Sequence record: MG592671.1
DNA length: 64,000 nucleotides
Strand: one strand, 5' to 3'
Positions 1 through 64,000 of the stretch are shown piece after piece. Positions within the stretch are counted from its first letter, which is position 1. Every line of letters begins with the position of its first letter. The position numbers were made by a program, and so were the translations under genes. A model generated the notes under the pieces. It was not told the DNA's origin, did no database searches, and saw nothing but the letters and a program-made list of their open reading frames with translations.

Positions 1-23
1 TCATTCGATACGCGAGTTGTCAT
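1..23 (-). CDS. 5' end of a minus-strand gene running off the window
   Basis: ATG at 23 (minus strand) with SD AAGGAG (CTCCTT at 31-36); divergent from the tailspike gene. Confidence 0.55.
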
Positions 24-85
24 ATCTCTTCTCCTTATGTAGAACTACATTACCAATCCTACAATTTTAAATAATATTATAATGA

Positions 86-132
86 TATTTATTCGCACTA
101 GTAAATAAAAGTACGAATAAATATTGTAAATA
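86..132. promoter_or_regulatory. Divergent late-type promoter region (RTAAATA)
   Basis: GTAAATA at 101 and 126 on +, ATAAATA at 86-92 on -; resembles T4 late TATAAATA. Confidence 0.45.
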
Positions 133-158
133 TTCCAATATATTATGGAGAATTGAAT

Positions 159-2300
159 ATGAAAACATTTCCTCTTCAGAGTGATATGCTAAATGCGTAT
201 CTTGCTGAAAATGTTTCTGCAGGCGTAGTAATTACTACACTTGGTGGAACTGCTATTAATGACGGAGAAGGTGCAACGTGGGTTACTACAGGAAATGTTA
301 TTCCTGGTAATGCAGGCACTATTGTAAATGACAAAGCATACGACCAACGTGGTAACGAACTTAGTGCATTTGTCACAGTTAATAATTCTGAAGCAATAAG
401 CCTTAAATCATTTGGGGTAGTTGGCGATGGTGTTACAGATGACACAGCTGGTATCACTGCGGCAATATTAGCCGCAGAAGGTAAGACTCTCTACATACCA
501 GAAGGGGATTATAATTACTATAACGACTATACTAGGGATGCAATCAACGTTAGTAATATAACTATTCATTGTGATGGTTTTATTATAACTCCTAGAGGGC
601 TGCGACTAGAAGGAGATAGTATAACAATTATCGGAGGCAAATACGGAAGAACTGATAAGTCAACAAACACAAACACAAACTATGAATGTGGTATAGCTGT
701 GGTCGGTAACTACAACAGCATTTCCAAAATTGAGTGCTTGAATGTTGATGGTCCAGGATTAATATTTACTGGGACTTTTGGCCACATTGATCAATGTCAC
801 TTGCACGACAATCAAATGGGCGCATTGATGGGAAGTGCTTGTTCTCATGTTACCGTCGAAAACTGTAACATTCATAATAACGATGTTACTAATAATTCAG
901 GCGCTGACGGCCTAAACATTCAACGAAATACTGATAACATCACTGTTAGAAATAACCGTATCTATGAAAATGGCGAACATGGAGTTTACTTCCAAGGGAT
1001 GCGATCGCAGTTTCTAGGAAATGAAGTCTATCGTAACCATAGCGCTGGTATTAAATTTGGATCTCACCCAACTGGTCAAGCACCAAAAGAGATTATGCTG
1101 CCAATATCAGGTGACCTAGGAGACGGCATTATTGAGCAACAAGGTGGTCATACTATACTCATAGAAGGAAATAGTTGTTATGATAACCCAGGCGACAACA
1201 TTTACATCCAGCCTTCATTTAAACATGTGGAGATTTGCAACAACCGTTGCTGGAACACAAATATTGAAACAGTTCCAGTACACGATGGCATTAAGTTGAC
1301 ATATTTTTCAGGGGAAGGGGAAACAGATGAGTTAGAGGAATTGCGTGATATTAAAGTATACGGTAATTCTCTTATTGATTGTAATATATTTTCTGAATGT
1401 AATGGTACTGAGATTTTCGATAATTATGTTGAAGGTTCTATAACTTTATCAGCTTCTGACGGTGGCAAAACCGGACAAGTCAATAATCTAACTTGGCATA
1501 GAGTATCAAGAAACGTGGTCAAATATCGATCTGATGGTGGTGGTGGTATTATTCTTTGGAATAGGAGTGATAATGGATGTATTGCTGAAGATAACGACAT
1601 AATGTCTTTTGTTACTGGTGGCGGGGAACGAGATAGTATAAACCTCAAAGGGAACTTAATAAGAGAACTTCAAGACTCGATTGACTTCACACGTTTCAAC
1701 ACATTTGATGGAAATGAAGTACATATTGTAGGTAATATTGCACTAAACAGAGGTGATATAAGTTTTGGTTTCTCTAACTCATTTAGCGGAAATAGAATTT
1801 TTGGCCCTGACAGAACAGATAATCATGTTATTTCAGCATCATTTAATTCAACAACTAGTGATTATGGAATTTTTTCTGATAACTACATTTATGCTCCTCA
1901 AGCTGATAGAACAATCTATATGTGGGGTGATAATGTTACCGTGACCGGTAACGTACTTGAAAACCCAGGCGCTTCTATAGCTATTGATTATTATGGTAAT
2001 GGTGGAACATTTAGTGGAAACAACGCGTTGAGTGGTTACTTGAACTTACGAGAAGACGGTAGCACATTTGCTAGCGGTAACAATTTCTGGACTAATAACC
2101 AAGATACAGCAGGCGCACGCTTTATGACTAATATGTCAGTTGGTAATAATAAGGATATACAACAAGATACATCAGCGCCAACATCAAGACCTGAGTTCAT
2201 TGGTCAAATGTTTATTGATACTACAGCAGGAAACGTGTACATTTCAGTGGACAATGACGCATCTGGTGTTCCAGGTGGTTGGAAACTAGTAACAAATTAA
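159..2300 (+). CDS. Tailspike / right-handed beta-helix (pectate-lyase-like) depolymerase
   Basis: FGVVGDGVTDDTAGI motif, many parallel beta-helix repeats (NNRIYENG, GNEVYRN), SD GGAG 8 nt before ATG159. Confidence 0.8.
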   Translation: MKTFPLQSDMLNAYLAENVSAGVVITTLGGTAINDGEGATWVTTGNVIPGNAGTIVNDKAYDQRGNELSAFVTVNNSEAISLKSFGVVGDGVTDDTAGITAAILAAEGKTLYIPEGDYNYYNDYTRDAINVSNITIHCDGFIITPRGLRLEGDSITIIGGKYGRTDKSTNTNTNYECGIAVVGNYNSISKIECLNVDGPGLIFTGTFGHIDQCHLHDNQMGALMGSACSHVTVENCNIHNNDVTNNSGADGLNIQRNTDNITVRNNRIYENGEHGVYFQGMRSQFLGNEVYRNHSAGIKFGSHPTGQAPKEIMLPISGDLGDGIIEQQGGHTILIEGNSCYDNPGDNIYIQPSFKHVEICNNRCWNTNIETVPVHDGIKLTYFSGEGETDELEELRDIKVYGNSLIDCNIFSECNGTEIFDNYVEGSITLSASDGGKTGQVNNLTWHRVSRNVVKYRSDGGGGIILWNRSDNGCIAEDNDIMSFVTGGGERDSINLKGNLIRELQDSIDFTRFNTFDGNEVHIVGNIALNRGDISFGFSNSFSGNRIFGPDRTDNHVISASFNSTTSDYGIFSDNYIYAPQADRTIYMWGDNVTVTGNVLENPGASIAIDYYGNGGTFSGNNALSGYLNLREDGSTFASGNNFWTNNQDTAGARFMTNMSVGNNKDIQQDTSAPTSRPEFIGQMFIDTTAGNVYISVDNDASGVPGGWKLVTN

Positions 2301-2303
2301 TAG

Positions 2304-2326
2304 AAAACCCGCTCAGCGGGTTTTTT
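2304..2326 (+). terminator. Rho-independent terminator
   Basis: AAAACCCGC-TCA-GCGGGTTTTTT. Confidence 0.9.
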
Positions 2327-2398
2327 ACTGACTAAATTCCAGCAACATAACCACAATATTGTGTTAATATAAGTTATAATTTTACAAGAGATTTTGCT

Positions 2399-2965
2399 AT
2401 GAAAACCGCTATACTTTTTTTCGGACGAACTCAACCGTGTGTTCACAAAGGTCACGAAATGATCTTCGACAAAATGCGTAACGAGTGGCTAAAAGATCCG
2501 CAGAACTCTTCGTATTTCATCTATCTTACTATGACTGTAAATAGAAATTCCCCGATTCCTTATAAAACTAAGTTAGATATCTCTAAGCAGTTAGTTCCGC
2601 TTCATGCTTCTCGATTTGTCGATGAGCATCCAGGCAACCTTATCTCTGTATTAAAGGACTTGCAAGAAAATTATACTGATATAAAAATTTATACAGGATC
2701 TGATCGTTCTCTTGGATTAAGCTATGTGTACGATTATAACGGGAAAGAGTATAATTTTAATTCTATAGAAGTTGTGAATGCAGGTGAACGTAATATATGG
2801 TCTACAGGTGTAGACGGCATAAGCGGTACTAAACTCCGCGAGTGTATACGAAATAAAGATTTAGATGGTTTTATTGATGGTATTCCTAGAACCCCTAAAG
2901 AGAAGGCATCTGAAGTATTCAATACTCTATCAAATGAAATGAATGTTGTGTCAAAGGCTAGTTAA
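2399..2965 (+). CDS. HxGH-class cytidylyltransferase-like nucleotidyltransferase
   Basis: FGRTQPCVHKGH, GSDR and ISGTKLR motifs typical of phage cytidylyltransferases. Confidence 0.75.
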   Translation: MKTAILFFGRTQPCVHKGHEMIFDKMRNEWLKDPQNSSYFIYLTMTVNRNSPIPYKTKLDISKQLVPLHASRFVDEHPGNLISVLKDLQENYTDIKIYTGSDRSLGLSYVYDYNGKEYNFNSIEVVNAGERNIWSTGVDGISGTKLRECIRNKDLDGFIDGIPRTPKEKASEVFNTLSNEMNVVSKAS

Positions 2966-4134
2966 TGATATCAGATAAAGATTTAGACATCAAAGTAAAA
3001 CGTAATTTTTGTAATTATAGTGGTCATTTAGAAGAAGAATATGAGTACTATGATAGTGTTGATGACCATGGCAAGCATGTTGAGGTTAAGCATGGATACT
3101 ACCACATGTACAGCTCAGATTGTCCCACATTTATACAGAATGACTATATCTACAGACATAACAAACTCCACGGCCACCAAAAAGAATATGAATGGGATTT
3201 CGAAAATCGCTTAGAAGCTGAAGGTGAATTTGACAATGGGGTTAAAGTAGGAGTTCATAAAAGCTACAATTACGTTCGACTTAATAATTTCAACGATGAC
3301 AAAGTCTTTGTTGAAATTAGAATGTGTGCATATGTTAATGGCAAGTTGCACGGAGTTTCTCAGGAGCAACTAGAAGATGGTACTGTTATTAGCGAAGCTA
3401 TCTACAATAACGGCGTTTTAGAGTCTATGTGGGAAAAGGACAGTTCCTCTGGTTATAAATTACTTGATAAAGCTTTTTGTAAACTTGGTAATAAAAAATT
3501 AGGAGCATCGTGGGATAGAGGCGAGCTTACTGCTAAGTGGGAAGCTACGATGGGATGCGACGATTTACATAACGAAGTGTACATTACCAAATATGAAGAT
3601 TACGAGACTGGGCCAGGTGGTAAGAATTTTTTAAGAACGTATGTTGAGTTTGATGAGAACAGCAACGCAACAACTGCCAAGACTTTTTACTCTTCTGGGG
3701 CAATCAACGAAGTATACACTGTGGTTAATAATCCATTTAGAAAGTTGCAAACTTCCCCTACAAATGCAATACACTACCATACTTCACCAGAAAACAGCCC
3801 AGGAGCGCCTTGGTTTGGTAACATCCCATATCTACCAGATGAATTTCGTCGTCAAGGCCTACAGCGAGTCGAGTATTACGAAAATGGAAATGTTAAGATG
3901 GCTAACATGATAGATGGTAGAAAGTTTCTAGGAGAATTTCGCTTTTACGATGCACTTGGTAATCTTGTTGAGCATGCATATTATCATCAAGGACAAGATG
4001 TTACTAATGATGTTCTTGAGATCGCAGAATGTGATACACTTGATGACATTAGTGAGGAAGCTGAGGTTTTTCTAACACTCCAATATGGTGCGTTACTCTT
4101 AACTCCTAAGGAGTTATTATGTCCTCTGAAGTAA
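2965..4134 (+). CDS. MORN-variant/YwqK-like repeat protein
   Basis: Repeats such as EGEFDNGVKVG, YVNGKLHG, YYENGNVK. Confidence 0.6.
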   Translation: MISDKDLDIKVKRNFCNYSGHLEEEYEYYDSVDDHGKHVEVKHGYYHMYSSDCPTFIQNDYIYRHNKLHGHQKEYEWDFENRLEAEGEFDNGVKVGVHKSYNYVRLNNFNDDKVFVEIRMCAYVNGKLHGVSQEQLEDGTVISEAIYNNGVLESMWEKDSSSGYKLLDKAFCKLGNKKLGASWDRGELTAKWEATMGCDDLHNEVYITKYEDYETGPGGKNFLRTYVEFDENSNATTAKTFYSSGAINEVYTVVNNPFRKLQTSPTNAIHYHTSPENSPGAPWFGNIPYLPDEFRRQGLQRVEYYENGNVKMANMIDGRKFLGEFRFYDALGNLVEHAYYHQGQDVTNDVLEIAECDTLDDISEEAEVFLTLQYGALLLTPKELLCPLK

Positions 4135-4463
4135 AAGTTAGATTCACAGTACATCCACTTTTCGAGATGTATGAAGAAGATTACAATATTAGACAAGTAT
4201 CGGTGAAGATTGACAGCGATCGTATTGCTGTCATTAATTGCCAAAAAACAAAAGATAAATGGGGCGAGCCTAAATTTGTTATACTAAAAGGACAACTTAC
4301 CTATAGAGAAATGACTGGCTTAGGGTTCGCAATGCAACGCGCCCAAAAGATTATGATGTCTATAGGTCAACTTGTAGTAAGTACAGCTGACTTAGAGCTT
4401 TTAATAGAGAAGGCTGACGGGGAGACTCACGGACCATGCCATGCCCTATCCAACGACGAATAA
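4119..4463 (+). CDS. hypothetical protein
   Basis: ORF coupled to its neighbours. Confidence 0.7.
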   Translation: MSSEVKVRFTVHPLFEMYEEDYNIRQVSVKIDSDRIAVINCQKTKDKWGEPKFVILKGQLTYREMTGLGFAMQRAQKIMMSIGQLVVSTADLELLIEKADGETHGPCHALSNDE

Positions 4464-4723
4464 TGAATATTCTTCAAACACAGCATGAAATATGTGTGGA
4501 AGTAAAACACATTACTAAACGATATACTATGAAACACTCATACCGTAGTGTTGACTCGTTGAATATTCCTAGTGAGTGGATAAAAGTTATATACTTGATC
4601 AGCAGTACTGAGTTGTCAGAATACACTGAAGAGCAAATCATAAACGCAGTAAATCTACTGTCAGAAAAATCAAATGTATCTTTACATGTAGACGGTAAGC
4701 GTCTACGTTATAAGAAGGACTAG
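4463..4723 (+). CDS. hypothetical protein
   Basis: TAATG overlap places the start at 4463. Confidence 0.65.
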   Translation: MNILQTQHEICVEVKHITKRYTMKHSYRSVDSLNIPSEWIKVIYLISSTELSEYTEEQIINAVNLLSEKSNVSLHVDGKRLRYKKD

Positions 4724-4727
4724 CTAT

Positions 4728-5048
4728 ATGTACAAAACATTACCGTATACGTCAGTTTATGACGTGATGATTGAATGGAAAGCAGCAGTTATTATCAAGC
4801 AGAACTTTGCTCTTAAAAACAACTCCAGAGATGATTGCGATCGTGATTTGATTATCCCTGAAGTTATAGAGACTCGCGTTGTTCCAGGTAAAAACAAAAC
4901 AAGAACCATCAGACGAAAGGCTGAAACTTTAGATGATTTATTTGTCGCGCATTCTCAAAAATTATCGCAACCGTATTCTACAACTGTAGACATTATTGAA
5001 AGAGATCTACGAGATGTAGTGCGAACAATGACACTAGGTTACGATTAA
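4728..5048 (+). CDS. hypothetical protein (C-terminal tag family)
   Basis: ORF; ends RDVVRTMTLGYD. Confidence 0.65.
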   Translation: MYKTLPYTSVYDVMIEWKAAVIIKQNFALKNNSRDDCDRDLIIPEVIETRVVPGKNKTRTIRRKAETLDDLFVAHSQKLSQPYSTTVDIIERDLRDVVRTMTLGYD

Positions 5049-5078
5049 TGTAATTGTATCTATAATATGTGTTATAAC
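5049..5078 (+). promoter_or_regulatory. Phage promoter (variant)
   Basis: TGTAATT-N14-TGTTATAAC. Confidence 0.55.
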
Positions 5079-5113
5079 AATGTACAACATAACAAAACGT
5101 AAGGAGCTTGCGT

Positions 5114-5377
5114 ATGTCCAAAATTATCAAGGCTGAAGAGGCCACTCGAGCTATATTGAAGTTCTCAGGTCAGTACGGCCTAAAATCTGTAACTCTAACA
5201 ACCACTCTAGCGCAACGTTGCCAAAGTGTAGGTACTCTTACTTTGTATGCTGAGTCAGATGACGCGTATCCTGTTGTTTTGGAAGATGTGCGTTACCCAA
5301 ATGTTGTTGTTCGAAGTGTAGCACAAATGCTCCGTATCAATTTTTATTTGCGATACGATCATACCGAAATGGCGTAG
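5114..5377 (+). CDS. hypothetical protein
   Basis: SD AAGGAG at 5101. Confidence 0.7.
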   Translation: MSKIIKAEEATRAILKFSGQYGLKSVTLTTTLAQRCQSVGTLTLYAESDDAYPVVLEDVRYPNVVVRSVAQMLRINFYLRYDHTEMA

Positions 5378-5441
5378 CACGCCATTCTATGGCCTAGAAC
5401 CACCGGGCCTCCATTAACTAAGGACAATAAGGATTACCAGG

Positions 5442-5996
5442 ATGGTTTATTTGTGTTATATTTCTAAAGGAATGTCGGTAAAAGAAGTTTCGGAAATGCT
5501 TGGATATGATAAGCATAACCCTATAAAGCAAGAAATATACCAGCAACTAATAGATGGTGCTAAGTTTAAAAAGTGGGATACAGAAGCTCGATCAAAAAAA
5601 GGCGCGAAAGGCAGTATGCGTTTTGTAAAACTCATTGATATCAATTCTGATGATGTTGAATCTTGGCTTTTCACTCTAGGACTTGAGGATTCTACATTCT
5701 TCCCTTTAGGAGTTATAGACGTTACTGGTGAAGAACTAGTTAATGAACGTGATGACGAACTAAGCAACATCCATTGGAGTATTCAACCTGAACTGAGTAA
5801 AATGGTTGTTGAGTATTATACAAAGTATCCTAAGACAGAAATTGTGTATCGTGGAGGCTGGAATCGTGATATTGACTACAGTCTTAGAAACAGGTTGTCC
5901 GCACATTACAATACTCGCTATAGAGAAGAAGAAACAAAAATCAAGAAAAAGTATGCCAACACAATCACCCAATATATGAAAAAATTTGACCTATGA
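5442..5996 (+). CDS. hypothetical protein
   Basis: 184-aa ORF coupled to the next gene. Confidence 0.7.
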   Translation: MVYLCYISKGMSVKEVSEMLGYDKHNPIKQEIYQQLIDGAKFKKWDTEARSKKGAKGSMRFVKLIDINSDDVESWLFTLGLEDSTFFPLGVIDVTGEELVNERDDELSNIHWSIQPELSKMVVEYYTKYPKTEIVYRGGWNRDIDYSLRNRLSAHYNTRYREEETKIKKKYANTITQYMKKFDL

Positions 5997-6442
5997 AAAA
6001 ATATCTACATTGGTGCATCAGCACATCCAGCAAAATGTATAAGAAATACGGAACTAAGTATATTCTAATACTCACTGGTTCAATCACTGGCCTAAACGTT
6101 ATTATCGGGGCTTTATTTTTGTATTTGTTTGAGCACAATGTAGACAATGCGCTAATCAACTCATATAGTTCAGCTTTATGGATGAACTGGATGGTAGCTA
6201 CAACTGTAGGTTTTGGGGATTACTATCCTATATCTACAGGAGGTAAAATAGTTACTGGTATCTCAAGTGCAATTGGCATAGGAATGTTTGGGTTATTCAC
6301 TTCTGTAGTATCAGGTATTCTAATGGAACATACTGATGATAGTATTAGAAACAGAGAACTAAAAGAACAAAATGCTAGAATTGAAATTGAACTTAACGAG
6401 GTCAAGAAGATCCTAGTAAGCTTTACCAAAGATAAAAAATAA
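5993..6442 (+). CDS. Two-TM potassium channel (KcsA/Ion_trans_2-like)
   Basis: TM1, pore helix ALWMNWMVA, filter TTVGFGDYYP, TM2 GIGMFGL, C-terminal coiled coil. Confidence 0.9.
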   Translation: MKKYLHWCISTSSKMYKKYGTKYILILTGSITGLNVIIGALFLYLFEHNVDNALINSYSSALWMNWMVATTVGFGDYYPISTGGKIVTGISSAIGIGMFGLFTSVVSGILMEHTDDSIRNRELKEQNARIEIELNEVKKILVSFTKDKK

Positions 6443-6457
6443 GGTTAATGCGTTAAA

Positions 6458-6793
6458 ATGAGCAATTTTGAAAAGTTTTATCCTGCATTATATAACTGGT
6501 GTTCTCGTCACCCCTCACATATGTTAAGTTCTAATTGTGCATTTAAAAATCTAATGACTAAGGATTTAGGCGATTTGCCTGGATTTGCAGATTGTGGGAT
6601 TAGAACTGTGTACGCTAGAGCAGCCCAAGATCCATTTGCAATCAAATATACCTATCATATAGGAGATGTCAACTCACGTAAGAGTATTAACGTGGTGATA
6701 TCTATGGGAATTGAGTTCCATAGACGTGATGGCAGCACAGCCGCAGCGATTGCAAATGATTTAACATACCAAAATCTTAGGAAGTATACTTAA
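6458..6793 (+). CDS. hypothetical protein
   Basis: ORF coupled to rnlA. Confidence 0.7.
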   Translation: MSNFEKFYPALYNWCSRHPSHMLSSNCAFKNLMTKDLGDLPGFADCGIRTVYARAAQDPFAIKYTYHIGDVNSRKSINVVISMGIEFHRRDGSTAAAIANDLTYQNLRKYT

Positions 6794-7959
6794 TGAAATA
6801 TCAAGAATTATCCACTCGTCAAGAGGAAATCTTTTCTAATCTAACAACTATTTGTAAGGATAGTGACGCATTCTACTTCCAAGATTTCCCAGCAAATGAA
6901 GACGAAGACACAGTGTACCGAATCTTCAATTACCGACAAGCATCATATACTGACTTTTGTATGCCAGATGCGCATGAATGTCGAGGAATTACCTTTGAAG
7001 TATCAATGTATGGTAACCCTATACGTTTAGTATCGATGCCAATGCAGAAATTCTACAATCATTCAGAAACCCCGTTTGCAATGGTACATGATATTTTTGA
7101 TACAGATCCACTACTTCATGTGTCTGAGACTGACGTGAAGGCCGACGGATCTCTGATCAGCTCAGCAATCCACGTAGATGGCATGCTAGTGTTGAAATCC
7201 AAAGGGTCATTTGCCTCAGTCCAAGCAACTGAATCCTTAAAATGGCTCGAGCATCGACCTGAGATATACAACGAGGTGATGCAACTAACCCAAAATGGAT
7301 ATACAGTAAATTTTGAATGGTGTTCACCAGATAATCGTATCATTTTACCATACGCTGAGCCCCATCTTAAAGTGTTAAACATTCGTAATAATTTTACTGG
7401 TGAGTACGAGTCTCGACGTGACATCGGGGTACATTCTCCAGTACTTAAATCTCACATGATTGAACTTGTGTCTCTTCCAGGTAATACTTGGGACGAAATG
7501 ATTGAAACAGTTCGAAAAGAAACTGGTATTGAAGGGTACATTGTCAAGTTTGATAATGGGTTATGGGTTAAAATTAAAACTGACACATACAAAACGTTGC
7601 ATCACTCGAAAGACTCTGTTAATATTCCGCGCCGTTTATTTGAAGCGTGTGTGATGGATGCCACTGATGACCTAAAGGATATGTTTGGGACTGACGAAGT
7701 GGCTATGAAGCTAATTACTGATATGGAAGATTTTGTTCGTCCTATTTATAATGGCATCTGTAATGATGTTGAAACTTTTTATAATGATAACAAAGAGCGC
7801 TCACAGAAAGAATACGCTATTGCTGCACAGGCAGTCTTAGGCAAAGAACTGAACAAGTTTGGCCTAGCTATGTCATTGTACAACGGCAAAGAGATTGACT
7901 ACAAAAGCAATTTGAAGAAGTACTGGAAATCTCTTGGTCTTAAAGATGAGAAAATCTAA
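6793..7959 (+). CDS. rnlA: RNA ligase 1 (T4 RnlA-like)
   Basis: ECRGITF, motif I KADGSLI, EGYIV, VKIK. Confidence 0.9.
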   Translation: MKYQELSTRQEEIFSNLTTICKDSDAFYFQDFPANEDEDTVYRIFNYRQASYTDFCMPDAHECRGITFEVSMYGNPIRLVSMPMQKFYNHSETPFAMVHDIFDTDPLLHVSETDVKADGSLISSAIHVDGMLVLKSKGSFASVQATESLKWLEHRPEIYNEVMQLTQNGYTVNFEWCSPDNRIILPYAEPHLKVLNIRNNFTGEYESRRDIGVHSPVLKSHMIELVSLPGNTWDEMIETVRKETGIEGYIVKFDNGLWVKIKTDTYKTLHHSKDSVNIPRRLFEACVMDATDDLKDMFGTDEVAMKLITDMEDFVRPIYNGICNDVETFYNDNKERSQKEYAIAAQAVLGKELNKFGLAMSLYNGKEIDYKSNLKKYWKSLGLKDEKI

Positions 7960-8231
7960 TGCTACAGAACTTTGCCTCTAATATTGAGAAGCCAACGTCG
8001 GCAATGCGAACAGCATATCTCTACGCTTTGAGTATTGGGGCGTTTGATTCTGATAAAGTTTCATATTATGATTTTGAAAGTAGTTCCTTAGATGATAGTC
8101 CCTCGACAGAAATACATAATTCTGTTTTCGAAGCGCTGCATGTTCTTTGGAAAGAAGGTTTTATTATCATAGATAGTGAGGGACCTTTTGAAATGGTACG
8201 CTGGAACAGCGAGGATTATCCTATTGCTTGA
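7959..8231 (+). CDS. hypothetical protein (paralogue of next gene)
   Basis: Shares IGAFD/MGAFD and W-SE/W-SD with 8224-8490. Confidence 0.7.
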   Translation: MLQNFASNIEKPTSAMRTAYLYALSIGAFDSDKVSYYDFESSSLDDSPSTEIHNSVFEALHVLWKEGFIIIDSEGPFEMVRWNSEDYPIA

Positions 8232-8490
8232 AGACTTTGCTAGATCTATCCAACGTTGGACTGATTGCGAAATTGCAGCATACCAACTAGGCATCCATAT
8301 GGGTGCCTTTGATCAAGAAGATGTGCCGTTAAATGACTTTTACGAAGGTGATTTTGATGATGAGTATCTTCATGATCTAAAAATATCACTACTTAGAGCT
8401 CTTAACGCATTAGAGCACGAACGCTATATCGTATATTACATTGGAGAAAGCATGTGGAAATGGCGAAGCGATTTATATCCGTTGGACTAA
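8224..8490 (+). CDS. hypothetical protein (paralogue of previous gene)
   Basis: TTG start chosen by alignment with the upstream paralogue. Confidence 0.6.
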   Translation: MLEDFARSIQRWTDCEIAAYQLGIHMGAFDQEDVPLNDFYEGDFDDEYLHDLKISLLRALNALEHERYIVYYIGESMWKWRSDLYPLD

Positions 8491-8708
8491 TAGCTCTAGC
8501 ATTGGTCGGGTGTGGTAAAACTGAAATAGCTGAAGAAAAGTTTACTAAAGTTGAACTTGAATCAAATGATATGGTATTCACTGAGTTCTCACGATCTATG
8601 TCAGTGCTGCAGATAACTGCAAATGGAATGCCGTGTATAGTTTATAACCACATGTCAAACAAGGCAGGCATCACTTGTGATTGGACGAAATATAACCCCG
8701 GCCCATAG
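8460..8708 (+). CDS. Lipoprotein
   Basis: Signal peptide with lipobox LVGC. Confidence 0.65.
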   Translation: MAKRFISVGLIALALVGCGKTEIAEEKFTKVELESNDMVFTEFSRSMSVLQITANGMPCIVYNHMSNKAGITCDWTKYNPGP

Positions 8709-8964
8709 AGGCGTATACATCTACGAAGAAGTAGATGATAAAACTGTGATTATCGAGCTTAAAAACCAATTTTACCGAGGTGATTTATTTGACTGGCTTA
8801 ACAGTATAGAATGTTTCGCGCAAACCATACGTGATTATGAACAGCCAATAATGCATGAGAAAGAAGATAGAGACAAACTTGGTATTTGGAAAAGGTTTAG
8901 AGTAACCGAACTCATTGAAATTAAGGGATATGACGTAGTTACTTTAGTTATGTTAGGACTGTAG
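8677..8964 (+). CDS. hypothetical protein (C-terminal tag family)
   Basis: Ends YDVVTLVMLGL; start uncertain. Confidence 0.6.
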   Translation: MIGRNITPAHRGVYIYEEVDDKTVIIELKNQFYRGDLFDWLNSIECFAQTIRDYEQPIMHEKEDRDKLGIWKRFRVTELIEIKGYDVVTLVMLGL

Positions 8965-9013
8965 CAGAGACCTAAAAAATACACAATAGCAACATATTTT
9001 ATTGGCGGATATC

Positions 9014-9406
9014 ATGAAGAAAAAAGCTTCTGTTTGTTTGATACAAAATAGCGAAGGCGCAGTGCTACTATTGAAGCGGTCGCCTAATGATCGATCATAT
9101 CCTAACACTTGGTGCTTACCTGGAGGTAAGCTTGACGAAGGGGAAGACTTTGAAGACGCGTGTATCAGAGAAACACACGAGGAAACTGGACTAATAGTCA
9201 ACCCATGGGAGCGGAGTATTTCATATGAAATACCAGGTTTCGAAGTACGAATTTTTGATGCATTAGAGGTTGACGGTGAAATAATTAACTTCCCTACTAA
9301 CGAACACTCAGAGTATAAGTGGGTTCCTAAATCGGAACTTTCTCAGTACGAGGTTCCTCAAATGACTACCACATACCTTAAATGGAGATTAGGTCCTTAT
9401 GACTAA
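9014..9406 (+). CDS. Nudix hydrolase (MutT-like)
   Basis: Nudix box GGKLDEGEDFEDACIRETHEETG. Confidence 0.9.
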   Translation: MKKKASVCLIQNSEGAVLLLKRSPNDRSYPNTWCLPGGKLDEGEDFEDACIRETHEETGLIVNPWERSISYEIPGFEVRIFDALEVDGEIINFPTNEHSEYKWVPKSELSQYEVPQMTTTYLKWRLGPYD

Positions 9407-9959
9407 AAACAAAGAACGTTTTGAATTATTGAAAGAACGCAACATCATCCTTACTGGCAACGTTGCAGAAGCAAACTGTGCAGAACTGGTGCAAAAAATC
9501 ATTGACATCAATCTTAAAGACGATGTAATGGAAGAAATGGAAGTCGGATACGTTCGCGAACCAATCAAACTAACAATTGATTCGTACGGTGGTTGCTGTT
9601 ATAGTGGTAATGGTCTTATTGGTACAATCCTTACATCAAAGACTCCAGTGTGGACTTACTGTCATTCTAAAGCCATGAGTATGGGACAATTGACTTTCAT
9701 CGCAGGAGAGCGACGTTTTATTGGACCACAAGCAACTATTATGTTTCATGGTGTTGCAACAGGTGCCACTGGATACCTCCCAGCAGTTGAAACTAAATTG
9801 GAAGAAGGTCGTCGTTTAGAAGAAAAAGGTACAAAACTAACAGTGGCTCGCACTAAGGTATCTCGTGATAAACTAGAGGGTGTTATCAAAGAGAAGACGG
9901 AATGGTTTTTTGATGCCGAACAAGCAATTGAGTACGGCTTTGCTACGGATCTCCTATAA
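9399..9959 (+). CDS. clpP: ClpP-like protease
   Basis: IDSYGG, AMSMG catalytic Ser, IMFH. Confidence 0.85.
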   Translation: MTKNKERFELLKERNIILTGNVAEANCAELVQKIIDINLKDDVMEEMEVGYVREPIKLTIDSYGGCCYSGNGLIGTILTSKTPVWTYCHSKAMSMGQLTFIAGERRFIGPQATIMFHGVATGATGYLPAVETKLEEGRRLEEKGTKLTVARTKVSRDKLEGVIKEKTEWFFDAEQAIEYGFATDLL

Positions 9960-10228
9960 TGTCAGAATTTACTATCCAGGAAACCCAAAAAGCAGTAGTT
10001 CGTTCGATGACGCCAGAACTAAAAACTCGGCCCAGCTCGATGATGGAAGGATACACTATCTTTGAGTTTAGAGCAGGATCTCATTGGACAGTCTCGCGTG
10101 TCCATGCAATCATTGAAGAATTTGAAATTGAGTTTCTTGAATTAGAGTGTAAACTAAACGTGTTTAGCTTCCAAACAAAACAAGGTGATGAGTTACTAGC
10201 CCACTTTACATTATTAGGATTGTTATGA
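9959..10228 (+). CDS. hypothetical protein (C-terminal tag family)
   Basis: Ends DELLAHFTLLGLL. Confidence 0.7.
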   Translation: MSEFTIQETQKAVVRSMTPELKTRPSSMMEGYTIFEFRAGSHWTVSRVHAIIEEFEIEFLELECKLNVFSFQTKQGDELLAHFTLLGLL

Positions 10229-10458
10229 ACAAATTAGATACTATTCGTGTGGCACCAAGTATTTTTCCTAATCACTCAGTGGTTATGGTACCTCCTTACA
10301 AGAAAGGTGAGTTCGAGGAATTTGTAGAAATGGCTGGTATAGACGCCACACTGCTTTCTGGTCCTAAACGTCAAGGTTCTATATACCAACAACATGTGTA
10401 TTGTTATCGAGTGCATGACGTTCACCACGTTACAATATCTTTAGAATACGGTATTTAA
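10225..10458 (+). CDS. hypothetical protein (C-terminal tag family)
   Basis: Ends HHVTISLEYGI. Confidence 0.7.
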   Translation: MNKLDTIRVAPSIFPNHSVVMVPPYKKGEFEEFVEMAGIDATLLSGPKRQGSIYQQHVYCYRVHDVHHVTISLEYGI

Positions 10459-10461
10459 TTC

Positions 10462-10508
10462 TGTTACAACTCCTGCGTTGTGTGTTATAATAATACAGCA
10501 GAGGAGTT
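10462..10508 (+). promoter_or_regulatory. Phage promoter with SD-occluding inverted repeat
   Basis: TGTTACA-N14-TGTTATAAT; AACTCCT (10468) pairs with AGGAGTT (10502). Confidence 0.75.
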
Positions 10509-10513
10509 TAGCT

Positions 10514-10963
10514 ATGAAGAAAATTTTAATCCCGTTTATATTAGCGTTTTCAGGTTCAGTATTTGCCCACCCAGTAAACGACATTGTGTCAGCTTCTAAT
10601 GATTTGGATAATAATATGCCAAAGATTGAGACGTGTTACGAAGTGATCAAAACTGAACCTTCTTTGGTTTCCACATCTACAGAATGTGACTACGTCGCAG
10701 AAAGCGGTGCGCGTATACTAGAAATCCTAGTTGCTTCTCTAGAAGAAGAAGGAATTGAAGTTACTAAAGAAAATAGACGTGAGCTATTAGGAATTGCTTG
10801 GGGTGAATTAAATCTATTCGAATTCATTGACGTATCAACTACTGCTCTTAAAGAAAGTGTTGAAGAGACAAGTAAGTACGTCGCTAAAAATCATCCTGAG
10901 ATGGTTATGAAGTATCTAACAAAGGATACCATACAAAAACTTGAGCAAGGAGGCATCATTTGA
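10514..10963 (+). CDS. Exported hypothetical protein
   Basis: Signal peptide MKKILIPFILAFSGSVFA; SD GAGGAG. Confidence 0.75.
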   Translation: MKKILIPFILAFSGSVFAHPVNDIVSASNDLDNNMPKIETCYEVIKTEPSLVSTSTECDYVAESGARILEILVASLEEEGIEVTKENRRELLGIAWGELNLFEFIDVSTTALKESVEETSKYVAKNHPEMVMKYLTKDTIQKLEQGGII

Positions 10964-11178
10964 TGTCTTTTAAGCATTAAAAACTCTAGCCTATAAAGAG
11001 TTACTAACTTCTACTTTTGTATTGTTGATAACAACGTGGTATTGAGTTCAGACGCTGATGAGATATGATTAACGTTCGTGATTTTATAAAGAATATCTCC
11101 TAACTAAACTACCTGATGGCATACCATTACAGTTAGACAAGCTACTTATATTACCTTATCATTGGAGTTGGCAGTTGA
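10963..11178 (+). pseudogene. Decayed ORF
   Basis: Broken frames; one fragment reads QATYITLSLEL, resembling the C-terminal tag. Confidence 0.3.
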
Positions 11179-11375
11179 TCACAAATGGAATGAAAACTTT
11201 CGTAGAAGGTGATGATACAATAGTATATGCTAGTTCAGAATACTTTATTGAAGAGCTTGAAATTTATGCATTGCGTCTTCAAATTAGCTATGATATACAA
11301 TATTGTAATTCAGGATGGACTATTAAAATGTCACATGAAGATTTTAAACAATTTAAACTACGGTTTGATTTATGA
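11175..11375 (+). CDS. hypothetical protein
   Basis: Ends EDFKQFKLRFDL. Confidence 0.6.
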   Translation: MITNGMKTFVEGDDTIVYASSEYFIEELEIYALRLQISYDIQYCNSGWTIKMSHEDFKQFKLRFDL

Positions 11376-11611
11376 ATGGTGTACCAGTAAGTATTTACAG
11401 ACACCAAGATCCAGATAAAATGGTTCTTGTTCTGGATGGCTTTTATTATATGCCAGAAATTCAAAAAGCACTTGCTGACTTTTGTCCAGGACACAAGCTT
11501 ATAGAAGCCAGTCTTTGGCACAAGTCAGTTGAAATAAACAAAGAGCATTTAGATGGGCTTCGAGTTCATCTAGCATTAGTGAATATCGCCTCAAAGGAGA
11601 TCACAGAGTGA
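11372..11611 (+). CDS. hypothetical protein
   Basis: ATGA coupling to its neighbours. Confidence 0.65.
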   Translation: MNGVPVSIYRHQDPDKMVLVLDGFYYMPEIQKALADFCPGHKLIEASLWHKSVEINKEHLDGLRVHLALVNIASKEITE

Positions 11612-12552
11612 AAACTTTATTTTTGCCAATCGGCATGCAGGCATCCGGAAAAACAACCTGGGCTAAAGAGCTTTGTAAGCACATGAACCGTAAAGGTTCG
11701 CAAAATCGTTTAGCATTGATCTCTCGTGATGAATATCGTGATATGCTTGCCGGTGGTATCGAGAACTACACGTTCGGTAATAAGTTCAGCACTGAAGTTG
11801 AATCAATGATTACTGATGCTGCGGTTCATCAAGCTGAATTAGCTGTTGCTAAAAACTTGAACATCGTTATTGCTGACATGAACTTAAACCCAGCAACTCA
11901 ACGTTCTTGGGAAAAGTTCGCTAAGAAGAACAACATGAAAGTTGAGAAGAAAGACTTTTATGCTGAGTGGCTAGCAACTGAAGGTTCTAAATTTGACCTA
12001 CTTGTTGCTGAAGATAAGTATCTTGAACTTATGATCGAGCGTGACTTGAAGCGTCCTAACTCACTTGGTCATGAAGTTCTTACTAATACCTTCAATAAGT
12101 ATCTTCGATCTGAGCTTATCCAACACGAGCATATCCCAGGTCTACCTTCAGCAGTTATCTTTGATGTAGATGGTACACTGGCAGAAATGAATGGTCGTAT
12201 GCCATACCAATGGAAACGTGTTGGTGAAGATACAGTTCGTGAAAATGTTGCTCGTGTACTTCGAATGCACCACGCAGCTGGTGATAAAATTATCATCCTT
12301 AGCGGTCGTGATGGATCATGCCAACCAGAAACTGAGAAGTGGTTGAAAGATAATAATCTACACTATGATCATATCTGGATGCGAGCTCCAAAAGATCAAC
12401 GCAAAGATTCAATTATCAAAAATGAACTTATCGATGATCATGTAAACGGAGTATTTAATGTTCATTGCGTTTACGACGATAGAGATCAGGTAGTTCTAGT
12501 ACATCGTCGTAAAGGATTAGACTGTTTTCAAGTAGCACCTGGCGCATTCTAA
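11608..12552 (+). CDS. pseT: Polynucleotide 5'-kinase/3'-phosphatase (T4 PseT-like)
   Basis: Walker A GMQASGKTT; HAD motifs FDVDGTL and YDDR. Confidence 0.92.
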   Translation: MKTLFLPIGMQASGKTTWAKELCKHMNRKGSQNRLALISRDEYRDMLAGGIENYTFGNKFSTEVESMITDAAVHQAELAVAKNLNIVIADMNLNPATQRSWEKFAKKNNMKVEKKDFYAEWLATEGSKFDLLVAEDKYLELMIERDLKRPNSLGHEVLTNTFNKYLRSELIQHEHIPGLPSAVIFDVDGTLAEMNGRMPYQWKRVGEDTVRENVARVLRMHHAAGDKIIILSGRDGSCQPETEKWLKDNNLHYDHIWMRAPKDQRKDSIIKNELIDDHVNGVFNVHCVYDDRDQVVLVHRRKGLDCFQVAPGAF

Positions 12553-12594
12553 TAAAATGATATAATATCTATGTTAATTTAATATAGAATTATT

Positions 12595-12781
12595 ATGCTA
12601 AAGAAAAATAAATGCTTGTAAATTGTGCGGCGGTACAATTTACAAGCATCAAACATATTGTACTATGGAATGTTTTAAAACATTTATTAACCTGCCTGAT
12701 GAAAATGGCGAATCTCAAGCTAAAATAAAAATAAAAAGAATAGGAAAAGCTACGAGAGAATATCTGTCAAAAACGGATTAA
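12595..12781 (+). pseudogene. Frameshifted remnant of a Zn-finger (HNH-type) endonuclease
   Basis: CKLCG...YCTMEC is out of frame with ATG12595. Confidence 0.45.
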
Positions 12782-12931
12782 CCATAGAACAAATCGAGTT
12801 AACAATTAGAGAGATGGTATAAGGTACAACAAAGATGATTATATCCATTAACTTGATTTGCTTCTTTATAGATTATAGACGCAGCAATAACTCCTAAAAT
12901 TTGTATTATAACATTTAACTAGGTATATGAT

Positions 12932-13216
12932 ATGCTCACGCCACATATGATTGAACATATGTTTGTTGAAACAAAAGGAAAATTTAGCTTCATCTGTTTC
13001 AAGAGAGCTGAAAATACAGTCGAAAAACGTACTGTTAGGCAGTTGTTGAGCTACCTTGGTATATCATTTCACTTTATTCCTGGTAGCTATGTACACGAAA
13101 ATCTTGTGCAGGGAGCAGATTCTGAAATAAGTTCTGATAATATCAAATGTGATTCTTGCTCTTGCTATCAGATAAAAACTGAAGACTTGGCACACCTTGC
13201 ACTAATGGGTTTATAA
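12932..13216 (+). CDS. hypothetical protein (C-terminal tag family)
   Basis: Ends EDLAHLALMGL. Confidence 0.7.
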   Translation: MLTPHMIEHMFVETKGKFSFICFKRAENTVEKRTVRQLLSYLGISFHFIPGSYVHENLVQGADSEISSDNIKCDSCSCYQIKTEDLAHLALMGL

Positions 13217-13443
13217 TGACAGAAAAAGAATTAGTGGTTCTTATTAAACATCTTATGGAAAGAGAACCACATTTCCCTTATTCCCATATCTCTGCTGGTG
13301 TTCCGTTAACACTTAATGCATGTCTGACATTTGCTATTGAGTATTGGCAAGACATTCCTACAAGGGGTGTCTTTGAAAAGCACACAATCTATGGAACATT
13401 TGCTATGTGGCTTAGAGATCGTGACTGGGGGAAAAACTTATGA
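13216..13443 (+). CDS. MTE-family small protein
   Basis: MTEKE start and central YWQDI. Confidence 0.7.
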   Translation: MTEKELVVLIKHLMEREPHFPYSHISAGVPLTLNACLTFAIEYWQDIPTRGVFEKHTIYGTFAMWLRDRDWGKNL

Positions 13444-13715
13444 GTTTAGATCTACAAGGATCTATTAGTTGGATTACTGGCAACGACCCTTACCATTATC
13501 ATGATGAAGATGAGTTCTGTTCTAGACTAAAACAACAAATCAGATACACTAGTCGTATTTCACAAGATGAATTCTACGGTAAAGATTATGTGATCAAAGA
13601 ATATAATAATCTATTCCACTTTGCAGAATACGGTTGTTATTTTTGGGAATCGTGGAACGGTTATAGTATGGATATCTTCTGGCGCCCAGTAAAGCTGGAT
13701 CCTCTGTTTAGCTAG
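13440..13715 (+). CDS. hypothetical protein
   Basis: ATGA coupling. Confidence 0.7.
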   Translation: MSLDLQGSISWITGNDPYHYHDEDEFCSRLKQQIRYTSRISQDEFYGKDYVIKEYNNLFHFAEYGCYFWESWNGYSMDIFWRPVKLDPLFS

Positions 13716-13720
13716 GCAGT

Positions 13721-13750
13721 AGCAATACTACCTTATTAACGTGTTATAAT
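13721..13750 (+). promoter_or_regulatory. Phage promoter driving the MTE array
   Basis: GCAATA-N14-TGTTATAAT (core at 13742). Confidence 0.7.
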
Positions 13751-13761
13751 AAAGTATAATT

Positions 13762-13977
13762 ATGTCAAATGAAGATCTTCTTTTAGAGAATTTAAATCTC
13801 TGTTTTGCGATTATTGAGACTAATATTGTAACTATTAGTGGTCCTATTATTGGAGTTGGTTCTCTTATAGATAAAGATTTGGCAGAGAAATCACTTTCTA
13901 TGGTGTATATAATACTTACTCGTATTCTCGATGGAGAATGCCACGGTATGAAATGGGAAGAGTTTGCTTATGACTGA
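13762..13977 (+). CDS. First small ORF of the tandem array
   Basis: Its stop lies inside ATGACTGA. Confidence 0.65.
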   Translation: MSNEDLLLENLNLCFAIIETNIVTISGPIIGVGSLIDKDLAEKSLSMVYIILTRILDGECHGMKWEEFAYD

Positions 13978-14245
13978 CGAAGAAACACTTGAATTATTAA
14001 AATTTTTTATATATAAACTTAAAACAGGCAACCTCACAACAAAAATCAACATCAATGAGCGCTTAACATTTATATTGGGAGGGGGAGAAATCCAAGTTCC
14101 TTCTACTGATACTGCCTTCGATCAAAGTATTATTGCTCGATGGTGTAGAGCTTACAATACAGAAATCCATCGTGTTGAATATAAACCTCATAGATGTGAA
14201 TTACATCCAGTAGTTAAGCAAAAACGTACGGACTGGCAGCAATGA
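13970..14245 (+). CDS. MTE-family small protein
   Basis: MTDEE. Confidence 0.7.
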   Translation: MTDEETLELLKFFIYKLKTGNLTTKININERLTFILGGGEIQVPSTDTAFDQSIIARWCRAYNTEIHRVEYKPHRCELHPVVKQKRTDWQQ

Positions 14246-14439
14246 CGGAAGATCAAATATATAATACTATTAAACATTTAGTAGAAGATCTAAGGATTAA
14301 CTCCAACAATAAAAGTATTGTATGGCAGATCAATTTATCGTTCATAGCAATAATGGAACAATCATCTAATATTGTCATTAATGAATGGTATTATGTTATT
14401 GATTATGCTCTGAAGCATAGGATGTCGTTGCATGACTGA
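14242..14439 (+). CDS. MTE-family small protein
   Basis: MTEDQ. Confidence 0.7.
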   Translation: MTEDQIYNTIKHLVEDLRINSNNKSIVWQINLSFIAIMEQSSNIVINEWYYVIDYALKHRMSLHD

Positions 14440-14641
14440 AGAACAACTTCAAACAATTGTTTCGTCCCTTTCTTGTGATTTAGAACAATGGCATAGCTAC
14501 ACAAGACTAGGGTATCAAATAGAACTCCAAACTGTTATGATTTATTGGAACGATATCCTTATTGACCGAGGATATTTGTGGCCTGATTTCCGTCAATGGA
14601 TGGCTAACAACAAACATAAATGGGTTAGATTTGATGACTGA
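14432..14641 (+). CDS. MTE-family small protein
   Basis: MTEEQ, IYWNDI. Confidence 0.7.
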   Translation: MTEEQLQTIVSSLSCDLEQWHSYTRLGYQIELQTVMIYWNDILIDRGYLWPDFRQWMANNKHKWVRFDD

Positions 14642-14867
14642 AAAACAACTATACATTTTAATAAAATATATAAGTTCCAGAGCTAGTTATAACTCCATAG
14701 TAACTACTAGTTTCTGGGGCCAGACATTGTTTATTCTTTCTCAACACTGGCAAGATATCAACTTAGGACTAGGTGATATAGGGGAAAAGTTAGAATCTCC
14801 TGATAATCTAATAGTCCTATATAAGGCATGGGCTGCTACTAAATGTCCCTCAGGATATTACCTATGA
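14634..14867 (+). CDS. MTE-family small protein
   Basis: MTEKQ, QHWQDI; start moved to ATG14634. Confidence 0.7.
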   Translation: MTEKQLYILIKYISSRASYNSIVTTSFWGQTLFILSQHWQDINLGLGDIGEKLESPDNLIVLYKAWAATKCPSGYYL

Positions 14868-15049
14868 CTGAAAAACAATTCTTAATAGCTTTCACTGGCT
14901 CATTTCACTTAGTTGAGATGGGCAATTGGAGTGCTTGGTTTATAACTCAACTGTGTGAAAATTGGCATGCAGATATGGATTTGGATCCATCCGAAACTTT
15001 GTACTCTACAATTGTAGATGCTTTTTGTTATAGTGGGTATATGTCATGA
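14864..15049 (+). CDS. MTE-family small protein
   Basis: MTEKQ, ENWHAD. Confidence 0.7.
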   Translation: MTEKQFLIAFTGSFHLVEMGNWSAWFITQLCENWHADMDLDPSETLYSTIVDAFCYSGYMS

Positions 15050-15246
15050 CTGAGGATTTGGTAGCAAGATTAGTTATCATGTTAAGTGATGAACTTAAAC
15101 CAAGCACTATTACAACTCATCGTGAAGATCTCAATCGTCAACTAATCGCAGTTTTAATATTTTGGCCTGAGATGAAATGCCTGACTATAAGTCAAGCATT
15201 AGGTGATATTCGTAAATGGGTAGATAAGGTGTTATGTCATGACTGA
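15046..15246 (+). CDS. MTE-family small protein
   Basis: MTEDL, IFWPEM. Confidence 0.7.
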   Translation: MTEDLVARLVIMLSDELKPSTITTHREDLNRQLIAVLIFWPEMKCLTISQALGDIRKWVDKVLCHD

Positions 15247-15436
15247 AGATATAGCTACTGAGATTTGTATGAGGCTAACTAGAGATCTCAGTAGATTTCG
15301 ACATCGTCCTAGATGGGTGAAAACTTGTGCTTGGTACTTACAGACTCTTATAGAGACGTGGCCTGAAAGTAAGGCAACTACCATTATTGAATTTCTTGAT
15401 GAGCATATAGAACCTGATGGTGAACGTGATGTCTGA
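15239..15436 (+). CDS. MTE-family small protein
   Basis: MTEDI, ETWPES. Confidence 0.7.
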   Translation: MTEDIATEICMRLTRDLSRFRHRPRWVKTCAWYLQTLIETWPESKATTIIEFLDEHIEPDGERDV

Positions 15437-15641
15437 AGAACAGTTTTATAACGTAGCTCACTTTTATATCGACCTGCATGATTATCTTCAAAATTACCCA
15501 GAACGTCCATACCCTGTGATGCTTGCAACATTATGCAAACACTGGAAAGATATCATTATTGTTGAAGACTGGATGGTCATTGAGGAATTCAAAGACTGGG
15601 TTGATGATAACGAAGATAAAATAGTGGTATTCCATGACTGA
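15429..15641 (+). CDS. MTE-family small protein
   Basis: MSEEQ, KHWKDI. Confidence 0.7.
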   Translation: MSEEQFYNVAHFYIDLHDYLQNYPERPYPVMLATLCKHWKDIIIVEDWMVIEEFKDWVDDNEDKIVVFHD

Positions 15642-15837
15642 AGATAATGCTAATGATATTTTAGTTGAGCTTGTTAAGACACTTGAAAAAGACATAACCA
15701 ATACGAATACTATTACAATAAATCGTTTGTTCTACTTCACTCAAAATTGGCCATCAATAAAGACGATCGATGTATTCCATTATTGTATGTATCATAGTGG
15801 TATATATTATAAAGAGGAGCAACTCATCAATGACTGA
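15634..15837 (+). CDS. MTE-family small protein
   Basis: MTEDN, QNWPSI. Confidence 0.7.
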   Translation: MTEDNANDILVELVKTLEKDITNTNTITINRLFYFTQNWPSIKTIDVFHYCMYHSGIYYKEEQLIND

Positions 15838-16042
15838 AGATCAATTTGTTGGTATTTTAGACCTTCTTTTGTGGTCGTATCAGTTTGGAGAAACTGCTGA
15901 TTCTAGAGATGATAAAGCTTATTCTCTTAATAGAATATATTATCTAGCTGAAAACTGGCATTCATTAGATAGAATGACCTGTGCTGAATACATGACTTGG
16001 TACAGCCAAAATAGTACCCACCTACATAAACTTATTAATTAG
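15830..16042 (+). CDS. MTE-family small protein
   Basis: MTEDQ, ENWHSL. Confidence 0.7.
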   Translation: MTEDQFVGILDLLLWSYQFGETADSRDDKAYSLNRIYYLAENWHSLDRMTCAEYMTWYSQNSTHLHKLIN

Positions 16043-16085
16043 GAACGTCCTGCTCCGCATTAACTACCAAATAAAGAAAATTAAT

Positions 16086-16361
16086 ATGGCAAAAGCTAGA
16101 CCTAATGTGGATGTCTGTCTTGAGCATATATGCACTTACAATAATGAATATCAAACGTGTGGTCGACCTAAATTATCTGATATTTTGTCAGGAAGTCCAA
16201 CAACAACGTCGATGATTACAGAAGATAAGATGGCTATTGTTGCTATGTATCGTTATTTTGGATGTAAAATTTATGGAACTCTGAAGCAAAAGATTAAGAT
16301 CCATTATAATGCTCATGAAGAACTTGATCAAGTAACACTTACACTTGGAGGCTCACTATAA
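16086..16361 (+). CDS. hypothetical protein (C-terminal tag family)
   Basis: Ends EELDQVTLTLGGSL. Confidence 0.7.
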   Translation: MAKARPNVDVCLEHICTYNNEYQTCGRPKLSDILSGSPTTTSMITEDKMAIVAMYRYFGCKIYGTLKQKIKIHYNAHEELDQVTLTLGGSL

Positions 16362-16678
16362 TGGACTTAGAAGAATTTGTTAAATTCGTTCAAATAGCTA
16401 AAGACTTCAATAATGAATATATTGAAGTAAAAGATTCATATAGACGCCAATGCTCTATAAAAGATCTTACTCACAAAATTGATAACTGGACTGCTTCTAG
16501 TATGTTCAAGATTTTAGCCCAGGAAAAGCTAGATAGACTTCTTAAGTATCAGTCTTGTCTAGAATATTTCAAATGCCATACACCAGAAGCGTGTATCCGT
16601 AATGCTGATTATATAATTGCTGATATGTCTGACGAAGACCTTGTTACCCTATCCCTATTAGGAATATTCAATGAGTGA
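16361..16678 (+). CDS. hypothetical protein (C-terminal tag family)
   Basis: Ends DEDLVTLSLLGIFNE. Confidence 0.7.
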   Translation: MDLEEFVKFVQIAKDFNNEYIEVKDSYRRQCSIKDLTHKIDNWTASSMFKILAQEKLDRLLKYQSCLEYFKCHTPEACIRNADYIIADMSDEDLVTLSLLGIFNE

Positions 16679-16865
16679 TTTCTTTCGTTGGGCATACGCC
16701 GTTCTAGCAGTTATTACATATGTTCCTTACGGTTTAATGTGGTACTGCGCTCCAAAAGTTTTTAAACTGCAAAACTTAGATCCATTAGAAGAGTTAGGAT
16801 TTATGATCAGCGCGATCGCAATCACTATTCATAGACTGCTAATAATCACGTATTTTATTATATAA
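16671..16865 (+). CDS. Small membrane protein
   Basis: Two hydrophobic segments. Confidence 0.6.
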   Translation: MSDFFRWAYAVLAVITYVPYGLMWYCAPKVFKLQNLDPLEELGFMISAIAITIHRLLIITYFII

Positions 16866-16871
16866 GGAAAC

Positions 16872-16914
16872 TCTCCAATAGTAATGTTATAATAAAGTAA
16901 TATTCTATTGGAGA
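16872..16914 (+). promoter_or_regulatory. Promoter inside a 10-bp SD-occluding hairpin
   Basis: TCTCCAATAG / CTATTGGAGA flank TGTTATAAT at 16885. Confidence 0.75.
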
Positions 16915-16919
16915 AAATT

Positions 16920-17885
16920 ATGGAAAAGCGACAATTTGTGCATGATTTATCTGAGGATGCGTTTGCGGAGTATCTATCTAGTTTTAAGCATCCTTACTCA
17001 AGAGGCATACAAGGACAGCTAAATTTTGAGAAGCACGTGAATAAATTAGGATGGAGTTTTCCTGAGGATTATTTTTATGATGCAGGGTATAAGAAATTAT
17101 CGTTAATATGCCCTAAAAATCACGTGAGAGAAATGAAACCACAAGACTTTATAAAAACTAAAGATTGCTCACTCTGCTCAGGTATGCAAAAAGAAGGAGC
17201 AGAAGAAAATATAATCAAACTTTTTGAATCAGAAGGTTATAAAAAAGATACCTCGTTCGAATATATTAATAATCACACTAAACTTGATTTAGTATGTCCT
17301 GTAGGACACAGTACGAGAATACTACCACATAGATTTAGGACAGGCACACGCTGTGATATCTGTACAGGGTTCAATAGAGATCTAACAAGACAAAAATTTT
17401 ATGATATATTAGATAATATCGGGTACATAATTGAAGGAGAGTTTGAATATAATAATGGTAAATCTAGAGTTAAGTTGATATGCAATGAAGGGCATAAATT
17501 TGAATCTTGTCCTGAAGATATTAAAAGAGATGTTAGGTGTTCTGTATGCTATATGCCTAAAGGTGAGCGCGAAGTATTAGCATATCTTGAAAAGAACAAT
17601 ATCGAATATAGAACTCAGCAAACTTTTGACGATTGTGTATATCGCAGTAAATTACGCTTTGATTTTAGTATTATTATTAATGGGGAAATGAGGCTTATTG
17701 AATATAACGGAGAGCAACATTATCACTGTAGAGGTTTATTTGATAATGAAGAAGCATTTAAAATCCAACAAATAAAAGATAATATAAAACGTGACTATTG
17801 TAAGAAACATAATATCCCACTTCTTGAAATAAAATACACAGAATTTAGAAACATTAACTTAATCTTAGAAGGTTTTATAAAATGA
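16920..17885 (+). mobile_element. Free-standing homing endonuclease (Zn-ribbon repeats plus PD-(D/E)XK/DUF559-like domain)
   Basis: CP-GH...C-xC repeats; LRFDF, IEYNGEQHY. Confidence 0.75.
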
Positions 17886-18424
17886 GATTTTATGCATTCT
17901 GTAATATGTACATGTCAGGCATCCACGCTGGCATCCAAACAAGTCACTCTTTACATGAGATGTTTGTAAAGTACCAACACGCAGGTTCGCCAAAAACAAA
18001 AGCAGCTCAAGATACTTTGTTTGATTGGGCACGCAACCACAAAACTACTATCGTATTAAACGGTGGTATGCAAGAGAACTTGGAAGATCTGTTTTACTTT
18101 CTAGGCATGGATGCAAACCCTTACCCATTTGCCAAGTTCCACGAAGCTGACTTTAGTCTAAATGGCGCGCTAACAAACGTAGGTATCGTTCTACCAGAAG
18201 CAATATACAAAACAGCGGCAGAGCTACGTCAATTTAAATCTCATGGAAACACACATCGTATCAAAGAACACGATGATGGATCGCTGCACGTATTTCGAGA
18301 CTCGAAAAGAAACATTTTATTAGTTACTGATGACGTGACTGGGGAGAATGCGCATCACGAAGTGTACAGTCCTTGGCAGCATGAGTTGATGCGACGTATG
18401 AATCGTTGCAATCTGATGAGTTAA
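17882..18424 (+). CDS. Possible peptidyl-tRNA hydrolase 2-like protein
   Basis: GIQTSHS, HKTTIVLNGG, F-E...LT-VG pattern recalls the PTH2 fold; tentative. Confidence 0.45.
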   Translation: MRFYAFCNMYMSGIHAGIQTSHSLHEMFVKYQHAGSPKTKAAQDTLFDWARNHKTTIVLNGGMQENLEDLFYFLGMDANPYPFAKFHEADFSLNGALTNVGIVLPEAIYKTAAELRQFKSHGNTHRIKEHDDGSLHVFRDSKRNILLVTDDVTGENAHHEVYSPWQHELMRRMNRCNLMS

Positions 18425-18434
18425 CGGGAGATAT

Positions 18435-18818
18435 ATGAAGGTAACATATAACGACAGGTATACGTTTGATCACCCATTTGACGAAACAACTGAGTTTGAA
18501 CTTAATATACTAGGGACGTTCGAAATAGTTATAGATTTTGACGGAGCCATGTTCTCTAACTCACTATCATGGGAATGCACTGGCGACGACCAGCAATCAT
18601 CGCGTGATGATGAAGAAAGAAGAGACACTGAATCGCGCAATTTTTTATGTACGCACTATATTGATGATTTGGCACTAATGTACCAGATAGTTGATGAATA
18701 TTTGTTCCACGACCTAGAAGGAAAGGAAGCATTACGTTATTTGGAAAATATTCCAAATGATGCTAAGGTTGTTATATTGAATAACTTGTCAGAAAAAGGA
18801 CCAACAAATGAACGATAA
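18435..18818 (+). CDS. hypothetical protein
   Basis: SD GGGAG. Confidence 0.7.
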   Translation: MKVTYNDRYTFDHPFDETTEFELNILGTFEIVIDFDGAMFSNSLSWECTGDDQQSSRDDEERRDTESRNFLCTHYIDDLALMYQIVDEYLFHDLEGKEALRYLENIPNDAKVVILNNLSEKGPTNER

Positions 18819-19254
18819 AGAACGAATAGATTTGCTAAATTCTGCATTCATGTCCGAGTGGCTTGATAGCTATTGCTTTGGTGTAGAAGGTGAAGAAGAT
18901 CAGTTTGAGCTCGTTGTTATTGAAGGTTTAAATCAACGCTTTGTTGCTGTGGTGAACTCTGGCACTTTTATTGATCGTCTTTGGGTAGACTCGGATGGTA
19001 CGGTATGGGCAGCAGGAGGTCAAGATGATCCGTTTTTGCCACAACCAGACTGGGATGTTGATAAGGTGAATGGTAAATGGTACTGTGGTGATGAAATTGA
19101 GCAGGTAGGCGAAAATTTCCAATTCAACTACGGGTGTCATTGGTACTCATCTATGTGTATTCCTAAAGTTAAGTCTTACAGCATCACACCAGAAAGTTAT
19201 GCATACTTGACTACTAAATGGTTTTTAGAGTATCCGGATAAACGAGATGAATGA
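18808..19254 (+). CDS. hypothetical protein
   Basis: SD AAGGA, coupled. Confidence 0.7.
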   Translation: MNDKERIDLLNSAFMSEWLDSYCFGVEGEEDQFELVVIEGLNQRFVAVVNSGTFIDRLWVDSDGTVWAAGGQDDPFLPQPDWDVDKVNGKWYCGDEIEQVGENFQFNYGCHWYSSMCIPKVKSYSITPESYAYLTTKWFLEYPDKRDE

Positions 19255-19544
19255 TGATTGTAACAGTTGACGACCACATACATGCTGACTTCTGTTGTAA
19301 AATGTCTGACTTAGATATCAACTTGGAATACCTAGGGAAGTTTAGGAAAAGTAGGTCATGGTCTAATGAGCTAGGATATTCTGTTCCTAAGCACAGAAGT
19401 GAAACTTATGATGTATACATAACTGCTTATTTTGATGAAAATTATGTGGAATACAGATACAGGACTACTAGCTCGGTAGATGTTGCAACTATTATAATGG
19501 ACAATACATATTCATTTTTATTTGATTGTGGGATTTTAGTATAA
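19251..19544 (+). CDS. hypothetical protein
   Basis: ATGA coupling. Confidence 0.65.
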   Translation: MMIVTVDDHIHADFCCKMSDLDINLEYLGKFRKSRSWSNELGYSVPKHRSETYDVYITAYFDENYVEYRYRTTSSVDVATIIMDNTYSFLFDCGILV

Positions 19545-19554
19545 TAAAAAGGAA

Positions 19555-19596
19555 CTCTACTATAATGTTATACTGTGTTATGGCAAAATAGTAGAG
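19555..19596 (+). promoter_or_regulatory. Promoter variant inside a 9-bp inverted repeat
   Basis: CTCTACTAT / ATAGTAGAG flank TGTTATACT. Confidence 0.55.
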
Positions 19597-19658
19597 ATTT
19601 TGTCTGTACAAAACGTTGATTCGTTAAAATATCAACACTCCCACTCTAAGGGAAGAAC

Positions 19659-20310
19659 ATGAAAATAAAACAGGTAAACGATATGAGTAATAAAGGAGTT
19701 GATCCGACACGAAGGGGTCCTATGGATTTCTTTATGTCGGATCCGTGAATAATGTCCACATTTTTGGCACAAGAATGTAATTACATATTGCAATCGTCCT
19801 TTTTCAGATGTGGATAGTATGAACACTGCATTATCTCACCAATGGAATCAAACAGTTGGGGAAAATGATACTGTTTATATTCTCGGTGATTGGTGTTTTT
19901 ACGGCCCTAATAATGTGCAAAAAGTTGCAGACCATATGAACTCTCTTAATGGAATGAAGAAGTTTGTATTTGGTAACCATGACCACAAAGGCATGATTCG
20001 TAAGCTAGTCAAGGATGGACTAGTCCCTAAATTGGAGATTTTAGGCGATCGAGCAGAGATAAAAAGCTTCGATTCTAAGGGCAACAAATACGATATTACC
20101 CTTTGTCATTACGCACACAGAACTTGGAATAAGAGTCATTATGGCTCGATGATGTTGTATGGCCACTCGCACGGAACTCTTCCAGGATTAGGGAGATCTA
20201 TGGATGTTGGTGTTGATGTAAAGCATAGACTTTACGGTGATTGGGCTCCTTTTAGTATAGACCAAATTATCGATCAAATTGGCAATATTCCAATACATAA
20301 TCCAGTGTAA
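19659..20310 (+). CDS. Calcineurin-like metallophosphoesterase split by a 13-nt coding gap
   Basis: 5' frame ends ...FFMSDP-stop (19748); the +1 frame resumes (P)HFWHKN... then ILGD, GNHD, CHY, YGHSH. Confidence 0.7.
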
Positions 20311-20448
20311 ATCTATAGAACACAATTTTAGAAATTACAATGGCACTACTAAATTTATTATACTGGGTGATATTACTAATATCACCCTTTCTTGTATCAG
20401 GGATGTTAATCATGCTTTGTTTGATCTGAGCATGATATAGGAGGAAAG

Positions 20449-21591
20449 ATGGCAACAGGTAATTACATACCAGAAAAATTTTATGTTGGTAGGCAATCGC
20501 GTGGACAAAATTCAATTGTAGGATTCATGACACCTATAACGAAAGACTCAGCGTTTAGCGGGCGTAAGGCAACAGTTAACAAGTGGTCTGACGATAATCT
20601 ACCTAAACTTGAAATCGAAAACAAATCTCAGAAAGGGTTCCGTGTCGTAGATAATGTTTCTCGACATAGTACATCAAATGTATTATGGAGAGTACTACAC
20701 CCACGTGGCTTTGAGATTGAAATTTCAAGTGGAAACTTCATGCACCTAATTCAAGAATGTAAAATTGATGAAGGTGAATTTGAAAACTCATTATTGTTTG
20801 TACGTTGCGGAAAAGAAAACTACTTAACATTTGAGGGATCGTCAGTTCACGCAGAAGCTCATGCAGTTGCAGATATTGATAATAAAGTACCAATAAAAAA
20901 CGTTCAAATTGGTGATTCTATTTTACTCAAAGATGGCACTGACGCTATCTATTACGGGAGCGCTCATTTTGTAACGGTTAGTCCGTATCGAACTAATGAA
21001 CTTGGCAACTCTGCAAGACGTCACGTATATAAAGTGACTCGTTCTGATGGTAGCATTTCTTATGTAGCTCGTAGTTCCCTTCATATCTCTAAGGTACAGA
21101 ACAAAGTTCAAACTCCTATTGATAAGCAAGTTGCGTTTGATCACTTGGAAGATATTTTCAAGAATCCTGTAAAGAATGTATCGTTTGATATGTACGATTA
21201 CAATGACATTGTTGGTATATTCCAAAAGCCACTCAAAGAATTGGATATGGTATACAAAACTCGTACTATCACCAAAGCAGAATATAAGTCTGCTATTGCT
21301 CGTAGAAGTGGTGAATGGCGTTATGTTATGATGGTAGGATCAGATCGCTATAGAAAGTATAGTGGTCGTCGTTATCACTATAGCCAATCAAAGCGCCCAG
21401 TTAGCACAGCAACGTCTATTGAGTGCGTAAAGATTCTTGGTGACGGCAACACAACTCCTTGGCGTATCGAAGAAGAGACAGTAACCAATTCTGGTACTTG
21501 GCACACTCATACATACAATGAAGAAGTTGAGTATCAAATTGAGCCTACTGATGTAACATCGTATGAAGTTATTGAAATAGAGCGCAAGTAA
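20449..21591 (+). CDS. hypothetical protein
   Basis: 380-aa ORF; SD AGGAGG. Confidence 0.8.
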   Translation: MATGNYIPEKFYVGRQSRGQNSIVGFMTPITKDSAFSGRKATVNKWSDDNLPKLEIENKSQKGFRVVDNVSRHSTSNVLWRVLHPRGFEIEISSGNFMHLIQECKIDEGEFENSLLFVRCGKENYLTFEGSSVHAEAHAVADIDNKVPIKNVQIGDSILLKDGTDAIYYGSAHFVTVSPYRTNELGNSARRHVYKVTRSDGSISYVARSSLHISKVQNKVQTPIDKQVAFDHLEDIFKNPVKNVSFDMYDYNDIVGIFQKPLKELDMVYKTRTITKAEYKSAIARRSGEWRYVMMVGSDRYRKYSGRRYHYSQSKRPVSTATSIECVKILGDGNTTPWRIEEETVTNSGTWHTHTYNEEVEYQIEPTDVTSYEVIEIERK

Positions 21592-21625
21592 CACCGTCGC
21601 TTATAATGTTACAATATTATAAGCG
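21588..21625 (+). promoter_or_regulatory. Promoter variant inside a 10-bp inverted repeat
   Basis: CGCTTATAAT / ATTATAAGCG around TGTTACAAT; GTAACA upstream. Confidence 0.55.
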
Positions 21626-21651
21626 CATTAATTAATCTCAAGGAGGAGCTA

Positions 21652-22464
21652 ATGAATTTACAAGAATATTGCAAAAAGAACAAACTCTTTATGCCAGGCG
21701 ACCAAATACGTGCTAAAACATTTGGAGATATTCGTGCAAATTTAAGTGTAGCTGGTTATGAGCTTGACATAGAGTATGATTATACTGGTAACAGAGTTGA
21801 ATCTTGTCTAGCAACTCATAGTAAATTTAAAGATATTAATATCACAATAAACGATAGTCGAAAATTACGCGATTGGTCAACCATTTCAAACACAACTGGT
21901 GAACTTAGTGAAATGCGTTTTTTTACACGAATTGGTAGCTATAAACGAACAATTCGACTCCCTATTTCATGCTATGATATACAGTTTCACGAAAAGTACA
22001 CGCCAGAACAGCGCTTAAAAAAATATAACATCTGTGTTACGGAGTTAACGCAAGAATTACAAAACACAACTAAACCTCAAGAAAAAACACAGCAAAAGGA
22101 ATCTGCTATGAATTTGAATTTTAATGCCCAAGATATCTTAGACCAAAATAAAGAAGCTGCCATGACTGCCGCAAAGATTGAAGTTGGAGAAGCTGCGGTC
22201 GCGCAACTTGTAAAGTTAGTAAAACCTAAACTGCCAATGATGGCTCGCGGATATGCAGATCTTCCAATGTTTGATATTTTAGTTGCAAACCTTGTAGTTA
22301 TGGCTATTCGACAGTACGCTCCACAAAATGAAAAGGCCTTGGTAGTTGCAGATGCAATGCTGTTGTCTGCAATGCAAAAACAAATGAAAGAATTTAATAT
22401 CCCTGGTATGATCGACGAGTTTGTATCTAAAGTTGATGTATCAGCAATTACGAAAGGTGACTAA
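21652..22464 (+). CDS. hypothetical protein with likely internal start at 22108
   Basis: SD AAGGAGG; second SD AAGGA before in-frame ATG22108. Confidence 0.75.
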   Translation: MNLQEYCKKNKLFMPGDQIRAKTFGDIRANLSVAGYELDIEYDYTGNRVESCLATHSKFKDINITINDSRKLRDWSTISNTTGELSEMRFFTRIGSYKRTIRLPISCYDIQFHEKYTPEQRLKKYNICVTELTQELQNTTKPQEKTQQKESAMNLNFNAQDILDQNKEAAMTAAKIEVGEAAVAQLVKLVKPKLPMMARGYADLPMFDILVANLVVMAIRQYAPQNEKALVVADAMLLSAMQKQMKEFNIPGMIDEFVSKVDVSAITKGD

Positions 22465-22559
22465 TGTCAGGATTAATATGTTTCGTATTAGGAATCTTTA
22501 TTGGGTGGGTTTGTGGTTGGGCACTACGAGCTACCCCTATAGACGACTTAGAAAAATAA
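22464..22559 (+). CDS. 31-aa membrane microprotein
   Basis: MSGLICFVLGIFIGWVCGWALRATPIDDLEK; TAATG coupling. Confidence 0.55.
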   Translation: MSGLICFVLGIFIGWVCGWALRATPIDDLEK

Positions 22560-22575
22560 ACTATAAGGGAATTTT

Positions 22576-23370
22576 ATGAAATTTAGAATTTTAAGTGATC
22601 TACATACGGAATTTAGTAGGTACGAAGTTCCCACACGGCAAGGTGATTTAGAAACAGTATTGATACTTGCTGGAGATATTGGCATGTTTAAAAGAAAATC
22701 AGCATATGCTGATTTTCTAGAGGATTGTTCTGTTAAATTTAAGCATGTGGTAGTTGTTCCTGGAAATCACGAATATTATAAAACTAATATTGGTCGTGGA
22801 TCCTTTCATGTTCGGGAATTAATTGAAGGCATTACAAATATCAGTATCTTAGAAAAAGAAACTGTTATTGTAGATGATGTTGCTATTATTGGTGCTACCC
22901 TATGGACTGATTTTGGTAGAGACGAATTAGTCCGTTTTAAAGCCCAAGAAGTAATGAACGACTACAGACAAATCCGTTATGGTCCAGAAGCTGTTCCTTG
23001 GCAGAAGAAATTACATACTAATGACACTTTAGCTATGCACTTCGAGCACAAGAAGTTTATCTTTAGTGAGGTCCAGAAGCATAAAAACGATGGTTTAAAA
23101 ACTGTCGTTATCTCTCATCACGGGCCATCCACAAAATCAATTGATACTGATTATATTGGTGACGAGCTGAACTACGCATATATCTCAGATCAGTCTGAAG
23201 ATATATTTGATTATGCTCCTAACTTATGGATTCATGGACATGTTCATCAAAATTTCGATTACGAAATAGGTGATACAAGAGTAGTTTGTAATCCGCGCGG
23301 ATACCCTAATCGCATCGGTGGTGGTTTTGAGAATCCTAATTTTGATGACTTCTTTAGTGTGGAAATCTAA
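22576..23370 (+). CDS. Metallophosphoesterase
   Basis: SDLH, AGD, PGNHE, SHH, HGHVH. Confidence 0.9.
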   Translation: MKFRILSDLHTEFSRYEVPTRQGDLETVLILAGDIGMFKRKSAYADFLEDCSVKFKHVVVVPGNHEYYKTNIGRGSFHVRELIEGITNISILEKETVIVDDVAIIGATLWTDFGRDELVRFKAQEVMNDYRQIRYGPEAVPWQKKLHTNDTLAMHFEHKKFIFSEVQKHKNDGLKTVVISHHGPSTKSIDTDYIGDELNYAYISDQSEDIFDYAPNLWIHGHVHQNFDYEIGDTRVVCNPRGYPNRIGGGFENPNFDDFFSVEI

Positions 23371-23735
23371 TGGTACTTTATATCTGGAATGATTTTAAAA
23401 ATGATGGTAAACTTACATATACATTCAAGCCAAGTAGTAAGCTGAAATATAAACAACTTATGATGGCTGACCGTTCAATGCTGTTCAAATCTAATGTCAT
23501 TATTTCTAGTGATGATACAGGATTTCGTATTCTAAAATCCAGATATCAAGACGATAAAGGAACAGTGTCTAGTAGAGGAATTATTGTCCCGTTTCCTGAT
23601 CAAGAATTAGTATCATACAGCAAGCCTTTGACTCCTAAAATGTTAGAGGCTTTGTTTTGGATTGGTGAAGAAGGCGCGTACGATTTTATGCGTCATATAA
23701 GTAAGAACTACAACGATATTGTTACAGCTCTGTAA
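23370..23735 (+). CDS. hypothetical protein
   Basis: TAATG coupling. Confidence 0.7.
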   Translation: MVLYIWNDFKNDGKLTYTFKPSSKLKYKQLMMADRSMLFKSNVIISSDDTGFRILKSRYQDDKGTVSSRGIIVPFPDQELVSYSKPLTPKMLEALFWIGEEGAYDFMRHISKNYNDIVTAL

Positions 23736-23749
23736 AATTGTGTTATAAT
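23720..23749 (+). promoter_or_regulatory. Phage promoter
   Basis: TGTTACA-N14-TGTTATAAT. Confidence 0.75.
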
Positions 23750-23784
23750 AACAAGTAAGTAAAATAATTTAGGAACATAAAAAT

Positions 23785-24486
23785 ATGTCTAGCTTTTTTC
23801 CGATGGTAGTAGAGTCAACAAATTCCGGTGAACGTGTAATGAGCATTGATTCGTGTCTTTTGAAAGAACGAATTATTGTTATTGATGGTGGTGTTGATCC
23901 TCAGCTTTCAAAGCTTGTCAATTCACAGTTGCTTTATTTAGATAGTATTAGCAACGAGGATATCAAAATCCATCTCAAGTCTCCAGGTGGATGCGTCCAC
24001 TCCGGTATGTCTATCCAAGATACTATGGATATGTGTCGATCTGATATTGTTATTATTGGCTCTGGTGAGCTATGCTCAATGGGTTGCTACCTATTATCAA
24101 TGGGCACGCCAGGAAAGCGTTTTGTTACTAAACGAGCTCAGATCATGGCCCACCAAGTATCTAGTGGAACTAGTGGCCACATTGAGGATCAGAGAGCTTC
24201 ATTCAATCATACAGACAAGCTTAATGATCTCTTAGGTAAAGAAATTGCAAACGCCGCTGGGATGTCACATAGTCAATATCTCAAGTATGTAGATCGTGAT
24301 TTCTGGGCATCTGCTGAAGAAGCAGTATTGTTCGGCAAGACTGGGTTTGCTGATGGAGTGATTACTGGTGAGCGTTCAGATGACGGTGAACTACTTATCA
24401 AACGTCGTAGTGACCTAGAAGCTCCAGTTAAAAAGAAACCTAGAGCTAAAAAAGTACCAGCTAAAAAGAAAGATACAACGGAGTAA
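23785..24486 (+). CDS. clpP: ClpP protease proteolytic subunit
   Basis: LLKERII, LKSPGG, LCSMG, IMAHQ, DRDF. Confidence 0.92.
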   Translation: MSSFFPMVVESTNSGERVMSIDSCLLKERIIVIDGGVDPQLSKLVNSQLLYLDSISNEDIKIHLKSPGGCVHSGMSIQDTMDMCRSDIVIIGSGELCSMGCYLLSMGTPGKRFVTKRAQIMAHQVSSGTSGHIEDQRASFNHTDKLNDLLGKEIANAAGMSHSQYLKYVDRDFWASAEEAVLFGKTGFADGVITGERSDDGELLIKRRSDLEAPVKKKPRAKKVPAKKKDTTE

Positions 24487-24489
24487 ACA

Positions 24490-24813
24490 ATGGCAAAGAA
24501 AGGACTCAAGTATAAATTAGTTAGGGATAATATTCCTAACATTATTATGGAAGATGGTAAAACTCCTATCACTAAGGAGCTTCAAACAGATAAGCAGAAA
24601 CGAGACGCTTTATTTAAGAAGCTCCAAGAAGAGTCTATAGAGTTGAAAAATGCTCCTCCTAAGGAACGCGCGGAAGAAATGGCAGATATCCTCGAAGTCC
24701 TCGGAGCAATAATGTTGCACGATAATATTGATTCTGATGAAGTTTTTGATATCCGTGAGAATAAAGCCAAAGAAAAAGGCGCTTTTGTTAAATTCATATC
24801 TCTTGGTAAATAA
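24490..24813 (+). CDS. MazG/PRA-PH-like nucleotide pyrophosphohydrolase
   Basis: KLVRDNIP, KLQEE..E, EEMADILE. Confidence 0.8.
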   Translation: MAKKGLKYKLVRDNIPNIIMEDGKTPITKELQTDKQKRDALFKKLQEESIELKNAPPKERAEEMADILEVLGAIMLHDNIDSDEVFDIRENKAKEKGAFVKFISLGK

Positions 24814-24814
24814 A

Positions 24815-25549
24815 ATGAATATCATTATAGATGAAGTAACTCATAAAGAATTACAAAAATATGTTATTGAGACTATAGAGTTTGGTTCTACTATGAAAGG
24901 GACCAGCACAGTCAACTCAGATCATGATTATTTACATATTATATATCCGTCTAGCACTTGGCAAAAATCCCCAGTAAACACTAATCATCTGCTACAATAC
25001 AAGGATGATGGGGCTGACCACATTTATTGTGATCCTGTGAATTTCGTAAAGTGCTTATTAGATGGGGATAGTACAATTTTTCACGAGATGCTTCGCTATA
25101 ATGTACTTAATGATACTTGTATTAGTTTCTTGAACAAGTATAAATTTGAGCATTACAAAACTCTCAGAGCATATTTAGGAATTGCACGCCGAGACCTCAA
25201 AGAGGTATCTAAATTATTCAATAATAACGAAGTAAAGTCTCGTAAAAAGCTAAATTTTGCGATCGAATCTCATAACTACGTTTGTGAGGTTCTAAATGCA
25301 ACTCAACGTCAATACACACTGCCAATGATCAACACAATACATGACTTGCGAGTAGTATTATCAAGTGTTCAAAAAAGCTTAGATATATTACGTAATGATA
25401 TCAATCTTAAATTGCAATCTGGCACTATTTCCAGAACTATATCAAAAGAAGAACTGCATGATATCCAGTCAGAGTTAAATGCATTCAACGTAGCTTTTTA
25501 TAGTTCTGGATTAAGTTTCTTTTACGATAGTCATATATTAGGAAACTAG
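24815..25549 (+). CDS. Pol-beta-type (RlaP-like) nucleotidyltransferase
   Basis: FGSTMKG...SDHDY. Confidence 0.65.
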   Translation: MNIIIDEVTHKELQKYVIETIEFGSTMKGTSTVNSDHDYLHIIYPSSTWQKSPVNTNHLLQYKDDGADHIYCDPVNFVKCLLDGDSTIFHEMLRYNVLNDTCISFLNKYKFEHYKTLRAYLGIARRDLKEVSKLFNNNEVKSRKKLNFAIESHNYVCEVLNATQRQYTLPMINTIHDLRVVLSSVQKSLDILRNDINLKLQSGTISRTISKEELHDIQSELNAFNVAFYSSGLSFFYDSHILGN

Positions 25550-25581
25550 TGTAGTGGTTAATATAAAGTATCATGACATTG

Positions 25582-25590
25582 TGTTATAAT
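25582..25590 (+). promoter_or_regulatory. Phage promoter core
   Basis: TGTTATAAT. Confidence 0.65.
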
Positions 25591-25619
25591 AAGTAAGTAA
25601 ATTATTACGAGGTGCTATA

Positions 25620-26057
25620 ATGGCAACAGACATGTATTCCCAGGGTTACTCGCAATTTAATAAAGAGCCAGTACCTGATTCAACTGTAAAGAGTAATCCA
25701 CCTCAATGGAGAGCTGGATATCGAGCCGCTGAGAAAGCGAGTGAAGCTAGAAACAAAATTGCAATCAAGCCAACAAAGGTAGATCGTGTAAATTATGGCT
25801 CGCTGACCATCACTTGGTCTCTTATCACGTTTATTACATCAACACCTAGATTCCATATTTTCGATAGACAGCCTAAGCTGTATCCTATTTTAGCTGAGAT
25901 CCGAAAATCTATCTATGATGATAGAGATAAGATTAATGGCATAAAAGAATTAGTTAAATGCGCTGATAAAAAATTCGATTCTATTCTCCAATGGGGCTAT
26001 GATGAAGGCATTCTGACTATTTCTGATTGTGAGCTTAGAGGCTACACGCCAAAATAG
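25620..26057 (+). CDS. hypothetical protein
   Basis: SD GAGGT. Confidence 0.7.
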   Translation: MATDMYSQGYSQFNKEPVPDSTVKSNPPQWRAGYRAAEKASEARNKIAIKPTKVDRVNYGSLTITWSLITFITSTPRFHIFDRQPKLYPILAEIRKSIYDDRDKINGIKELVKCADKKFDSILQWGYDEGILTISDCELRGYTPK

Positions 26058-26060
26058 ATA

Positions 26061-26084
26061 GGAAAAGGGGCTTTGCCCCTTTCC
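26061..26084 (+). terminator. Terminator-like hairpin
   Basis: GGAAAAGGGGC-TTT-GCCCCTTTCC. Confidence 0.65.
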
Positions 26085-26124
26085 ATTTATATTAAATAAT
26101 TATATCAAAAAAGGAGATATAATT

Positions 26125-26289
26125 ATGAGAATGCTAACAAACGAACAACTCAACGATCCAGATTTTTTCAATAATGATGAATACAATGCTGAGAAAGAGG
26201 CTTCTTATCAACGGGCATTAGATTTCTACAATAGTTTACGAGCTAATGCTAAAATTCAAAGGATGAAAAATGCACGAAAAGGAAATTAA
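26125..26289 (+). CDS. 54-aa hypothetical protein absent from the ORF track
   Basis: SD AAGGAG; MRMLTNEQLND... Confidence 0.65.
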   Translation: MRMLTNEQLNDPDFFNNDEYNAEKEASYQRALDFYNSLRANAKIQRMKNARKGN

Positions 26290-26716
26290 AGTTTTCATGA
26301 GTGTTTGTGAAGAGTTCGCAACATTATCTCATTGTATTTCTAAGAAAGTGGCAGTTGTTGCAGTAAAAGATAGACGAATAATTGCAACAGGAATTAACGG
26401 AACAATACCTGGGCAAAAGAATTGCGATTGTTGCTACAACGATGGCGACTTCACTAGGGAAGAACATCATGAGTGGTCACTTAAAAATGAAGTGCATGCT
26501 GAAGTAAACATGATTGCATATTGCGCAAAACACGGCATTTCCTTAGAAGGGGCCACTGTGTTTTCAACGTTACAGCCATGTGCAGACTGTTCTAAAGCCT
26601 TAGCAGTTAGCGGAATTTCTAAGGTAATATATAAAGATGAATATGCTTTTACTCCTCCTGAGGCATCAGTAGTATTAAAAAGTGCAAATATTATCGTATC
26701 AAAATTTAAAGAGTGA
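26270..26716 (+). CDS. dCMP deaminase
   Basis: HAEVN, PCADC, ATGING. Confidence 0.92.
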   Translation: MHEKEIKVFMSVCEEFATLSHCISKKVAVVAVKDRRIIATGINGTIPGQKNCDCCYNDGDFTREEHHEWSLKNEVHAEVNMIAYCAKHGISLEGATVFSTLQPCADCSKALAVSGISKVIYKDEYAFTPPEASVVLKSANIIVSKFKE

Positions 26717-26719
26717 TAT

Positions 26720-27109
26720 ATGAAAGAGTTATTATTTGAAGTTTACGGACATTTAATGTCAGACGCATTTAATTTCCTGTGGTGGGAGATTTATGCATAC
26801 TGGGGAACTGTAGTGATGATCTTTGTTGTTGATAACACGCTTCGACATCGATATAATAAGAAACTCAAAATAGAACACGATGCACAAAAGACCGATATGG
26901 ATCATCGCCTAGATGCTGCTAGAGTAGAAATTAATAAGCTTAAACACGAAGTTCAGTGGTATATAATGCGTGATGGTGGAGTTGGATCTGTTATGGATAT
27001 CAAGGATTACCATGTTAAAGTTGCAACTATGTCTTATTCCAAAGGTGATCCGTTGGAACTTAATTACTCATACAAGTTAACAACTAATTTCCCTATTTTA
27101 AAAGGTTAA
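26720..27109 (+). CDS. Membrane-anchored hypothetical protein
   Basis: N-terminal TM plus coiled coil. Confidence 0.65.
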   Translation: MKELLFEVYGHLMSDAFNFLWWEIYAYWGTVVMIFVVDNTLRHRYNKKLKIEHDAQKTDMDHRLDAARVEINKLKHEVQWYIMRDGGVGSVMDIKDYHVKVATMSYSKGDPLELNYSYKLTTNFPILKG

Positions 27110-27113
27110 AATA

Positions 27114-27374
27114 ATGACACTTATATATCTAGTTGCATTTATCCTGTCATTTTTGATATGTATTTTTTCTATATTGACTGTAATTGTTAAACGAGCACAA
27201 TTCACATCATTTTCCATTGAATGGGATTTTCCCAAAAAGAAATATGTTGTATATCGACAGTCATGTGGTGGATTACTGCGTAAAGTGATAGTTGATGATA
27301 ATAGCGTTATGTTCTTCGATACAAAAGAAGAAGCACTAAAATTCATTGAGACAATTAAACCTGTACGAATTTAA
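27114..27374 (+). CDS. Membrane-anchored hypothetical protein
   Basis: N-terminal TM. Confidence 0.65.
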   Translation: MTLIYLVAFILSFLICIFSILTVIVKRAQFTSFSIEWDFPKKKYVVYRQSCGGLLRKVIVDDNSVMFFDTKEEALKFIETIKPVRI

Positions 27375-27376
27375 AT

Positions 27377-27402
27377 AAAAGCCACTCTAGAGTGGCTTTT
27401 TT
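27377..27402 (+). terminator. Rho-independent terminator
   Basis: AAAAGCCACT-CTAG-AGTGGCTTTTTT. Confidence 0.9.
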
Positions 27403-27464
27403 AATGACTACACATTACTAATGGATAAATAATTGCAATTATACTTATTTTTAAGGAGATTATA

Positions 27465-28322
27465 ATGGCTAAATCTGTAGCTGGGGTTAACAAATACCCC
27501 TTCGGAACAACCGGAATACGTATAGCCGCAGCATCAATGACGTCTGACTCTGGAACAGTCGTGTCAATAACTGGCGAGAAATGTATACTTAAACAAGCAT
27601 CATCATCGCAGTATAAAATTATTGCTGATAGCGCTGGAACATATACTATAGATACAGTTACGTTCACAGCAACCACAACAGCCCCTGATGCGGGTGGCGG
27701 AACTATTGCATTTAACATAGACAATATTTCGTTTACAGTGGCATATGATGAAGACACTACTAGTGATGAACTTGCGACAGAGGCTGCAAGAGTTGCCAAT
27801 CTAGCTGGAATAGCAGCAGTAGCATCTAATGACGTCTGTACGTTCACTCATACTGTAATTGGCCCTCAGCCACAAATTACATACACCATTAACGACAATG
27901 ATGATCTTGCTCCGCCAGTTCTCGATGTCACATCAGTTCCTGGCCTTGCTGAAGTGTTCACAGAAGTTGTGCGCCCTAAAAGTATAGGCAAGCAAGAATT
28001 ACTTTTTGATATTATGTCTTATGGTATAGCTCCTGCAGACACAGACAGTGAAGTCGCAACAAAACTATTTGAAACTCCAGGATCTTTTGCTATACGAGTG
28101 TGGAAGCGTGATATTAACGGTGATCCTGTCCAAGCTGGATACATATATGAATTAGGCCAAAAAATAGTATCTATTGCTGTTCCTAGCACTGGTATTGAAA
28201 CAGATCTAACAGATACATATGTTACTGGCTCGTATGAGTTAGTTAGTATGTCTGCTGGTGTTCCAGTAATCCCTGCGGGATCTAAATCTAAGTATTTCAT
28301 AGAAAGTCGTTTAGCCAGCTAA
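27465..28322 (+). CDS. Probable virion structural protein
   Basis: Thr/Ala/Val-rich beta composition; ATAAATA at 27425; SD AAGGAG. Confidence 0.55.
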   Translation: MAKSVAGVNKYPFGTTGIRIAAASMTSDSGTVVSITGEKCILKQASSSQYKIIADSAGTYTIDTVTFTATTTAPDAGGGTIAFNIDNISFTVAYDEDTTSDELATEAARVANLAGIAAVASNDVCTFTHTVIGPQPQITYTINDNDDLAPPVLDVTSVPGLAEVFTEVVRPKSIGKQELLFDIMSYGIAPADTDSEVATKLFETPGSFAIRVWKRDINGDPVQAGYIYELGQKIVSIAVPSTGIETDLTDTYVTGSYELVSMSAGVPVIPAGSKSKYFIESRLAS

Positions 28323-28341
28323 ATATTTGTAATTCCACCTC

Positions 28342-28376
28342 AAAAAAAGAGCTACTTTAAAGTAGCTCTTTTTTTT
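28342..28376. terminator. Bidirectional terminator between convergent genes
   Basis: A7-GAGCTACTTT/AAAGTAGCTC-T8. Confidence 0.9.
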
Positions 28377-28377
28377 G

Positions 28378-29136
28378 TTATCTAATAACAAAATCCGCAT
28401 ATTGGACAACTAGTCCTTCAGTGTTATCCCCTGATACCCTAACATCAATAACATCGCCAGTGCTTAATGACGTTACTGCAAACAATGATTCTGAATTAAC
28501 ATTATTCACTCCACGAGTTGAGAAAATAGTAGGAATCGTGATAGGCGATCCATTCTTAAACACATTAATTCGGTATTCATCAGTGCCACCAGCGCCAGAA
28601 GTACAAACTATTTTTGCATCGATGTATACTGGCGTGCCACTAGCATCAGGACCGGTGTATGTGAGAGATCCGTCAACGCTATTTTGATCAAAATTTCTTA
28701 TAAATGTTGTTGAGAACCCAGTACTAGCACCAGTAACTATTTTTGTATATTCGCTAACATCGCCTGTTGTTGGTGTTAGTGTTGTGTTTTGATCTTCAAC
28801 CCATGCATGTGCGTAGCATACTCGGTGCTCTATGTATGCCCATGCTCCTTGAGATCCGTCAGTAGTATACATGTGGAGCTCATCCGTATCAGTATTAAAT
28901 ACAACTAGACCATCAGATGCTTCAGTTAGGGCATCGCGTTCTAACGTAGTTACGTTAGGGATCACAACACCTCCTGATATGTCTCCTGATTCCCCTAAAA
29001 TAGTTTGCACGCCATCAACAACATTAACCACGCTACCGTTTGGAAAAATATAAAGACCATTCTCTAAATTACTATCATCCAGTCTTTTATTTTTTTCTGC
29101 CACTAATTTTTTGTATAATGATCGATTATTACTCAT
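28378..29136 (-). CDS. Probable fibre/structural protein with a C-terminal beta-sandwich
   Basis: SD AAAGGAG before ATG29136; IPNVTTLERDAL...GLVVFNTD motif; C-terminal LSTGDVIDVRV. Confidence 0.55.
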   Translation of the reverse strand: MSNNRSLYKKLVAEKNKRLDDSNLENGLYIFPNGSVVNVVDGVQTILGESGDISGGVVIPNVTTLERDALTEASDGLVVFNTDTDELHMYTTDGSQGAWAYIEHRVCYAHAWVEDQNTTLTPTTGDVSEYTKIVTGASTGFSTTFIRNFDQNSVDGSLTYTGPDASGTPVYIDAKIVCTSGAGGTDEYRINVFKNGSPITIPTIFSTRGVNNVNSESLFAVTSLSTGDVIDVRVSGDNTEGLVVQYADFVIR

Positions 29137-29191
29137 ATTATCTCCTTTGTGTGCGTATTGCACCAAAGCAAGTACGACTTATAATATCAAC

Positions 29192-29203
29192 TATTTATAA
29201 ATA
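29192..29203. promoter_or_regulatory. Palindromic bidirectional late promoter
   Basis: TATTTATAAATA is its own reverse complement and gives TATAAATA on both strands. Confidence 0.7.
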
Positions 29204-29235
29204 CGATTAATAGAGTTTTATTTAGGGTTTAAACC

Positions 29236-29619
29236 ATGGAAAATGAAAGAGAATCAAAGTTTAGTGAGTGGGCTAAACTGCTAGTGCCGGTTCTACTTCC
29301 AATGCTTATCATGGGATGTATATATCTGTCTAATGTTGTGATGTCACAAGGTACGCAAATTACCAAGTTAAAAACACATATGGATACACGCGCTATTTTG
29401 ATTACAAAATATGAAGCGACGTTTGATCAAATAGGAACAGATTTACAGCGCATTGATTTAAACATTTCGAAGCTAGAGTCTCGAATCACTGTAACTGAGC
29501 AATCACAAGGGAAGATCGTTAGTATTTTAGATGATCTTAACAAAACACTGGAACGTATAAATGTTACAGTTGGTAAGTTAGAAACACGCTTGGATTACAC
29601 AGAAAAATCTGGAGGGTAA
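29236..29619 (+). CDS. Holin-like TM plus coiled-coil protein
   Basis: Single N-terminal TM, long coiled coil, late promoter. Confidence 0.45.
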   Translation: MENERESKFSEWAKLLVPVLLPMLIMGCIYLSNVVMSQGTQITKLKTHMDTRAILITKYEATFDQIGTDLQRIDLNISKLESRITVTEQSQGKIVSILDDLNKTLERINVTVGKLETRLDYTEKSGG

Positions 29620-29620
29620 T

Positions 29621-29878
29621 ATGAAACCAATTACTCTTTTGATTATTACTTTCTTGCTGGCAACGTTGCCAGCAAGAAGTATAGCCCAAGACTTGCAATC
29701 ACACAAAAATGATGTTAGTGATAGGGTCGAGACTATCGAAGAAAAAATAGCTAAGTTGGAAAAAACACATATAGAACTTAAAGAAACTATATCTAGACTA
29801 GAAAAAAAAGTTGATGATACTAATCGTAGATTGACTATTTTAACTGGCACTTATTACGGAGCATCAGGGGGAAACTAA
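29621..29878 (+). CDS. Exported coiled-coil protein
   Basis: Signal peptide then heptad repeats. Confidence 0.55.
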   Translation: MKPITLLIITFLLATLPARSIAQDLQSHKNDVSDRVETIEEKIAKLEKTHIELKETISRLEKKVDDTNRRLTILTGTYYGASGGN

Positions 29879-30834
29879 TGAGGTACATTTTAAGTTTACT
29901 CGCTGGTGTGACTTTTTTATCGCATTCTGCAGAGGTATATCGCACTGAAAATTCTGTTGTGAATGCGAACGCGTATATTGAATATTCAGTTATGACCGGA
30001 CACGATCCAACAGAAAGCCCTTACATATCTGATAGTAAAGACCGAGATATATTAGGAGTGTCTGGGGTATATGTTTATGATATTAATACTGCATTCCTAG
30101 GCTCAGTGATGCGAGATACCACTAAAGATAAATGGGAACATCACTTTGCTGGCGTTAACATATCAGATACAAATACGAGCTGGACTGTTCTATACGGAAA
30201 ACAACCGTCAATATACGATGTTCAGGCAGGAAAAGGTGATTATAGCTACAAATTAGGTGGTGTGACTGTAGGTGGTGAACTAGGTGGCGGTATAACAGAC
30301 AACACCATACGCTCAACACTAGTCGAAAATCGTCTTGCTTTTGGGGTTTCGCATAGTTTTGGATACAAATCTATTGATAACATCACAGCTTTTGCGGCAA
30401 GATACGCGTTTGATGATGTTACAGTGAGTATTGGGTATCTATCAGGGCTAAGCTTTACTAAAAAAGGCTATGATAACATAGACATTGACAGAAAATATAA
30501 ATTATCATCTACTGCATACCAAACCGGGATAGCTTATACTAAAGACAAGTTGTCATTAGGTGCGTCAATTGAAAAGGCTAATATTGGGAGATGGAATGTT
30601 CTATCTTACGAGGTTGGTGTGCGATATTTTGTATCAGATAAAATGTCGTTTGCTTCCACATATGGAAACAGAGATGCCACATTCAAGAAAACACAGTCTG
30701 ATATTTCCACAAATCAAATAACATTTGGCACTGGATATAAAGTACACCCTAATGCTGAACTGTATGCTGAAGTTAGACAAGATTTTTATGGAAGATACAG
30801 TGCTAGTGCTATAGGAACTAAAATATATTTTTAA
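29878..30834 (+). CDS. Outer-membrane porin (OmpU/OmpC-like)
   Basis: Signal peptide, mature N-terminus AEVY, YGKQ, amphipathic strands, terminal KIYF. Confidence 0.8.
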   Translation: MRYILSLLAGVTFLSHSAEVYRTENSVVNANAYIEYSVMTGHDPTESPYISDSKDRDILGVSGVYVYDINTAFLGSVMRDTTKDKWEHHFAGVNISDTNTSWTVLYGKQPSIYDVQAGKGDYSYKLGGVTVGGELGGGITDNTIRSTLVENRLAFGVSHSFGYKSIDNITAFAARYAFDDVTVSIGYLSGLSFTKKGYDNIDIDRKYKLSSTAYQTGIAYTKDKLSLGASIEKANIGRWNVLSYEVGVRYFVSDKMSFASTYGNRDATFKKTQSDISTNQITFGTGYKVHPNAELYAEVRQDFYGRYSASAIGTKIYF

Positions 30835-30839
30835 CGTTC

Positions 30840-30863
30840 AAAACCCGTTACACGGGTTTTTTT
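30840..30863 (+). terminator. Rho-independent terminator
   Basis: AAAACCCGT-TAC-ACGGGTTTTTTT. Confidence 0.9.
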
Positions 30864-30944
30864 GTGACTATACGAATAGGTTATTGTTTTTTGCGTCAAT
30901 AAAAAATGTTATAACAAAATATATTATTTTACTTAGACTATAAA

Positions 30945-31601
30945 ATGAACATATTAAAAAATATCATTGTTAAGATGTTAATAGTAACAGGTTTATGCAC
31001 TGTGGGCCTAATGTCTATAGTAGGGTATGCAGTTTTTAAGGATTATATTGACACCACTCAATATGACATATCTGAGGCTATGGGAGCATCAAACGTTTAC
31101 GTTGATGGGAATGTCATAGTGATTGATGGCATTCTAGATGAATTTACCCTACCGCAAGTAAAGAATGTATTTTACGATAATATTAAGACTAATAATATCA
31201 ATACATTGTCTATAAAAAGTAATGGCGGCTCTGTTAACGCTGGATTAGAAATCGCAGATTTCGTTCATCAACACCAACTCAACACATTTGCTCCAAAAGA
31301 TTGCCACTCTGCATGTACGTTGGTGTTCACCGCTGGGATAAAAAAGACTATAACATTTGATACTGTTATGGGATTTCATGCACCAGGATGGCAGTTTAAA
31401 GAGAAATCATATTCAAAAGATACAGTAGGTGAGTTTGTCGCTACTGTTAACGATTATGCTGGTAAAATGATGAAACATTATATTGATAGTGGCATGTCGA
31501 CATCATTTGTTGCATCAATGTTCTCAACACCTTTTGAGGAAATTGAGTATTATAATGCAACTGAATTACTGAAAAACAAGGTTGCAAATTCTATACAGTG
31601 A
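30945..31601 (+). CDS. Membrane-anchored ClpP/crotonase-fold peptidase-like protein
   Basis: N-terminal TM, SNGGSV, CHSAC, GFHAP. Confidence 0.7.
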   Translation: MNILKNIIVKMLIVTGLCTVGLMSIVGYAVFKDYIDTTQYDISEAMGASNVYVDGNVIVIDGILDEFTLPQVKNVFYDNIKTNNINTLSIKSNGGSVNAGLEIADFVHQHQLNTFAPKDCHSACTLVFTAGIKKTITFDTVMGFHAPGWQFKEKSYSKDTVGEFVATVNDYAGKMMKHYIDSGMSTSFVASMFSTPFEEIEYYNATELLKNKVANSIQ

Positions 31602-31608
31602 GAGATAC

Positions 31609-31770
31609 ATGGATGATTTAGAGATATATGTCAATGCCACATGTCATGGACAATTTTTAGACGAAATAGGCATTGATATTCAAATATCCTATGCTGAAGA
31701 TGATGATGCTTGGATAGAACATGCATTAGAATATGGGGTTAACCCTGAATTAGAACTAAGGGAGTCTTAG
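31609..31770 (+). CDS. hypothetical protein
   Basis: Short ORF upstream of NadM-Nudix. Confidence 0.5.
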   Translation: MDDLEIYVNATCHGQFLDEIGIDIQISYAEDDDAWIEHALEYGVNPELELRES

Positions 31771-31771
31771 T

Positions 31772-32848
31772 ATGAAACAAGAAAAAGTTTACGCTTATAT
31801 TGGGCGTTTCCAAGGAGCTCATAACGGGCACTACGACACAACAATCCAATCGCTAGCGAAGTGCGATCACTTAGTTATTGTTGTTGGGTCTTATGAGAAA
31901 GCCAGAGATCCAAAAAACCCATTCCAATTTAAAGAAATTAAAGCAGTTCTAGAAGAGATGCTAGAGCCAACAATTTCTTCATACCGTTCAATGGGAATTA
32001 GTAAAAAACTATCAATCGTGCCAGTCCACGATTACGTTTACAACAATACCAAGTGGCTATCAGAAGTACAATCACAAGTATCATCTGTTACTAATTCATC
32101 AGATATTACACTTACTGGGTATAACAAAGATGAAAGCTCTTTTTACTTAAAGTTTTTCCCGCAATGGAAACAAGACTTTTTGAAGGAAAGTGTTCAAGGT
32201 ATCGACGCAACAACAATCCGCAATTCTTTCTTTGGCGAAGGTAAAATCGAATACGATATGCTACCTGATGCTACTGCGAAATTCCTTGCTAATTTCAAAT
32301 TGAACCACCAATATGTTTACGATATTATACGTGCTGAACATAAGTGTGTTCTTGATTACAAAGAAGATCATAAAGATATGCCATGGCAAGCTCCGTTCTT
32401 GACTGGTGATGCTGTTGTAACGTGCGCAGGTCATATTCTACTAATCGAGCGCGGGGAGTTCCCAGGCAAAGGTCTATGGGCATTACCAGGTGGTTTCTTT
32501 AAGAACCAAGTAGATGCAACTATACCAGGCGATAAAGTGGATTACGATCAAATTGATTCAGCAATCCGTGAACTACGTGAAGAAACAAAACTAAAAGTGC
32601 CATATCCAGTTCTGCGCGGTTGTATCCGTGAGAGTGTTGATTTTACGCACCCAAATCGTTCTTTGCGCTGGCGTATCATGACTAAGGCATCGTACATCGT
32701 TTTGAACGATACTACGTTACCGCGTGTACGTGGATCCGATGATGCTAAGAAAGCTATGTGGATTCCGATCAACGACGTGAAAACGAATCGTAGTAAGTTC
32801 TTCGAAGATCATGTACATATCATTGATACGTTTTTAGGCGTACTGTAA
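31772..32848 (+). CDS. nadM: Bifunctional NMN adenylyltransferase / ADP-ribose Nudix hydrolase (NadM-Nudix, NatV-like)
   Basis: IGRFQGAHNGH; ALPGGF...AIRELREET; FEDH. Confidence 0.92.
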   Translation: MKQEKVYAYIGRFQGAHNGHYDTTIQSLAKCDHLVIVVGSYEKARDPKNPFQFKEIKAVLEEMLEPTISSYRSMGISKKLSIVPVHDYVYNNTKWLSEVQSQVSSVTNSSDITLTGYNKDESSFYLKFFPQWKQDFLKESVQGIDATTIRNSFFGEGKIEYDMLPDATAKFLANFKLNHQYVYDIIRAEHKCVLDYKEDHKDMPWQAPFLTGDAVVTCAGHILLIERGEFPGKGLWALPGGFFKNQVDATIPGDKVDYDQIDSAIRELREETKLKVPYPVLRGCIRESVDFTHPNRSLRWRIMTKASYIVLNDTTLPRVRGSDDAKKAMWIPINDVKTNRSKFFEDHVHIIDTFLGVL

Positions 32849-32855
32849 AACTTGT

Positions 32856-32877
32856 TAGGGGCTTCGGCCCCTACTTT
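32856..32877 (+). terminator. Terminator with cUUCGg loop
   Basis: TAGGGGC-TTCG-GCCCCTA-CTTT. Confidence 0.8.
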
Positions 32878-32891
32878 AAAGAGATAGTTTT

Positions 32892-33053
32892 ATGATTAAA
32901 AACAAAGAAAGTGCTATGGGCAGATTTGATGAAATCTGCTTTGAGATTAGAGAATCTCAGGAACTTCTTCCTTGGTCAAAACAGATGGATGATGACATTT
33001 ATCTGTTAGCAAATCAAAAATTAATTGAAGAAATATTTTCAGAAGCGCTATAG
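32892..33053 (+). CDS. 53-aa hypothetical protein absent from the ORF track
   Basis: MIKNKESAMGRFDEIC... Confidence 0.55.
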   Translation: MIKNKESAMGRFDEICFEIRESQELLPWSKQMDDDIYLLANQKLIEEIFSEAL

Positions 33054-33081
33054 CTTCTTACTTTACTTTAAAGAGATTAAA

Positions 33082-33444
33082 ATGAATCTAAAAGAAAAAG
33101 CTCTAGAATATCTAGCTGAGTTCCAACGCAGTGATCTGTACGCAAGTATATACAAAGCTGACCCATATGAACTGTTCTTCGGTATTATCTTCTCTGTGTT
33201 TATGGCACTATTTTTGGCGCTAGCTGGCATAGTATTATATTCAGGATCACATATGCCAATTTCAGCCACAATCATATTAATGCCATTTATGTGCATGATG
33301 GCGGTAGGTATCATACATGGACTGGATGCACAATCAATCTCAGCCCGAAAAGTGTTTTGGGGTGGTATTTTATTGTATGTGGTTTCTCATGCTTTAGGAA
33401 CAATTGGCTTTGGTACAATCATTTTATGTAAGGCACTATTCTAA
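33082..33444 (+). CDS. Membrane protein
   Basis: Three hydrophobic segments. Confidence 0.65.
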   Translation: MNLKEKALEYLAEFQRSDLYASIYKADPYELFFGIIFSVFMALFLALAGIVLYSGSHMPISATIILMPFMCMMAVGIIHGLDAQSISARKVFWGGILLYVVSHALGTIGFGTIILCKALF

Positions 33445-33767
33445 TGTGGGTATTTGATCAAATCGTTAACGAAATATTCCTGTCAATATTTGTAATTGTA
33501 TTTTTCGTAGTTACTATATGGATGCTATGTTTATCAACAACGTATGTGACTACTGGCCCAGATAAGCCAGGAGAATCATATTACGAAGAGCGCAGAGCTA
33601 AGAACTCAGGAAAACTCCAAGAGCTGGATCCGTTAGAGATTCAAGGAATTGGTGGCAACGCACAAGTAGAACATTTACCAGAATCTCAAGAGTATCCTCC
33701 TATCCCACCAGTAAAAGATCCAAAAACTGCAGATACTAAGGTTGAACTCACTATAAACTTTAGATAA
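33444..33767 (+). CDS. Membrane-anchored protein
   Basis: N-terminal TM, Pro-rich tail. Confidence 0.65.
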   Translation: MWVFDQIVNEIFLSIFVIVFFVVTIWMLCLSTTYVTTGPDKPGESYYEERRAKNSGKLQELDPLEIQGIGGNAQVEHLPESQEYPPIPPVKDPKTADTKVELTINFR

Positions 33768-33811
33768 TGTTATAAAACCTGCTTTATGTGTTATAATACA
33801 GTATAAGCAGG
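33768..33811 (+). promoter_or_regulatory. Phage promoter inside an inverted repeat
   Basis: TGTTATA-N14-TGTTATAAT; CCTGCTT/AAGCAGG. Confidence 0.7.
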
Positions 33812-33831
33812 CATTAATAAAAGGACACGCA

Positions 33832-34020
33832 ATGGACATTGCATCAATTTATGCTGGTGGTATAATACCGTGTATTATATTATTCTCAATAATTATAGTA
33901 AAGCTAAAATCTAAGAATATGGATAATTACTTAGACTATGTGTATGGATGCGGTGCTATATTAACGTGGCCAATATCGGCTGTTATCATTAGTTACTTAA
34001 TAATCACTAAGGTGAAATAA
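33832..34020 (+). CDS. Small membrane protein
   Basis: Two TM segments. Confidence 0.6.
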   Translation: MDIASIYAGGIIPCIILFSIIIVKLKSKNMDNYLDYVYGCGAILTWPISAVIISYLIITKVK

Positions 34021-34021
34021 T

Positions 34022-34392
34022 ATGTTTGGTTTATCTGTAAGTTCAATGCTTATGCTTTATCTTGTTAACGTTGTTGTTGTCTACGTTGTACTTGCTGGCT
34101 TTATGCCAACTTGGTTAGGAGCTAAAATCAATTACAGAGGCAAAAGTCTCCGCTTAATGCTTATGGCACTTGGGTGGCTGCCACTAGCTATTGGCTCTAT
34201 GGTCTACATGTCAATTCGCAAAAATCGTGATATTGATAGTATGCATGAAGAGTTAGAGGCAACTCGCGAAGAGGCAGAAAAGAAAGACCTAAAAAAGCAG
34301 TAAAGTTTGACGAAGAGGCAGAATTCGTACAAACTGAAGAAAATCTAACTAAGAAAGAAGAAAAGCTTTCTTGGTGGCAAAAACTGCCATAG
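34022..34392 (+). CDS. Two-TM protein with a probable -1 frameshift extension (zero-frame stop at 34303)
   Basis: A_AAA_AAG at 34291-34297 plus a downstream hairpin; the -1 frame is open to 34392. Confidence 0.55.
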
Positions 34393-34463
34393 CAACATAA
34401 CAAAAATAGGGTACTAATGTACTCTATATTAACTTCATTCTCAAACAACTAGGGGAGTCCATT

Positions 34464-35204
34464 ATGTTTGAAGCGCTACAGGGCTTATATCAAGCCTCGC
34501 TAGAACCAGTAATCACTTTAGGGTGGCCACTTAGCACGTTAGATTTTATCATCCTAGCGTTCAACCTCACTTGTGTTTATCTTGTTGGTAAAAACAATAT
34601 TTTAAATTACCCGATCGGGATGGTCGCAATTGTTGCTTACACTTTCATGTGTTTCAGCTTTGGTTTTTATAGTGAATTCTTCCTGCAAATTTATTTCTTC
34701 ATTGCCAGCATTATTGGTTGGTATATGTGGCGTGACCGCGGCTTATTCGAAACACTGCAACCACGTTATATTGGAATTCCTAGTTTAGTTGGTGTTATTG
34801 TAATGTGGGCTGGATGTGCTGCTATTTTAGGCACAAACATTGACGCATTATTTGCAGGATTTGTTGAACTAATTGCTCCAGTCCTAACAGTGCTGAACAG
34901 TGGTGTGCCTATTGAATACGTGCATTCTCCTGCTGCTTATCCTTACATTGACGCATTCACAACTGTTGGTCAAGTTATTGCCATGATCATGATGATGCGT
35001 AAATTTGTTGAAAGTTGGTACATTTGGTTGACTATCAATGCAGTAAGCGCACCAATGTTTTACCTCAAAGGTGGTTACGGAATTACAATCATGTTCACGT
35101 TGTTCTTCTTAAACGCCATGCTAGGTCTTTATCGTTGGCGCAAGCTAGAAAAAGAACACCGTAAAACTGAAATGCTATCGCCAATTTCCCACTTACACTC
35201 GTAA
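34464..35204 (+). CDS. pnuC: Nicotinamide riboside transporter
   Basis: NYPIG, SEFFLQIYF, IGWYMW, YPYIDAFTT, ESWYIW. Confidence 0.92.
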   Translation: MFEALQGLYQASLEPVITLGWPLSTLDFIILAFNLTCVYLVGKNNILNYPIGMVAIVAYTFMCFSFGFYSEFFLQIYFFIASIIGWYMWRDRGLFETLQPRYIGIPSLVGVIVMWAGCAAILGTNIDALFAGFVELIAPVLTVLNSGVPIEYVHSPAAYPYIDAFTTVGQVIAMIMMMRKFVESWYIWLTINAVSAPMFYLKGGYGITIMFTLFFLNAMLGLYRWRKLEKEHRKTEMLSPISHLHS

Positions 35205-35210
35205 TACAAA

Positions 35211-35230
35211 GCCTAGAATTTGTTCTAGGC
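35211..35230 (+). other. Intergenic hairpin
   Basis: GCCTAGAA/TTCTAGGC, no U tract. Confidence 0.5.
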
Positions 35231-35253
35231 CATTAACTTAACAGGGATTAATT

Positions 35254-36267
35254 ATGAAAAAAGGGTTAGCTTTTGGTAAGTATTGGCCAATGACTGTTGG
35301 TCATGAATACTATTTGAAAGAATCTGCAACCAAGGTAGATGAACTTACTATTATTGTTTGCGGTAATGAAACTCAGAGATTTATGGATATCACGCCACGT
35401 GATAGACATATTGCGATGATCAGATTCGTTGAGGATTACATACCTAATGGTAAGGTTATCTTCTTCGATGATATTGATATGCCACAAGGAGCTGCAACTC
35501 CAGAAGAAAGTTTGGAAACTTCTAGTGTGTGGGCTGAAAAGTTTAAAGAATTGGCTCCTGGAACTACTCACGTTTGTACTTCTGAACGATATGGTGATGA
35601 AGTAGCAGAGTTTATGGGCATTGAACATATTTGTATTGACGAACAGCGATCAACAGTTAACATCTCAGCAACGATGATACGTAATGACGTTTTTCAGTAT
35701 TGGCACATGATGAATGAATACATGCAGAAGTGCTGCACTTTTAAAGTTTGTGTTTATGGCCCAGAAAGCTGTGGTAAAACCACAGTAGCTAAAAAACTAG
35801 CCAAATTATTCGACGCACAGTTTATTCCAGAACATGCACGAATGATTCTCCCTGATATGAATCTTACTAAAGAGGTTTTTGAGGATATTGCTATTGGGCA
35901 GTACGCTAGGGTGTTCGAGGCTCCTCCAGAAAAGTTAATACAAATTTGCGATACAGACTTAAACATTACAACAGCATATGCTGAGTGGTATCTGAATAAC
36001 GTTCCGAATATAGTGAGCAAATTACAGTCTAAAGAGAAGTATGATTTATATGTGATGTTGGCGCCTACCGTTGAATGGGTAAACGATGGACTTCGTGACA
36101 TACATCATGATAATCATCGACAATACATGTTTCAACGACTGCTCTCTTCAATGAAAGCTACTGGAACTCCATATGTTATTATTGACGATAAGAACTACTC
36201 AGACCGCCTCAGTAAAGCAGTAGAGCGTGTTGGAGTGGAATTATTCAAACGAGGGCTACAAAATTGA
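35254..36267 (+). CDS. nadR: NadR-like NMN adenylyltransferase / ribosylnicotinamide kinase
   Basis: FGKYWPMTVGH, SATMIR, Walker A GPESCGKTT, CDTD; no HTH domain. Confidence 0.9.
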   Translation: MKKGLAFGKYWPMTVGHEYYLKESATKVDELTIIVCGNETQRFMDITPRDRHIAMIRFVEDYIPNGKVIFFDDIDMPQGAATPEESLETSSVWAEKFKELAPGTTHVCTSERYGDEVAEFMGIEHICIDEQRSTVNISATMIRNDVFQYWHMMNEYMQKCCTFKVCVYGPESCGKTTVAKKLAKLFDAQFIPEHARMILPDMNLTKEVFEDIAIGQYARVFEAPPEKLIQICDTDLNITTAYAEWYLNNVPNIVSKLQSKEKYDLYVMLAPTVEWVNDGLRDIHHDNHRQYMFQRLLSSMKATGTPYVIIDDKNYSDRLSKAVERVGVELFKRGLQN

Positions 36268-36749
36268 AAACAACAGATATTTGCATTGAGCAGCTCACGA
36301 CAGACATTCGTGAAATTATTCTTCCTATCGTCCATAAACATGAATGGTCTCCAACTGAAATGCTTGCTCTTGCAATCACACTAGATAATAGCATCGATGA
36401 TTTCGTAAAGACAATCAAAATTGCAAAAGAAAAATGTACTGATGTCGTTGTGTTGTTTGGTTCTCCGCGATTTGTTGGCAACGAAGCAACAAAGCCTGAT
36501 ATGATCGACACTTATGATATCGGCTCAACTCGCTCATCCTTTATGGGAGAAGAACACTTCAAAAACAATTCAGCAAACTTCACTCAAGAAGTGACGTACG
36601 AAGATATTGTTGCACAATCAGCAGATCATATCCTAGATCATTTTTCTATGGGACGTTGTTCTCGAGAAATGATAATTTGTGTTGAGTACTTTGTGAAAGA
36701 AATCCGAGATTCGATTACTAAAGTAAATTATCGTATCCCAAAAGAATAA
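36264..36749 (+). CDS. hypothetical protein
   Basis: TTG start overlapping nadR. Confidence 0.6.
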   Translation: MKTTDICIEQLTTDIREIILPIVHKHEWSPTEMLALAITLDNSIDDFVKTIKIAKEKCTDVVVLFGSPRFVGNEATKPDMIDTYDIGSTRSSFMGEEHFKNNSANFTQEVTYEDIVAQSADHILDHFSMGRCSREMIICVEYFVKEIRDSITKVNYRIPKE

Positions 36750-36756
36750 ATGGTAG

Positions 36757-36783
36757 CTCCTAGTAAATAACATAAACTAGGAG
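36757..36783 (+). promoter_or_regulatory. Late-type promoter within an SD-occluding hairpin
   Basis: CTCCTAGT/ACTAGGAG around GTAAATA (36763). Confidence 0.65.
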
Positions 36784-36789
36784 AAAACT

Positions 36790-37008
36790 ATGAATAAAGA
36801 AATGAAACTTTTGATAGACGAGTATGCTGAATCTGTTATAACTGAGCTTGAAGAGTCTCTTGCAGACACAACTCAGAAAATAGGAGACCAAACAGCAGCA
36901 AACGAACTTCAAAAAAAGTTAAAAAAAGCTAAACCGCAATCTGCCAAAAAGCCAAGAGAGCAAAAAATTGGTGCATTTTCACCATTCTCAGCTGATACTC
37001 GCGGATAA
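36790..37008 (+). CDS. Small, probably late protein
   Basis: SD GGAG; late-type promoter. Confidence 0.7.
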   Translation: MNKEMKLLIDEYAESVITELEESLADTTQKIGDQTAANELQKKLKKAKPQSAKKPREQKIGAFSPFSADTRG

Positions 37009-37067
37009 GAAAACTTGCTTGAAGAATGTTCTTCAAGCTTTTTATAAACACTAAGGGAGTCTTAGTT

Positions 37068-38555
37068 ATGAAAAATGAAAATCCTATTGTTCGTTCTGTA
37101 AATCCAACTGTTGAGTACAATACAATACTTGACATCGATTCGTATAAAGAGTTGCACGGAGCTATGCTTCCTGGAGGTGTTGTTAATCTCTCAGCAAGTA
37201 TTATCCCTCGTAAACCTAATGCTCACGCAACGCATGTAGTTGCAATGGGTCATCAGTATTATATTCGCCGCTATCTGCAAAGAGCCATCACTCAGGAGAT
37301 GATTGATGAGGCTGCAATTGAGATTGATGAGCAAGGTTACGAGTTTAACCGCGCGCGTTGGAATTATATTTTAAATCGCTACAAAGGTAAACTTCCTCTG
37401 GAGGTACGAGCAGTCCCTGAAGGGACAGTGCTTCCAGTTGGAGTTCCATCAGTAGTTATCGAGACTACTGATAAAAAGTGTGCGTGGCTTGTTGGTCGTA
37501 TTGAAACAGCAATACAACGCAACGAGTGGAAGTTCAGTACAGTGGCGAGTATTTCTCGTGCTGTTAAAACTTATCTTCAAGATGTTATGGAAGATATGGA
37601 AGGTTACCGAGACGTGCCATTCCACCTCCACAACTTTGGAGATCGTGGGGCTGACGCGTACGAAGCTGCAATAATAGCTGGCATGGCACATCTTACGCAA
37701 TTTAGCGGTACAGATTGTCTATCAGCGAACAAGCACATCAAATGGCTATATAATACTAATAAGCCGTACGGCTCATCTGTTATCGCAACAGAGCATAGCG
37801 TAATGTGTGCCTGGTCTGACCCAGAAGCACGTGATGACTATAAAGCTGCGGTGATGGCTGTTGATCTGCTAGAAAAGGCGGTAGAACGTTTCGAGAATAC
37901 TGGAAAAGGCGTGCCTATAGTGTCTGTTGTTATCGACACATACGATGCATATCGATTCACTCGTGATTACATTGGTGGGTATCTAAAAGATCGCATTGTA
38001 GCGCTTGGTGCTCGCGGCGGGCGTTTGGTATGTCGTCCTGATTCAGGCGATGCAACTACTATGCCAATTGAGATCATTGAAATCTTAATGGATAAGTTTG
38101 GTTACGAAACTAATGAGAAAGGTTTCCGCAATCTTCCTAGCTACATTGGAGTAATCCAAGGTGATGGTATCAACCAAACTAGCTTACGCACAATTGTTGA
38201 TAATCTGTATAAGAGCAAAATGTCTCTACAAAATCTTGTATTTGGAATGGGTTCAGGCCTAGTCCATGATGCAGGGCGTGATGAGTTCAGTTTTGCTATG
38301 AAGGCAACTGCTCGTCAAATGGAAGATGGGACTTGGGTTGACATGTTTAAAGATCCGATTACTGACCATAAAAAGAAATCGCTGAAAGGCCGTTGTACTA
38401 CTTTCAAATGTAATGCAACAGGTAAGATCTTTGCTGATCGTATTGGCAGTCAAAGCGATAACAGCAGCGTGGTTGATATGATGGAAATTGTATACCGTGA
38501 TGGTAACATCCTGGTTGAATATGATTTTGACCAAGTTCGCGAAGCTTCAAAATAA
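37068..38555 (+). CDS. nadV: Nicotinamide phosphoribosyltransferase
   Basis: DIDSYK, LHNFGDRG, ATEHS, RPDSG, QGDG, KSLKGR. Confidence 0.93.
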   Translation: MKNENPIVRSVNPTVEYNTILDIDSYKELHGAMLPGGVVNLSASIIPRKPNAHATHVVAMGHQYYIRRYLQRAITQEMIDEAAIEIDEQGYEFNRARWNYILNRYKGKLPLEVRAVPEGTVLPVGVPSVVIETTDKKCAWLVGRIETAIQRNEWKFSTVASISRAVKTYLQDVMEDMEGYRDVPFHLHNFGDRGADAYEAAIIAGMAHLTQFSGTDCLSANKHIKWLYNTNKPYGSSVIATEHSVMCAWSDPEARDDYKAAVMAVDLLEKAVERFENTGKGVPIVSVVIDTYDAYRFTRDYIGGYLKDRIVALGARGGRLVCRPDSGDATTMPIEIIEILMDKFGYETNEKGFRNLPSYIGVIQGDGINQTSLRTIVDNLYKSKMSLQNLVFGMGSGLVHDAGRDEFSFAMKATARQMEDGTWVDMFKDPITDHKKKSLKGRCTTFKCNATGKIFADRIGSQSDNSSVVDMMEIVYRDGNILVEYDFDQVREASK

Positions 38556-38585
38556 CTTGCACGGAAATTTTACTTATGTGCACCT

Positions 38586-38610
38586 ATAAGCCCACAGTGT
38601 GGGCTTATTA
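38586..38610 (+). terminator. Terminator-like hairpin
   Basis: ATAAGCCCAC/GTGGGCTTAT. Confidence 0.7.
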
Positions 38611-38627
38611 TTAATTAGAGAGATGAT

Positions 38628-38918
38628 ATGCCACCACTTACTGATACTGAATTAGAATATTGGCGAATTGCTGCTAATAACACCCTCTTCAAGTGCAATC
38701 TTTCTACCCAGGCAACAACACATAAAGTAGTGCCGATTGATTCAACGTTCGTAACTGATAAAACAAACGAAACTATTTCGTTTAGTCTTATGATGGATTT
38801 AGTTGAGTACTTTAATATGCGCCCTCACACACGAGACGGTATAATTGCAGGGTATGGTTTACAACAAACTCATCTTAGCAAAATGATCAAAAAAAACTAC
38901 TTGAAAGCGACCAAGTAA
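38628..38918 (+). CDS. hypothetical protein
   Basis: ORF. Confidence 0.65.
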   Translation: MPPLTDTELEYWRIAANNTLFKCNLSTQATTHKVVPIDSTFVTDKTNETISFSLMMDLVEYFNMRPHTRDGIIAGYGLQQTHLSKMIKKNYLKATK

Positions 38919-38943
38919 CTGTTACATTAATGATAGGTTAATT

Positions 38944-39255
38944 ATGCAATATATCTTAACATCTGAAGAGTACCAAGATCTTAAAAATCGAGCCGAACAG
39001 TCTGTACCTAACAACAAGTTACTTACTGAGTGTGTTAAAATTGCAACTACGACTCCTATCCTATATTGGAATAATACAGAACCAAGAATTTGGGGATGCC
39101 CGCATGCGGATTTAGCTCTTCCTGTTGATAAGAGAAAGAAATGGGATGAATTAGGTTGGCACTGGGATGAGGCTCAAGACATCGAATGGTGCGATTATTG
39201 TGACGAATGTATTGTCCAGCATATATGCCCTGCTACTAAATCATGGAGTAAGTGA
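38944..39255 (+). CDS. Cys-rich hypothetical protein
   Basis: WCDYCDECIVQHIC. Confidence 0.7.
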   Translation: MQYILTSEEYQDLKNRAEQSVPNNKLLTECVKIATTTPILYWNNTEPRIWGCPHADLALPVDKRKKWDELGWHWDEAQDIEWCDYCDECIVQHICPATKSWSK

Positions 39256-39863
39256 TGAAACACGTTGTACTGGTACACGGGCTGTTTATGCACGGAACTG
39301 TAATGAAAGTTATGGAATCTCGTTTTTCTAAGTTGGGGTATATAGTCCACAATTTTAGCTATAATTCGTTTAATCCAGATGCAGCAGTTGATAAGCTACG
39401 CCAATATTGTGATTTAATAGATCTACACGGAAATGTATATTTTGTAGGGCACTCATTAGGTGGGATAGTAATTGACAAATTTATGGAAACGTCGTATGAC
39501 AGATATATGTTTAACGACTGTTGTGTTGTAACTTTAGGAACGCCACATAAAGGATCATCTATTGCGAATAGAGTAGACTCGATACCCATACTACGTTGTG
39601 TCTTAGGGAAGTCAGCCCCTGTCTTGACTGCAGGAACATCTAGCAAAAACTACGATTTAGGGTGTATTGCTGGAACATGCGAGGTTGGAATAGCTGTATT
39701 CTCTAAAGAACCAAATGATGGCACTGTGACTGTCGCAGAAGCGATTACTCCGTTTTCTATTGACAGCCTTGAAATTAATTTAAGCCACACTGCGCTTGTA
39801 TATTCTAATAAAGTAGTGGAACAGGTCCACTACTTTATTAATAATCGTAAATTTAAAAAGTAG
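39252..39863 (+). CDS. Alpha/beta hydrolase (esterase/lipase)
   Basis: VHGL, GHSLGG, LGTPH-GS, NDGTV, SH. Confidence 0.88.
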   Translation: MMKHVVLVHGLFMHGTVMKVMESRFSKLGYIVHNFSYNSFNPDAAVDKLRQYCDLIDLHGNVYFVGHSLGGIVIDKFMETSYDRYMFNDCCVVTLGTPHKGSSIANRVDSIPILRCVLGKSAPVLTAGTSSKNYDLGCIAGTCEVGIAVFSKEPNDGTVTVAEAITPFSIDSLEINLSHTALVYSNKVVEQVHYFINNRKFKK

Positions 39864-39871
39864 GAGAAAAA

Positions 39872-39964
39872 ATGAAAAAAATTTCTGTTTTGACTTATGA
39901 CGATTCTGACGAGGCTTGTGGGATGTGCGGGAATTGGGGATGGGGAAATTGTCCTAATTGCTAG
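39872..39964 (+). CDS. 30-aa CxxC...CxxC microprotein
   Basis: SD AGGAG; MKKISVLTYDDSDEACGMCGNWGWGNCPNC. Confidence 0.6.
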   Translation: MKKISVLTYDDSDEACGMCGNWGWGNCPNC

Positions 39965-40215
39965 AACAATTCATCCATAGTTTCCTGCTCATGATAAGAA
40001 CTTACACGTTCTTGCACATCAGATAACTCTTTTCTCAAAAAACGAATTTCGTCGTATTGGCGATCTAATTCGTCCTCTAAGTACTGGATTTGTTCAGAAA
40101 CATTAGGTTTCTGAACGCTTCCATCATTAAAAAAGTACACTCTGTACAAAACACCTAAACCTATAAAAACTACCATTAATGATAAAAATATATCGGATAT
40201 TTTATTAAAGTTCAT
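39961..40215 (-). CDS. TM plus coiled-coil protein (spanin-like?)
   Basis: N-terminal TM; downstream of the holin-like gene. Confidence 0.45.
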   Translation of the reverse strand: MNFNKISDIFLSLMVVFIGLGVLYRVYFFNDGSVQKPNVSEQIQYLEDELDRQYDEIRFLRKELSDVQERVSSYHEQETMDELF

Positions 40216-40217
40216 GT

Positions 40218-40667
40218 TTACGCTCTCTTAGCAATACTTGCGCCAAAATAAGTGCCGGTAATTATTTGAAAAGAGTCAACAACCACAGGATGCATGACAA
40301 AACCTTTAAGCTCAGTCCATACTACTTTAGTTGTTGTGGTGTCAATTAATCCAAATAGATACTTACCACCTTCTGTTACGGTTTCTGGTGAAAAGATAGG
40401 CAATGTGGGATCAATGATAGGTGCAAAGACTACAAATGCTACTAAGGAAGTCATTACCAACGCAATAACTCTGCGCGTAATCCCGAACCACATGTTCTCT
40501 TTAGCCATATCGTTAGACTTGTCTATGTTTTCTTGGCGTTTTGCAGATAATCCTATGATCATCTCTTGTTGCACTCTCTTATTCTCCATACTAATAGAAA
40601 ACAATTTAGTTACTGCTCCGAAGATTCCGCCACAAATCAATGGGAGTAGATCCATTAATATACTCAT
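40218..40667 (-). CDS. Holin-like membrane protein
   Basis: Multi-TM, C-terminal TGTYFG-S-AK; GTAAATA on the minus strand at 40694-40700. Confidence 0.55.
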   Translation of the reverse strand: MSILMDLLPLICGGIFGAVTKLFSISMENKRVQQEMIIGLSAKRQENIDKSNDMAKENMWFGITRRVIALVMTSLVAFVVFAPIIDPTLPIFSPETVTEGGKYLFGLIDTTTTKVVWTELKGFVMHPVVVDSFQIITGTYFGASIAKRA

Positions 40668-40700
40668 ATCAAACTCCTTATATGGATACTAGGTATTTAC

Positions 40701-40973
40701 ATGAAACTTGAAACTGATGCAGATTTCGAATACTATAATTATTGCCAAGCAGTATCAACGCTAATAGTCCACCACAAAGATTCTTTAGATTTTGCATCTA
40801 AAAACAGACCAGATACTTCTCTTGAATTAGAATTAGCTCTATCATTAGAACCACACAAGTACACTAAAGAAGAATGGTGGGATGTGCTTAACAATAATAT
40901 TGTTATGTTCGCTTTACTCGATGAGCGCATTAGTAAAATTATCCCAAATTATATCAAATGGGCTAGAGAGTAA
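40701..40973 (+). CDS. hypothetical protein
   Basis: Contains LELELALSLEP. Confidence 0.65.
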   Translation: MKLETDADFEYYNYCQAVSTLIVHHKDSLDFASKNRPDTSLELELALSLEPHKYTKEEWWDVLNNNIVMFALLDERISKIIPNYIKWARE

Positions 40974-41242
40974 TGTCTTCACCACTACACAAACTCCTAA
41001 TAGCTAGAATGTTATTATTTCGACCAAAGTCTATTGGTCGAAATATACAAAGAGCTCACTTAGTTGACTTAGAGCCTTGTGTTGATTTTGTAATGTCGCT
41101 ATTTGATAATGATTACACTACAGAAGATAGAATACAAGAAATAGAAGAAGCTGAGATAACTCTTGCTTTGTTGAATCCACAATTCAGTACAATAATGAAT
41201 GGCGCAATAAAAGATTACAAAGCTGATGGGATTGAGCGATAA
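40973..41242 (+). CDS. hypothetical protein
   Basis: Contains EAEITLALLNP. Confidence 0.65.
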   Translation: MSSPLHKLLIARMLLFRPKSIGRNIQRAHLVDLEPCVDFVMSLFDNDYTTEDRIQEIEEAEITLALLNPQFSTIMNGAIKDYKADGIER

Positions 41243-41266
41243 CATGGAGTAAATATTCATGTAAAA

Positions 41267-41275
41267 TGTTATAAT
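41267..41275 (+). promoter_or_regulatory. Phage promoter core
   Basis: TGTTATAAT. Confidence 0.65.
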
Positions 41276-41312
41276 AAAATAACAAAACGCAACAATAAAA
41301 GAAGGAACTTTT

Positions 41313-42698
41313 ATGAGTACTAAACACTTTGTTTTGGATACGAATATCCTACTGCACGATCCAGGCGCAGTGACATCTTTTGATGAGCACACTGTTGTAA
41401 TACCTATGGTAGTGTTGCAGGAGTTGGATAATATCAAACAGCAAAAGACTCGTGATGTATGTCGCGAAGCTCGAGTAGCTATCCGACAAATTGAAGATAT
41501 TGTTGGCGATGCAAGTCACCAAGAAATCTTAGCTGGTGTTCCAATTGGTGCAACAATCCCAGGTATACCTGATACTGCTAAGTTGACGATCTTCCCTGAT
41601 CACTCAACTGATTTTTCGATGGAACCTTTCATCCAAGATCCAATCAACGATGACATTATCATCAACGTTGCTCTAAAGATGCAACAAGATGGCATTGATG
41701 TTGTTCTAGTTTCAAATGATATCAATATGCGTTTGAAAGCTAAAGGTTGTGGCATGGAACGAGTTGAATCTTATTCTTCAGACAAAACTGTTGATGATGT
41801 AGATCTACTTCCTCGTGGTCATCGTGAACTAGAATTTAACTTCTGGGATGCAGTTGGCGCAGCACCTAAATCATACGTTGACGAGTATCGCATTTACTAC
41901 CACGTTGATGCAAGTCTTTTCCCTGAAGATACTATTCTAAATGAATATTTCTATAGTGAAGACCAAGGTGTTATGTTCCGTGTTAAAGGACATGATGAAG
42001 ATGGTTTGCTAATTGTAGAAGATATTACTTATCAGAAAGCACTTGATAAGAAGATTTGGGGCATTCATCCTAAAGATGAAGGACAAGCTATAGCAGTCCA
42101 TTCCTTGCTAGATCAAGAACAAGCACTAACAACTTTGCTTGGCCCAGCTGGTACAGGTAAAACTCTTGTTACTATCGCCACAGCACTTGAAATGGTATTC
42201 GAGAAGAAACGTTATGATAAGATCATCTTTACTCGTTCTATGCAATCTCAGTTCGAAGACATTGGCTTTTTACCAGGCAGTGAGGCAGAGAAGACCATGC
42301 CATGGTGTGGTGGAGCATTTGATAGCTTGGAGTTCCTACATAAGAACGACAACGATCCACAAAGCTCAGTAGAGTTCTTGCTAGAACAAGGTAAGCTACA
42401 GTTCCGTGCGTTGAACTTCATTCGTGGACGTTCATTCCAGGACACAATTTTGATCATTGATGAAGCGCAGAACTTATCTGCTACACAGATCAAAACAATT
42501 CTATCTCGTGCAGGTAAGAACTGTAAGGTTGTATTACTTGGCAACTTAGCTCAGATTGATAATCAGTACGTATCTCCACTATCAAGTGGTCTTACTTACG
42601 CAGTTGAAAAGACTAAAATGTACCACGGTGCATCAGTTATTCAACTAGAAGGTGTTATCCGTTCAGAGTTAGCTGACTTCGTTGAGAAAAACTTTTAA
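41313..42698 (+). CDS. phoH: PhoH-family ATPase with an N-terminal PIN domain
   Basis: VLDTNILL, GPAGTGKT, RGRS, IIDEAQN, LLGN--QID. Confidence 0.93.
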   Translation: MSTKHFVLDTNILLHDPGAVTSFDEHTVVIPMVVLQELDNIKQQKTRDVCREARVAIRQIEDIVGDASHQEILAGVPIGATIPGIPDTAKLTIFPDHSTDFSMEPFIQDPINDDIIINVALKMQQDGIDVVLVSNDINMRLKAKGCGMERVESYSSDKTVDDVDLLPRGHRELEFNFWDAVGAAPKSYVDEYRIYYHVDASLFPEDTILNEYFYSEDQGVMFRVKGHDEDGLLIVEDITYQKALDKKIWGIHPKDEGQAIAVHSLLDQEQALTTLLGPAGTGKTLVTIATALEMVFEKKRYDKIIFTRSMQSQFEDIGFLPGSEAEKTMPWCGGAFDSLEFLHKNDNDPQSSVEFLLEQGKLQFRALNFIRGRSFQDTILIIDEAQNLSATQIKTILSRAGKNCKVVLLGNLAQIDNQYVSPLSSGLTYAVEKTKMYHGASVIQLEGVIRSELADFVEKNF

Positions 42699-42702
42699 GA
42701 TA

Positions 42703-42722
42703 AAAAGCCGCTAGCGGCTTTT
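42703..42722 (+). terminator. Terminator
   Basis: AAAAGCCGC-TA-GCGGCTTTT. Confidence 0.75.
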
Positions 42723-42739
42723 ATTTTGGGGTTAGATAA

Positions 42740-42769
42740 TGTTACAGCCCTAAAATTAAATGTTATAAT
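42740..42769 (+). promoter_or_regulatory. Phage promoter
   Basis: TGTTACA-N14-TGTTATAAT. Confidence 0.75.
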
Positions 42770-42825
42770 AAAAAGTAAGCAAAACAAACTAACAAGTTTT
42801 TAAAATAAACAAAAGGAAAGCGCAA

Positions 42826-43107
42826 ATGGCAAAAGATAATTCTCGTCAGGCTGCAATGAATAACTCAGAACGTGTTGCATCGCTTAAATCCCTGCGAAAA
42901 GCTGGTGTTATCGATCGAGCTACTTTTCGAATGATTGCAAAGCAGAAAGGCCTAAGTTGTGCTCGCACGCCAATCACTAACACTGGCGGTAAAGATGGTG
43001 GTCATCGTGTTCCAGAAATGCCTAAGTTTTTAGATGTGGACGGCAAAGAAGACAACACCCGTTGGGTGAGTGTTGGCTCTCAGCCAGCAGTGCGTTTCAC
43101 TAAGTAA
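42826..43107 (+). CDS. Small basic protein
   Basis: SD AAGGA; co-transcribed with the downstream structured RNA. Confidence 0.7.
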   Translation: MAKDNSRQAAMNNSERVASLKSLRKAGVIDRATFRMIAKQKGLSCARTPITNTGGKDGGHRVPEMPKFLDVDGKEDNTRWVSVGSQPAVRFTK

Positions 43108-43719
43108 TACTGATAGTGCTTGGAGTTAAATCCCAGGCATTACTAGAACTGGTTCTAATCACCAGTAGAGGCTCGAGACTCTAAAACGTTAGCAGCTCCT
43201 CCTACTGTGAGGCTTAAGGTGAAACTGAAAAGTCTCTCAGTAAGATACAGGACGTAGTAAAAGTACGAAGTGTAACAGAATGCGCAGTCTGATCAATAAG
43301 AGAGGTTGCTATAGCTGCGGACTGGTATAACTGGTATATTCTAGTAATAGATATATTAGATCAGTTTAGTGGCAACGTGGGTTCGACTCCCATGTGAGAT
43401 CACACTAAGTATTAGAGGAGATACGTCGCTCCTAGTGTTGACGGCATAACTTACTTGCCAGAGCTGAATAAATGTCATGTAGTACCGCTGTCCGAAAGGA
43501 CAGCACATTAACAGAATTTTATAAATATCATTGTACTTAATTAAAAGAATTTAAAACAAGGAAATTGTCGATGCACGTATCAGTTACTAAATCTAGTTCG
43601 TTTAGTAAGGGAACTAAATGGTTCTCCTGGATACTAGTGCCTGAAAATTGTCGACTGATAGCATAACCTCCTTTTTGTTTTGCGCTATTAAGCCGATGAT
43701 TGTTTCATCGGCTTATTTT
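43108..43719 (+). ncRNA. Large (~610 nt) structured non-coding region with a T-arm, ending in a terminator
   Basis: No ORF in the track; more than 12 helices including 10-bp long-range pairs, a GAAA tetraloop and GGGTTCGACTCCC. Confidence 0.7.
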
Positions 43720-43733
43720 ATGACTTGAATAAA

Positions 43734-43772
43734 TGCAATGCACCCTACATAATATGTTATAATAATATGTAG
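43734..43772 (+). promoter_or_regulatory. Phage promoter inside an inverted repeat
   Basis: TGCAATG-N14-TGTTATAAT; CTACATA/TATGTAG. Confidence 0.65.
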
Positions 43773-43796
43773 ACGTTAACTAAGTAGGTATTAGCA

Positions 43797-44507
43797 ATGA
43801 GCACAGAGATTAGTGAATTCCCTTACGTTAGACCAGAGCAGCGCGTGTCAGCACATTTTGCTAAGAACTGGACATTTAATTTTCCCTATCGTTCAGCTGG
43901 GATGTTCAACTATGGATCTAAAGTTTATGGCAACAAGAAGCCAAGCGATATTGACGTAATTGCTGTATTTGTTGGTAATGTTGATTATTGCGAACAACAT
44001 AAAGTTGAAGATATAAACAACATCGGCACTTTCATCGACGTCACGTTGTATAGTGAAAAAACCTTCCTAGAGAAAGTTAACGAACACGAGATTTCAATAT
44101 TAGAATGTGTGTTTGCCAAAAAGAAAAATATATTAGTTCCGATAAGTTTGTACTTAGAACGACAACTGAAGCATTTTGTAATTGACAAGTCTACTCTACG
44201 TAGAGCAATTTCCAAGAAAGCAAGTAACTCTTATGTAAAAGCTAAGAAAAAACTTTTAGTTGAAGCGGACTACGATTTGGAATGTTCGCTGAAAAGCTTA
44301 TGGCATTCGATTCGTATTTTAGACTTTGGTTCACAGCTTGCTGAATCAAGCACTATCGACGAATTTGATTCAGTTAATTGGATATTTAAAGATATACTAG
44401 ATACATATATCAGCACAGAGTGTAACTGGGAAGAGATTCATAAAAAGTATAAGCCAATTTATAATGAGTTTGCAAGTACATTTCGTGAAACTTGTCCAAA
44501 GGAATAA
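43797..44507 (+). CDS. Pol-beta-type nucleotidyltransferase
   Basis: YGSKVYG...SDIDVIAV. Confidence 0.75.
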   Translation: MSTEISEFPYVRPEQRVSAHFAKNWTFNFPYRSAGMFNYGSKVYGNKKPSDIDVIAVFVGNVDYCEQHKVEDINNIGTFIDVTLYSEKTFLEKVNEHEISILECVFAKKKNILVPISLYLERQLKHFVIDKSTLRRAISKKASNSYVKAKKKLLVEADYDLECSLKSLWHSIRILDFGSQLAESSTIDEFDSVNWIFKDILDTYISTECNWEEIHKKYKPIYNEFASTFRETCPKE

Positions 44508-44509
44508 TT

Positions 44510-44791
44510 ATGTGTGGAGCAGCCGCAGCAATACATCTTCTACATCAGCGAGCTCGTGAAGAAGAAAATCAAAGACAGACACGTTCAATGTTTCCGTCAG
44601 ATGAAAAAATATCAGGTGTTGTCCATAAAATATTTCAACCTAAAGTTGATGAAGCTAAAAAACTTCTTGGTGAGATTGACAAGCTAACACAACAGGCTGA
44701 ATTAGCTGAATTAGAAGCTAAACTCGCACAGAACGAGAAGTATACATTTCCTACTTTTTCTGTACAAGATATTCAGAACTTACGAAAATGA
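44510..44791 (+). CDS. hypothetical protein
   Basis: ORF. Confidence 0.65.
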   Translation: MCGAAAAIHLLHQRAREEENQRQTRSMFPSDEKISGVVHKIFQPKVDEAKKLLGEIDKLTQQAELAELEAKLAQNEKYTFPTFSVQDIQNLRK

Positions 44792-44961
44792 CATTACATA
44801 GCACGTTCCCTTATGGTAGTAAAATCCTTATTATCTTTAAAGATGGATCACAGCTTGTAACGAAGTTTCGTGATTCAAAGTCAGGTAAAATTATTACTGA
44901 TGATGGCACATTTTTGAAAACAGATATTAGAAGCACTGGCTTTTATAAGGCTAAGAAATGA
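44788..44961 (+). CDS. 57-aa hypothetical protein absent from the ORF track
   Basis: ATGA coupling on both sides. Confidence 0.6.
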   Translation: MTLHSTFPYGSKILIIFKDGSQLVTKFRDSKSGKIITDDGTFLKTDIRSTGFYKAKK

Positions 44962-45038
44962 ATATTTTGTATTTACATCTAGTAATCTATGCGCCGATAA
45001 TTTATTATGTGCTTGTATGCATTGAAGATGTGGAGTAA
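44958..45038 (+). CDS. 26-aa hydrophobic microprotein
   Basis: ATGA coupling. Confidence 0.45.
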   Translation: MNILYLHLVIYAPIIYYVLVCIEDVE

Positions 45039-45044
45039 TTTTAC

Positions 45045-45236
45045 ATGATTGATATTATTGTTGATCACTTAACATCTCAACTTCCACTTATGCTCATAAT
45101 GATACCATTTGCGTTATTGCTTGGTTGGGTCATGAAAGAATTTGATGATGTTGAGGGAGAACATTACGAATCACTTGAACGTGATTACGAAATGTTAGCG
45201 TATTTGGATAAAAATAAGCCAAAAGATGGCAAGTAA
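45045..45236 (+). CDS. Small membrane protein
   Basis: One TM; SD GGAG. Confidence 0.6.
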   Translation: MIDIIVDHLTSQLPLMLIMIPFALLLGWVMKEFDDVEGEHYESLERDYEMLAYLDKNKPKDGK

Positions 45237-45441
45237 TTTTATCAAAGTCTGGTGTGAATATAATATCAGCGGATCGTTTGGTGGAAACAACAACGAAGAA
45301 GTGTTAGAGTACAACGGTGATTCAGAAGTTGACGATATTGATCAACTAGTTCTTGATTTTATGAAGCGCAAAACAAACCTAACAGAAGAAGAGCTAGAAG
45401 ATCTTCATGGTTGGGAATGGCTTGTAATGGAAGAACTATAA
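45226..45441 (+). CDS. hypothetical protein
   Basis: ORF. Confidence 0.65.
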   Translation: MASNFIKVWCEYNISGSFGGNNNEEVLEYNGDSEVDDIDQLVLDFMKRKTNLTEEELEDLHGWEWLVMEEL

Positions 45442-45450
45442 TAAAAAATT

Positions 45451-45542
45451 GGCGGGTTGGTAGAGTTTGGCTTATTGCACCTGACTTGAAATCAGGCGAA
45501 CCTTAAACGGTTCCGAGGGTTCGAATCCCTCACCCGCTTCCA
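45451..45542 (+). tRNA. tRNA-Ser(UGA)
   Basis: Class II cloverleaf, loop CTTGAAA, CCA; discriminator U. Confidence 0.9.
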
Positions 45543-45544
45543 AT

Positions 45545-45620
45545 GCAGGGATAGCTCAGTAGGTAGAGCACGTGATTGAAAATCACGGTCGCGCCAGTTC
45601 AATTCTGGCTCCTTGCACCA
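45545..45620 (+). tRNA. tRNA-Phe(GAA)
   Basis: 76 nt, loop TTGAAAA, CCA. Confidence 0.92.
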
Positions 45621-45723
45621 ACAGTGCGTACTCCTCTAATACACCTCGGTAATATTACGTTTACGCCTTCTTAATTTGTTAGTCTGTGATGGAAAAGAAA
45701 AATAATCTCAAGGAGATAAAACA

Positions 45724-45930
45724 ATGGCTAAATCCTATGTACAGATCAAGTACCTTACAGTAAGCGAACTTGATAAACTAAATGACAAGCGTTTAGTGGA
45801 AGTGCTAAAAGTTGCTCGTAAACACTTCAAGATTCTTGAAGCTGGTGAATTTACTGTTGACGAAGTTGCGTCAGCTGAAACATACCACAACCAAGTCAAA
45901 GCTATTAGCGAGACTCGTAGTAACGTATAG
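45724..45930 (+). CDS. hypothetical protein
   Basis: SD AAGGAG. Confidence 0.7.
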   Translation: MAKSYVQIKYLTVSELDKLNDKRLVEVLKVARKHFKILEAGEFTVDEVASAETYHNQVKAISETRSNV

Positions 45931-45942
45931 TAATCTACGTAC

Positions 45943-46031
45943 AGGGAATGTTCTTGTCAGCGGTCTCCAAAACCGTCGAGAATAAACAGACTTGTGGTGC
46001 TCTAGGGGTTCGATTCCTCCATTCCCTGCCA
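45943..46031 (+). tRNA. Atypical tRNA-Trp(CCA) lacking a normal D-arm
   Basis: Acceptor AGGGAAT/ATTCCCT-G-CCA, loop CTCCAAA, T-loop TTCGATT; only ~10 nt where the D-arm should be. Confidence 0.65.
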
Positions 46032-46047
46032 AATTTTATAAGATATT

Positions 46048-46269
46048 ATGAAAAGTTATAAAAGTAATTGCTTATTTGAAGCAATAAAACTACGATTTAA
46101 AATACCTAACAGTTCATTTAAAATGAAGTGGACAGAACAAAGTTGGATATTCCCTCATTGTTATGTTGAGACCGAAACGCATAAGATTGCTTTTGTTGGA
46201 TTATATTCCGATGAACCACCTTTAGCCCATTTTTGGTACATAGGTAGAATAAAAAGTAGATTGAAATAA
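46048..46269 (+). CDS. hypothetical protein
   Basis: ORF between tRNAs. Confidence 0.6.
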   Translation: MKSYKSNCLFEAIKLRFKIPNSSFKMKWTEQSWIFPHCYVETETHKIAFVGLYSDEPPLAHFWYIGRIKSRLK

Positions 46270-46272
46270 TTC

Positions 46273-46362
46273 GGAGGCATGGCAGAGCGGCTTATCGCGC
46301 ACCCCTGCTAAGGGTGTAGACCTTAATAGGTCTCGTTGGTTCAAATCCAACTGCCTCCGCCA
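46273..46362 (+). tRNA. tRNA-Ser(GCU)
   Basis: Class II, loop CTGCTAA, G73-CCA. Confidence 0.93.
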
Positions 46363-46364
46363 AT

Positions 46365-46453
46365 AGAGAGATGACTGAGTGGCTTAAGGTACTCGCTTGG
46401 AAAGCGAGAGGAGGCATAGCTTCCCGCAGGTTCGAATCCTGTTCTCTCTGCCA
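46365..46453 (+). tRNA. tRNA-Ser(GGA)
   Basis: Class II, loop TTGGAAA, G73-CCA. Confidence 0.93.
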
Positions 46454-46478
46454 ATATATTTTTAAACAAGGACTTAAT

Positions 46479-46724
46479 ATGTTCGTAGTAATTTTTGGTC
46501 AACCAGGTTGCCCATTCTGCACAAAAGCAGTAGATCTAGCTGAAAAATATAAAACAGAGCGCGATGATTTCAACTATCGTTATGTTGATATCAAAGCAGA
46601 AGGCATTAGCAAAGCTGATCTTTCAAAAACAGTAGGTGAAGAAGTGACCACAGTGCCACAAATCTTCATTGATCAAACACCAATTGGTGGTTACACGCAA
46701 TTTGAAGCATACAATTTAGACTAG
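46479..46724 (+). CDS. grxA: Glutaredoxin 1
   Basis: GQPGCPFC, TVPQIF, IGGY; start corrected to ATG46479. Confidence 0.93.
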   Translation: MFVVIFGQPGCPFCTKAVDLAEKYKTERDDFNYRYVDIKAEGISKADLSKTVGEEVTTVPQIFIDQTPIGGYTQFEAYNLD

Positions 46725-46738
46725 GAGTAAAACAGCAA

Positions 46739-47194
46739 GTGGAACACGTCATTACGTTCCTTCAGGATTACCTGTCCTGGATCATGAACGGTGTATCGAT
46801 GGTGGCAGCATATTGTCTTTCTAATCAGAGAGCAGTCGTTGGTCGATACTTAGGTGCAACAGGTGCATCTCTTTTTATATTATACGGCGTGGTGACAAAT
46901 CAGCCTGCTTTTGTGGTAGCTGATATCATCTTCCTGTACATTTACATTAGTGCAGTTTTGAAGTTCAATAAGAAACGAGATTCTTATCGTGAAAAAGCAG
47001 CGGATGATGAAGAAACTATTGCTCAAATGCGAAAGATCATCAAACGTGCTAATACAATTGAATTAGAAATTCTTGAAACACGTATTGGTAAGCAAACGAA
47101 AAAGAAACTTGAACTCCGTAAATCATTACAGAAGCAACTTTATATTCTGTTGAAGATTGGCGAAAAGATTGAAAATGACATCGAGGACGAGTAA
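46739..47194 (+). CDS. Membrane protein with a C-terminal coiled coil
   Basis: Three short TM segments; SD AGGAG. Confidence 0.65.
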   Translation: MEHVITFLQDYLSWIMNGVSMVAAYCLSNQRAVVGRYLGATGASLFILYGVVTNQPAFVVADIIFLYIYISAVLKFNKKRDSYREKAADDEETIAQMRKIIKRANTIELEILETRIGKQTKKKLELRKSLQKQLYILLKIGEKIENDIEDE

Positions 47195-47208
47195 AATCGT
47201 CCTTTTTT
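47184..47208 (+). terminator. Terminator
   Basis: AGGACGA-GTAAAA-TCGTCCTTTTTT. Confidence 0.75.
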
Positions 47209-47223
47209 GTGACTAAAATTTAT

Positions 47224-47342
47224 GGGCTCATGGCGAAGCGGGATCGCGATTTAGTTTAGTACCTAGATCTAGGAGTACGCATCCGCAACACTCTTAACCG
47301 GCATGATCGGTGACGTTGGTTCGAATCCAACTGAGTCCACTA
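47224..47342 (+). ncRNA. tRNA-like RNA with G3.U70/A73 and a replaced anticodon arm
   Basis: GGGCTCA/TGAGTCC-A-CTA, D-arm and T-arm present. Confidence 0.65.
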
Positions 47343-47349
47343 TTAACTT

Positions 47350-47568
47350 GTCGAGCTGGAAAACAAAGCCTCTGAAACTGTAAAGCCTCCACAAGGTTAA
47401 CAGATTGTAGAAGATTCGTTATACTAAGAGAATCAGGGGAGATAATGTTTGGTCAGAGTAACAAATAGATATGGAATATTAGAGGAAAAGCTAGTAGACA
47501 GTGGAACTACTTGCAGAACTCTTTTAAGACGTTGAAACTACGGGGTTCGATTCCTCGTCTCGGCACAA
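47350..47568 (+). ncRNA. 219-nt RNA with tRNA-like termini
   Basis: GTCGAG/CTCGGC-A-CAA; T-arm CGGGG-TTCGATT-CCTCG. Confidence 0.55.
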
Positions 47569-47572
47569 AAAA

Positions 47573-47664
47573 GGAATACAATCGAAAAAGGGCTTGTAGT
47601 AGGCACTGAGACCCAGAAGCCCTGAAATACCCATTCAGATCGTCTGTAAGCAGTGCTGTATTCC
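47573..47664 (+). ncRNA. 92-nt pseudoknotted RNA element
   Basis: GGAATACA/TGTATTCC, AGGGCTT/AAGCCCT, GCACTG/CAGTGC. Confidence 0.55.
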
Positions 47665-47674
47665 TATTAACTAT

Positions 47675-47969
47675 GCCCCTGATGTTCAATACTTGAATAA
47701 GGGAATCCCTGTAAGGCTGGAGTCACCCGGAGAGACAGATTACGATACTATATCACTCACTAATACACTGGATCCAGATCGCGTGTTCGTGACTGTGACG
47801 GTAGTATAGTACGTGTCGTAAAGAGATGATTCCTGTGATACGGTATAAGCTGGTGTAGAACTCGCTCGTGAAGGTAGACTGAAAGCGGACCAAGTGTGAC
47901 TACTTGGCAAAATCCAGGAGTATGTTGAGACTATGAGTTGGGTGGTTCGATTCCACGCCAGGGGCAACA
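47675..47969 (+). ncRNA. ~295-nt RNA with tRNA-like termini
   Basis: GCCCCTG/CAGGGGC-A, T-arm GTGG-TTCGATT-CCAC, internal helices. Confidence 0.65.
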
Positions 47970-48032
47970 ATTCAGGATAACGCAAACGCATTATCCTCAT
48001 TAATATGTGTTAATATAATACAACAACATTAT

Positions 48033-48103
48033 CCCCGTTCCCTAACGTGACACTACAGAAATAATAGAGTTGCTGGACGTTCGAATCGTCAAGCGGGGTC
48101 TAA
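48033..48103 (+). pseudogene. Degenerate tRNA-like element
   Basis: CCCCGTT/AGCGGGG and GACG-TTCGAAT-CGTC only. Confidence 0.45.
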
Positions 48104-48131
48104 TCATCCTTAATATCAAAGGTACTTCATA

Positions 48132-48869
48132 ATGGATAATATCCTTCTGTTCGCTGGACACAACACGTCAAAACGTGGCGGCATGGCCGATTTCGTTGCT
48201 GCATTTAGTTCTGTTTATGCAGCACAAAAGTTTATTGAAAACGAGAACACCCAACACACCCTGCTTGACACACTCCCAAGTTTACAGTGGGCACATTTGT
48301 ATAACACAAATGAAGGTCGTATTGTGCAGAAAGGCAAGATCGAGATCTGGGGTCGTGAAGATATTGGAAATGAAGATGATGAAGAGACTAAGTTCACATG
48401 GTCACCGTGTGATGATGAAAAGGATCTTCAACCTCTAATGGTTCAAGCAGCTAACGACAATAGTGCTCGTGAAAAGGCCGAAGAAGAACGTATTGCTAAA
48501 GAAGAAGCAAAACTTGCTGCTGAACAGGCTATTGAAGATTCGGTTGCTAATACTATCATTCGCGTAGTTCCCTTTGATCTAGGCGTTATTGACTCTGTAG
48601 TTGATGAAATTGAAGTTCAATTAGAGTTTGCATTTAATCTTGAAGCAATGAAGCAAGAAGGTGAAATCACCAATCGACACGTAAAAGTATTGACTATTTC
48701 ATTTTCAGATGAAGATAAAGCTCTACTTGAGAGTATGGGTGGTCCTAGTGCGCCAGGTCATTGGGTAAGTAAAGCTCAGCAGCATTTTGATGACGAAATG
48801 ATCATGGCATTTTTTGAAAACGAAGTTCTAACCGAGGACGAAGTTAGCTCAGTAGCAGAGGTAGCTTAA
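48132..48869 (+). CDS. Acidic hypothetical protein
   Basis: 245-aa ORF. Confidence 0.8.
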   Translation: MDNILLFAGHNTSKRGGMADFVAAFSSVYAAQKFIENENTQHTLLDTLPSLQWAHLYNTNEGRIVQKGKIEIWGREDIGNEDDEETKFTWSPCDDEKDLQPLMVQAANDNSAREKAEEERIAKEEAKLAAEQAIEDSVANTIIRVVPFDLGVIDSVVDEIEVQLEFAFNLEAMKQEGEITNRHVKVLTISFSDEDKALLESMGGPSAPGHWVSKAQQHFDDEMIMAFFENEVLTEDEVSSVAEVA

Positions 48870-49237
48870 TGGCTGACTTTACTTATGAAGATGCTATAGC
48901 ATCACCTGAGGGCACTACCTTTTGGGTATGTGCTCACTCTCGTAGGGATGTCACTAAGAAAGCACAGCGTTATCAAGAACCACAGCAAGCAGTTGTGGTA
49001 AGTGACGGTGCAGTAATTCGTGGATCGAATTTTCTTGTCCTTCTTAATAACAAGGGCAATATGACCAAGAAGAAAGTCATTCGCACATCTACTTATATCT
49101 ATGATGATAAGGATGAGTGTGCAGCTAGATTCAATGCGTTAAGTATTGAGATTCGAGATCGCTATATGGATTACTCTCGATACGTGGCAGAACAAGCTAC
49201 AGCGCTGAGCAAGCTAATTGACAAATACAGCAAATAA
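48869..49237 (+). CDS. hypothetical protein
   Basis: TAATG coupling. Confidence 0.75.
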   Translation: MADFTYEDAIASPEGTTFWVCAHSRRDVTKKAQRYQEPQQAVVVSDGAVIRGSNFLVLLNNKGNMTKKKVIRTSTYIYDDKDECAARFNALSIEIRDRYMDYSRYVAEQATALSKLIDKYSK

Positions 49238-49460
49238 CGGGATATACTGAAAAGGGCATCTCCGAAGCTATCATCCTAGGAAATGTGGCGATCATTGTTG
49301 TCGGTTATTAGGTATATTCAAGTCTACTCCGAAAGCACGGGCTGACGCGGGAGCGTTGGGCGAAGTAGAGGTTCAATTCCTCTAGCACACTTGATAACAA
49401 ATCGGGAGAGTGTGTTCTGGGTGAAATATTAGGGTGCGAGTCCCTTAAGTAGACGCCCGT
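49237..49460 (+). ncRNA. 224-nt structured RNA with a permuted tRNA-like domain
   Basis: T-arm followed by GCACACT/AGTGTGT hairpin; closed by GTCTACT/AGTAGAC and ACGGG/CCCGT. Confidence 0.6.
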
Positions 49461-49485
49461 AATTAACTACATGGAAGGATCAAAT

Positions 49486-49929
49486 ATGGCAAAGGTAATT
49501 GTCTCTACAGAACGAGAAACTATTTCGGAATACTCTTCTTCAGAGAAATATGGCGATTGGAGCTCAGACCACACTTATCGAGTTACTGGAGTGCGCTTGT
49601 GCTCATCGATAGATGATGCATGGGAAGAAACTTTCGAACTAGGTGATGTTAAAGCTGGCGACGAAGTTCATGTCTTATCTATTGTATACGGAACTGGCGA
49701 CAGTTTTGGCAAATCATCTGGTAATGGCGAAGTGGTAATGGTTTACAAGAGCCGTGCCTTAGCTGAGCAGGCATACAGTATGTATGATGAAAAGTCTGGC
49801 GATTACTCGATCAAACTCCCGTTTGAAACTCCTAAAGGCACTGAATTCCGCGCTATTAGCAACCCAGCAGCTGGATATTTTGAGTGCTTGGAAAGTCTAG
49901 ATCTAGAAACATTCATTGTCGGAAACTAA
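49486..49929 (+). CDS. hypothetical protein
   Basis: SD GGAAGGA. Confidence 0.75.
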   Translation: MAKVIVSTERETISEYSSSEKYGDWSSDHTYRVTGVRLCSSIDDAWEETFELGDVKAGDEVHVLSIVYGTGDSFGKSSGNGEVVMVYKSRALAEQAYSMYDEKSGDYSIKLPFETPKGTEFRAISNPAAGYFECLESLDLETFIVGN

Positions 49930-49938
49930 CAATTTACT

Positions 49939-50853
49939 CTAATGTTTTATCCCTAGTTTTTCAAGTAACACCTGTTTGACATTATCATCGTATCTAATAC
50001 GTAATATATTTCCGAGTTCTTCAGCTTTGGCAGTTTTCACTGTATCTCGATGTTGAGCTCTATTAAATCCATCTGTATCTTTATGAAAGATTGGGACAAA
50101 TTCATAGTGCTGTTTGCCATCATACTCAACAAATAGATTATAATCAGGCAGATAGAAATCATAGTAATACTTACAATCAACATCGTTAACTCTGTATTGC
50201 TGAATATAAGTAATATTATTATCATCTAAGATCTTTTTAGTTTCAAGCTCACCTTTAGAAGTTCTACAATTAGGACAGCCTGATTTCATACTTATATGGG
50301 CACTGCCTTGTTGATAAAAAATTCCATGTTTAGAGCAAATAATAGGATGTCTATCATCATATGCGCTATAATCAATCAGTGAATAATCATACAAATCACC
50401 ATGAACATCTTTAGCTTTTTGAATAAATTCTTCTTGTGTTAGAGTATTTGATTTATTTCTTGATAGTTGCCCACAGACTTGACAACTGTGTTTGCCGTTG
50501 ATGAGATTATCAGGAGTCATTTCGAATTCTCCATGTTCAGAGCAGATTATCACAACTTTTGTGTGGGCTCCTTTATATACAACCTTACTAAGATCATATT
50601 TTTCACCATGAATCTTTTTGAAGTTCTCTATAAATTGTTCTTGCGTGATACTATTATTAGGTATAAAACAATCAGGACAGGAACCAGTTCTAGCACCTAA
50701 ATGATTTCTAGCCATACAAGAAAATTCTCCATGATCTGGGCATATTATAGTTACGGCACTTTGTCTGTTTTTGAAATTTTCTATTAACGAGTAATCAAAT
50801 CTATCGCCAAATTTACTTTTGGCTTTATTGATGAACTTTTCTAAATTAGTCAT
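49939..50853 (-). mobile_element. Free-standing homing endonuclease (CPxHGEF repeats plus DUF559-like domain)
   Basis: Three ICxxHGxF...CxxC repeats; YDFYL, VEYDGKQHY; antisense insertion. Confidence 0.8.
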
Positions 50854-50899
50854 GGTATAATCCTTATGTTATATCATATTTATAAAAAGGAGTGAGCCC

Positions 50900-51736
50900 G
50901 TGGGCAGCTGGTATGAAACTGACTTTCTTACAAATCTACCTATTCAAGACGATGATGAAGTGATGGTGTTCTTCTTAGAGCAACAACATGGATTAGTTCC
51001 TACAAGTTCTATAACTTATTCACATGATATATATCGACCTATAGGTATTCCTATTCAAGGGTGGTATGACGATTACGGTCGTTATAAACTTAATGAGGGT
51101 GATATAGTATATGATCATATGCTAGAACATCTACGTTCAAAAGTTATGCCTATGGAAGAAGGTTCTAATAGATATCACGAAAAAGCAGTAATCCCAGAAA
51201 CTATGACATGGGAAAACGTTTTCGAGAATATCCATGAAGAACGGCTAAAGACTCACTCGCACTACAACGGTTCTAAGAATCACATTGTTGAAGTAGCAAT
51301 TCATAGAAGCATTTATGATATGATGTCAGAAGAATGCACTACTTGGAAAGGCACTCAAACTTGGAACGATGAATACCAAGATCTAAAGGCCAAAATAGCT
51401 AAAGCTCGTGAAGATATTGATAACGGAACTCCTGAGAGAATTGCTAGTGCTATTATGCGAATGGAAATAGGAGAAATCCTAGGCAGGTTCGCACCATTTG
51501 ATAGTGTTTCTTTCAAAGACATGTATTATGCAGCAGTTGATGATGGGCAAGAAGATCATTATCTAAGAGCACTTGCTAAAATGAAAGTATTCAATACAAA
51601 CTTATCCATGTTGCGTAAATCTTGGATGCCACAAGCTGGCACAGGATCACAGGATGCTGAATTTGAATTACACATAAAACTAAATGGTGTAGTAACAATG
51701 TTTGCTCATAATAAGAAGAGGAGTTACGATGAATAA
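50900..51736 (+). CDS. hypothetical protein
   Basis: GTG start; SD AAGGAG. Confidence 0.75.
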   Translation: MGSWYETDFLTNLPIQDDDEVMVFFLEQQHGLVPTSSITYSHDIYRPIGIPIQGWYDDYGRYKLNEGDIVYDHMLEHLRSKVMPMEEGSNRYHEKAVIPETMTWENVFENIHEERLKTHSHYNGSKNHIVEVAIHRSIYDMMSEECTTWKGTQTWNDEYQDLKAKIAKAREDIDNGTPERIASAIMRMEIGEILGRFAPFDSVSFKDMYYAAVDDGQEDHYLRALAKMKVFNTNLSMLRKSWMPQAGTGSQDAEFELHIKLNGVVTMFAHNKKRSYDE

Positions 51737-51983
51737 TCCCGGCTATCATGTTACCCTTATAGATAAAGGTTCACTAGGTGAGCTTTCAAAGATCTTAGAG
51801 GAAATCAACGAAGCTATTGATGCGGAAAAACAGGGTTGTAAAATTATGACCCTTATTGAACTATCTGATATGATAGGAGCAACAAAGCGCTACCTTGAAA
51901 AACATCATCCTGATATAACACTTGACGATTTGCTAACAATGGCAGATATTACACGTCGCGCATTTGAGAACGGACACAGATAA
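51729..51983 (+). CDS. MazG-like all-alpha pyrophosphatase-like protein
   Basis: SKILEE..E..DA and IELSDMIGA acidic pattern. Confidence 0.5.
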   Translation: MNNPGYHVTLIDKGSLGELSKILEEINEAIDAEKQGCKIMTLIELSDMIGATKRYLEKHHPDITLDDLLTMADITRRAFENGHR

Positions 51984-52540
51984 TGAATATAGACACATCG
52001 CTTATTTTTCAGGCCATAAAACACTACGAAGAGTATGGCTATAATATGGTCACTGTTCCTATGTTAGTAGATGAAGAAGCATCTAGGCTAACAAAGCCTA
52101 AGGGATGCAAAGATCTATATCATAAAGATAAAGTCTACGTAGCATCTGCTGAACAGAGTTTTATCCAGTTGTATAACGAAGGTGAGCTAATGACAGGAAA
52201 ATATATGGCATTAACTCCTTGTTATAGAGATGAACCTGAATTAGATGATACACACTTCAATATCTTTTTGAAGCTAGAACTAATCAAAGTTTATCGAGAA
52301 GGCTATAAACCAGGTGCCTCTGTTGTGTTAGATGATGCATATGATTTCTTTAAGCCATTAGCAAAATACAACACAAAACTTGTTAGTTTTGGAAATAATA
52401 ATCACGATATAGAAATAAATGGACTGGAAGTAGGCTCGTATGGATATCGTCAGTTCTCTGATGGTACATGGTACGTTTACGGAACAGGAATAGCTGAGCC
52501 AAGACTTAGTTACGCATTAGGGAAATCCAATGACGAATGA
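51983..52540 (+). CDS. Stand-alone class II aminoacyl-tRNA synthetase-like catalytic core
   Basis: VASAEQ, motif 2 PCYRDE..H..F-KLE, IEINGLEVGS, motif 3 GTGIAEPRL; no anticodon-binding domain. Confidence 0.7.
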   Translation: MNIDTSLIFQAIKHYEEYGYNMVTVPMLVDEEASRLTKPKGCKDLYHKDKVYVASAEQSFIQLYNEGELMTGKYMALTPCYRDEPELDDTHFNIFLKLELIKVYREGYKPGASVVLDDAYDFFKPLAKYNTKLVSFGNNNHDIEINGLEVGSYGYRQFSDGTWYVYGTGIAEPRLSYALGKSNDE

Positions 52541-52763
52541 TGAATACTTTGAATACCTGCATGATCTACAAAAGCAGGGATATATGATATACGATAATTC
52601 TCGTATGGTTCAGGACTTTATCTCAATTGAAAAAATTGATGGAGTATGGAGGTATTTTTATCACGAAGACACTGAAGGTGAAATAGACTGTGATATGGAT
52701 GGATGCTTTACTGTATACAAGGATGTCACTGCTGAAGTAAAGCAATCAACTACAATGTTATAA
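52530..52763 (+). CDS. hypothetical protein
   Basis: ORF. Confidence 0.6.
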   Translation: MTNDEYFEYLHDLQKQGYMIYDNSRMVQDFISIEKIDGVWRYFYHEDTEGEIDCDMDGCFTVYKDVTAEVKQSTTML

Positions 52764-52797
52764 TATAGTAATAATAAAATATTAGTAGAGAAATATT

Positions 52798-53817
52798 ATG
52801 AAACATTATACTTATTGGATTATAGATACTGTAAATGCTATGTATTACCACGGTGTTCATAGCGATAATGATCCAGAAAATATCCATCACTACTCTGGGT
52901 CTTCTAAGTCACTGACATCAGCTATTCAACAATACGGAATATCAAATTTTATAAAGAGAGTTGAGCGTTATTTTGATACTAGGGAAGCAGCTAATAAGTG
53001 GGAAGCAACAGTACATAAGCGATTAGATGTAAAAAACCATAATAAATTTTATAACAATAATAATGCATCAGAAGATTTTACTGCCTACAATAAAGTTACA
53101 GTTAGAGATACAAGCGGTAATATATTTTCGGTAGATAAAAATGACAAAAGATATATTAGTGGTGAACTTGTTCATAATAATTTAGGTAAGCACATTGTAA
53201 TTGATTCAAATGGTGATGCGTTTAAAATATTAGCTAGTGATGAAAGATTTGTAAGTGGGGAGCTAAAAGACAGATTATCAGGAAAAGTTATCGTCAAAGA
53301 CGAAAACGATAATAATATTTTAGTAGAAACTACAGATACAAAATATTTAAGAGGTGAATACACCCACATTAATGCTGGTGTGGTAACAGTTAAGGATACA
53401 AACGGAAATACTATGCGGGTTTCAACAGACGATCCTAGATATATTTCAGGAGAGCTTGTTCATCTAACCACAGGGCGTGTGACTGTAAAAGATAAAGCAG
53501 GAAATCACATACAAGTAGACATTGATGATCCAAGAATTGATAATGGCGAGTTTACATATCTACAAGTTGGTAAAGTTCCAGTCAAAGATGAGAATGGTAC
53601 TATATTCCAAGTTGATGCCACTGACCCTAGATATATTTCAGGGGAATTAACACATCATCTTAAGGGGATTTCCAATAGTCACAAAGATAGAATTTGGATA
53701 ACTAATCCTATATTAAAGAAGAACAAGCGCGTTCTTAAAGATGATTTGGATTCTTGGTTACTGAAATCTGATTGGACTAAAGGTCGTAAAACTTACGCAA
53801 AAATAAAGGAATTATAA
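52798..53817 (+). mobile_element. GIY-YIG (Seg-like) homing endonuclease with six ~32-aa repeats
   Basis: HYTYWI...YYHGVH...YSGS; repeats VKD--G----V---DPRY-SGEL; own promoter at 52756. Confidence 0.8.
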
Positions 53818-55067
53818 TGTCTAAAGAAATAAAGAATGTAATAGTACAGCATTATGCTGGTAGCATATCTTATGGCACATCACTTCCTACGAGTGATACT
53901 GATATCCGCGGTATCTTCTGTGCTGGTGAAGAAAATATACGTACGCCGTTCTTTCCTATCCGTGAACAAACACTAGAAGATGAAGAAGATGGTAAGCTAT
54001 ATGAGCTTAGTAATTTCCTTAAGTTATACACTGATGGTAACCCGAATATCCTAGAATCTCTATGGGTAGATGATAGACACATCATTGAAGGTTCAGAAGC
54101 ATACGATATTCTTACTGAACACAGGCAAACTCTGCTGTCTAAAAAGGTTGCATTCACTTATAGCGGCTACGCTATTTCGCAACTACATCGTATCAAAGGC
54201 CACAACAAGTACATCAATAACCCAGCTAAAGAGACGCCACCACGTCAAATTGACTTTGTGAAGCTAGTTCATAACTTTACAGACAAAAAGATCTTTAAGA
54301 TCAATATGGAAGATATCCAAAACGGATACAGGTTAATACCATACGGTGGTGATTTATTTGGTGTTTATGAATCCCCGGGTTCCCAAACATTCGATCACTT
54401 GTTCACATTGAACACTAATTGTGATGCAGATCTAAGTGGCTTCTACACAAAGACTCGAACATTCACAGATAAGATAGCTGGATTCATTACAGGTAATCCT
54501 GATTTTGGAACACGCAAACTCCCACTGTTCATTGTATCGTTTAACCGTGAAGGTTACAAGAAATCAAAAGAGCATTGGAAATCTTACTGGAGCTGGAAGC
54601 GTAATCGTAACGAAGCACGACGTTTGCTTGAAGAAGAAAACGGATACGATACAAAACACGCTCAACATTTGGTAAGACTGCTGAATATGGCTGAAGAAAT
54701 CCTAACTGATGGTATAGTAAAAGTGTTCCGCCCTGATCGAGAATTATTATTAGATATTCGACATGGTAAGTTCTCTTTTGATGAGCTTATGGAAATGGTT
54801 GAAGGTAAGGATGAATACATCCGTGGAGAGTTGTACAAGAAATCTCCGCTACCAAAAGCACCTGATATCAAACTAGCTTCTAAAGTTCTCATAGATGCTC
54901 AAGATTGTTTCTGGAAAGAGCCAACAAAAGAAAAGCGTATTCAGAAAGCCAAAGATCGCATGTTTGATCGTCATCAAAAAGAAGAAGATCGCCGTGAAGC
55001 ACGTTTCTGTGAAAACATGGAACGACTACAAGAAAATCTGAAAGGTGATGATAATGAATCAGAATAG
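53817..55067 (+). CDS. RlaP-like (Nuc-transf) Pol-beta nucleotidyltransferase
   Basis: AGSISYGTSLPTSDTDIRGIF, GNPNILE, YDTKHAQHLVRL. Confidence 0.85.
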   Translation: MSKEIKNVIVQHYAGSISYGTSLPTSDTDIRGIFCAGEENIRTPFFPIREQTLEDEEDGKLYELSNFLKLYTDGNPNILESLWVDDRHIIEGSEAYDILTEHRQTLLSKKVAFTYSGYAISQLHRIKGHNKYINNPAKETPPRQIDFVKLVHNFTDKKIFKINMEDIQNGYRLIPYGGDLFGVYESPGSQTFDHLFTLNTNCDADLSGFYTKTRTFTDKIAGFITGNPDFGTRKLPLFIVSFNREGYKKSKEHWKSYWSWKRNRNEARRLLEEENGYDTKHAQHLVRLLNMAEEILTDGIVKVFRPDRELLLDIRHGKFSFDELMEMVEGKDEYIRGELYKKSPLPKAPDIKLASKVLIDAQDCFWKEPTKEKRIQKAKDRMFDRHQKEEDRREARFCENMERLQENLKGDDNESE

Positions 55068-55431
55068 TAGAGATTCACTTAGGAGTACTCTTAATGAGTA
55101 CTTCAGACTCTGTAATTCCTGTGAACAAGCAGGTATTGACATTGATGATGTCCATAATGACATTACAAAAACAGTCACTCAAGAAGGTGGTCCACAGAAG
55201 CTAGAAGATTTTCTAGTGAATACTGTTTGCTGTCCTAGCTGTGAAGGCGAGGCTGGCGAGAGTGTTGCTGATGGACACGACTGTTGGGGAAAAACAGAGT
55301 TCAGTTTTATCCCTTGTTTCAAATGTGACGGTAAAGGCTTTTTACCAGCTGATTATAAAGAACAAGAGAAGAACGAACGACGTAAAATGTACATACAGCT
55401 TCGTGAAGAATTTGGACACGAAGATATTTAA
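55054..55431 (+). CDS. Protein with a DnaJ-type CxxCxG zinc finger
   Basis: CPSCEG, CFKCDGKG. Confidence 0.7.
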   Translation: MNQNSRDSLRSTLNEYFRLCNSCEQAGIDIDDVHNDITKTVTQEGGPQKLEDFLVNTVCCPSCEGEAGESVADGHDCWGKTEFSFIPCFKCDGKGFLPADYKEQEKNERRKMYIQLREEFGHEDI

Positions 55432-55464
55432 TGTAATAAAGTCATAAAAATATGTTATAACATA
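55432..55464 (+). promoter_or_regulatory. Phage promoter variant, palindromic
   Basis: TGTAATA-N14-TGTTATAAC; TATGTTATAACATA palindrome. Confidence 0.6.
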
Positions 55465-55519
55465 TAGTAAGCAGACAGGCTGCTAACTAAAACTTATAAC
55501 ATATTCAAAAGAGGCTACT

Positions 55520-56077
55520 ATGTCAAAAGCTAAAAAGGCTGCAGAGGCTACTAGTAAAGCAACAAAAGGCGCTGTGAAAGGTGTCGGTAAAGGTTTATTA
55601 GGTGGACTCCAGTCAATCTGGAAATTCGGCGGTAAGTGGTTGTTACTAGCGAACGCATTCTCGTTCTTATGCGTTGCGGGAATTTATAACTGGATTGCAC
55701 CAGAGTATACAGTTGTTGGATACTTCCAAAATGCAATACAAAGTGGCGATCCACTATCGAATATGGTAGGTATGTCAATTGTAACGTTGCTCTTATTTGG
55801 CGCAATTGGCTATATGGCTAATAACACTAAGCGATCTTTAGGTTGGATCGGGTTAATCTTTATGTCAACACTCATCGGTCTTGTTGGTTTTTGGATGTTC
55901 ACACTTGGCACTTTTGATGGCGCGAGTACTGCATTCCTAGCAACTATTGCACAGATAGGTGTTTCTTTTGTGTTAGCTTTCGGCCTAGTGTACGCTAAAA
56001 TCGATAAGATTATAACCGGTCGTGTCAATACTGACTCCTACGATGTGGGCGGTGATGACGATGACGATGATCGATAA
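55520..56077 (+). CDS. Four-TM membrane protein
   Basis: Hydrophobic helices; acidic tail. Confidence 0.75.
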   Translation: MSKAKKAAEATSKATKGAVKGVGKGLLGGLQSIWKFGGKWLLLANAFSFLCVAGIYNWIAPEYTVVGYFQNAIQSGDPLSNMVGMSIVTLLLFGAIGYMANNTKRSLGWIGLIFMSTLIGLVGFWMFTLGTFDGASTAFLATIAQIGVSFVLAFGLVYAKIDKIITGRVNTDSYDVGGDDDDDDR

Positions 56078-56088
56078 TTGATCACTAA

Positions 56089-56111
56089 AGGGGAGGACTT
56101 GTCCTCCCCCT
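56089..56111 (+). terminator. GC-rich hairpin
   Basis: GGGGAGGAC/GTCCTCCCC. Confidence 0.6.
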
Positions 56112-56137
56112 ATTAACTTAATGTACGAGATTTAAAA

Positions 56138-56563
56138 ATGTCAAAATTAATTACTAACCTAAATAGTGATAACTTCGATTTTGAGGATATCCTGTACTTA
56201 AAAACCCGTTTAAAATTCAAGTTCAAAAATGAACCTGAAGTAAATGTAGACCTTAGTTTCTACCCTCATGATCGAGATTATGGATTCACAAAACGTTTCA
56301 AAAATTCATCCAAATGGGAAGAATATATGAGTATTCTTCGTAAAGCTAAAAACATTCTCAAAGAAGGACTAGTTGAAAATCTAGAACTTGAAACATACTC
56401 AACTGGTTATTACGCTGTTGATTCTGAGCATCGAACAATCTCACGTAAAGGAATGAGCGCAGTGATTAATAGCGAATGGAACGAACGTTATCGTATTGAT
56501 ACGCCAATTGAATCTGCGGAAGAAGTAATTTTGTGGACTAAAATGGTTCTTTTAGGCAAATAA
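56138..56563 (+). CDS. hypothetical protein
   Basis: ORF. Confidence 0.7.
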   Translation: MSKLITNLNSDNFDFEDILYLKTRLKFKFKNEPEVNVDLSFYPHDRDYGFTKRFKNSSKWEEYMSILRKAKNILKEGLVENLELETYSTGYYAVDSEHRTISRKGMSAVINSEWNERYRIDTPIESAEEVILWTKMVLLGK

Positions 56564-56571
56564 AGATTTAA

Positions 56572-56665
56572 ACACATGACAACAGAGTTATTTGGTTCAA
56601 ATCCAGGCTTGGCGGGTAAGACTGCATTGAAGCTTATTATTGGTATAAAGCACTACGTTATGTGT
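56572..56665 (+). ncRNA. 94-nt circularly permuted tRNA mimic (YrlA-like topology)
   Basis: Terminal stem ACACATGAC/GTTATGTGT; the T-arm precedes the D-arm. Confidence 0.55.
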
Positions 56666-56694
56666 CATTAACTTATAATATAACGAGCGTTTAA

Positions 56695-57117
56695 ATGTTT
56701 TGGAATGAAAATAAAAAGTGCGATACGTCTACAGATAATAATGTACTGCCAAAATATCGTAATCCAGATAATGAATTATACGGAACGTACGTTGTTGTTA
56801 GACCAAATATGTCAATAGACGATCTCGTTGCAATCCAAGATTGGGTTAAAGAGCATCCTAATTTGACACTAGTAACAATGCCAGTTGCTGACATCCTTGC
56901 TAATGCAAAAAGAAATGGCCAAGCACACGTATGTATTGATACTATTGGTAATGTTTCATCTGACATGAATCCCCATAAAGAGTTTCGCGAACTAACGTTA
57001 CATTTAAAGCCTACTGTATATTGGTATAATGTTGAGCCTGCTGTTATTGAGGTTCTAGGCAAGAAGTATGATAAGACTCAATTAGAAGAAGCTCTTAGAA
57101 ATATCGATTCAAAGTAA
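56695..57117 (+). CDS. hypothetical protein
   Basis: ORF. Confidence 0.7.
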   Translation: MFWNENKKCDTSTDNNVLPKYRNPDNELYGTYVVVRPNMSIDDLVAIQDWVKEHPNLTLVTMPVADILANAKRNGQAHVCIDTIGNVSSDMNPHKEFRELTLHLKPTVYWYNVEPAVIEVLGKKYDKTQLEEALRNIDSK

Positions 57118-57132
57118 CGCCGGAGGCAATGA

Positions 57133-57606
57133 ATGCAAGAGATCGAGCGTAAGTTTTTACCAGCACCTGGTGCAGTAATCCCGTTTACTTCAGATAATGA
57201 AGAAATCATCCAAATGTACATCCATGAAGAAGGCGAAGATACTGTATGTCGTTTACGTCTTATTGATGGCCACAAAGCGTTAATCACTCAGAAAGACAAA
57301 AGTCTAGATGGCGGGTTCTCATGTAATGAGCTTGAATCTCGTATCCCATATCATATAGGGTTAGTGATGTATGATGCGTGTGGTAATCCGCCTATCATCA
57401 AAGAACGTTATCGTATCCCACACGGCGAGTTAACTTTCGAAGTAGATGTATTTTCTGATCACAATAAAGGCTTAGTCCTTATTGAAATCGAAATGCCTTC
57501 TAAAGATACAGTTATCACGTTACCTGACTGGGTAGGCGAAGAAGTAACTTTAGATCCACGTTATAAAAACGTTAATCTAATAAAAAATCCATATGAACTA
57601 TGGTAA
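57133..57606 (+). CDS. CYTH (triphosphate tunnel metalloenzyme) protein
   Basis: QEIERKFL, RLR, K-RY, EVD-F, IEIE, EEVT-DPRYKN. Confidence 0.9.
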   Translation: MQEIERKFLPAPGAVIPFTSDNEEIIQMYIHEEGEDTVCRLRLIDGHKALITQKDKSLDGGFSCNELESRIPYHIGLVMYDACGNPPIIKERYRIPHGELTFEVDVFSDHNKGLVLIEIEMPSKDTVITLPDWVGEEVTLDPRYKNVNLIKNPYELW

Positions 57607-57612
57607 ACTAAT

Positions 57613-57785
57613 TTAAGCAGCAACTCGTGGTAGGGGAATGTAGACCCGCCTTGGGGAATCTAGGAGAGCTCAGAGGATACTTGCGGCACAGTTGAAGAGT
57701 GTTCCCTAATTCACGGGACGTGTAGCCTTAATGGCGAAGTGTAGACTGTTACTGGTTCAAGTCCAGTCCATCGAACGCTGCTTAA
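57613..57785 (+). ncRNA. tRNA-Leu-like RNA, copy 1 (expanded anticodon domain, extended acceptor)
   Basis: TTAAGCAGC/GCTGCTTAA; T-arm ACTGG-TTCAAGT-CCAGT. Confidence 0.6.
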
Positions 57786-57789
57786 TAAA

Positions 57790-57950
57790 ATGAAATACAG
57801 CAACTCGTTGTGGTGAAACTGGTAGACGCGCCTGGTTGGTACCTGCGTTGACTACCCCTGTAAAAAAAGGGGTCATAGACAATGGGACGCCCGGGATCCT
57901 TGTGAAAGGGGAGTGCAGGTTCGAGTCCTGTCTTCGAACGCTGTGTTCAT
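57790..57950 (+). ncRNA. tRNA-Leu-like RNA, copy 2
   Basis: D-arm GTGGTGAAACTGGTAGACGCG, V-arm, T-arm GCAGG-TTCGAGT-CCTGT; shares terminal motifs with copy 1. Confidence 0.65.
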
Positions 57951-57953
57951 ACT

Positions 57954-58063
57954 TGAGAAGATCATAAACAAAATTTGGTACGCGCTTCAGTTGTGAGGTT
58001 CAATTCCTCGAGGTTCTAGGTGACCAACGTCGACGTAGAGGTTCGAATCCTCCTTTTCAACCA
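57954..58063 (+). ncRNA. 110-nt CCA-ending tRNA-like RNA with two T-loops
   Basis: TGAGAAG/CTTTTCA-A-CCA. Confidence 0.6.
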
Positions 58064-58077
58064 AAAAATAATAGGAT

Positions 58078-58500
58078 ATGAGTATGAATCTTAATGAAAT
58101 CGAATTAGTCCCTAAAACTAAAACATTTTATGTTCGTTATACATCCAATCAGACTGGCGTGTATAAAATTGTTGGTACTTCTGAAGAAACATTTAAAAAT
58201 ATTCTTGTTGAACAGCACACAAAAATGCATAGAGCTAAACGATACGTTGATGAGTATCAAACAGAAGTTAACACTGCTCAACGCAAAATGAATAAACTTC
58301 GTGATGATTGTGATTTCACACATTACTACAATCAAGCACAGGATGATCGTAGTAACTATGAATACTACCTGGATCAACAAATGCCAAAATTCAAAAAGGC
58401 AGAAAAAGAATTCAATTTCTATTTTGATCAGATTAATCCAGATGCTGGCGAGTATATTACGCTGATGATGTGTTATGACGCAGAGTGGGTTTTTGAATGA
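58078..58500 (+). CDS. Coiled-coil hypothetical protein
   Basis: SD AGGA. Confidence 0.7.
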   Translation: MSMNLNEIELVPKTKTFYVRYTSNQTGVYKIVGTSEETFKNILVEQHTKMHRAKRYVDEYQTEVNTAQRKMNKLRDDCDFTHYYNQAQDDRSNYEYYLDQQMPKFKKAEKEFNFYFDQINPDAGEYITLMMCYDAEWVFE

Positions 58501-58577
58501 AAAAAGATTTTGCTGAATTGTTTATAGGGTTTGTTTTAGTTATGTTCGCTATAGCTATATTGCTTGAAGTTACGTAA
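58497..58577 (+). CDS. 26-aa membrane microprotein
   Basis: ATGA coupling; single TM. Confidence 0.5.
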   Translation: MKKDFAELFIGFVLVMFAIAILLEVT

Positions 58578-58647
58578 TGTTACGCAATCGTAATAAAATG
58601 TTATAATAATACATAAGCAGTTAGCAACAAGAGCTGCTTAGTAAATT
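58578..58647 (+). promoter_or_regulatory. Promoter plus 5' leader hairpin (duplicated at 59775-59828)
   Basis: TGTTACG-N14-TGTTATAAT; ATAAGCAGTTAGCAAC. Confidence 0.7.
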
Positions 58648-58723
58648 GGGCCTTTAGCTCAGTGGTTAGAGCAGTCGACTCATAATCGATTGGTCCGGGG
58701 TTCAAGTCCCTGAAGGCCCACCA
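58648..58723 (+). tRNA. tRNA-Ile2(CAU)
   Basis: 76 nt, loop CTCATAA; body resembles enterobacterial ileX rather than Met tRNAs. Confidence 0.85.
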
Positions 58724-58843
58724 AACCTAGATAGATTTCTAGCTTTGCGACCTTGCGAGTTGCGAAGTGCTACTGAAAAGTAGGGGTAAGCTAAACTCGT
58801 ATCAAGTGTTGCCTACTCGGAGCACTTAAATGGAAAAGCGTCA

Positions 58844-59302
58844 ATGTACTTTCCAGCCTGCATGCGAGGATTAACTAGAGAGGTTCTTATGTCTGTCCAA
58901 GCATCTTGGGAAAAAGATTTTGAAGAAAAATATGGCTTTGAGCATATTTTTGAAGAGAACATGATCCAAGCTATAAAGGTTTATTTCCAGTTCGGATTAG
59001 AACCAGGATCTTGTACTACTTGTATTCTTCGTGGTGAACTAGAAGAAGCTCGTGCAAGAGCACATCCTCACTTATTACGATGTGAATTTAATTCAGCTGT
59101 AACTAACATTGAGCGTTTGTATCATACAATTCGTGAGTTGCTTGGTGAAATGGTTCTTGAATATAGCTTAGATCCGAATCACGGATATAAGTTTCCAGGG
59201 ATAAATAATATTCCAGAACATGAACAAGCGATGATATTTTTAGAATCGCCGTTGTTACAGTATTGGATGAAAGAAGCTGCTGACGCGGAGTTTATTAGAT
59301 AG
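58844..59302 (+). CDS. hypothetical protein
   Basis: ORF; start uncertain. Confidence 0.7.
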   Translation: MYFPACMRGLTREVLMSVQASWEKDFEEKYGFEHIFEENMIQAIKVYFQFGLEPGSCTTCILRGELEEARARAHPHLLRCEFNSAVTNIERLYHTIRELLGEMVLEYSLDPNHGYKFPGINNIPEHEQAMIFLESPLLQYWMKEAADAEFIR

Positions 59303-59309
59303 GTTCTAT

Positions 59310-59534
59310 ATGGGCAAGACATATAAGGATACCGGTAAGTATTATCTCGGTAAAAATAAAGATATTCCAAAATATCTAAAAGATAAACTTCCTGAAGGTC
59401 GCTTCGGACATGCTGCTGGGCTTCGTTGGGGAAATTCTCGTAAAAACAGAGCGAAAGATAGTCAAATATTAAATCAGATTGAACGTTCTCAATTAAATCG
59501 AAAAATTGGTAAAGATGATGACTCAAGCTCATAA
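59310..59534 (+). CDS. Small basic protein
   Basis: MGKTYKD; K/R-rich. Confidence 0.65.
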   Translation: MGKTYKDTGKYYLGKNKDIPKYLKDKLPEGRFGHAAGLRWGNSRKNRAKDSQILNQIERSQLNRKIGKDDDSSS

Positions 59535-59787
59535 AACTATTGGTGCTTTAGTTGAACTACACGATGATGTATTTGACTTAGAGGGCTATAAAGATTATTA
59601 TACACACCTTGTTCATTTGCGTGGTGTGGTATTTGAAGTTCAAAATTGTGATGGCGCGCATACGCACGTTATTGATAGAAATAGTGGCGTAGAATTTGGC
59701 CTACATTCAGAGAATTTCAAAACTATTTCAAAAGAAAAGAAAAAAGCTTACGATAAAGCACAACGCTTCGTAAATAAAATGTTATAA
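59515..59787 (+). CDS. hypothetical protein
   Basis: ORF. Confidence 0.65.
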   Translation: MMTQAHKTIGALVELHDDVFDLEGYKDYYTHLVHLRGVVFEVQNCDGAHTHVIDRNSGVEFGLHSENFKTISKEKKKAYDKAQRFVNKML

Positions 59788-59828
59788 TTAATTATAAGCA
59801 GTTAGCAACGTAGACTGCTTGATAAATT

Positions 59829-59916
59829 GGAGGTATTGGGGAGTAGACAAACCCAAGGGACTGTAAATCCCTCGCTTACGAGAGTAGCTACGGTGGTGCA
59901 AATCCATCTACCTCCA
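59829..59916 (+). tRNA. tRNA-Tyr(GUA)
   Basis: Loop CTGTAAA, long V-arm; T-loop TGCAAAT; 3' CAA rather than CCA. Confidence 0.85.
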
Positions 59917-59972
59917 CAAACTGTTGTCATATAAAATGTTATAATAACTATATACTAATATAGGGATTTATA

Positions 59973-60848
59973 ATGTATTATATGACAAGAGATGAAAGTT
60001 GGAAACAACCTAACGGCAAATATAAGTGTCCAGAATGTGATAAAGAATATAGTGCAAAAGGTATAATGAGTCATTATATTTCACAGCATACTGACCAAGA
60101 AGGTTTTGCTAAAAAAGCAGAGCAAGATAAAGCTAATAATAATTCTAGATTATCTGCGTATAAGAAAGATCCAACTAAATGTAATCAATGTTTAGCTGTT
60201 TTATCATATGACAAACGCAAAAATAAATATTGTTCACATAGTTGTGCTGCTAAATCTTCAAACGCCTCAAGAAGCAAAGTTGATACATCAGGAACTAAAG
60301 ATTGTAACTGTATATCTTGTGGTAATACTATTAAGATAGCAAAAAATGCATCAGCAACGCGATCTAAATGTGTGAAATGCAAGAAGCCAAAAACTGCAAA
60401 AAAACCTAAAAATAACCCAGTTAAAGATAAAAACCCAGGCGAGCACACTAAGGTTAAGCCGTGCATTATATGCGGTAAGTATCATACTAAAATATCAGGA
60501 AAATATTGCAATATATGCCAACCTAATGTTAGGCTTTATAGGGCAAGAGCTGAATTTACATTTAATGTATATGACTATCCAGATAGATTCAATATTGCTC
60601 TTATTGACCAATATGGATGGTATTCCCCTGGCGGTAAAAAGAAAACTAAAAATATTAACGGTATCTCAAGAGATCATAAATATTCAGTATCAGAAGGATT
60701 TGCTAACAAAGTAGACCCTAAATTATTATCTCATCCAGCAAATTGTGAGATAATGTTACAGCTGGATAATGTTAAAAAGAGACATCGTAGTTCTATTACT
60801 TTAGATGAGTTAAAACAGCTAATCGAAGAATGGGATAAAAAACATTAA
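59973..60848 (+). mobile_element. HNH-type homing endonuclease with zinc fingers, inserted in the tRNA cluster
   Basis: CPEC, CNQC..YCSHSC, SRDH...HPANC...N; own promoter at 59937. Confidence 0.7.
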
Positions 60849-60858
60849 AATAAATTGT

Positions 60859-60934
60859 TGGGGTATAGCTCAATTGGTAGAGCACCTGGTTTTGATCCAG
60901 GTTGTTGGAGATTCGAGTTCTTCTACCCCAGCCA
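60859..60934 (+). tRNA. tRNA-Gln(UUG)
   Basis: 76 nt, loop TTTTGAT, G73-CCA. Confidence 0.9.
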
Positions 60935-60936
60935 TT

Positions 60937-61011
60937 GGATGAGTAGCTCAGAGGCAGAGCGGGGAGCTGTTAACTCCTAGGTCGGGATTTCGAAATTCCC
61001 CTCGTCCGCCA
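60937..61011 (+). tRNA. tRNA-Asn(GUU)
   Basis: Loop CTGTTAA, G73-CCA. Confidence 0.88.
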
Positions 61012-61022
61012 ATTAACAAAAT

Positions 61023-61099
61023 CGGAACTTAGCTCAGTTTGGTAGAGTACACCGTTTGGGACGGTGTTGTCAGAAGTTCGAATCTTCTAGTTCCGACCA
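61023..61099 (+). tRNA. tRNA-Pro(UGG)
   Basis: Loop TTTGGGA, C1-G72, A73-CCA. Confidence 0.92.
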
Positions 61100-61101
61100 A
61101 T

Positions 61102-61186
61102 GGAAGTATCACTTAGTGATGGCAATCAACTTTACAAGTTAGTGAAGCATTGTTGATAAGCCCACGGAGGTATGTGTCTTCCGCCA
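61102..61186 (+). pseudogene. Degenerate tRNA-like element (Val UAC-like loop)
   Basis: GGAAG/CTTCC-G-CCA, loop TTTACAA, no T-arm. Confidence 0.4.
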
Positions 61187-61236
61187 ATCCTGGTGTCACT
61201 TAACCGGACACCTTGACCTCTTCGGAGGTCAAAATC

Positions 61237-61319
61237 GCTGGTATCGCATAGTGGCAATTGCAATACACTTGTAATGTATCGGGAAACCTTCGTCAGTTCG
61301 AGTCTGACTACCAGCACCA
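61237..61319 (+). tRNA. tRNA-Thr(UGU) with an enlarged variable arm
   Basis: Loop CTTGTAA; 12-nt V region CGGGAAACCTTC; CCA. Confidence 0.88.
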
Positions 61320-61322
61320 CTT

Positions 61323-61399
61323 CTTCCGTTCGTCTAGTTGGCCTAGGACACTGCCCTTTCACAGCGGCAACAGGGGTTCGAATCCCCTACGGAAGACCA
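61323..61399 (+). tRNA. tRNA-Glu(UUC)
   Basis: Loop CTTTCAC, CCA. Confidence 0.88.
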
Positions 61400-61468
61400 A
61401 TTTCTAGTAACAATGCGCTCGAAGATTGCCTTAAGGCGCGAATTGAGACATTACGCTAGAATTATTTT

Positions 61469-61501
61469 AAACCTTAAGAATTTGATTCTTAGGGTTTTTT
61501 T
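61469..61501 (+). terminator. Terminator closing the tRNA cluster
   Basis: CCTTAAGAAT-TTG-ATTCTTAGGG-T7. Confidence 0.85.
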
Positions 61502-61526
61502 ATGACTAAAATAATAGGATTAGATA

Positions 61527-63533
61527 ATGGATTTTCATGATTTGAAAGTTGCGGTATCCAAGCAGTTCGATTTTATGGCTTCAAAAAGCACTAATTTATT
61601 TGCATCCAAAGCATCTCGTGACGAGCTTTGGAATACATATCTAGGTTCTTTCCCTGAAGGTACCAATCCAATCTATAAAGAGCGTCCAACATATGACTGT
61701 AATTGCTGTAAGCAGTTCATTCGTGCAGCAGGAAATGCACTAGCTATCATTGATGGTGAAGTTGTTTCTATCTGGGACGTGCAAATTGGTGGTTACTACC
61801 AAGTAGTTGTTGATGCAATGGCGGCACTAGTTCGAGAAAAAGGCATTGGTTCTGTATTTCTACATGCTGAGAGTGCTGTAGGTACTGACTTCAACATGCA
61901 ACAAATTGAAGGTGAGCCAGTAAAACGTTGGGATCACTTCCATCAAGTTCTTCCTCGCTATTCTGTAGTAACTGATGGTTCAATTGGTAAGAAGAAAGGT
62001 GATTCTTCAAGTAACCGCGCAGTATTAGAGCGTTCACTAGTTGAACTAACTGATGAAGCAGTTGATGTTGTTCTAGAACTTATTGATCAGAAATCACTTT
62101 ACCGTGGTGAAGAACACAAGCGCACTGTTACGACTCTTCAAACATTGAAGCGAGAATACCTACAGGCTGAAAACAAAGACTTGTATCTTTGGACTAAATC
62201 AGTTGAACTAGGTCGTGTATCAGCTTTCCGTAACACTGTAATCGGGTCTCTTATTCAAGATCTATCAGAAGGCATTGACCTTGAAGTTGCAGTGAAAAAG
62301 TTCGAAGTAAAGGTTGCGCCACAGAACTACAAGCGTCCAACAGCTCTTGTAACGCAGTCTATGGTAAACAACGCTCAAGCTAAAGTTGAAGAACTTGGTG
62401 CCGCTCGCTCACTACCACGTCGTCGTGCCGTAACAACTGATATCACTATCAACAACGTACTGTTCGCTGATCGCTCTGCTAAAGAGTCAATGGGTGAGCT
62501 AATGGACATCCTAGGAACTTCGGTTAAACGAAATACTCCTAAGATGGATAAAGTAGATGAAGTATCTATCCAGGACTTCATTGATAATATCCTGCCTAAA
62601 GCAGACTCATTAGAAGTAATGGTAGACAACAAGCACACTAACAACTTTGTTAGCCTTATTGCTCCAGAAAACGCTGATGCGCCAAATATCCTTAAGTGGG
62701 ATAACAACTTCTCTTGGTCATACAACGGTGAAGTTGCTGACTCAATGAAGGAGCGTGTGAAAGCTGCTGGTGGTCAAGTAACTGGCGACTTACGCTTCTC
62801 CATCCAGTGGAACGATGATGTGCAAAACCGTAATGATCTTGATGCTCACTGTAAAGAGCCAGGTGGTAACGAGATTTACTTCAATAACAAAGGCCGTCGA
62901 CACGCTTCATCAGGCATGCTTGATGTTGACATTATGTCTCCAGGCGATAAAGTAGCTGTTGAGAACATCATTTATTCTGATCGCAATAAAATGCCAGAAG
63001 GGGATTACAACTTCTTTGTAAACAATTACTCCGGCTCAAGCGGTGAGAACTTTACTGCTGAGATTGAATTCGATGGCACAATACATACACTTAATTTTGT
63101 AGGTCGTTGTTCAGGTCGTATGCAAGTTGCAACCGTAAACTATTCACGCACTGAAGGCTTCACAATCAAAGAGCACCTACCAAGTGCAACTGCTTCTAAA
63201 GAAGTATGGGGCGTAACAACCAATGCTTGGACTAAAGTGCAAATGGTTATGAACTCGCCTAACCACTGGGATGGCGAAGAAACTGGCAACAAGCACTTCT
63301 TCTTCATGTTAGAAGGTTGTAAGGATCCTGATACGTCACGTGGCTTCTACAATGAATTCTTATCCGCTGAACTAAATGAACACCGTAAGGTATTCGAGTT
63401 ATTAGGTGGCAAGATGCGTGTTCAGCCTACAAACGAGCAGTTGAGCGGTGTTGGCTTCTCAAGCACATCACGCAACGAGGTACTTGTAAAAGTATCTGGC
63501 GCATTCAACCGCGTTGTGAAAGTAAAATTCTAA
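61527..63533 (+). CDS. Large hypothetical protein with a YfaP/DUF2135-like C-terminal domain
   Basis: DLRFSIQW, DLDAH, LDVD, AVENI; N-terminal CNCCK. Confidence 0.65.
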   Translation: MDFHDLKVAVSKQFDFMASKSTNLFASKASRDELWNTYLGSFPEGTNPIYKERPTYDCNCCKQFIRAAGNALAIIDGEVVSIWDVQIGGYYQVVVDAMAALVREKGIGSVFLHAESAVGTDFNMQQIEGEPVKRWDHFHQVLPRYSVVTDGSIGKKKGDSSSNRAVLERSLVELTDEAVDVVLELIDQKSLYRGEEHKRTVTTLQTLKREYLQAENKDLYLWTKSVELGRVSAFRNTVIGSLIQDLSEGIDLEVAVKKFEVKVAPQNYKRPTALVTQSMVNNAQAKVEELGAARSLPRRRAVTTDITINNVLFADRSAKESMGELMDILGTSVKRNTPKMDKVDEVSIQDFIDNILPKADSLEVMVDNKHTNNFVSLIAPENADAPNILKWDNNFSWSYNGEVADSMKERVKAAGGQVTGDLRFSIQWNDDVQNRNDLDAHCKEPGGNEIYFNNKGRRHASSGMLDVDIMSPGDKVAVENIIYSDRNKMPEGDYNFFVNNYSGSSGENFTAEIEFDGTIHTLNFVGRCSGRMQVATVNYSRTEGFTIKEHLPSATASKEVWGVTTNAWTKVQMVMNSPNHWDGEETGNKHFFFMLEGCKDPDTSRGFYNEFLSAELNEHRKVFELLGGKMRVQPTNEQLSGVGFSSTSRNEVLVKVSGAFNRVVKVKF

Positions 63534-63541
63534 TTCCAATG

Positions 63542-63562
63542 TGAGGTGTTCCGAGCACCTCA
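63542..63562 (+). other. Intergenic hairpin
   Basis: TGAGGTGTT/AGCACCTCA. Confidence 0.5.
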
Positions 63563-63593
63563 TTCACTTAAAATAAAATAAAAGGGTTCTATT

Positions 63594-63983
63594 ATGACTA
63601 ATATTTTCGCTCTGGCTACTCGCCAAAAACTTCGTTTCCCTACACATAAAGGCAACGCAACAGTTGAAGACTTGTGGGATCTACCACTTGACTCAGCTCG
63701 AGGCACATCAATCAACAGCTTGTATGTTGAGATTGATGCAGCTCTAAAAGAAACACAGGTATCTGGTCTAGTTGCTAAGCCAACTAAAGGTTCTGAAGTT
63801 CTAACTCTAAAACGAGATATCTTGAAAGAGATTTTTGAAGTTCGTGATGCTGAACAAGAAGCTGCTAAAGCTGCTCAAGATGACAAGGCTCATAACCAAC
63901 GCATCCTGGCTCTTATTGCAGAGAAGGAACTTGCTGCTGAAGGCGAACTTTCGATTGACGAATTGAAAGCTAAGTTGAAGTAA
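63594..63983 (+). CDS. Helical hypothetical protein
   Basis: KLRF...VEDLWDLPL; SD AAGGG. Confidence 0.75.
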   Translation: MTNIFALATRQKLRFPTHKGNATVEDLWDLPLDSARGTSINSLYVEIDAALKETQVSGLVAKPTKGSEVLTLKRDILKEIFEVRDAEQEAAKAAQDDKAHNQRILALIAEKELAAEGELSIDELKAKLK

Positions 63984-64000
63984 GTTATAATTAGGGAAGA

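Follow-up and report, generated by a model that had tools for sequence, protein, structure and literature searches.

A Vibrio jumbo phage gene for an oversize class II tRNA derivative: alanine-type acceptor end and extra hairpin

The genome of Vibrio phage 2.275.O._10N.286.54.E11 (MG592671.1; 348,911 bp), a jumbo phage with Vibrio cyclitrophicus as host, carries a class II tRNA derivative in which the acceptor end is of alanine type, the anticodon arm is aberrant and the variable region contains a second hairpin. The analysed window is a 64,000-nucleotide stretch of this record, window positions being record positions minus 124,000, and the element spans positions 47224–47339. The GenBank record annotates these nucleotides (171224–171339) as "tRNA-OTHER, anticodon TTA"; the existence of the element is already on record, its nature is not. 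Our preferred reading, drawn from a single sequence and held at a probability of roughly 0.5, is that of a diverged and probably non-decoding tRNA-Ser paralogue derived from tRNA gene turnover, which is probably matured and is predicted to be a substrate of alanyl-tRNA synthetase (AlaRS). The element could represent a snapshot of the death or identity change of a phage tRNA gene, or else a charged RNA outside decoding. Phage tRNA genes are studied as tools for translation takeover and for escape from host tRNA-cutting nucleases, and phage 2.275.O is described as a published model for phage-tRNA work (Yang et al. 2021, as cited in PMC12482277).

With 116 nt, the element exceeds both the usual tRNA length of ~70–95 nt and the 87 nt of the phage tRNA-Ser(GCU) gene at 46273–46359. 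Its tRNA body and 3′ end comprise the following features:

47224–47230, plus strand: 5′ strand of the acceptor stem, GGGCUCA (sequence, minimum-free-energy (MFE) fold, pair probability 0.81–1.0)
47226 (G) with 47336 (T), plus strand: G3.U70 pair (sequence)
47233–47247, plus strand: D arm GCGA-AGCGGGA-UCGC, with a perfect 4-bp stem and G18 G19 followed by G (Rfam alignment, pair probabilities, descriptor)
47315–47331, plus strand: T arm GUUGG-UUCGAAU-CCAAC (78% identity over 40 nt with the 3′ part of tRNA-Ser(GCU))
47332–47339, plus strand: 3′ strand of the acceptor stem, UGAGUCC (47332–47338), and discriminator A73 (47339) (sequence, pair probabilities)
47340–47342, plus strand: CTA at the place of an encoded CCA (sequence)

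The acceptor GGGCTCA/TGAGTCC with G3.U70, the A73 discriminator and the ensuing CTA are therefore present where the first-pass annotation had placed them. With the Rfam tRNA model (RF00005), the element reached 37.8 bits (gathering score, 29 bits; E-value over 64 kb, 2.3e-4). The acceptor stem and both the D and the T arm were aligned, and a local gap of 62 nt took the place of the anticodon arm, for which 17 nt are expected. ARAGORN with default settings did not call the element. A strict descriptor, requiring a perfect 7-bp acceptor stem, U8, a D arm with GG and a perfect T arm, retrieved 14 tRNA bodies from 91 kb of the phage genome and none from 20 shuffles; these bodies corresponded to 12 tRNAs of normal size, the 116-nt element and a 133-nt element. 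In other phage tRNA arrays, totalling 371 kb and ~170 strict tRNA bodies, a single distinct element longer than 92 nt was found (107 nt). All helices of the tRNA body are perfect, the T-loop fits TTCRANN, and the nucleotides engaged in tertiary contacts are kept, namely U8, G18 G19, G15/C48 and the T-loop UUCGAAU. In the MFE fold (z = −2.3 to −2.5), three hairpins abut one another between the D arm and the T arm of a cloverleaf; the insert folds better than 97–99% of dinucleotide shuffles, and its pair probabilities are 0.88–0.99. Model score, descriptor and fold together set the element apart from chance.

The identity of the element was assessed with the lists of bacterial alanine and serine determinants in PMC9976931. 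Four of the five alanine determinants are present (A73, G2-C71, G3.U70 and a G at the D-loop position matching G20), and the fifth, the minor determinant G4-C69, is absent, the element having C4-G69. Among the serine determinants, G73 and R4-Y69 are lost to A73 and C4-G69, and C11-G24, G2-C71 and the large variable region are kept. G3.U70 was found only in this element among ~20 phage tRNA genes checked, and none of the phage's tRNA genes encodes tRNA-Ala. As in tRNA-Ala and other AlaRS substrates with G3.U70, these features are accompanied by G1-C72; the element differs from tRNA-Ala in its C4-G69 pair, its class II body and its lack of a GGC/UGC anticodon arm. As to the body, a class II tRNA-Tyr given G3.U70 accepts alanine (PMC9976931). 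Together, the changes at 3:70, 73 and the D loop make up a coherent serine-to-alanine identity switch, and the element is predicted to be an AlaRS substrate.

The same features would suit a functional, alanine-charged and non-decoding RNA, which might act as a donor for an aminoacyl-transferase, as a decoy or sponge for a tRNA-binding host factor or nuclease, or as a tmRNA-like rescuer. We consider such a function rather unlikely. The alanine determinants and the exclusive G3.U70 speak for it, as do the intact tRNA body and the well-folded insert, but the G3.U70 pair lies a single transition from the A3-U70 pair of the serine paralogue and may thus be incidental.

That paralogue is tRNA-Ser(GCU), the best match among 12 tRNA genes compared in the window, which agrees with the element at 19/26 positions on the 5′ side and at 22/28 on the 3′ side. 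The proximity of the D and T arms to those of this tRNA, noted in the first-pass annotation, was thereby borne out, the T arms differing in one loop base. Both molecules share the acceptor/D/T architecture, the D loop AGCGG, C11-G24, G2-C71 and a 5-bp variable arm at the same place. In contrast, the element has A73 instead of G73, G3.U70 instead of A3-U70, C4-G69 instead of G4-C69 and no encoded CCA; moreover, it contains an extra 27-nt hairpin, and a hairpin of 7 bp and an 8-nt loop replaces the anticodon arm of 5 bp and a 7-nt loop. The seven differences in the stems produced zero mismatches: in pairs 4:69 and 5:68 both partners were replaced, A3-U70 turned into G3.U70, and two D-stem pairs went from imperfect to standard. 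Selection therefore acted on the helices during most of the period after the divergence of the two genes. In the preferred reading, a copy of the phage tRNA-Ser(GCU) gene would have diverged, its acceptor changing through compensated substitutions to G3.U70 with A73, its anticodon arm turning into the 7-bp hairpin with an 8-nt loop, and the 27-nt extra hairpin arising between this arm and the variable arm.

The middle of the element consists of three hairpins:

47248–47269, plus strand: H1, an anticodon-arm-like hairpin of 7 bp, GAUUUAG/CUAGAUC, with the 8-nt loop UUUAGUAC (MFE, pair probability 0.95–0.99, z = −2.8)
47270–47296, plus strand: H2, the additional hairpin of 27 nt, with 7 bp (UAGGAGU/ACUCUUA) and, further in, a 2-bp GC/GC pairing (pair probability 0.88–0.99, z = −2.6)
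47297–47311, plus strand: H3, a Ser-type variable arm of 5 bp, ACCGG-CAUGA-UCGGU (pair probabilities; resembles the variable arms of three phage tRNA-Ser genes)

An insert of ~48 nt with two hairpins had been proposed to replace the anticodon arm. Its second hairpin (AGGAGT/ACTCTT) corresponds to H2, whereas the first (CCTAG-AT-CTAGG) would have a 2-nt loop, cannot form as drawn and is superseded by H1. Likewise, the extra hairpin is real, but the net surplus amounts to only ~27–29 nt, i.e. H2: because H1 directly follows the D stem, at the site of the anticodon arm, and H3 matches the serine variable arms, H2 is the true addition. Subtraction of its 27 nt leaves 89 nt, which is the size of the phage serine tRNAs. 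The further notion that the insert stands "instead of an anticodon" went too far, as a U-rich hairpin with an 8-nt loop occupies the anticodon-arm position. A canonical anticodon arm, with a 5-bp stem, a 7-nt loop, U33 and a purine at 37, is nevertheless absent, the site holding a 7-bp stem and an 8-nt loop that spans 10 nt by canonical numbering. Since the arm is non-canonical, the element would not engage in normal decoding. The insert was also considered as a repeated mobile piece and rejected as such: no second copy exists in the 64-kb window, and the two oversize tRNAs have inserts that are not truly alike.

Available gene finders nonetheless assign an anticodon, and they do so differently: GenBank has TTA, and ARAGORN, when introns are permitted, reports Leu(TAG) and an intron of 31 nt. 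A working decoder would read Leu CUN (UAG), Thr (AGU), a four-base codon or UAA (UUA) through the 8-nt loop of H1 and insert alanine or another amino acid. Such a role would agree with the location of H1 exactly at the anticodon-arm position, with the U before and the A after a possible triplet in its loop, with the assignments by both tRNAscan-SE (GenBank) and ARAGORN, and with the 8-nt loop around GUG of a second oversize gene of this phage. Functional 8-nt anticodon loops occur in yeast mitochondrial tRNA-Thr(UAG) and in frameshift suppressors, and the element shares with such tRNAs an 8-nt loop in which UAG is preceded by U; it differs from them by the 7-bp stem and the extra hairpin. We regard decoding as quite improbable, however, given that the two calls disagree (TTA versus TAG), that the Rfam model skips the arm, that the loop measures 10 nt canonically and that alanine at leucine or threonine codons would amount to mistranslation. 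To our knowledge, no decoding tRNA has a second hairpin in its variable region. As to UAA, TAA terminates 25/34 neighbouring genes and the standard code yields normal genes, which makes ochre suppression unlikely, as it would be harmful. An ochre suppressor or a recoded genome was accordingly discarded.

The ARAGORN call corresponds to a tRNA-Leu(UAG) whose 31-nt intron (47261–47291), located at 37/38, would be removed by a protein-based cut-and-join reaction to yield an 86-nt class II tRNA with A73. The combination of a class II body, A73 and a leucine anticodon is coherent, an RlaP-family nucleotidyltransferase and a CYTH protein, i.e. genes of RNA-repair type, are encoded nearby, and ARAGORN places the inserts of three other phage tRNA-like elements at the same spot, with three of the four inserts beginning with ACCT. 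We nevertheless hold this reading to be very improbable. The intron mode of ARAGORN returned 39 calls in 462 kb, most of which are clear artefacts, and splicing would leave a U.U mismatch in the anticodon stem, U37, and a two-base spacer separating the D stem from the anticodon stem. Moreover, 31 nt is far below the size of a group I intron, and G3.U70 would lead to mischarging of a leucine tRNA. All RNA contigs are unspliced, and neither spliced forms nor splice joints of the element were seen in them, although contigs cannot show absence. Group I introns, known ribozymes and riboswitches were dismissed, as Rfam finds none of them in 45000–49000.

A resemblance to tmRNA had been suggested as well, which did not withstand scrutiny, as every defining feature except G3.U70 fails. 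The element shares with the tRNA-like domain of tmRNA (SsrA) a T arm, an acceptor carrying G3.U70 and a middle part other than an anticodon arm. It departs from tmRNA in its intact D stem and its total of 116 nt, and in the lack of pseudoknots, a resume codon and a plausible tag frame: the hairpins are nested only, and the sole short frame comprises six codons ending in UAA, without a degradation-tag-like end. Furthermore, neither ARAGORN -m at lowered stringency nor Rfam returned a tmRNA match. We hence rejected a tmRNA, and the absence of its features also counts against a functional alanine-charged RNA.

The closest described counterparts are, by analogy, the T4 stable RNAs C and D (species 1, rnaC, 139 nt; species 2, rnaD, 119 nt), which, like the element, are encoded in a phage tRNA cluster and are larger than tRNAs. 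GenBank lists both solely as small stable RNAs, with no function given. T4 rnaC has long hairpins in its middle; at its end, a canonical T arm (CCGGG-UUCGAAU-CCCGG) precedes a short terminal stem. Neither RNA shows sequence similarity to the element, and rnaC is without a clear 7-bp acceptor or D arm, whereas the element keeps the whole body. A further comparison concerns YrlA and other bacterial Y RNAs, in which a tRNA-like module with a T arm and D-loop contacts is joined to other helices, and some of which are phage-encoded (PMC4201824). YrlA carries its tRNA-like part internally and uses the RNA ends for the Ro-binding stem; in the element, it is the acceptor stem that the ends build. Within the region, Rfam gave a single weak YrlA match, which falls on normal tRNAs, and no Ro60 gene was seen near the element.

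A second oversize tRNA gene is encoded by the same genome in an unannotated gap at genome position 211223–211355. This 133-nt gene is tRNA-His-like (Rfam, 38.2 bits) and possesses G-1, C73, an encoded CCA, and an acceptor stem, D arm and T arm that are all perfect, as well as GUG in an 8-nt anticodon loop and a variable region of 59–64 nt. It is adjoined by a 135-nt Leu-like element with a 6-bp acceptor stem. The His-like gene hints that large inserts beside the anticodon arm may be tolerated or even used. In an extended form of this thought, which we deem unlikely, the phage would make a class of deliberately oversize tRNAs, comprising the element and the His-like gene, in which extra hairpins beside an enlarged anticodon loop confer a new property. 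If so, such tRNAs might withstand or titrate host defences that cleave tRNAs, and the element could be an alanyl carrier, charged yet kept off the ribosome.

The element is transcribed. It is covered in six RNA runs from two studies, with contigs colinear with the genome; the public RNA and small-RNA runs from infected Vibrio cyclitrophicus are designated X1–X8. The runs were examined as contigs, from which presence and contig ends are readable and depth comparisons are contig-level and rough. The pertinent features are:

47169–47197, plus strand: sigma-70-like promoter candidate, TTGAAA, 17 nt, TAAAAT (consensus scan, 10/12 matches)
47183–47210, plus strand: terminator-like hairpin and T run of the upstream gene NVP2275O_302, the loop of which is the −10 element of the promoter candidate (contigs of runs X1 and X2 break here)
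47203–47223, plus strand: putative 21-nt 5′ leader (start of the X2 contig)
47340–48122, plus strand: co-transcribed non-coding stretch (X2 contig 47203–48122, X3 contig 47334–48100)

The 920-nt X2 contig (47203–48122) starts ~6 nt after the −10-like element, from which we infer that 47203 is the transcription start. A promoter candidate of its own and its expression would be in keeping with a functional alanine-charged RNA. In run X3, a contig spanning 46503–47337 has a mean depth of 105, and the next one, at 47334–48100, a depth of 390; at the start of the latter, five unexplained letters accompany the tail end of a 5′ adapter for Illumina small-RNA sequencing. A contig of the same run that holds Ser, Phe and Ser genes has a depth of 545, compared with the 105 of the element's contig. 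By these rough, contig-level figures, the element would roughly match the surrounding transcript in abundance and fall below canonical tRNAs, which is unlike a stable tRNA and disfavours a functional alanine-charged RNA. A close relative of the phage was also observed at low depth in run X9; its coverage does not reach the element.

Regarding the 3′ end, the RNA contigs carry the genomic sequence only. The CTA tail also occurs on tRNA-Gly(TCC), tRNA-Cys(GCA) and a Val-like gene, CAA is found on the Tyr and Ile genes, and CCG on Leu. In addition, the phage encodes a tRNA nucleotidyltransferase, or CCA-adding enzyme (NVP2275O_348). In view of this enzyme and of the CTA and CAA tails on canonical tRNAs, the absence of CCA is normal for this genome and no argument against maturation, which is probably attainable for the element as judged from its sequence; the enzyme would also serve an alanine-charged RNA with a function. 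The element comes first in a ~0.9-kb non-coding transcript (47203–48122) together with decayed tRNA pieces and a conserved RNA motif, termed M. In the reading as a turnover-derived paralogue, RNase P would recognise the tRNA-like fold and remove the 21-nt leader, trimming and CCA addition would complete the 3′ end, as needed by the other CCA-less tRNAs of the phage, and the host AlaRS would accept the product.

The surroundings of the element contain several remnants of tRNA genes. Window positions 47340–48131 hold no annotated gene and no convincing open reading frame, and the following features were found within them:

47541–47565, plus strand: decayed tRNA-His-like 3′ half, with the T arm CGGGG-TTCGATT-CCTCG and then TCTCGGC-A (alignment with tRNA-His of KVP40-like Vibrio phages)
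47573–47664, plus strand: motif M, a pseudoknotted conserved RNA motif (copies in phages and IMG/VR, covariation)
47941–47965, plus strand: second tRNA relic, with the T arm GGTGG-TTCGATT-CCACG and then CCAGGGG-C (90% over 32 nt to tRNA-Met of T4-like coliphages)
48033–48099, plus strand: 67-nt mini tRNA-like element, with a perfect 7-bp acceptor CCCCGTT/AGCGGGG and a 4-bp T arm (X3 contig ends at 48100)

The mini element has T as discriminator followed by CTA, a tail as in tRNA-Gly and tRNA-Cys, and it lacks a clear D or anticodon arm. A second non-coding block, at 57607–58083, contains two decayed tRNA-Leu-like copies. From the decayed pieces in the two blocks, it follows that tRNA genes have been gained, duplicated and lost in this phage genome. 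No partner gene was identified near the element, which again speaks against a functional alanine-charged RNA.

Homologues of the element or its insert were sought by megablast and blastn against 50,697 phage records, which returned none beyond the phage's own record, and an exact 22-mer likewise had no other match in IMG/VR or in JGI metagenomes. Searches with the flanking proteins in IMG/VR and JGI, and by tblastn against the phage records, similarly returned nothing beyond the phage's own record. Metagenomic relatives were reached through protein clusters, with flanking proteins 45–78% identical. Their contigs have no tRNA or tRNA-like element at the syntenic places, downstream of the ORF302 homologue or upstream of the ORF303 homologue, and hold ordinary promoters and genes there. 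The element is lineage-specific, and its absence from the collections and from these relatives weighs against a functional alanine-charged RNA. Most likely, it is a side product of the fast turnover of tRNA genes in this genome, by gain, duplication and decay, rather than a dedicated tmRNA-like or alanine-carrier system. Functional readings retain some probability, since the tRNA body is intact, changes were compensated, the identity switch is coherent and a His-like sibling exists.

One such reading concerns the transcript as a whole: the element might be a processing or stabilising module that provides an RNase P or 3′-processing signal, or a protective 5′ structure, for the downstream RNAs including motif M, comparable to tRNA punctuation and to MALAT1-mascRNA. 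Its first place in the 47203–48122 transcript and the X3 contig break with the joined 5′ adapter at 47334, beside its 3′ end, would be compatible with this role, as would the location of motif M in other phages, 17–27 nt after a tRNA whose processing presumably frees it. Here, however, 230 nt separate the element from motif M, and a decayed tRNA-His piece between the two would itself fill such a role; contig ends, moreover, are weak evidence of processing sites. As the insert and the alanine identity would also be left unexplained, we find this role improbable and favour the turnover-derived paralogue.

Motif M, which is widespread in phage tRNA arrays, may itself prove a more valuable lead than the oversize element. 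It was found in KVP40-like Vibrio phages, in DSS3_MAL1, Va1 and phiKT1024, and in 38 IMG/VR contigs, and it has no matching family in Rfam 15. It usually lies inside tRNA arrays at tRNA-like spacing, and both of its helices covary.

The conserved pseudoknotted RNA motif M, located downstream of the 116-nt tRNA-like element, is ~75–100 nt long and has no match among the families of Rfam 15. Several cultured phages carry it, as do 38 IMG/VR contigs. Its copies are as follows:

Window 47573–47664 (core 47585–47657), copy in phage 2.275.O.
L011:1238–1325, L012:1188–1275, L013:588–680, L014, L015 and L016–L053, further copies in other phage loci and IMG/VR contigs.

From the 5' side, GAAAAA is followed by helix P1 (GGGYTT/AARCCC), which encloses an invariant UGUAGUA, and then by an optional hairpin, an invariant AAUACCCAUUNAGAUCG and a 3' strand, which pairs with the P1 loop to form the pseudoknot helix P2. 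Compensatory variants were present in P1, and the mean P2 pairing was 5.46, compared with 3.58 ± 0.16 upon permutation, with 0 of 2000 permutations reaching as high a value. The motif is usually positioned 17–27 nt 3' of a tRNA and 20–45 nt 5' of the next one.

One uncultured phage with motif M carries a tRNA-like element whose acceptor stem, D arm and T arm are all perfect; it has a G-CTA tail and, in place of the anticodon arm, a long hairpin (GGATGAATC...GAATTCATCC). Two oversize tRNA-like genes were further found elsewhere in the phage 2.275.O genome, outside the window. The positions of all three are:

L022 and L030, minus strand of each locus, 107-nt tRNA-like element of the uncultured phage.
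L004:23223–23355 (genome 211223–211355), 133-nt tRNA-His-like gene, unannotated.
L004:22988–23122 (genome 210988–211122), 135-nt tRNA-Leu-like element, unannotated.

The tRNA-His-like gene, which scored 38.2 bits with the Rfam tRNA model, possesses G-1 and C73 and encodes its CCA; no mismatch interrupts its acceptor stem, D arm or T arm. GUG lies within the 8-nt loop of its anticodon arm, and its variable region measures 59–64 nt. It is the sole candidate for a tRNA-His of the phage. In the tRNA-Leu-like element (fold z of -2.7), the acceptor stem has 6 bp, a short hairpin occupies the anticodon position, and a long arm spans ~60 nt.

Additional tRNA-like genes and pieces were located at the following positions:

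Window 45942–46031, tRNA-like gene between NVP2275O_299 and NVP2275O_300, unannotated.
Window 57607–58083, non-coding block flanked by the CYTH-domain gene and NVP2275O_319.
Window 43377–43393, isolated T-arm-like motif in an intergenic gap, GTGGG-TTCGACT-CCCAT.
Window 49367–49383, the same, AGAGG-TTCAATT-CCTCT.
Window 56591–56607, the same, TTTGG-TTCAAAT-CCAGG.
L004:1306–1378 (genome 189306–189378), marginal tRNA, which ARAGORN assigns to Val(AAC).

The first of these, not called by ARAGORN, scored 37.4 bits with the Rfam tRNA-Sec model, below the threshold of 47; it has an 8–9-bp acceptor stem, a nearly absent D arm, a long variable region, an anticodon-type loop CUCCAAA (CCA, Trp) and an encoded CCA. 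The non-coding block comprises two tandem decayed tRNA-Leu-like copies, each with CAGCAACTCGT at its start and TCGAACGCTG at its end, as well as two T-arm pieces at 57994 and 58037. The three isolated T-arm-like motifs are of good quality, have no convincing acceptor partner and look like tRNA fragments. The Val(AAC)-called tRNA (28.4 Rfam bits, slightly below threshold) ends in a CTA tail, and its acceptor stem is a near copy of that of tRNA-Glu (CTTCCGT/ACGGAAC vs ACGGAAG); it looks like one more drifting duplicate.

Among the contigs of X3, an RNA run from the infected host, one opens with the last part of the Illumina small-RNA 5' adapter, followed by ACCCC, and then matches from window 47334, within the 3' acceptor strand of the 116-nt element and 5 nt 5' of A73. 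This start could mark a genuine 5' end or a point where reverse transcription stopped at the folded element, or it could stem from a barcode. A close relative of phage 2.275.O (~97–99.5% identity, low depth) was detected in X9, an unrelated DNA data set from a plant metagenome, and could provide comparative data; its contigs leave the 116-nt element (47224–47339) uncovered:

Window 45926–46133, 47680–47906 and 48615–48857, X9 contigs of the close relative.

Finally, a promoter motif was found to be repeated:

Window 55446–55474, 58592–58649, 59773–59830, 52746–52781 and 59927–59962, AAAATGTTATAAT-type promoter motif.

A conserved hairpin leader (81% identity over 58 nt) accompanies it at tRNA-Met and tRNA-Tyr. 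Among the metagenomic relatives, L005, L007 and L008 have the same motif, as TGTTATAA, upstream of genes.

Follow-up and report, generated by a model that had tools for sequence, protein, structure and literature searches.

The tRNA region of the Vibrio phage 2.275.O._10N.286.54.E11 has several non-coding stretches, and one of them contains a 92-nt piece of DNA that can form several stems and sits between two RNAs resembling tRNAs at their ends. The question raised by this locus is whether the element is an RNA with an activity of its own, such as self-cleavage or ligand binding, or whether it belongs to the processing of the RNAs on either side of it. All positions given here are those of the window, i.e., the whole stretch of 64,000 nucleotides of sequence record MG592671.1 that was analyzed, which matches the 348,911-bp phage genome with 100% identity (blastn); record coordinates are obtained by adding 124,000 to window coordinates.

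The Locus and Its Surroundings

The element (47573-47664) lies inside a 937-nt non-coding gap (47195-48131), bordered on one side by the gene of a small membrane protein and on the other by a gene similar to T4 Y07C. This gap is one of the non-coding stretches mentioned above, and its sole annotation is a single "tRNA-OTHER" (47224-47339); ARAGORN finds 11 tRNAs in the window. Inspection by eye reveals in the gap several RNAs that combine tRNA-type ends with oversized interiors, here termed RNA1, RNA2 and RNA3, along with a short fourth one (Table 1). The preliminary description of this DNA had placed the element between two tRNA-like RNAs, and this placement holds: acceptor and T-arm features are present in the sequence, and RNA-library contigs end at 47566 and 47674. 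The spacer between RNA2 and RNA3 consists of the element plus two tails, the 5' one A-rich and 5-6 nt long, the 3' one AU-rich and 8-9 nt long. At the upstream border of the gap, a promoter-like site overlaps the terminator hairpin of the upstream gene.

Two further features of the window are recorded here. A motif recurring around AAAATGTTATAAT upstream of genes and tRNAs (43732-43767, 52746-52781, 55430-55460, 58576-58611, 59757-59792 and 59927-59962) is probably the extended -10 promoter consensus of the phage. In addition, the DUF723 gene (49939-50853, minus strand) carries three direct repeats about 200 nt apart (50318-50748), as would be expected if the protein contained tandem zinc-ribbon-like repeats.

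Table 1. Positions of the features discussed in the text (window coordinates unless a contig is named)
Feature	Position	Strand	Description
Promoter-like site	47169..47197	+	TTGAAA, 17 nt, TAAAAT; for the ~920-nt transcript
AGGA...TCCT hairpin	47184-47203		terminator of the upstream gene
RNA1, tRNA-like	47224-47339		found by eye
RNA2, upstream tRNA-like	47349..47566	+	acceptor-like stem TGTCGAG/CTCGGCA; T-arm 47543-47559; no CCA encoded
Spacer RNA2/RNA3	47567..47673	+	107 nt; element plus tails
Copies of AAAGGAATACAA	47570-47581; L019:1989-2000; L020:189-200		ribosome-binding stretch before ATG in relatives (metagenomic phages)
AGGA...TCCT hairpin	47572-47665		6 nt past RNA2
Closing stem, 5' arm	47573-47580	+	GGAATACA; 9-nt form AGGAATACA at 47572..47580
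S1, 5' arm	47589-47595	+	AGGGCTT
S2, 5' arm	47603-47608	+	GCACTG; within the S1 loop
S1, 3' arm	47617-47623	+	AAGCCCT; 7 bp with the 5' arm
CUGAA/UUCAG hairpin	47622..47638	+	CTGAA 47622-47626, TTCAG 47634-47638; 7-nt loop
S2, 3' arm	47651-47656	+	CAGTGC; 6 bp; directly abuts the 3' arm of the closing stem
Closing stem, 3' arm	47657-47664	+	TGTATTCC; 9-nt form TGTATTCCT at 47657..47665
RNA3, downstream tRNA-like	47674..47966	+	acceptor-like stem TGCCCCTG/CAGGGGCA; T-arm 47941-47957
AGGA...TCCT hairpin	47974..47997	+	8 nt past the RNA3 3' end; position matches that of the element after RNA2
Short fourth tRNA-like RNA	near 48033-48100		found by eye

Folding of the Element

The preliminary description listed four complementarities, namely the closing stem, S1, S2 and the CTGAA hairpin, and all of them are found in the sequence. 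The closing stem comprises 8 bp, or 9 bp when A47572/T47665 is counted. The strands of the other two stems follow the order S1-5', S2-5', S1-3', S2-3', which is that of a possible H-type pseudoknot, and in nested folding S1 and S2 are mutually exclusive. As for the CTGAA hairpin, its complementarity stands and its presence alongside a full S1 does not, since C47622 and T47623 belong to both the 3' arm of S1 and the CTGAA arm, which makes the complete S1 and the complete hairpin incompatible.

The nested ensemble strongly favors the closing stem, S2 and the CUGAA hairpin (P about 0.98-0.99) and leaves S1 with P = 0.01, a preference obtained in each context that was folded, i.e., the 107-nt spacer, RNA2-spacer-RNA3, and the whole 920-nt transcript. 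In all of these contexts the pairing probability of the closing stem is mostly 0.9-1.0, dropping to about 0.5 at its innermost pair, while S2 pairs with P = 0.98 and the CUGAA hairpin with P = 0.8-0.99, the last pair being the one at 0.8. Since S2 stacks directly on the closing stem, RNAfold joins them and the CUGAA hairpin into one long irregular hairpin of -23.4 kcal/mol, from which S1 is omitted. The closing-stem domain is retained in both the minimum-free-energy and the centroid structures of the 937-nt gap, and in these models the element folds as a self-contained domain. When growing 5' pieces were folded, S1 was the earliest stem, and it was displaced when the 3' arm emerged.

The stability of the pseudoknot was estimated with a rough pseudoknot-aware score, adopted after a simple two-layer score had proven uninformative, in which a candidate helix is masked, the remainder is refolded, and the duplex energy plus 3 kcal/mol is added. 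By this score the closing stem, S1 and S2 together reach -23.8 kcal/mol, versus -23.4 kcal/mol for the nested fold, and a penalty of 5 kcal/mol suffices to put the nested fold ahead. The pseudoknot is thus modeled as about as stable as the nested hairpin and is not clearly favored; the pseudoknot of the preliminary description is retained as regards complementarity and strand order. The element resembles H-type pseudoknots in its strand order and in loop lengths (7, 8, and 27 nt) that are sterically allowed; it differs from them in having an equally stable nested alternative, in the competition of S1 with the CUGAA hairpin, and in that the coexistence of its helices is putative.

Chance Expectation

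Compared with dinucleotide shuffles, the 92-nt element folds with z-scores of -1.85 on the plus strand and -2.16 on the minus strand; the 107-nt spacer gives -2.4, and the pseudoknot-aware score gives -2.0. The fold is moderately better than that of the shuffles, and its significance is weak. The stem topology was counted over both strands as a closing stem of at least 8 bp, an inner stem of at least 7 bp and a loop-to-tail pairing of at least 6 bp within a span of no more than 120 nt. This triple occurs at three loci in the real window and at a mean of 1.7 per shuffled 64-kb window, with at least one occurrence in 14 of 30 dinucleotide shuffles. The pseudoknot taken alone is what chance provides in a 64-kb scan; its position between two tRNA-like RNAs is not chance.

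The Gap in RNA Libraries

The region is present in eight small RNA-library runs from two studies, and a small part of it also occurs in a sand metagenome. Four runs were aligned to positions 46400-48400 by means of Logan contigs, which report presence and are not proof of RNA ends, strand or abundance. In run X1, a single contig covers 47203-48122, starting 6 nt past the promoter-like site and stopping 10 nt short of the ATG of the next gene, and there is no depth over 48142-48400; coverage in this run is uneven, which argues for RNA and against DNA carry-over. The contig of run X5 (47408-47966) crosses the spacer and ends at the predicted 3' end of RNA3, and runs X2-X4 contain nearly all of the sampled words of a 931-nt query (shares 0.96-1.00). 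These data suggest that the gap is a single non-coding transcription unit of ~920 nt (47203-48122) with four tRNA-like modules.

Run X6 presents a different picture. Its contigs cover 47224-47331, 47394-47566 and 47674-47947, with word depths of 150-234 that are not a local measure, and none lies on 47567-47673. The contig ends at 47566 and 47674 coincide with the predicted acceptor-stem boundaries. Library selection alone may explain why the spacer is missing from this run.

A side observation concerns the X6 contig that ends at 47566, which bears three extra letters that do not come from the genome. They may be an added CCA, a reading prompted by the fact that RNA2 encodes none.

A Probable Spacer in a tRNA-Type Precursor

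We consider it fairly probable that the element forms the folded center of a 107-nt spacer (47567-47673) peculiar to this lineage, in a ~920-nt precursor, and that it is removed by nucleases. The spacer lies on the same strand as, and between, two RNAs with tRNA-type ends, and it is co-transcribed with both of them as judged by the X1 and X5 contigs, which are not raw reads. Most likely, then, it is an ordinary feature: a real hairpin in an interesting neighborhood.

In the mechanism that we propose on the basis of general tRNA biology, the ~920-nt precursor would carry several tRNA-like RNAs and be cut at the boundaries of their acceptor stems. RNase P would cut at 47673/47674 to create the 5' end of RNA3, and the 3' end of RNA2 at 47566 would arise either from a cut of the RNase Z/BN type or from RNase E followed by exonuclease trimming. 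As RNA2 encodes no CCA, this would be added after the 3' cut, and the released spacer would be degraded. The closing stem, with its 9 bp stacked on the 6-bp GCACUG/CAGUGC helix, may prevent the spacer from mispairing with the neighboring tRNA-like domains, and would leave the A/U-rich tails at the two cleavage sites short and single-stranded. S1 would form earliest during transcription and then be either displaced or retained as a marginal pseudoknot. Catalysis by the RNA itself would play no part, for the mature ends are those expected from RNase P and tRNA 3' processing, which makes self-cleavage unnecessary. When the element was first described, the choice was left between a ribozyme and a processing element; the contig ends at the acceptor boundaries speak for the second, and the first is taken up below.

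Several tRNAs of phage T4 also lack an encoded CCA and depend on endonucleolytic cleavage at the 3' side and on CCA being added. The spacer shares with those of polycistronic tRNA precursors in bacteria and T4-like phages its co-transcribed position between tRNA-type acceptor and T-arm ends, its absence from one RNA run that covers both neighbors, the short A/U-rich single strands flanking the element, and an upstream RNA with no encoded CCA. Unlike them, it is long (107 nt) and elaborately folded, its processing enzymes are putative, and neither of the RNAs that flank it (218 and 293 nt) is a true tRNA.

Another regularity concerns the outermost base pairs. Perfect AGGA...TCCT-closed stems of at least 7 bp occur five times in the window, versus 1.1 +/- 0.95 in shuffles, and three of the five are in the gap, each placed just past a 3' end, namely that of the upstream ORF, of RNA2, and of RNA3. 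This suggests a recurring 3'-trailer hairpin, on three cases noticed post hoc.

Relatives, Copies, and a Possible Leader Remnant

The element occurs only once in the phage genome, and on this ground a MITE-like element was ruled out. Blastn of the element against 50,697 GenBank phage records returned no match other than Vibrio phage 2.275.O, tblastn with both flanking genes gave no close relatives, and nothing was found in IMG/VR with the two flanking proteins. DNA patterns, both exact and gapped, representing the spacer and the conserved ends of RNA2 and RNA3, detected no homologue in IMG/VR (four patterns), JGI metagenomes or GTDB genomes. Conservation, to which the preliminary description had tied its proposal, thus fails to appear in any collection searched, and with no homologue found there is no sign of selection on the structure of the spacer.

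One gapped pattern matched eight IMG/VR contigs, which were judged chance matches: they form two unrelated groups, one with an intergenic hairpin and the other resembling a coding stretch, and they have neither the downstream CAGTGC nor the closing stem. Six of the contigs matched by chance (L010-L013, L016 and L017) are near-identical viral sequences with a conserved hairpin between two genes, made of GCATAG, AAAA, AGGGCTTTA, a 19-nt loop, TAAAGCCCT and CTATGC.

Relatives of the flanking genes with 45-75% identity were found on Logan/ENA contigs (L018-L023). Those contigs that extend to the equivalent position carry short gaps there, or a promoter and a protein gene, and no RNA array, which indicates that the array is specific to the lineage of Vibrio phage 2.275.O. 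On the metagenomic ENA contig L019, a non-coding gap of 450 nt (1548-2001) lies between a Y07C-like gene and a homologue of the window ORF 50900-51736; it has T-arm-like hairpins near 1875-1895 and 1930-1950 and resembles a counterpart of the tRNA-like RNA at 49237-49470 of the window. The sand metagenome (X9) contributes a 164-nt contig matching a portion of RNA3 (47815-47978) with 98% identity, at a depth too low for the spacer, and a fragment of the upstream gene with 84% identity; together these indicate that a close relative of the phage exists in the environment.

These comparisons bear on a second explanation, which we regard as rather unlikely: that the spacer is fossil sequence, for instance what remains of an mRNA leader or of a ribosome-binding site left between inserted tRNA-like modules, with stems that arose by chance and have no selected role. 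The three-stem arrangement is indeed at the chance level (1.7 per shuffled window), the fold z-score is only about -2, and the absence of the array next to relatives of both flanking genes makes the region a recent, lineage-specific build-up. Moreover, the 12-mer AAAGGAATACAA at the 5' end of the spacer recurs without a mismatch immediately ahead of the ATG of two genes in relatives, and some of the spacer may thus be left over from an mRNA leader. However, the shared stretch is short (E about 0.1 in a 25-kb set), the closing stem has 9 bp and delimits a domain that is autonomous in every folding context, and the AGGA-closed hairpins are enriched and placed past 3' ends. Within the spacer, no start codon follows AAAGGAATACAA at a usable distance, and neither strand has a coding signal, as there are only small ORFs with no support (PHROGs match with E = 0.31).

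An Improbable Alternative: A Stable Excised RNA

It is quite improbable, in our estimate, that the 107-nt spacer outlasts processing as a stable, structured RNA and performs a role of its own. Its terminal 9-bp stem and short tails would slow exonucleases, the X1 and X5 contigs span it, and X2-X4 hold nearly the whole query (0.96-1.00 of the sampled words). On the other hand, X6 has nothing on the spacer while both neighbors are covered, and our searches found no conservation, paralogue or known family.

A precedent for such an RNA is the E. coli 3'ETS-leuZ, a tRNA-precursor spacer that acts as a small-RNA sponge. In both cases an RNA left over from tRNA-type processing could persist; the phage spacer differs in having no known target, conservation or sign of accumulation. 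There is little probability that the excised spacer is a functional RNA in the sense of either a new class of pseudoknotted self-cleaving or ligand-binding fold, or a stable by-product acting in trans during infection. Were it catalytic or stable, it would represent a new class of RNA associated with the processing of phage tRNAs, and nothing in our analysis points there.

Ribozymes, Riboswitches and Terminators

The preliminary description had proposed a new self-cleaving ribozyme or a ligand-binding pseudoknot, noting that HDV-like ribozymes are known next to phage tRNAs. This background is borne out for the theta ribozymes, HDV-like RNAs located no more than 5 nt from phage tRNAs (PMC10879173). 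The covariance-model search that had been suggested was run with cmscan against all 4227 Rfam families, applied to the window at the gathering threshold, to 4.1 kb at E up to 10, and to a 156-nt slice with permissive filters, also at E up to 10. No relevant match was obtained, and in particular none to the ribozymes of the hammerhead, twister, twister-sister, pistol, hatchet and hairpin types or to riboswitches; on the 156-nt slice, the HDV-type models gave no match at E up to 10, and the three weak matches seen (E 0.74-9) were to unrelated RNAs, at chance level. The spacer was also considered as a tRNA or tRNA-like RNA itself and rejected, there being no T-arm beside the 3' arm of the closing stem and no match with ARAGORN or the Rfam tRNA model.

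A relaxed HDV-like descriptor was scanned over 47540-47700 on both strands and returned six partial layouts, none with P1.1 and none complete; such partial layouts occur in 3% of shuffles. In the partial layout, S1 serves as P1, CUG/CAG as P3 and a weak 4-bp helix as P2, L3 has 5 nt, and an A-U rather than a G.U pair stands at +1. A C can be placed at the first J4/2 position, where the catalytic C would stand, only in layouts that depart from the HDV-like fold elsewhere. The sole possible start of P1, at 47589/47590, is 23 nt past the 3' end of RNA2 at 47566. The element accordingly has neither the nested double pseudoknot of HDV-like ribozymes (P1, P1.1, P2 and P3, with or without P4) nor a putative cleavage site, at the 5' end of P1, within about 5 nt of a tRNA 3' end, as is the rule for theta ribozymes (PMC10879173). 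The preliminary description had remarked that the strand order does not fit HDV or hammerhead cores; the HDV layout is partial and without P1.1, and neither core gave an Rfam match at E up to 10.

With theta ribozymes (PMC10879173) the element shares a location just downstream of a tRNA-shaped phage RNA and a 7-bp helix with a 3-bp helix in its loop, followed by a downstream hairpin. It differs in the missing P1.1, the 5-nt L3, the lack of a G.U pair at the cleavage site, the weak 4-bp P2, the 23 nt between P1 and the tRNA-like 3' end, and the lack of a covariance-model match. A new self-cleaving ribozyme or aptamer is therefore highly improbable. It can draw on a pseudoknot topology that is sterically possible and about equal in stability to the nested fold, on a partial HDV-like layout (P1 = S1, P3, weak P2, C in J4/2) found in only 3% of shuffles, and on the adjacency of theta ribozymes to phage tRNAs (PMC10879173). 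Against it stand the structural departures just listed, the absence of any Rfam ribozyme or riboswitch match at E up to 10, pseudoknot statistics at chance level, contig ends that coincide with tRNA-type processing sites, and the fact that no relatives were found. The analysis lends no support to the ribozyme or new fold originally proposed.

An intrinsic terminator on the minus strand, with S1 and the closing stem followed by U5 and U6, has hardly any probability: that strand does read AAGCCCT followed by TTTTT and TGTATTCC followed by TTTTTT, folds slightly better (z -2.16) and has a weak Rfam look-alike of the stem-plus-U-tail kind (E = 0.74), but its loops of 21 and 76 nt are far above the usual size, the terminator scan made no call, the nearest upstream minus-strand gene (49939-50853) lies beyond three plus-strand genes, and the region is transcribed within the plus-strand RNA array, where the plus strand has no U run.

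Implications

Vibrio phage 2.275.O is a jumbo phage that is known to exchange the tRNA pool of its host for another late in infection (Yang et al. 2021, as cited in PMC12482277). Read as a spacer of a tRNA-type precursor, the element is in itself of little importance; what it does is delimit two unusual tRNA-shaped RNAs and point to the sites at which they are probably processed. Its value is that it helps to define a ~920-nt transcript and the parts of it, from which the larger tRNA-like RNAs of this phage can be studied.

Follow-up and report, generated by a model that had tools for sequence, protein, structure and literature searches.

The tRNA island of Vibrio phage 2.275.O._10N.286.54.E11 (MG592671.1), a 349-kb jumbo phage whose host is Vibrio cyclitrophicus, encodes an RNA of ~292 nt, termed el3, in which tRNA-like ends surround ~250-258 nt. 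This RNA exists in infected cells, where RNA contigs show it as discrete, unspliced and more abundant than its surroundings, with ends that coincide with those of the predicted acceptor stem. el3 is not a tmRNA, nor is it a tRNA with an intron, and no known family includes it. On balance, we lean toward the view that el3 is a true gene whose product is a stable, tRNA-shaped RNA without a role in decoding, in which the minihelix of acceptor stem and T arm would act as a handle and the interior as the working part. Positions are given for the window, i.e., the whole stretch of 64,000 nucleotides that was analyzed; a window coordinate equals the record coordinate minus 124000. By megablast, the region 46400-48200 is identical (100%) to the phage record.

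The row el1-el4 and the ends of el3

el3 (47675-47966) lies on the plus strand, as do all neighboring genes of the tRNA island, within a 790-nt gap free of coding sequences (47340-48131, GenBank annotation) that comes right after a feature annotated 'tRNA-OTHER'. The island extends 6 kb past the end of the window, and this further stretch carries genes for a CCA-adding enzyme and a peptidyl-tRNA hydrolase (Pth2). GIY-YIG and HNH nuclease genes are present in the tRNA-island region. With default settings, ARAGORN called 11 tRNAs in the window, none of them at el3. A scan for T arms that have an acceptor strand behind them and its complement further upstream, which also recovers the canonical tRNAs, placed el3 in a row of four tRNA-like genes, el1 to el4, with hairpin spacers between them (Table 1). 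All four have a U at position -1. A CCA is encoded by all ten canonical tRNAs of the window and by none of the four elements of the row. In the next island, the 3' trailers of six canonical tRNAs were read, and three of them (those of Gly, Ile and Leu) likewise lack an exact encoded CCA, so that the phage requires a CCA-adding enzyme even apart from el1-el4.

A terminator-like hairpin at 47183-47204 precedes the row. The motif AATGTTATAATA is repeated at 42759, 58597 and 59935 of the window and at 373, 1246, 1680 and 18565 of L004, among other places. Those copies whose flanks were read have TAAGC ~6-10 nt downstream, and several are located shortly 5' of tRNA genes; the motif is probably the phage's own promoter consensus. 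No copy was found directly upstream of el1-el4.

Table 1 Features of el3 and of the row to which it belongs (window coordinates)
Feature	Position	Strand	Remarks
el1, first gene of the row	47224-47339	+	class-II tRNA-Leu(UAG)-like body, 31 extra nt at 37/38
el2, 218 nt, paralog of el3, 100 nt upstream	47349-47566	+	acceptor TGTCGAG/CTCGGCA, 6-bp T stem, discriminator C
Spacer hairpin between el2 and el3, GGAATACA ... TGTATTCC	47567-47674	+	RNA-depleted: 12.5 vs 120-234 on either side (run X6)
Leader motif CTATTAACT, 2 nt 5' of el3	47664-47672	+	same 9-mer abuts el2 (47340-47348)
el3 acceptor stem, 5' strand GCCCCTG	47675-47681	+	7/7 Watson-Crick with 47959-47965; RNA contig starts at 47674
el3 hairpin at D-arm position, TGTTCAA-TAC-TTGAATA	47683-47699	+	7-bp stem, 3-nt loop, no GG; predicted pair probability at least 0.8 (constrained fold)
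el3 long irregular rod domain, nt 27-167	47701-47841	+	same predicted topology in unconstrained and constrained folds
Candidate rod helix GGGAATC/GATTCCT	47701-47707 / 47828-47834	+	7 bp, one G.U
Candidate rod helix TTACGATAC/GTGTCGTAA	47740-47748 / 47813-47821	+	9 bp, one U.G
el3 second domain, nt 174-265	47848-47939	+	hairpin and two motifs, same order and spacing in el2
Second-domain hairpin CCAAGT(G)/(T)ACTTGG	47890-47896 / 47901-47907	+	kept in el2
Second-domain motifs ACTACTTG, then GTTGAGACTA 25 nt on	47899; 47924	+	common to el2
el3 T arm GGGTGG-TTCGATT-CCACGC	47940-47958	+	consensus TTCRANY-type loop
el3 acceptor stem, 3' strand CAGGGGC, and discriminator A (47966)	47959-47966	+	trailer ACA, no encoded CCA
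el4, last of the row, degenerate 67-nt tRNA-like element	48033-48099	+	CCCCGTT/AGCGGGG; T arm GGACG-TTCGAAT-CGTCA

The ends of el3 are solid, and its specific internal pairings are candidates only, with several registers competing. An earlier note on this DNA, made from the letters alone, had described an RNA spanning 47675-47969 with the acceptor GCCCCTG/CAGGGGC-A and a T arm. Both are in the sequence and the start stands, but the 3' boundary is 47966; the last three nucleotides of the span, ACA, are trailer and not CCA. T arms are enriched on this strand: a loose definition finds 27 on the plus strand of the window versus ~5 in shuffles (five-fold) and 12 on the minus strand, and GTTCRAWTC occurs in 16 copies, all on the plus strand, with 3.0 expected. 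We estimate at ~0.05 the probability that a perfectly complementary 7-mer lies within 450 nt for any one T arm. The leader motif preceding el3 has only three exact copies in 64 kb, two of which occupy equivalent positions before el2 and el3.

The T stem of el3 can be read as four clean pairs or as six layers with one G.G. Because six nucleotides, not five, separate the T loop from the acceptor strand, acceptor and T stem add up to 13 stacked layers with one G.G, compared to 12 in canonical tRNAs, and el2 has the same 13-layer geometry. RNase P and EF-Tu measure the 12-bp acceptor/T geometry. The predicted minihelix of el3 departs from it, which would count against the explanation that we prefer. 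With the acceptor pairing at 7/7 positions, the T loop perfect and the D and anticodon parts unrecognizable, selection seems to act on the minihelix only.

RNA from infected cells and the interior of el3

Public runs from 2019, labelled as RNA libraries, contain the whole stretch, and to the region 45400-48200 we assigned the contigs of four such runs from infected cells. Two of the four are small-RNA libraries, since the Illumina small-RNA 5' adapter is attached to one contig. The evidence consists of assembled contigs and not of reads: they carry no strand, their ends and any CCA are approximate, and rare forms may drop out. In run X6, el3 is represented by a contig from 47674 to 47947 at a depth of 150, el1 by one from 47224 to 47331 (depth 554) and el2 by one from 47394 to 47566 (depth 234). 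The spacer stretch 47562-47655 reaches 12.5 in the same run, the stretch 3' of el3 reaches 16 and nearby mRNA 10-23; overall, a depth of 120-150 at el3 compares with 12-16 in both flanking spacers. In run X4, a single contig covers 47334-48100, up to the end of el4, where the depth falls from 287-390 to 19. In these libraries, el3 is 20-100x less abundant than the canonical tRNAs of the phage.

The el2 contig stops exactly at the predicted discriminator, 47566, and continues with three extra letters that misfit the genome, which has AAA there. Three misfitting letters are what a non-templated CCA would give; the letters themselves are not readable. No splice joint was found in the contigs of the four runs, which can drop rare forms, and el1, el2 and el3 were assembled unspliced, the el1 contig (47224-47331) being gapless. 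Contig depths relative to the flanks and the lack of joints thus mark the el3 RNA as real, enriched and unspliced. The central claim of the earlier note, a ~295-nt RNA with tRNA-like ends and a long non-tRNA interior, is borne out in that the element is transcribed and its RNA accumulates. Its hint at splicing is unsupported, because joints are missing from the contigs and no plausible mature tRNA can be assembled.

The interior is predicted to fold into two domains that follow the hairpin at the D-arm position. The three internal helices listed in the earlier note, GGGAATC/GATTCCT, TTACGATAC/GTGTCGTAA and CCAAGT/ACTTGG, can all be found in the sequence. The apical loop of the rod is predicted near 47771-47780, with competing helix registers within the rod. 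If no more than one G.U is allowed, 13 helices of el3 reach a length of 7 bp or more, compared to 5.4 in shuffles, and none of 300 shuffles reached 13. The individual internal helices are not significant alone, because a single 9-bp helix turns up in 31% of the shuffles, and the MFE z-score of el3 is a modest -1.76. An anticodon-like loop of 7 nt was not seen in the interior. A protein-coding el3 was rejected: its only open reading frames comprise 86 aa (minus strand) and 38 aa (plus strand), and neither of these short frames has a Pfam match. When 114 kb of phage sequence was searched for antisense targets, the matches to el1-el3 and to the spacer were 11-17 nt long and at chance level.

el2 and el3 are, as judged from their sequences, paralogs that share the leader and a 3' module. 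Their global alignment is better than that of 500 out of 500 shuffles (z ~4). In both, CAGATT is followed by ACTACTTG, then, exactly 25 nt on, by GTTGARACTA and finally by the T arm. The hairpin that ends in ACTACTTG reads GCUAGUAG...CUACUUGC in el2 and CCAAGUG...UACUUGG in el3, with one compensatory base-pair change at its base. The el2 interior has no folding signal (MFE z -0.22). RNAalifold on the pair was uninformative, because only two sequences were available and their 5' parts align poorly.

el1 scores 37.8 bits as a tRNA in Rfam and has 62 nt where a 17-nt anticodon arm would be expected. GenBank labels it 'tRNA-OTHER (TTA)', and ARAGORN in intron mode reads it as a tRNA-Leu(UAG) with a 31-nt insert at the archaeal/eukaryal position 37/38. 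Its MFE fold has three hairpins between the D and T arms, unlike the intron reading.

For el3 as a stable, tRNA-shaped RNA, we propose that el1-el4 would be transcribed as one precursor in which the acceptor/T-arm minihelix together with the U at -1 would serve the tRNA enzymes as a handle. The 5' end of el3 would be generated by RNase P, 3' trimming would halt at the discriminator, the CCA-adding enzyme that the phage encodes would cap the product, and the spacer hairpins would be discarded. The RNA would in this way gain tRNA-like stability for a payload consisting of the 250-nt interior, i.e., the 140-nt rod and the second domain. RNase P substrates beyond tRNA include pre-tmRNA, phage M3 RNA and the C4 RNA of P1/P7, which have tRNA-like features (PMC11143913). 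Genes for the phage CCA-adding enzyme, Pth2 and an RlaP RNA-repair nucleotidyltransferase may be counted for this explanation. Its weak points are the z-scores of -1.76 for el3 and -0.22 for el2, the low abundance relative to canonical tRNAs and the 13-layer minihelix.

As to its role, one may speculate that el3 is a tRNA mimic that binds or titrates a tRNA-recognizing protein outside decoding; candidate partners could be a nuclease of the host that targets tRNAs, an enzyme of tRNA modification or repair, or a factor made by the phage. A more far-reaching version, which we offer tentatively and regard as unlikely, would make el2 and el3 the founders of 'giant tRNA-shaped RNAs' of phages, cut by RNase P and 3' trimming, tailed with CCA by the phage's own enzyme, possibly aminoacylated and acting as tRNA decoys or sponges in the conflict about the tRNAs of host and phage. 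If this were true, the persistence of el3 words in unrelated samples, described below, would reflect strong selection on el3. As summarized in PMC12482277, Vibrio phage 2.275.O reportedly changes, late in infection, from using the tRNA pool of the host to using its own (Yang et al. 2021). What phage tRNA clusters do is being actively re-examined, and the roles under discussion include codon supply, evasion of anticodon nucleases and persistence when the host tRNAs are degraded. With an RNA of 292 nt that keeps only the part of a tRNA read by processing enzymes, a cultivable host and public RNA data, the phage offers a tractable system for studying the role of such RNAs.

Known RNA classes and competing explanations

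Among the features of a canonical elongator tRNA, el3 has the 7-bp acceptor stem and the T arm with a TTCRANY loop. Neither a D arm bearing G18G19 nor an anticodon arm closed by a 7-nt loop is present, and the Rfam tRNA model and default ARAGORN are silent. LeuRS recognition depends on tertiary elements of the tRNA (E. coli identity rules), and these are absent from el3, because the hairpin at the D position has a 3-nt loop and no G18G19. The Leu-like identity that the earlier note had drawn solely from G1-C2-C3/A73 hence finds no backing.

At gathering score, tRNA was the only Rfam family matched in the window. The tmRNA families gave no match at gathering score in the window or at E<=10 in 46400-48200, and permissive filters at E<=10 in the latter region returned nothing in el2-el4, no group I intron and no self-cleaving ribozyme. 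ARAGORN reported no tmRNA, neither by default nor in tmRNA mode at an 80% threshold. Both searches that the earlier note had proposed, ARAGORN in tmRNA mode and a covariance-model scan, were thus run and found none. The note was right that el3 lacks G3.U70 and an obvious tag frame: position 3:70 is C3-G70 (C47677 pairs with G47963), and no tag frame was found. A standard tmRNA was rejected on the basis of ARAGORN, Rfam and the C3-G70 pair. The tmRNA-like size and layout that had been described hold for the size and for the acceptor/T-arm minihelix but not for tmRNA-like function, with no ARAGORN or Rfam match. The earlier note had also named a standard tmRNA match, a group I match or a lack of transcription as findings that would speak against it; ARAGORN and Rfam were silent, and RNA contigs are present.

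The closest precedent of el3, by analogy, is provided by RNAs C and D of phage T4. These are small stable RNAs of the T4 tRNA cluster with unknown role (PMC3014915), classed as late RNAs and validated by Northern blot (PMC9697503). The genes of RNA D (119 nt) and RNA C (139 nt) adjoin tRNA-Arg. Like el3, both RNAs lie inside a phage tRNA cluster and accumulate as discrete stable RNAs; the T4 RNAs are transcribed together with tRNAs. At its 3' end, RNA C has, as el3 does, a T arm that fits the consensus (CCGGG-TTCGAAT-CCCGG), and after it an acceptor-like strand. Its plan is that of el3, in which the T arm is preceded by a small hairpin, then a long rod and then one more hairpin (fold z -4.6 for RNA C). 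However, RNA C has 139 nt compared to 292 nt, and blastn finds no sequence similarity, so the architectures are analogous only. From its annotated 5' end, RNA C forms no 7-bp acceptor stem, and a 6-bp stem arises only with the upstream RNA D 3' end in the precursor, whereas el3 closes with a perfect 7-bp stem. el3 is most aptly grouped with the stable tRNA-like RNAs that phage tRNA clusters encode, a poorly understood set of which it is a much larger variant.

Other systems share single traits with el3. In tmRNA (SsrA), which is of similar size, the two ends form acceptor and T arm around a large interior, but el3 has no G3.U70, tag frame or pseudoknot ring and matches no ARAGORN or Rfam model. 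YrlA RNAs are non-coding, in some cases phage-encoded, and mimic the T arm, the D arm and an acceptor-like stem; they bind proteins and do not decode. Like el3, they copy part of a tRNA, but their ends form a Ro-binding stem and the tRNA-like part is internal, whereas the ends of el3 form the acceptor stem. Such Y-RNA-like YrlA tRNA mimics of bacteria and phages are mentioned in PMC7765460. Rfam gave no YrlA match, and the annotation read, which covers 84 kb of the record, lists no Ro/Rsr gene. GOLLD and ROOL are large structured RNAs of unknown function that often occur beside phage or prophage tRNA genes. They resemble el3 in being large, structured and next to tRNA genes but exceed it two- to threefold in length and are covered by Rfam models of their own; neither gave a gathering-score match in the window nor was listed at E<=10 in 46400-48200.

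Homologs of el3 were sought in several collections. The 936-nt el region had no homolog by blastn among 50,697 phage records, and no T4-type phage was among the matches (down to ~65-70% identity). The only non-self match was a weak one of the spacer 47583-47648 to Bacteriophage DSS3_MAL1 (79% over 66 nt, E 5e-4). No el3 homolog was found by tblastn with the gene downstream of el3, nor in IMG/VR, either with the downstream gene and PhoH as queries or with six exact 20-26-mers of el3. In JGI metagenomes, a pattern built from the motif shared by el2 and el3 hit two high-GC bacterial loci, which were judged chance because the T arm alone matches, and an el3 20-mer match to a Rokuibacteriota MAG among GTDB genomes was likewise judged chance. 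Metagenomic contigs with the gene order DUF723 - aaRS-like gene have at most one tRNA-Pro and no el3-like element. The phage is distantly related to the Asteriusvirus jumbo phages (~30% protein identity). The syntenic region of the Asteriusvirus relative has no tRNA genes, which makes the tRNA island a plastic add-on.

Words of el3 were present in three further sequencing runs. In run X9, a sand metagenome, 7 of 28 sampled 31-mers of el3 occurred, compared to none of 63 sampled in 644 nt of flanks. The 936-nt query, which includes el1, el2, the spacer and el4, gave the same seven (7/91) as el3 alone, so these neighbors contributed no words in X9. Runs X20 and X21 contained 3 and 2 el3 words, respectively. 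Since 31-mers of el3 and not of its flanks occur in X9, X20 and X21, el3 would appear to be kept near-identical elsewhere while its neighbors are not. The pattern in these three unrelated environmental runs is compatible with two readings: el3 may be under selection while the islands around it are plastic, or the unit may be mobile. We count it, with due caution, for the explanation that we prefer.

The main rival, which we consider doubtful, holds that el3 is a decaying tRNA gene that, like el2 and el4, took insertions and lost its D and anticodon arms, so that its RNA, still made along with its neighbors and trimmed by tRNA enzymes owing to a minihelix that survived by chance, would be a by-product of processing with no function. 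The ~15 degenerate or expanded T-arm elements of many shapes in the islands look like gene birth and death, and the GIY-YIG and HNH nuclease genes in the same region, the el2 interior without folding signal, the missing encoded CCA in el1-el4 versus ten canonical tRNAs with CCA, and the tRNA-free syntenic region of Asteriusvirus point in the same direction. However, decay should strike acceptor and T loop no less than the other parts, yet el3 has both in perfect form and el2 has retained its acceptor, over distances of 200-290 nt. The el3 RNA also stands 10x over the spacer and mRNA background, and el3 words persist in three other samples where flank words do not.

It is rather improbable that el3 is a small selfish element, intron-like or other, with tRNA-like ends and moving between phage genomes. 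The word counts (7/28 of the el3 31-mers in X9, 3 in X20 and 2 in X21, as opposed to 0/63 flank 31-mers in X9) and the homing-nuclease genes inside the island would be in line with mobility. The same word pattern is, however, expected if related phages keep el3 beside different neighbors, and el3 has neither coding capacity nor a ribozyme match. Apart from the shared leader, it lacks terminal repeats and a target-site duplication, and the RNA contigs contain it in neither excised nor joined form.

Very little speaks for el3 as a precursor tRNA from which a large intron, either group I or removed by nuclease and ligase, would be excised to yield a normal tRNA. ARAGORN in intron mode does call el1 (31-nt insert) and 57804-57939 (48-nt insert) as tRNAs, and the phage has an RNA-repair-type gene (RlaP). 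Group I introns occur in bacterial tRNA genes such as cyanobacterial tRNA-Leu(UAA) and Azoarcus tRNA-Ile, with an insert of 200-250 nt between the tRNA ends, as in el3. In contrast to these genes, el3 has no catalytic-core match, no cloverleaf exons, the wrong splice-site nucleotides and no spliced RNA in the contigs. When introns of up to 400 nt were allowed, ARAGORN offered el3 only as a sub-threshold 'tRNA-Ala(GGC)' with a 196-nt insert, in which the anticodon stem forms 3/5 pairs and the D and variable arms are poor; the 5' exon and the intron both end in C, where group I needs U and G. With this mismatched model, no group I match in Rfam at E<=10, no joints in the RNA contigs and el1, el2 and el3 assembled in unspliced form, a group I or other intron was rejected.

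Barely credible, finally, is a divergent tmRNA-like RNA, charged by a synthetase other than AlaRS and serving trans-translation or peptide tagging: its size and acceptor/T-arm ends would fit, phage-encoded tmRNAs exist and a single frame stays open from the first nucleotide up to a UAG (nt 133-135), but such a 44-codon frame has a chance probability of ~0.12, there is neither a pseudoknot-flanked resume codon nor a canonical tag ending, and the C3-G70 pair and the silence of both ARAGORN at the 80% threshold and Rfam speak against it.

Other unusual RNAs and genes of the islands

The tRNA islands of the phage contain ~15 non-canonical T-arm elements of many shapes, and standard tRNA and tmRNA finders together with Rfam thus miss a sizeable share of the RNA genes in such islands. 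Further T-arm elements without a call lie in CDS-free gaps at 43377, 46004, 49367, 57751, 57915, 57994 and 58037 of the window and at 1425, 3894, 4290 and 4470 of L004; Rfam recognized nothing known in them.

By far the most abundant piece in the small-RNA run X6 (depth 13952) is a tRNA-like gene at 45943-46032, which was missed by both ARAGORN and Rfam. It has the tRNA-Trp hallmarks A1-U72, discriminator G and an encoded CCA, together with the anticodon arm GCGGU-CUCCAAA-ACCGU (anticodon CCA). Only 10 nt stand in the place of the D arm, and 27 nt lie between the anticodon and T arms.

At 57604-58065, two Leu-like elements with large inserts are arranged in tandem, both framed by the repeated flanks GCAGCAACTCGT ... 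TCGAACGCTG, and two more T arms follow (57994 and 58037). The second of the two elements, 57804-57939, is read by ARAGORN as a 'tRNA-Thr(GGU)' with a 48-nt intron, and the Rfam tRNA model gives it 18.5 bits. The stretches 49238-49400 of the window and 3594-3925 of L004 are long and CDS-free, have the 5' motif ACTGAAAAGGGCA in common and end in a T arm; judging by these shared features, they may be another paralogous pair of tRNA-like RNAs. A gap of ~290 nt at 43105-43400 also ends in a T arm.

Two protein-coding genes of the island deserve mention. The 185-aa protein encoded at 51983-52537 (+), annotated as hypothetical, matches PHROG 4806 'histidyl tRNA synthetase' (E 9e-59), and a profile of 34 of its homologs matches the SerRS catalytic core (E 1e-4). 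The arginines of class-II motif 2 (CYRdE) and motif 3 (GTGiAEPR) are invariant. It has 281 homologs at E<=1e-5; among the 120 matches listed, most are unnamed metagenomic proteins. By these profile matches, it looks like a minimal aaRS-core-like enzyme in the tRNA island. The gene at 53817-55064 (+), annotated 'nucleotidyltransferase', matches Pfam RlaP (RNA repair pathway Pol-beta family) with 42.9 bits and adjoins a gene that GenBank annotates as a GIY-YIG domain protein.

In L004, ARAGORN finds an unannotated tRNA-Val(AAC) at 1306-1378, which scores 28.4 bits in Rfam, just under the threshold. The annotated tRNA-Ser(ACT) at 6037-6116 of L004 is read by ARAGORN as a tRNA-Val(UAC) with a 5-nt insert.

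Follow-up and report, generated by a model that had tools for sequence, protein, structure and literature searches.

The gap between two protein genes in the tRNA zone of Vibrio phage 2.275.O._10N.286.54.E11 yields a discrete, stable, non-coding RNA of roughly 200 nt. With middling confidence, we regard this RNA as a tRNA-derived stable non-coding RNA of the same descriptive kind as RNAC and RNAD of phage T4, and as a probable tRNA mimic or processing signal. This reading follows from the T4 precedent together with the expression of other tRNA-like RNAs from the same zone of the phage genome.

The window, that is, the whole 64-kb stretch that was analyzed, corresponds to bases 124001 to 188000 of the phage genome (MG592671.1, 348,911 bp), to which it was 100% identical over a test stretch, and all coordinates given here are window positions. 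The phage is a giant (jumbo) marine phage from the Nahant collection, and its host is Vibrio cyclitrophicus. Among 50,697 phage records searched by megablast and blastn, only the self-match was returned and no close relative. The tRNA zone begins at 45451, continues past the window end, and contains 19 annotated tRNAs together with numerous small ORFs in one shared orientation. The gap that encodes the RNA (49238 to 49485, + strand) holds no ORF of 36 aa or longer. On one side lies an ORF of 122 aa (48869 to 49237, stop codon at 49235 to 49237) that had no relative among 5.8 billion proteins and is unique to this phage, and on the other lies a gene that starts at 49471 in the record and at 49486 according to other gene callers and a Shine-Dalgarno sequence, AAGGA (49474 to 49478). 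Several RNA-handling genes are present in the phage, including a CCA-adding enzyme (NVP2275O_348), PTH2, a pair of RNA ligases, and the RNA-repair nucleotidyltransferase RlaP, the last of which is located 4.4 kb downstream of the element. Homing-endonuclease-type genes are also nearby, with a DUF723 gene at 49939 to 50853 and a GIY-YIG gene at 52798 to 53817.

Public RNA libraries from this phage-host pair, whose source paper we take to be Yang et al. 2021 in Cell Systems, contain the element sequence; SRR8667477 and SRR8667482 are among the small-RNA and tRNA-seq runs. Two of these are small-RNA libraries, recognized by the NEB small-RNA adapters attached at tRNA ends, and their contigs over the element extend from 49262 to 49436 (X7, depth 249) and from 49290 to 49463 (X8, depth 293). 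These are assembled contigs, which carry neither strand nor true ends and can miss rare forms; because no adapters were attached at the termini, the stable RNA is given as a minimum extent of 49262 to 49463 on the + strand. Flanking-ORF bins in the small-RNA libraries stood at 0, 0.6, 27, and 40. High and discrete coverage with near-empty flanks establishes that the RNA is real and rules out DNA carry-over. True phage tRNAs reached depths of 1,600 to 7,900 in the same libraries, placing the element at 3 to 15% of that level. The initial annotation had proposed an RNA of 224 nt, and an RNA of similar size does exist, with its 3' limit a few bases from the proposed end at 49460. In the total-RNA library, a single contig (48450 to 50736) runs through the element, which is therefore co-transcribed with both neighboring genes.

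The motifs on which that annotation was built were all found in the sequence where it had placed them. On the + strand, the outermost helix, P1, begins with ACGGG (49237 to 49241), which shares the last base of the upstream stop codon and pairs with CCCGT (49456 to 49460). A 5' leader with little predicted structure follows (49242 to 49321) and includes UCCGAAG at 49262 to 49268. The 3' domain is closed by P2, in which GTCTACT (49322 to 49328) makes seven Watson-Crick pairs with AGTAGAC (49448 to 49454), the latter being followed by G and CCC rather than CCA. Within this domain, a hairpin with a GNRA tetraloop (CTGACGC-GGGA-GCGTTGG, 49342 to 49359) sits where the Y RNAs of the YrlA group have a V arm. 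The sequence GGCGAAG (49359 to 49365), an exact match to the YrlA motif GNCGAAN0-1G, then lies mid-molecule, just 5' of the first T-arm. Roughly 0.1 exact GNCGAAG matches would be expected per 224 nt by our estimate, and near copies of the motif are found at 49262 (UCCGAAG) and 49328 (UCCGAAAG). T-arm 1 itself (TAGAGG-TTCAATT-CCTCTA, 49366 to 49384) has a canonical T-loop that is identical to the loop of the phage's own tRNA-Phe. As the initial annotation had stated, this genuine T-arm is followed immediately by a closable, acceptor-like 7-bp helix, formed by GCACACT (49385 to 49391) and AGTGTGT (49409 to 49415) around a 17-nt loop (49392 to 49408). The linker TC-TGGGT-GAAATATT (49416 to 49430, with TGGGT at 49418 to 49422) leads from there to hairpin 2 (AGGG-TGCGAGT-CCCT, 49431 to 49445). 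Junction spacing is tRNA-like, with 0 nt between T-arm 1 and the acceptor helix and 2 nt after it. We infer that the TC of the linker may occupy the U8/N9 position and that GGG at 49419 to 49421 could pair with CCC at 49442 to 49444.

A second T-loop-like hairpin had been claimed, and this is borne out by hairpin 2, whereas the accompanying description of the TGGGT and hairpin 2 part as D-like does not hold. There is no GG-type D-loop and no D-arm directly after the 2-nt linker, and 13 nt separate that linker, where a D-arm should begin, from hairpin 2. By its sequence, hairpin 2 is instead a T-arm variant. Except for a G at position 55, its loop (UGCGAGU) conforms to the T-loop pattern, with U54, C56, a purine at 57, A58, and a closing G-C pair, and G55 is also present in the annotated tRNA-Cys (UGCGAAU) and tRNA-Tyr (UGCAAAU) of this phage. 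The hairpin GGGUGCGAGUCCC, with the same UGCGAGU loop, is the T-arm of tRNA-like genes in the tRNA arrays of other phages; these genes have proper acceptor stems, and one of them ends in CCA. Together, P2 and hairpin 2 would make up a combination of acceptor stem and T-arm with 6 nt between the T-loop and the acceptor strand, a spacing also seen in RNAs B and C of the same tRNA zone (see below).

In the predicted folds, firm thermodynamic support is limited to P1, with a pairing probability of 0.98 (fold of 49237 to 49463), the GGGA hairpin (0.80 to 0.95 in all folds), and T-arm 1 (0.96 to 0.98). The probability of P2 is 0.98 in the isolated 3' domain, 0.39 in 49262 to 49463, and 0.01 in the full element (49237 to 49463). 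The closed acceptor helix reaches 0.06 in the full element and 0.41 in 49262 to 49463, ranging from 0.04 to 0.41 depending on the ends chosen, and hairpin 2 reaches 0.00 and 0.28 in the same two stretches. The nested helices of the initial annotation are thus upheld for P1, the GGGA hairpin, and T-arm 1 but not for the acceptor helix and hairpin 2, which stay at or below 0.06 at full length. In the isolated 3' domain, the fold proposed there, with the closed acceptor helix and hairpin 2, lies 3.3 kcal/mol above the minimum, and the minimum-energy rival is one long hairpin that starts right after T-arm 1 and pairs 49385 to 49396 with approximately 49427 to 49438. Folding energies relative to shuffled sequences gave z-scores of -1.0 for the whole 224 nt, 0.0 for the expressed stretch (49262 to 49463), +0.5 for the 5' part with the leader (49237 to 49330), and -2.4 for the 3' domain (49322 to 49454); the 133-nt 3' domain is therefore the part that is structured. 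The chance of a 7-bp helix lying flush against a T-arm is 0.008 to 0.02 per T-arm, and this arrangement was unique among the 22 T-arm-like hairpins that a scan of the window detected. With 22 tries, this corresponds to a p of about 0.16 to 0.35, so the abutting helix is only suggestive and could be due to chance. For P2 as a 7-bp Watson-Crick match, we estimate a p of about 0.08.

The small-RNA contigs start 32 to 60 nt upstream of P2 and end up to 8 nt past it, and since they overrun P2 on both sides, processing at P2 is only predicted. The 5' strand of P1 falls outside the contigs, which start at 49262 or 49290. In the third library, which contains long RNA, the upstream contig reaches as far as 49323 (2 nt from the boundary of P2), and coverage resumes at 49485; these breaks hint at excision and are suggestive only. 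Cleavage in the 17-nt loop, which the initial annotation had put forward as a test, did not appear, as both small-RNA contigs cross the loop intact and no joints were reported, although contigs can miss minor cleaved forms. An intact RNA therefore exists.

RNAC (species 1) and RNAD (species 2) are stable RNAs from the tRNA cluster of phage T4 that have no known role (PMC3014915; PMC9697503). Like them, the element is a small, stable, non-coding RNA encoded on the tRNA strand within the tRNA cluster of a lytic phage. It is non-coding, lies on the strand of the tRNA zone, accumulates as a discrete stable RNA, and contains tRNA-like parts, which places it with RNAC and RNAD in a class that is descriptive and not a homology family. 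In T4 rnaC, a canonical T-arm (CCGGG-UUCGAAU-CCCGG) lies close to the 3' end, within a multi-branch fold whose z-score is -4.6, whereas the element reaches -2.4 and does so in its 3' domain only. The element also differs in having no sequence similarity to RNAC or RNAD, in lying between protein genes rather than directly beside a tRNA, and in carrying two T-arm-type hairpins, one of them internal and stacked on a closed helix.

Under this reading, the element would have arisen from neighboring tRNA genes, by the dimeric-tRNA route that has been proposed for YrlA. It would be transcribed inside long + strand transcripts of the tRNA region, with its fold allowing this piece to survive. The 3' domain (49322 to 49455) would adopt a multi-branch fold that is closed by P2 and holds the GNRA hairpin and T-arm 1, followed past T-arm 1 either by the closed acceptor helix and the variant T-arm of hairpin 2 or by one longer hairpin. 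Through its stacks of T-arm and acceptor helix, the RNA could be bound or acted on by proteins that recognize the tRNA elbow and acceptor-T helix, for instance RNase P, TruB/TrmA, and the CCA-adding enzyme of the phage. The outcome may be a tRNA mimic that draws off tRNA-directed factors of host or phage as a decoy or sponge, a processing mark between mRNAs, or both.

The T-loop of the element is clearly beyond chance. The pattern GTTCRAWTC occurs 16 times in the window, always on the + strand, against 3.0 expected, and all 20 copies of the 11-nt pattern GGTTCRAWTCC fall within the 43-kb tRNA zone, with none on either strand of the other 306 kb. Thirteen of the perfect T-loops in the tRNA zone lie outside annotated tRNAs and 7 lie inside. 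No excess of decayed T-loop copies was seen in the zone, from which we conclude that the orphan T-loops have been kept intact and are not rotting. Several of them belong to expressed, enlarged tRNA-like RNAs. RNA B (47349 to 47566) has a contig that ends at 47566, its discriminator position, and RNA C (47675 to 47966) has contigs that start at 47674 or 47675, where its 8-bp closing stem begins. RNAs B, C, and D of this phage, along with a 117-nt RNA annotated as "tRNA-OTHER," resemble the element in strand, in their location in the tRNA zone, in their presence in the small-RNA libraries, and in combining an acceptor-type closing stem with a T-arm, the spacing being 6 nt in B and C. They differ from it in sharing no sequence similarity past the T-loop, and the element alone has a closed 7-bp helix flush against an internal T-arm. 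The best reading of these data is that the element belongs to a set of 13 or more unannotated T-arm elements in the phage tRNA zone.

Relatives of the downstream gene (P0002 to P0007, 36 to 53% identity) were found on five other contigs, all with short and unrelated upstream spacers, and the element was absent upstream of them in 5 of 5 contexts. No locus with both flanking proteins was found in IMG/VR. An exact pattern of T-arm 1 plus the acceptor strand had 0 matches in viral contigs and 0 in GTDB genomes. A two-anchor pattern (T-loop 1, 38 to 64 nt, GGTGCGAGTCC) matched 4 viral and 88 metagenome loci; the covariance model R1, run on 80 of the 88 metagenome loci and all 4 viral loci, gave at most 17 bits, and its hits, being tandem tRNAs or tRNA-like sequences, were rejected as candidate homologues. 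Within the phage, no paralogue extending past the T-loop was detected, either by blastn-short over the first 230 kb or by R1 over all 349 kb. No variation was present in Logan contigs L012 and L013, which match the window exactly. As no homologue or paralogue was found in the collections searched, support for the helices comes from a single sequence only.

The main rival to a T4-like stable RNA, and one that we consider possible but doubtful, is that the locus is a functionless relic of rearranged tRNA genes, consisting of two T-arm fragments whose transcript accumulates through co-transcription and nuclease-resistant hairpins. The lack of a homologue in the collections searched is consistent with a relic, as is the finding that the Rfam tRNA model detects nothing tRNA-like besides the T-arms, and overall the element does not outperform shuffled sequences in folding (z = -1.0 and 0.0). 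The abundance in this region of homing-endonuclease-type genes (DUF723 and GIY-YIG), which promote rearrangement, points the same way, and since the upstream ORF is unique to this phage, the locus is evolutionarily young, which also counts for a relic. Decay, however, is not what the zone displays: its T-loops are either perfect or missing, and there is no tail of degraded copies, and T-arm 1 is flawless though the remainder of any parent tRNA is gone. An abundance of 3 to 15% of true phage tRNAs and tRNA-like junction spacings of 0 nt and then 2 nt argue further against this explanation. We think it unlikely that the element acts in cis, as an intercistronic structure that sets mRNA processing or stability or the translation of the downstream gene, with the stable RNA as a by-product. 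Relatives of the downstream gene do without such a structure, having short, unrelated spacers on all five other contigs, a canonical T-arm is not found in known leaders, and no terminator or anti-terminator pair was found at the locus. Such a role would nevertheless fit the position of P1, which brings the upstream stop codon (49235 to 49237) beside 49460, 14 nt from the Shine-Dalgarno sequence, as well as the co-transcription with both genes seen in contig 48450 to 50736 and the third-library contig breaks at 49323 and 49485.

Other explanations draw on the permuted order of the tRNA-like parts. In YrlA RNAs, a variable closed acceptor stem separates near-invariant T and D stem-loops, the T stem-loop is often preceded by a V hairpin, and a closing stem is present; their genes lie within 4 kb of a Ro60/TROVE gene, and they probably originated from tandem (dimeric) tRNAs (PMC4201824; bioRxiv 10.1101/312249). 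The GNCGAAN0-1G motif is near the 5' end, and the M. smegmatis YrlA has a 7-bp acceptor stem and is cut by RNase P (PMC4201824). The initial annotation had likened the element to YrlA in its T-acceptor-D topology. A V hairpin, T-arm, and closed acceptor-like stem do occur in the published order, but a D part does not. The element and YrlA share this order, the 2-nt linker, the GNCGAAG motif, and a probable tandem-tRNA origin, while in place of a conserved D stem-loop the element has a 13-nt linker and a T-like hairpin. P2 and P1 can close the series as the YrlA ends do, with another pairing favored by 3.3 kcal/mol. It is very improbable, in our view, that the element is a true YrlA-type Y RNA, in which a permuted tRNA mimic joined to a Ro60-binding module steers an exonuclease through a host-encoded Ro60/Rsr, if there is any. 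In its favor, GGCGAAG matches the motif exactly, the acceptor stem has 7 bp as in M. smegmatis, and an RNA-repair gene, RlaP, lies 4.4 kb downstream. UCCGAAG at 49262 is also at the expressed 5' limit and contains the UCCGA common to the vertebrate Ro60 site GGUCCGA (PMC4201824), and three NNCGAA(N)G copies compare with about 0.4 expected by a post hoc estimate. The exact motif copy, though, is mid-molecule and not near the 5' end, and UCCGAAG deviates from the motif at its first G. In YrlA, both the T loop and the D loop are near-invariant, whereas here no D-arm follows the linker and UGCGAGU lacks GG, and the element is about twice the usual YrlA length of 80 to 130 nt. A cmscan of 49100 to 49600 (501 nt) against 4227 Rfam 15 families, which we take to include YrlA, returned no Y RNA family, and at E values of up to 10 no family of any kind, including tRNA, matched the element. 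No TROVE protein is among the 509 annotated features of the phage, as judged mostly from the depositors' InterPro annotation, and a Pfam scan of the flanking ORFs found none; the sole vWA-like phage protein has 235 aa and scores below the Pfam threshold. With no Rfam match, no D stem-loop, and no TROVE gene among the annotated phage features, membership in YrlA is therefore not supported, although the element may share with YrlA its topology and proposed tandem-tRNA origin. Least credible of all is a function in translation after cleavage in the 17-nt loop, either as a tmRNA of the two-piece, permuted type or as the product of a tRNA gene that is permuted or split. As in such genes, the T-arm and acceptor 3' strand precede, across a spacer, the complementary acceptor 5' strand, and the phage does encode a CCA-adding enzyme, but the other hallmarks are missing. 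ARAGORN, which models permuted tmRNA, found no tmRNA here even at lowered thresholds, and the initial suggestion of a permuted tmRNA likewise found no Rfam match. The element has neither CCA nor the alanine identity pair G3:U70 (the pairs are G3:C70 or U3:A70), and it lacks a tag frame, a D-arm, an anticodon arm, and the bulge-helix-bulge splicing motif; the tail after the discriminator is TTGAT, just 45 nt follow the acceptor 5' strand, and the contigs bridge the loop intact with no joints reported. Three further tRNA-like readings were also rejected. An ARAGORN intron-mode tRNA at 48845 to 49454 has 2 mismatches and 2 G-U pairs among its 7 acceptor pairs and a 514-nt "intron" that contains an ORF, a mismatched stem that speaks against a split tRNA gene as well. 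If GCACACT paired with AGTGTGC at 49116, an enlarged tRNA-like RNA of 276 nt would result, but it would cross a stretch (49043 to 49239) with a small-RNA depth of 0. Finally, T-arm 1 taken as the anticodon arm (CAA) of a class II tRNA would have a U at position 37, no D-arm, and wrong junction lengths.

A more specific version of the tRNA-derived stable RNA, which we put forward as speculative and rather unlikely, is that the phage built a Ro60-independent, YrlA-like permuted tRNA mimic from tandem tRNAs. It would be one of a battery of enlarged tRNA-like RNAs (at least 13 orphan T-arms) brought into play during infection, which could occupy or misdirect enzymes that act on tRNA, such as host anticodon nucleases or the machinery for host-tRNA degradation. 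If true, this would represent a new class of phage counter-defense or takeover RNAs. Stable tRNA-like RNAs from the T4 tRNA cluster have been known for about fifty years without a function, and this jumbo phage appears to carry many. If they are functional tRNA mimics, a cultured and transcriptome-profiled phage-host pair makes the purpose of phage tRNA-cluster RNAs testable, and if they are relics, they document how permuted tRNA mimics of the YrlA type arise from tandem tRNA genes. The wiring of the element is the most unusual of the set, with a closed acceptor-like helix on which an internal T-arm stacks, as in YrlA.

The plus strand of the tRNA-rich zone of the phage genome (window 45400-64000 together with positions 1-32000 of L010, a further stretch of the same record; record 169-212 kb) carries 20 exact copies of the T-loop consensus GGTTCRAWTCC, and the remaining 306 kb contain no copy. 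Seven of these 20 lie within annotated tRNAs and the other 13 are orphans. Copies carrying two mismatches are not in excess, and T-loops are therefore either perfect or absent.

A stretch of 792 nt without an annotated gene (47340-48131) contains three T-arm RNAs, here called B, C, and D. For B (47349-47566), the end of a small-RNA contig assembled from public libraries of infected cells coincides with the discriminator position, 47566. C (47675-47966) has an 8-bp closing stem (TGCCCCTG/CAGGGGCA), and small-RNA contigs start exactly at 47674/5. D (48033-48099) consists only of a 7-bp acceptor stem and a T-arm. A total-RNA contig of conspicuous depth spans 47203-48122. Upstream of the unit, a site at 47169-47197 resembles a promoter and a hairpin at 47183-47204 resembles a terminator.

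For the annotated "tRNA-OTHER" (47224-47340), the intron mode of ARAGORN gives a tRNA-Leu(UAG) interrupted at 37/38 by a 31-nt insert. An abundant small-RNA contig (47224-47331, depth 554) still contains this insert, a spliced joint was not observed, and the best fold is an enlarged cloverleaf of six helices (z = -2.5). A 5' adapter junction falls at 47257, between nucleotides 33 and 34; PrrC-type anticodon nucleases cut between these same two nucleotides.

An 89-nt tRNA-like gene without annotation (45943-46031) combines a 7-bp acceptor stem and an encoded CCA with a poor D-arm and a long variable region; its loop CUCCAAA could possibly present the Trp anticodon CCA, and in a small-RNA library the 3' adapter is joined directly after 46030. 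Two class-II-like look-alikes (57620-57775 and 57799-57942) form a paralogous pair with common flanks (GCAGCAACTCGT ... TCGAACGCTG). In the second, the D-arm is of the tRNA-Leu type and ARAGORN in intron mode places a 48-nt insert at 37/38; its Rfam tRNA score is just 18.5 bits. An 8-bp stem closes a 110-nt element (57953-58062) that carries tandem T-arms (T-loops 57999-58005 and 58042-58048) and has a CCAA tail.

Position 55 of the T-loop is normally pseudouridine. It is G in two annotated tRNAs of this phage, tRNA-Tyr (window 59896; UGCAAAU) and tRNA-Cys (L010:12913, record 192913; UGCGAAU). The G55 loop UGCGAGU is also the T-loop of small unannotated tRNA-like genes within the tRNA arrays of other phages (L016:550-610, minus; L017:933-990, minus; L014:3028-3100, plus). 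One of them is an acceptor stem plus T-arm with a CCCA end, and one resembles tRNA-His.

Among the protein genes, a 416-aa "nucleotidyltransferase" (53817-55067) is the Pol-beta-family enzyme RlaP of an RNA-repair pathway (PF10127, E = 6e-11); the GIY-YIG gene at 52798-53817 precedes it. Other parts of the phage genome code for two RNA ligases, a CCA-adding enzyme, and PTH2, and also carry queuosine-pathway genes. The start of the gene downstream of the ~200-nt tRNA-like RNA is ambiguous: the record places it at ATG 49471 (152 aa), and other gene calls at ATG 49486 (147 aa). Of the two, the latter has the better Shine-Dalgarno sequence (AAGGA, 49474-78). Adjoining this gene on its 3' side is the sole minus-strand gene near the RNA (49939-50853), encoding a homing-endonuclease-like DUF723 protein with zinc-ribbon-like motifs, a placement consistent with mobile-element activity having shaped the locus.
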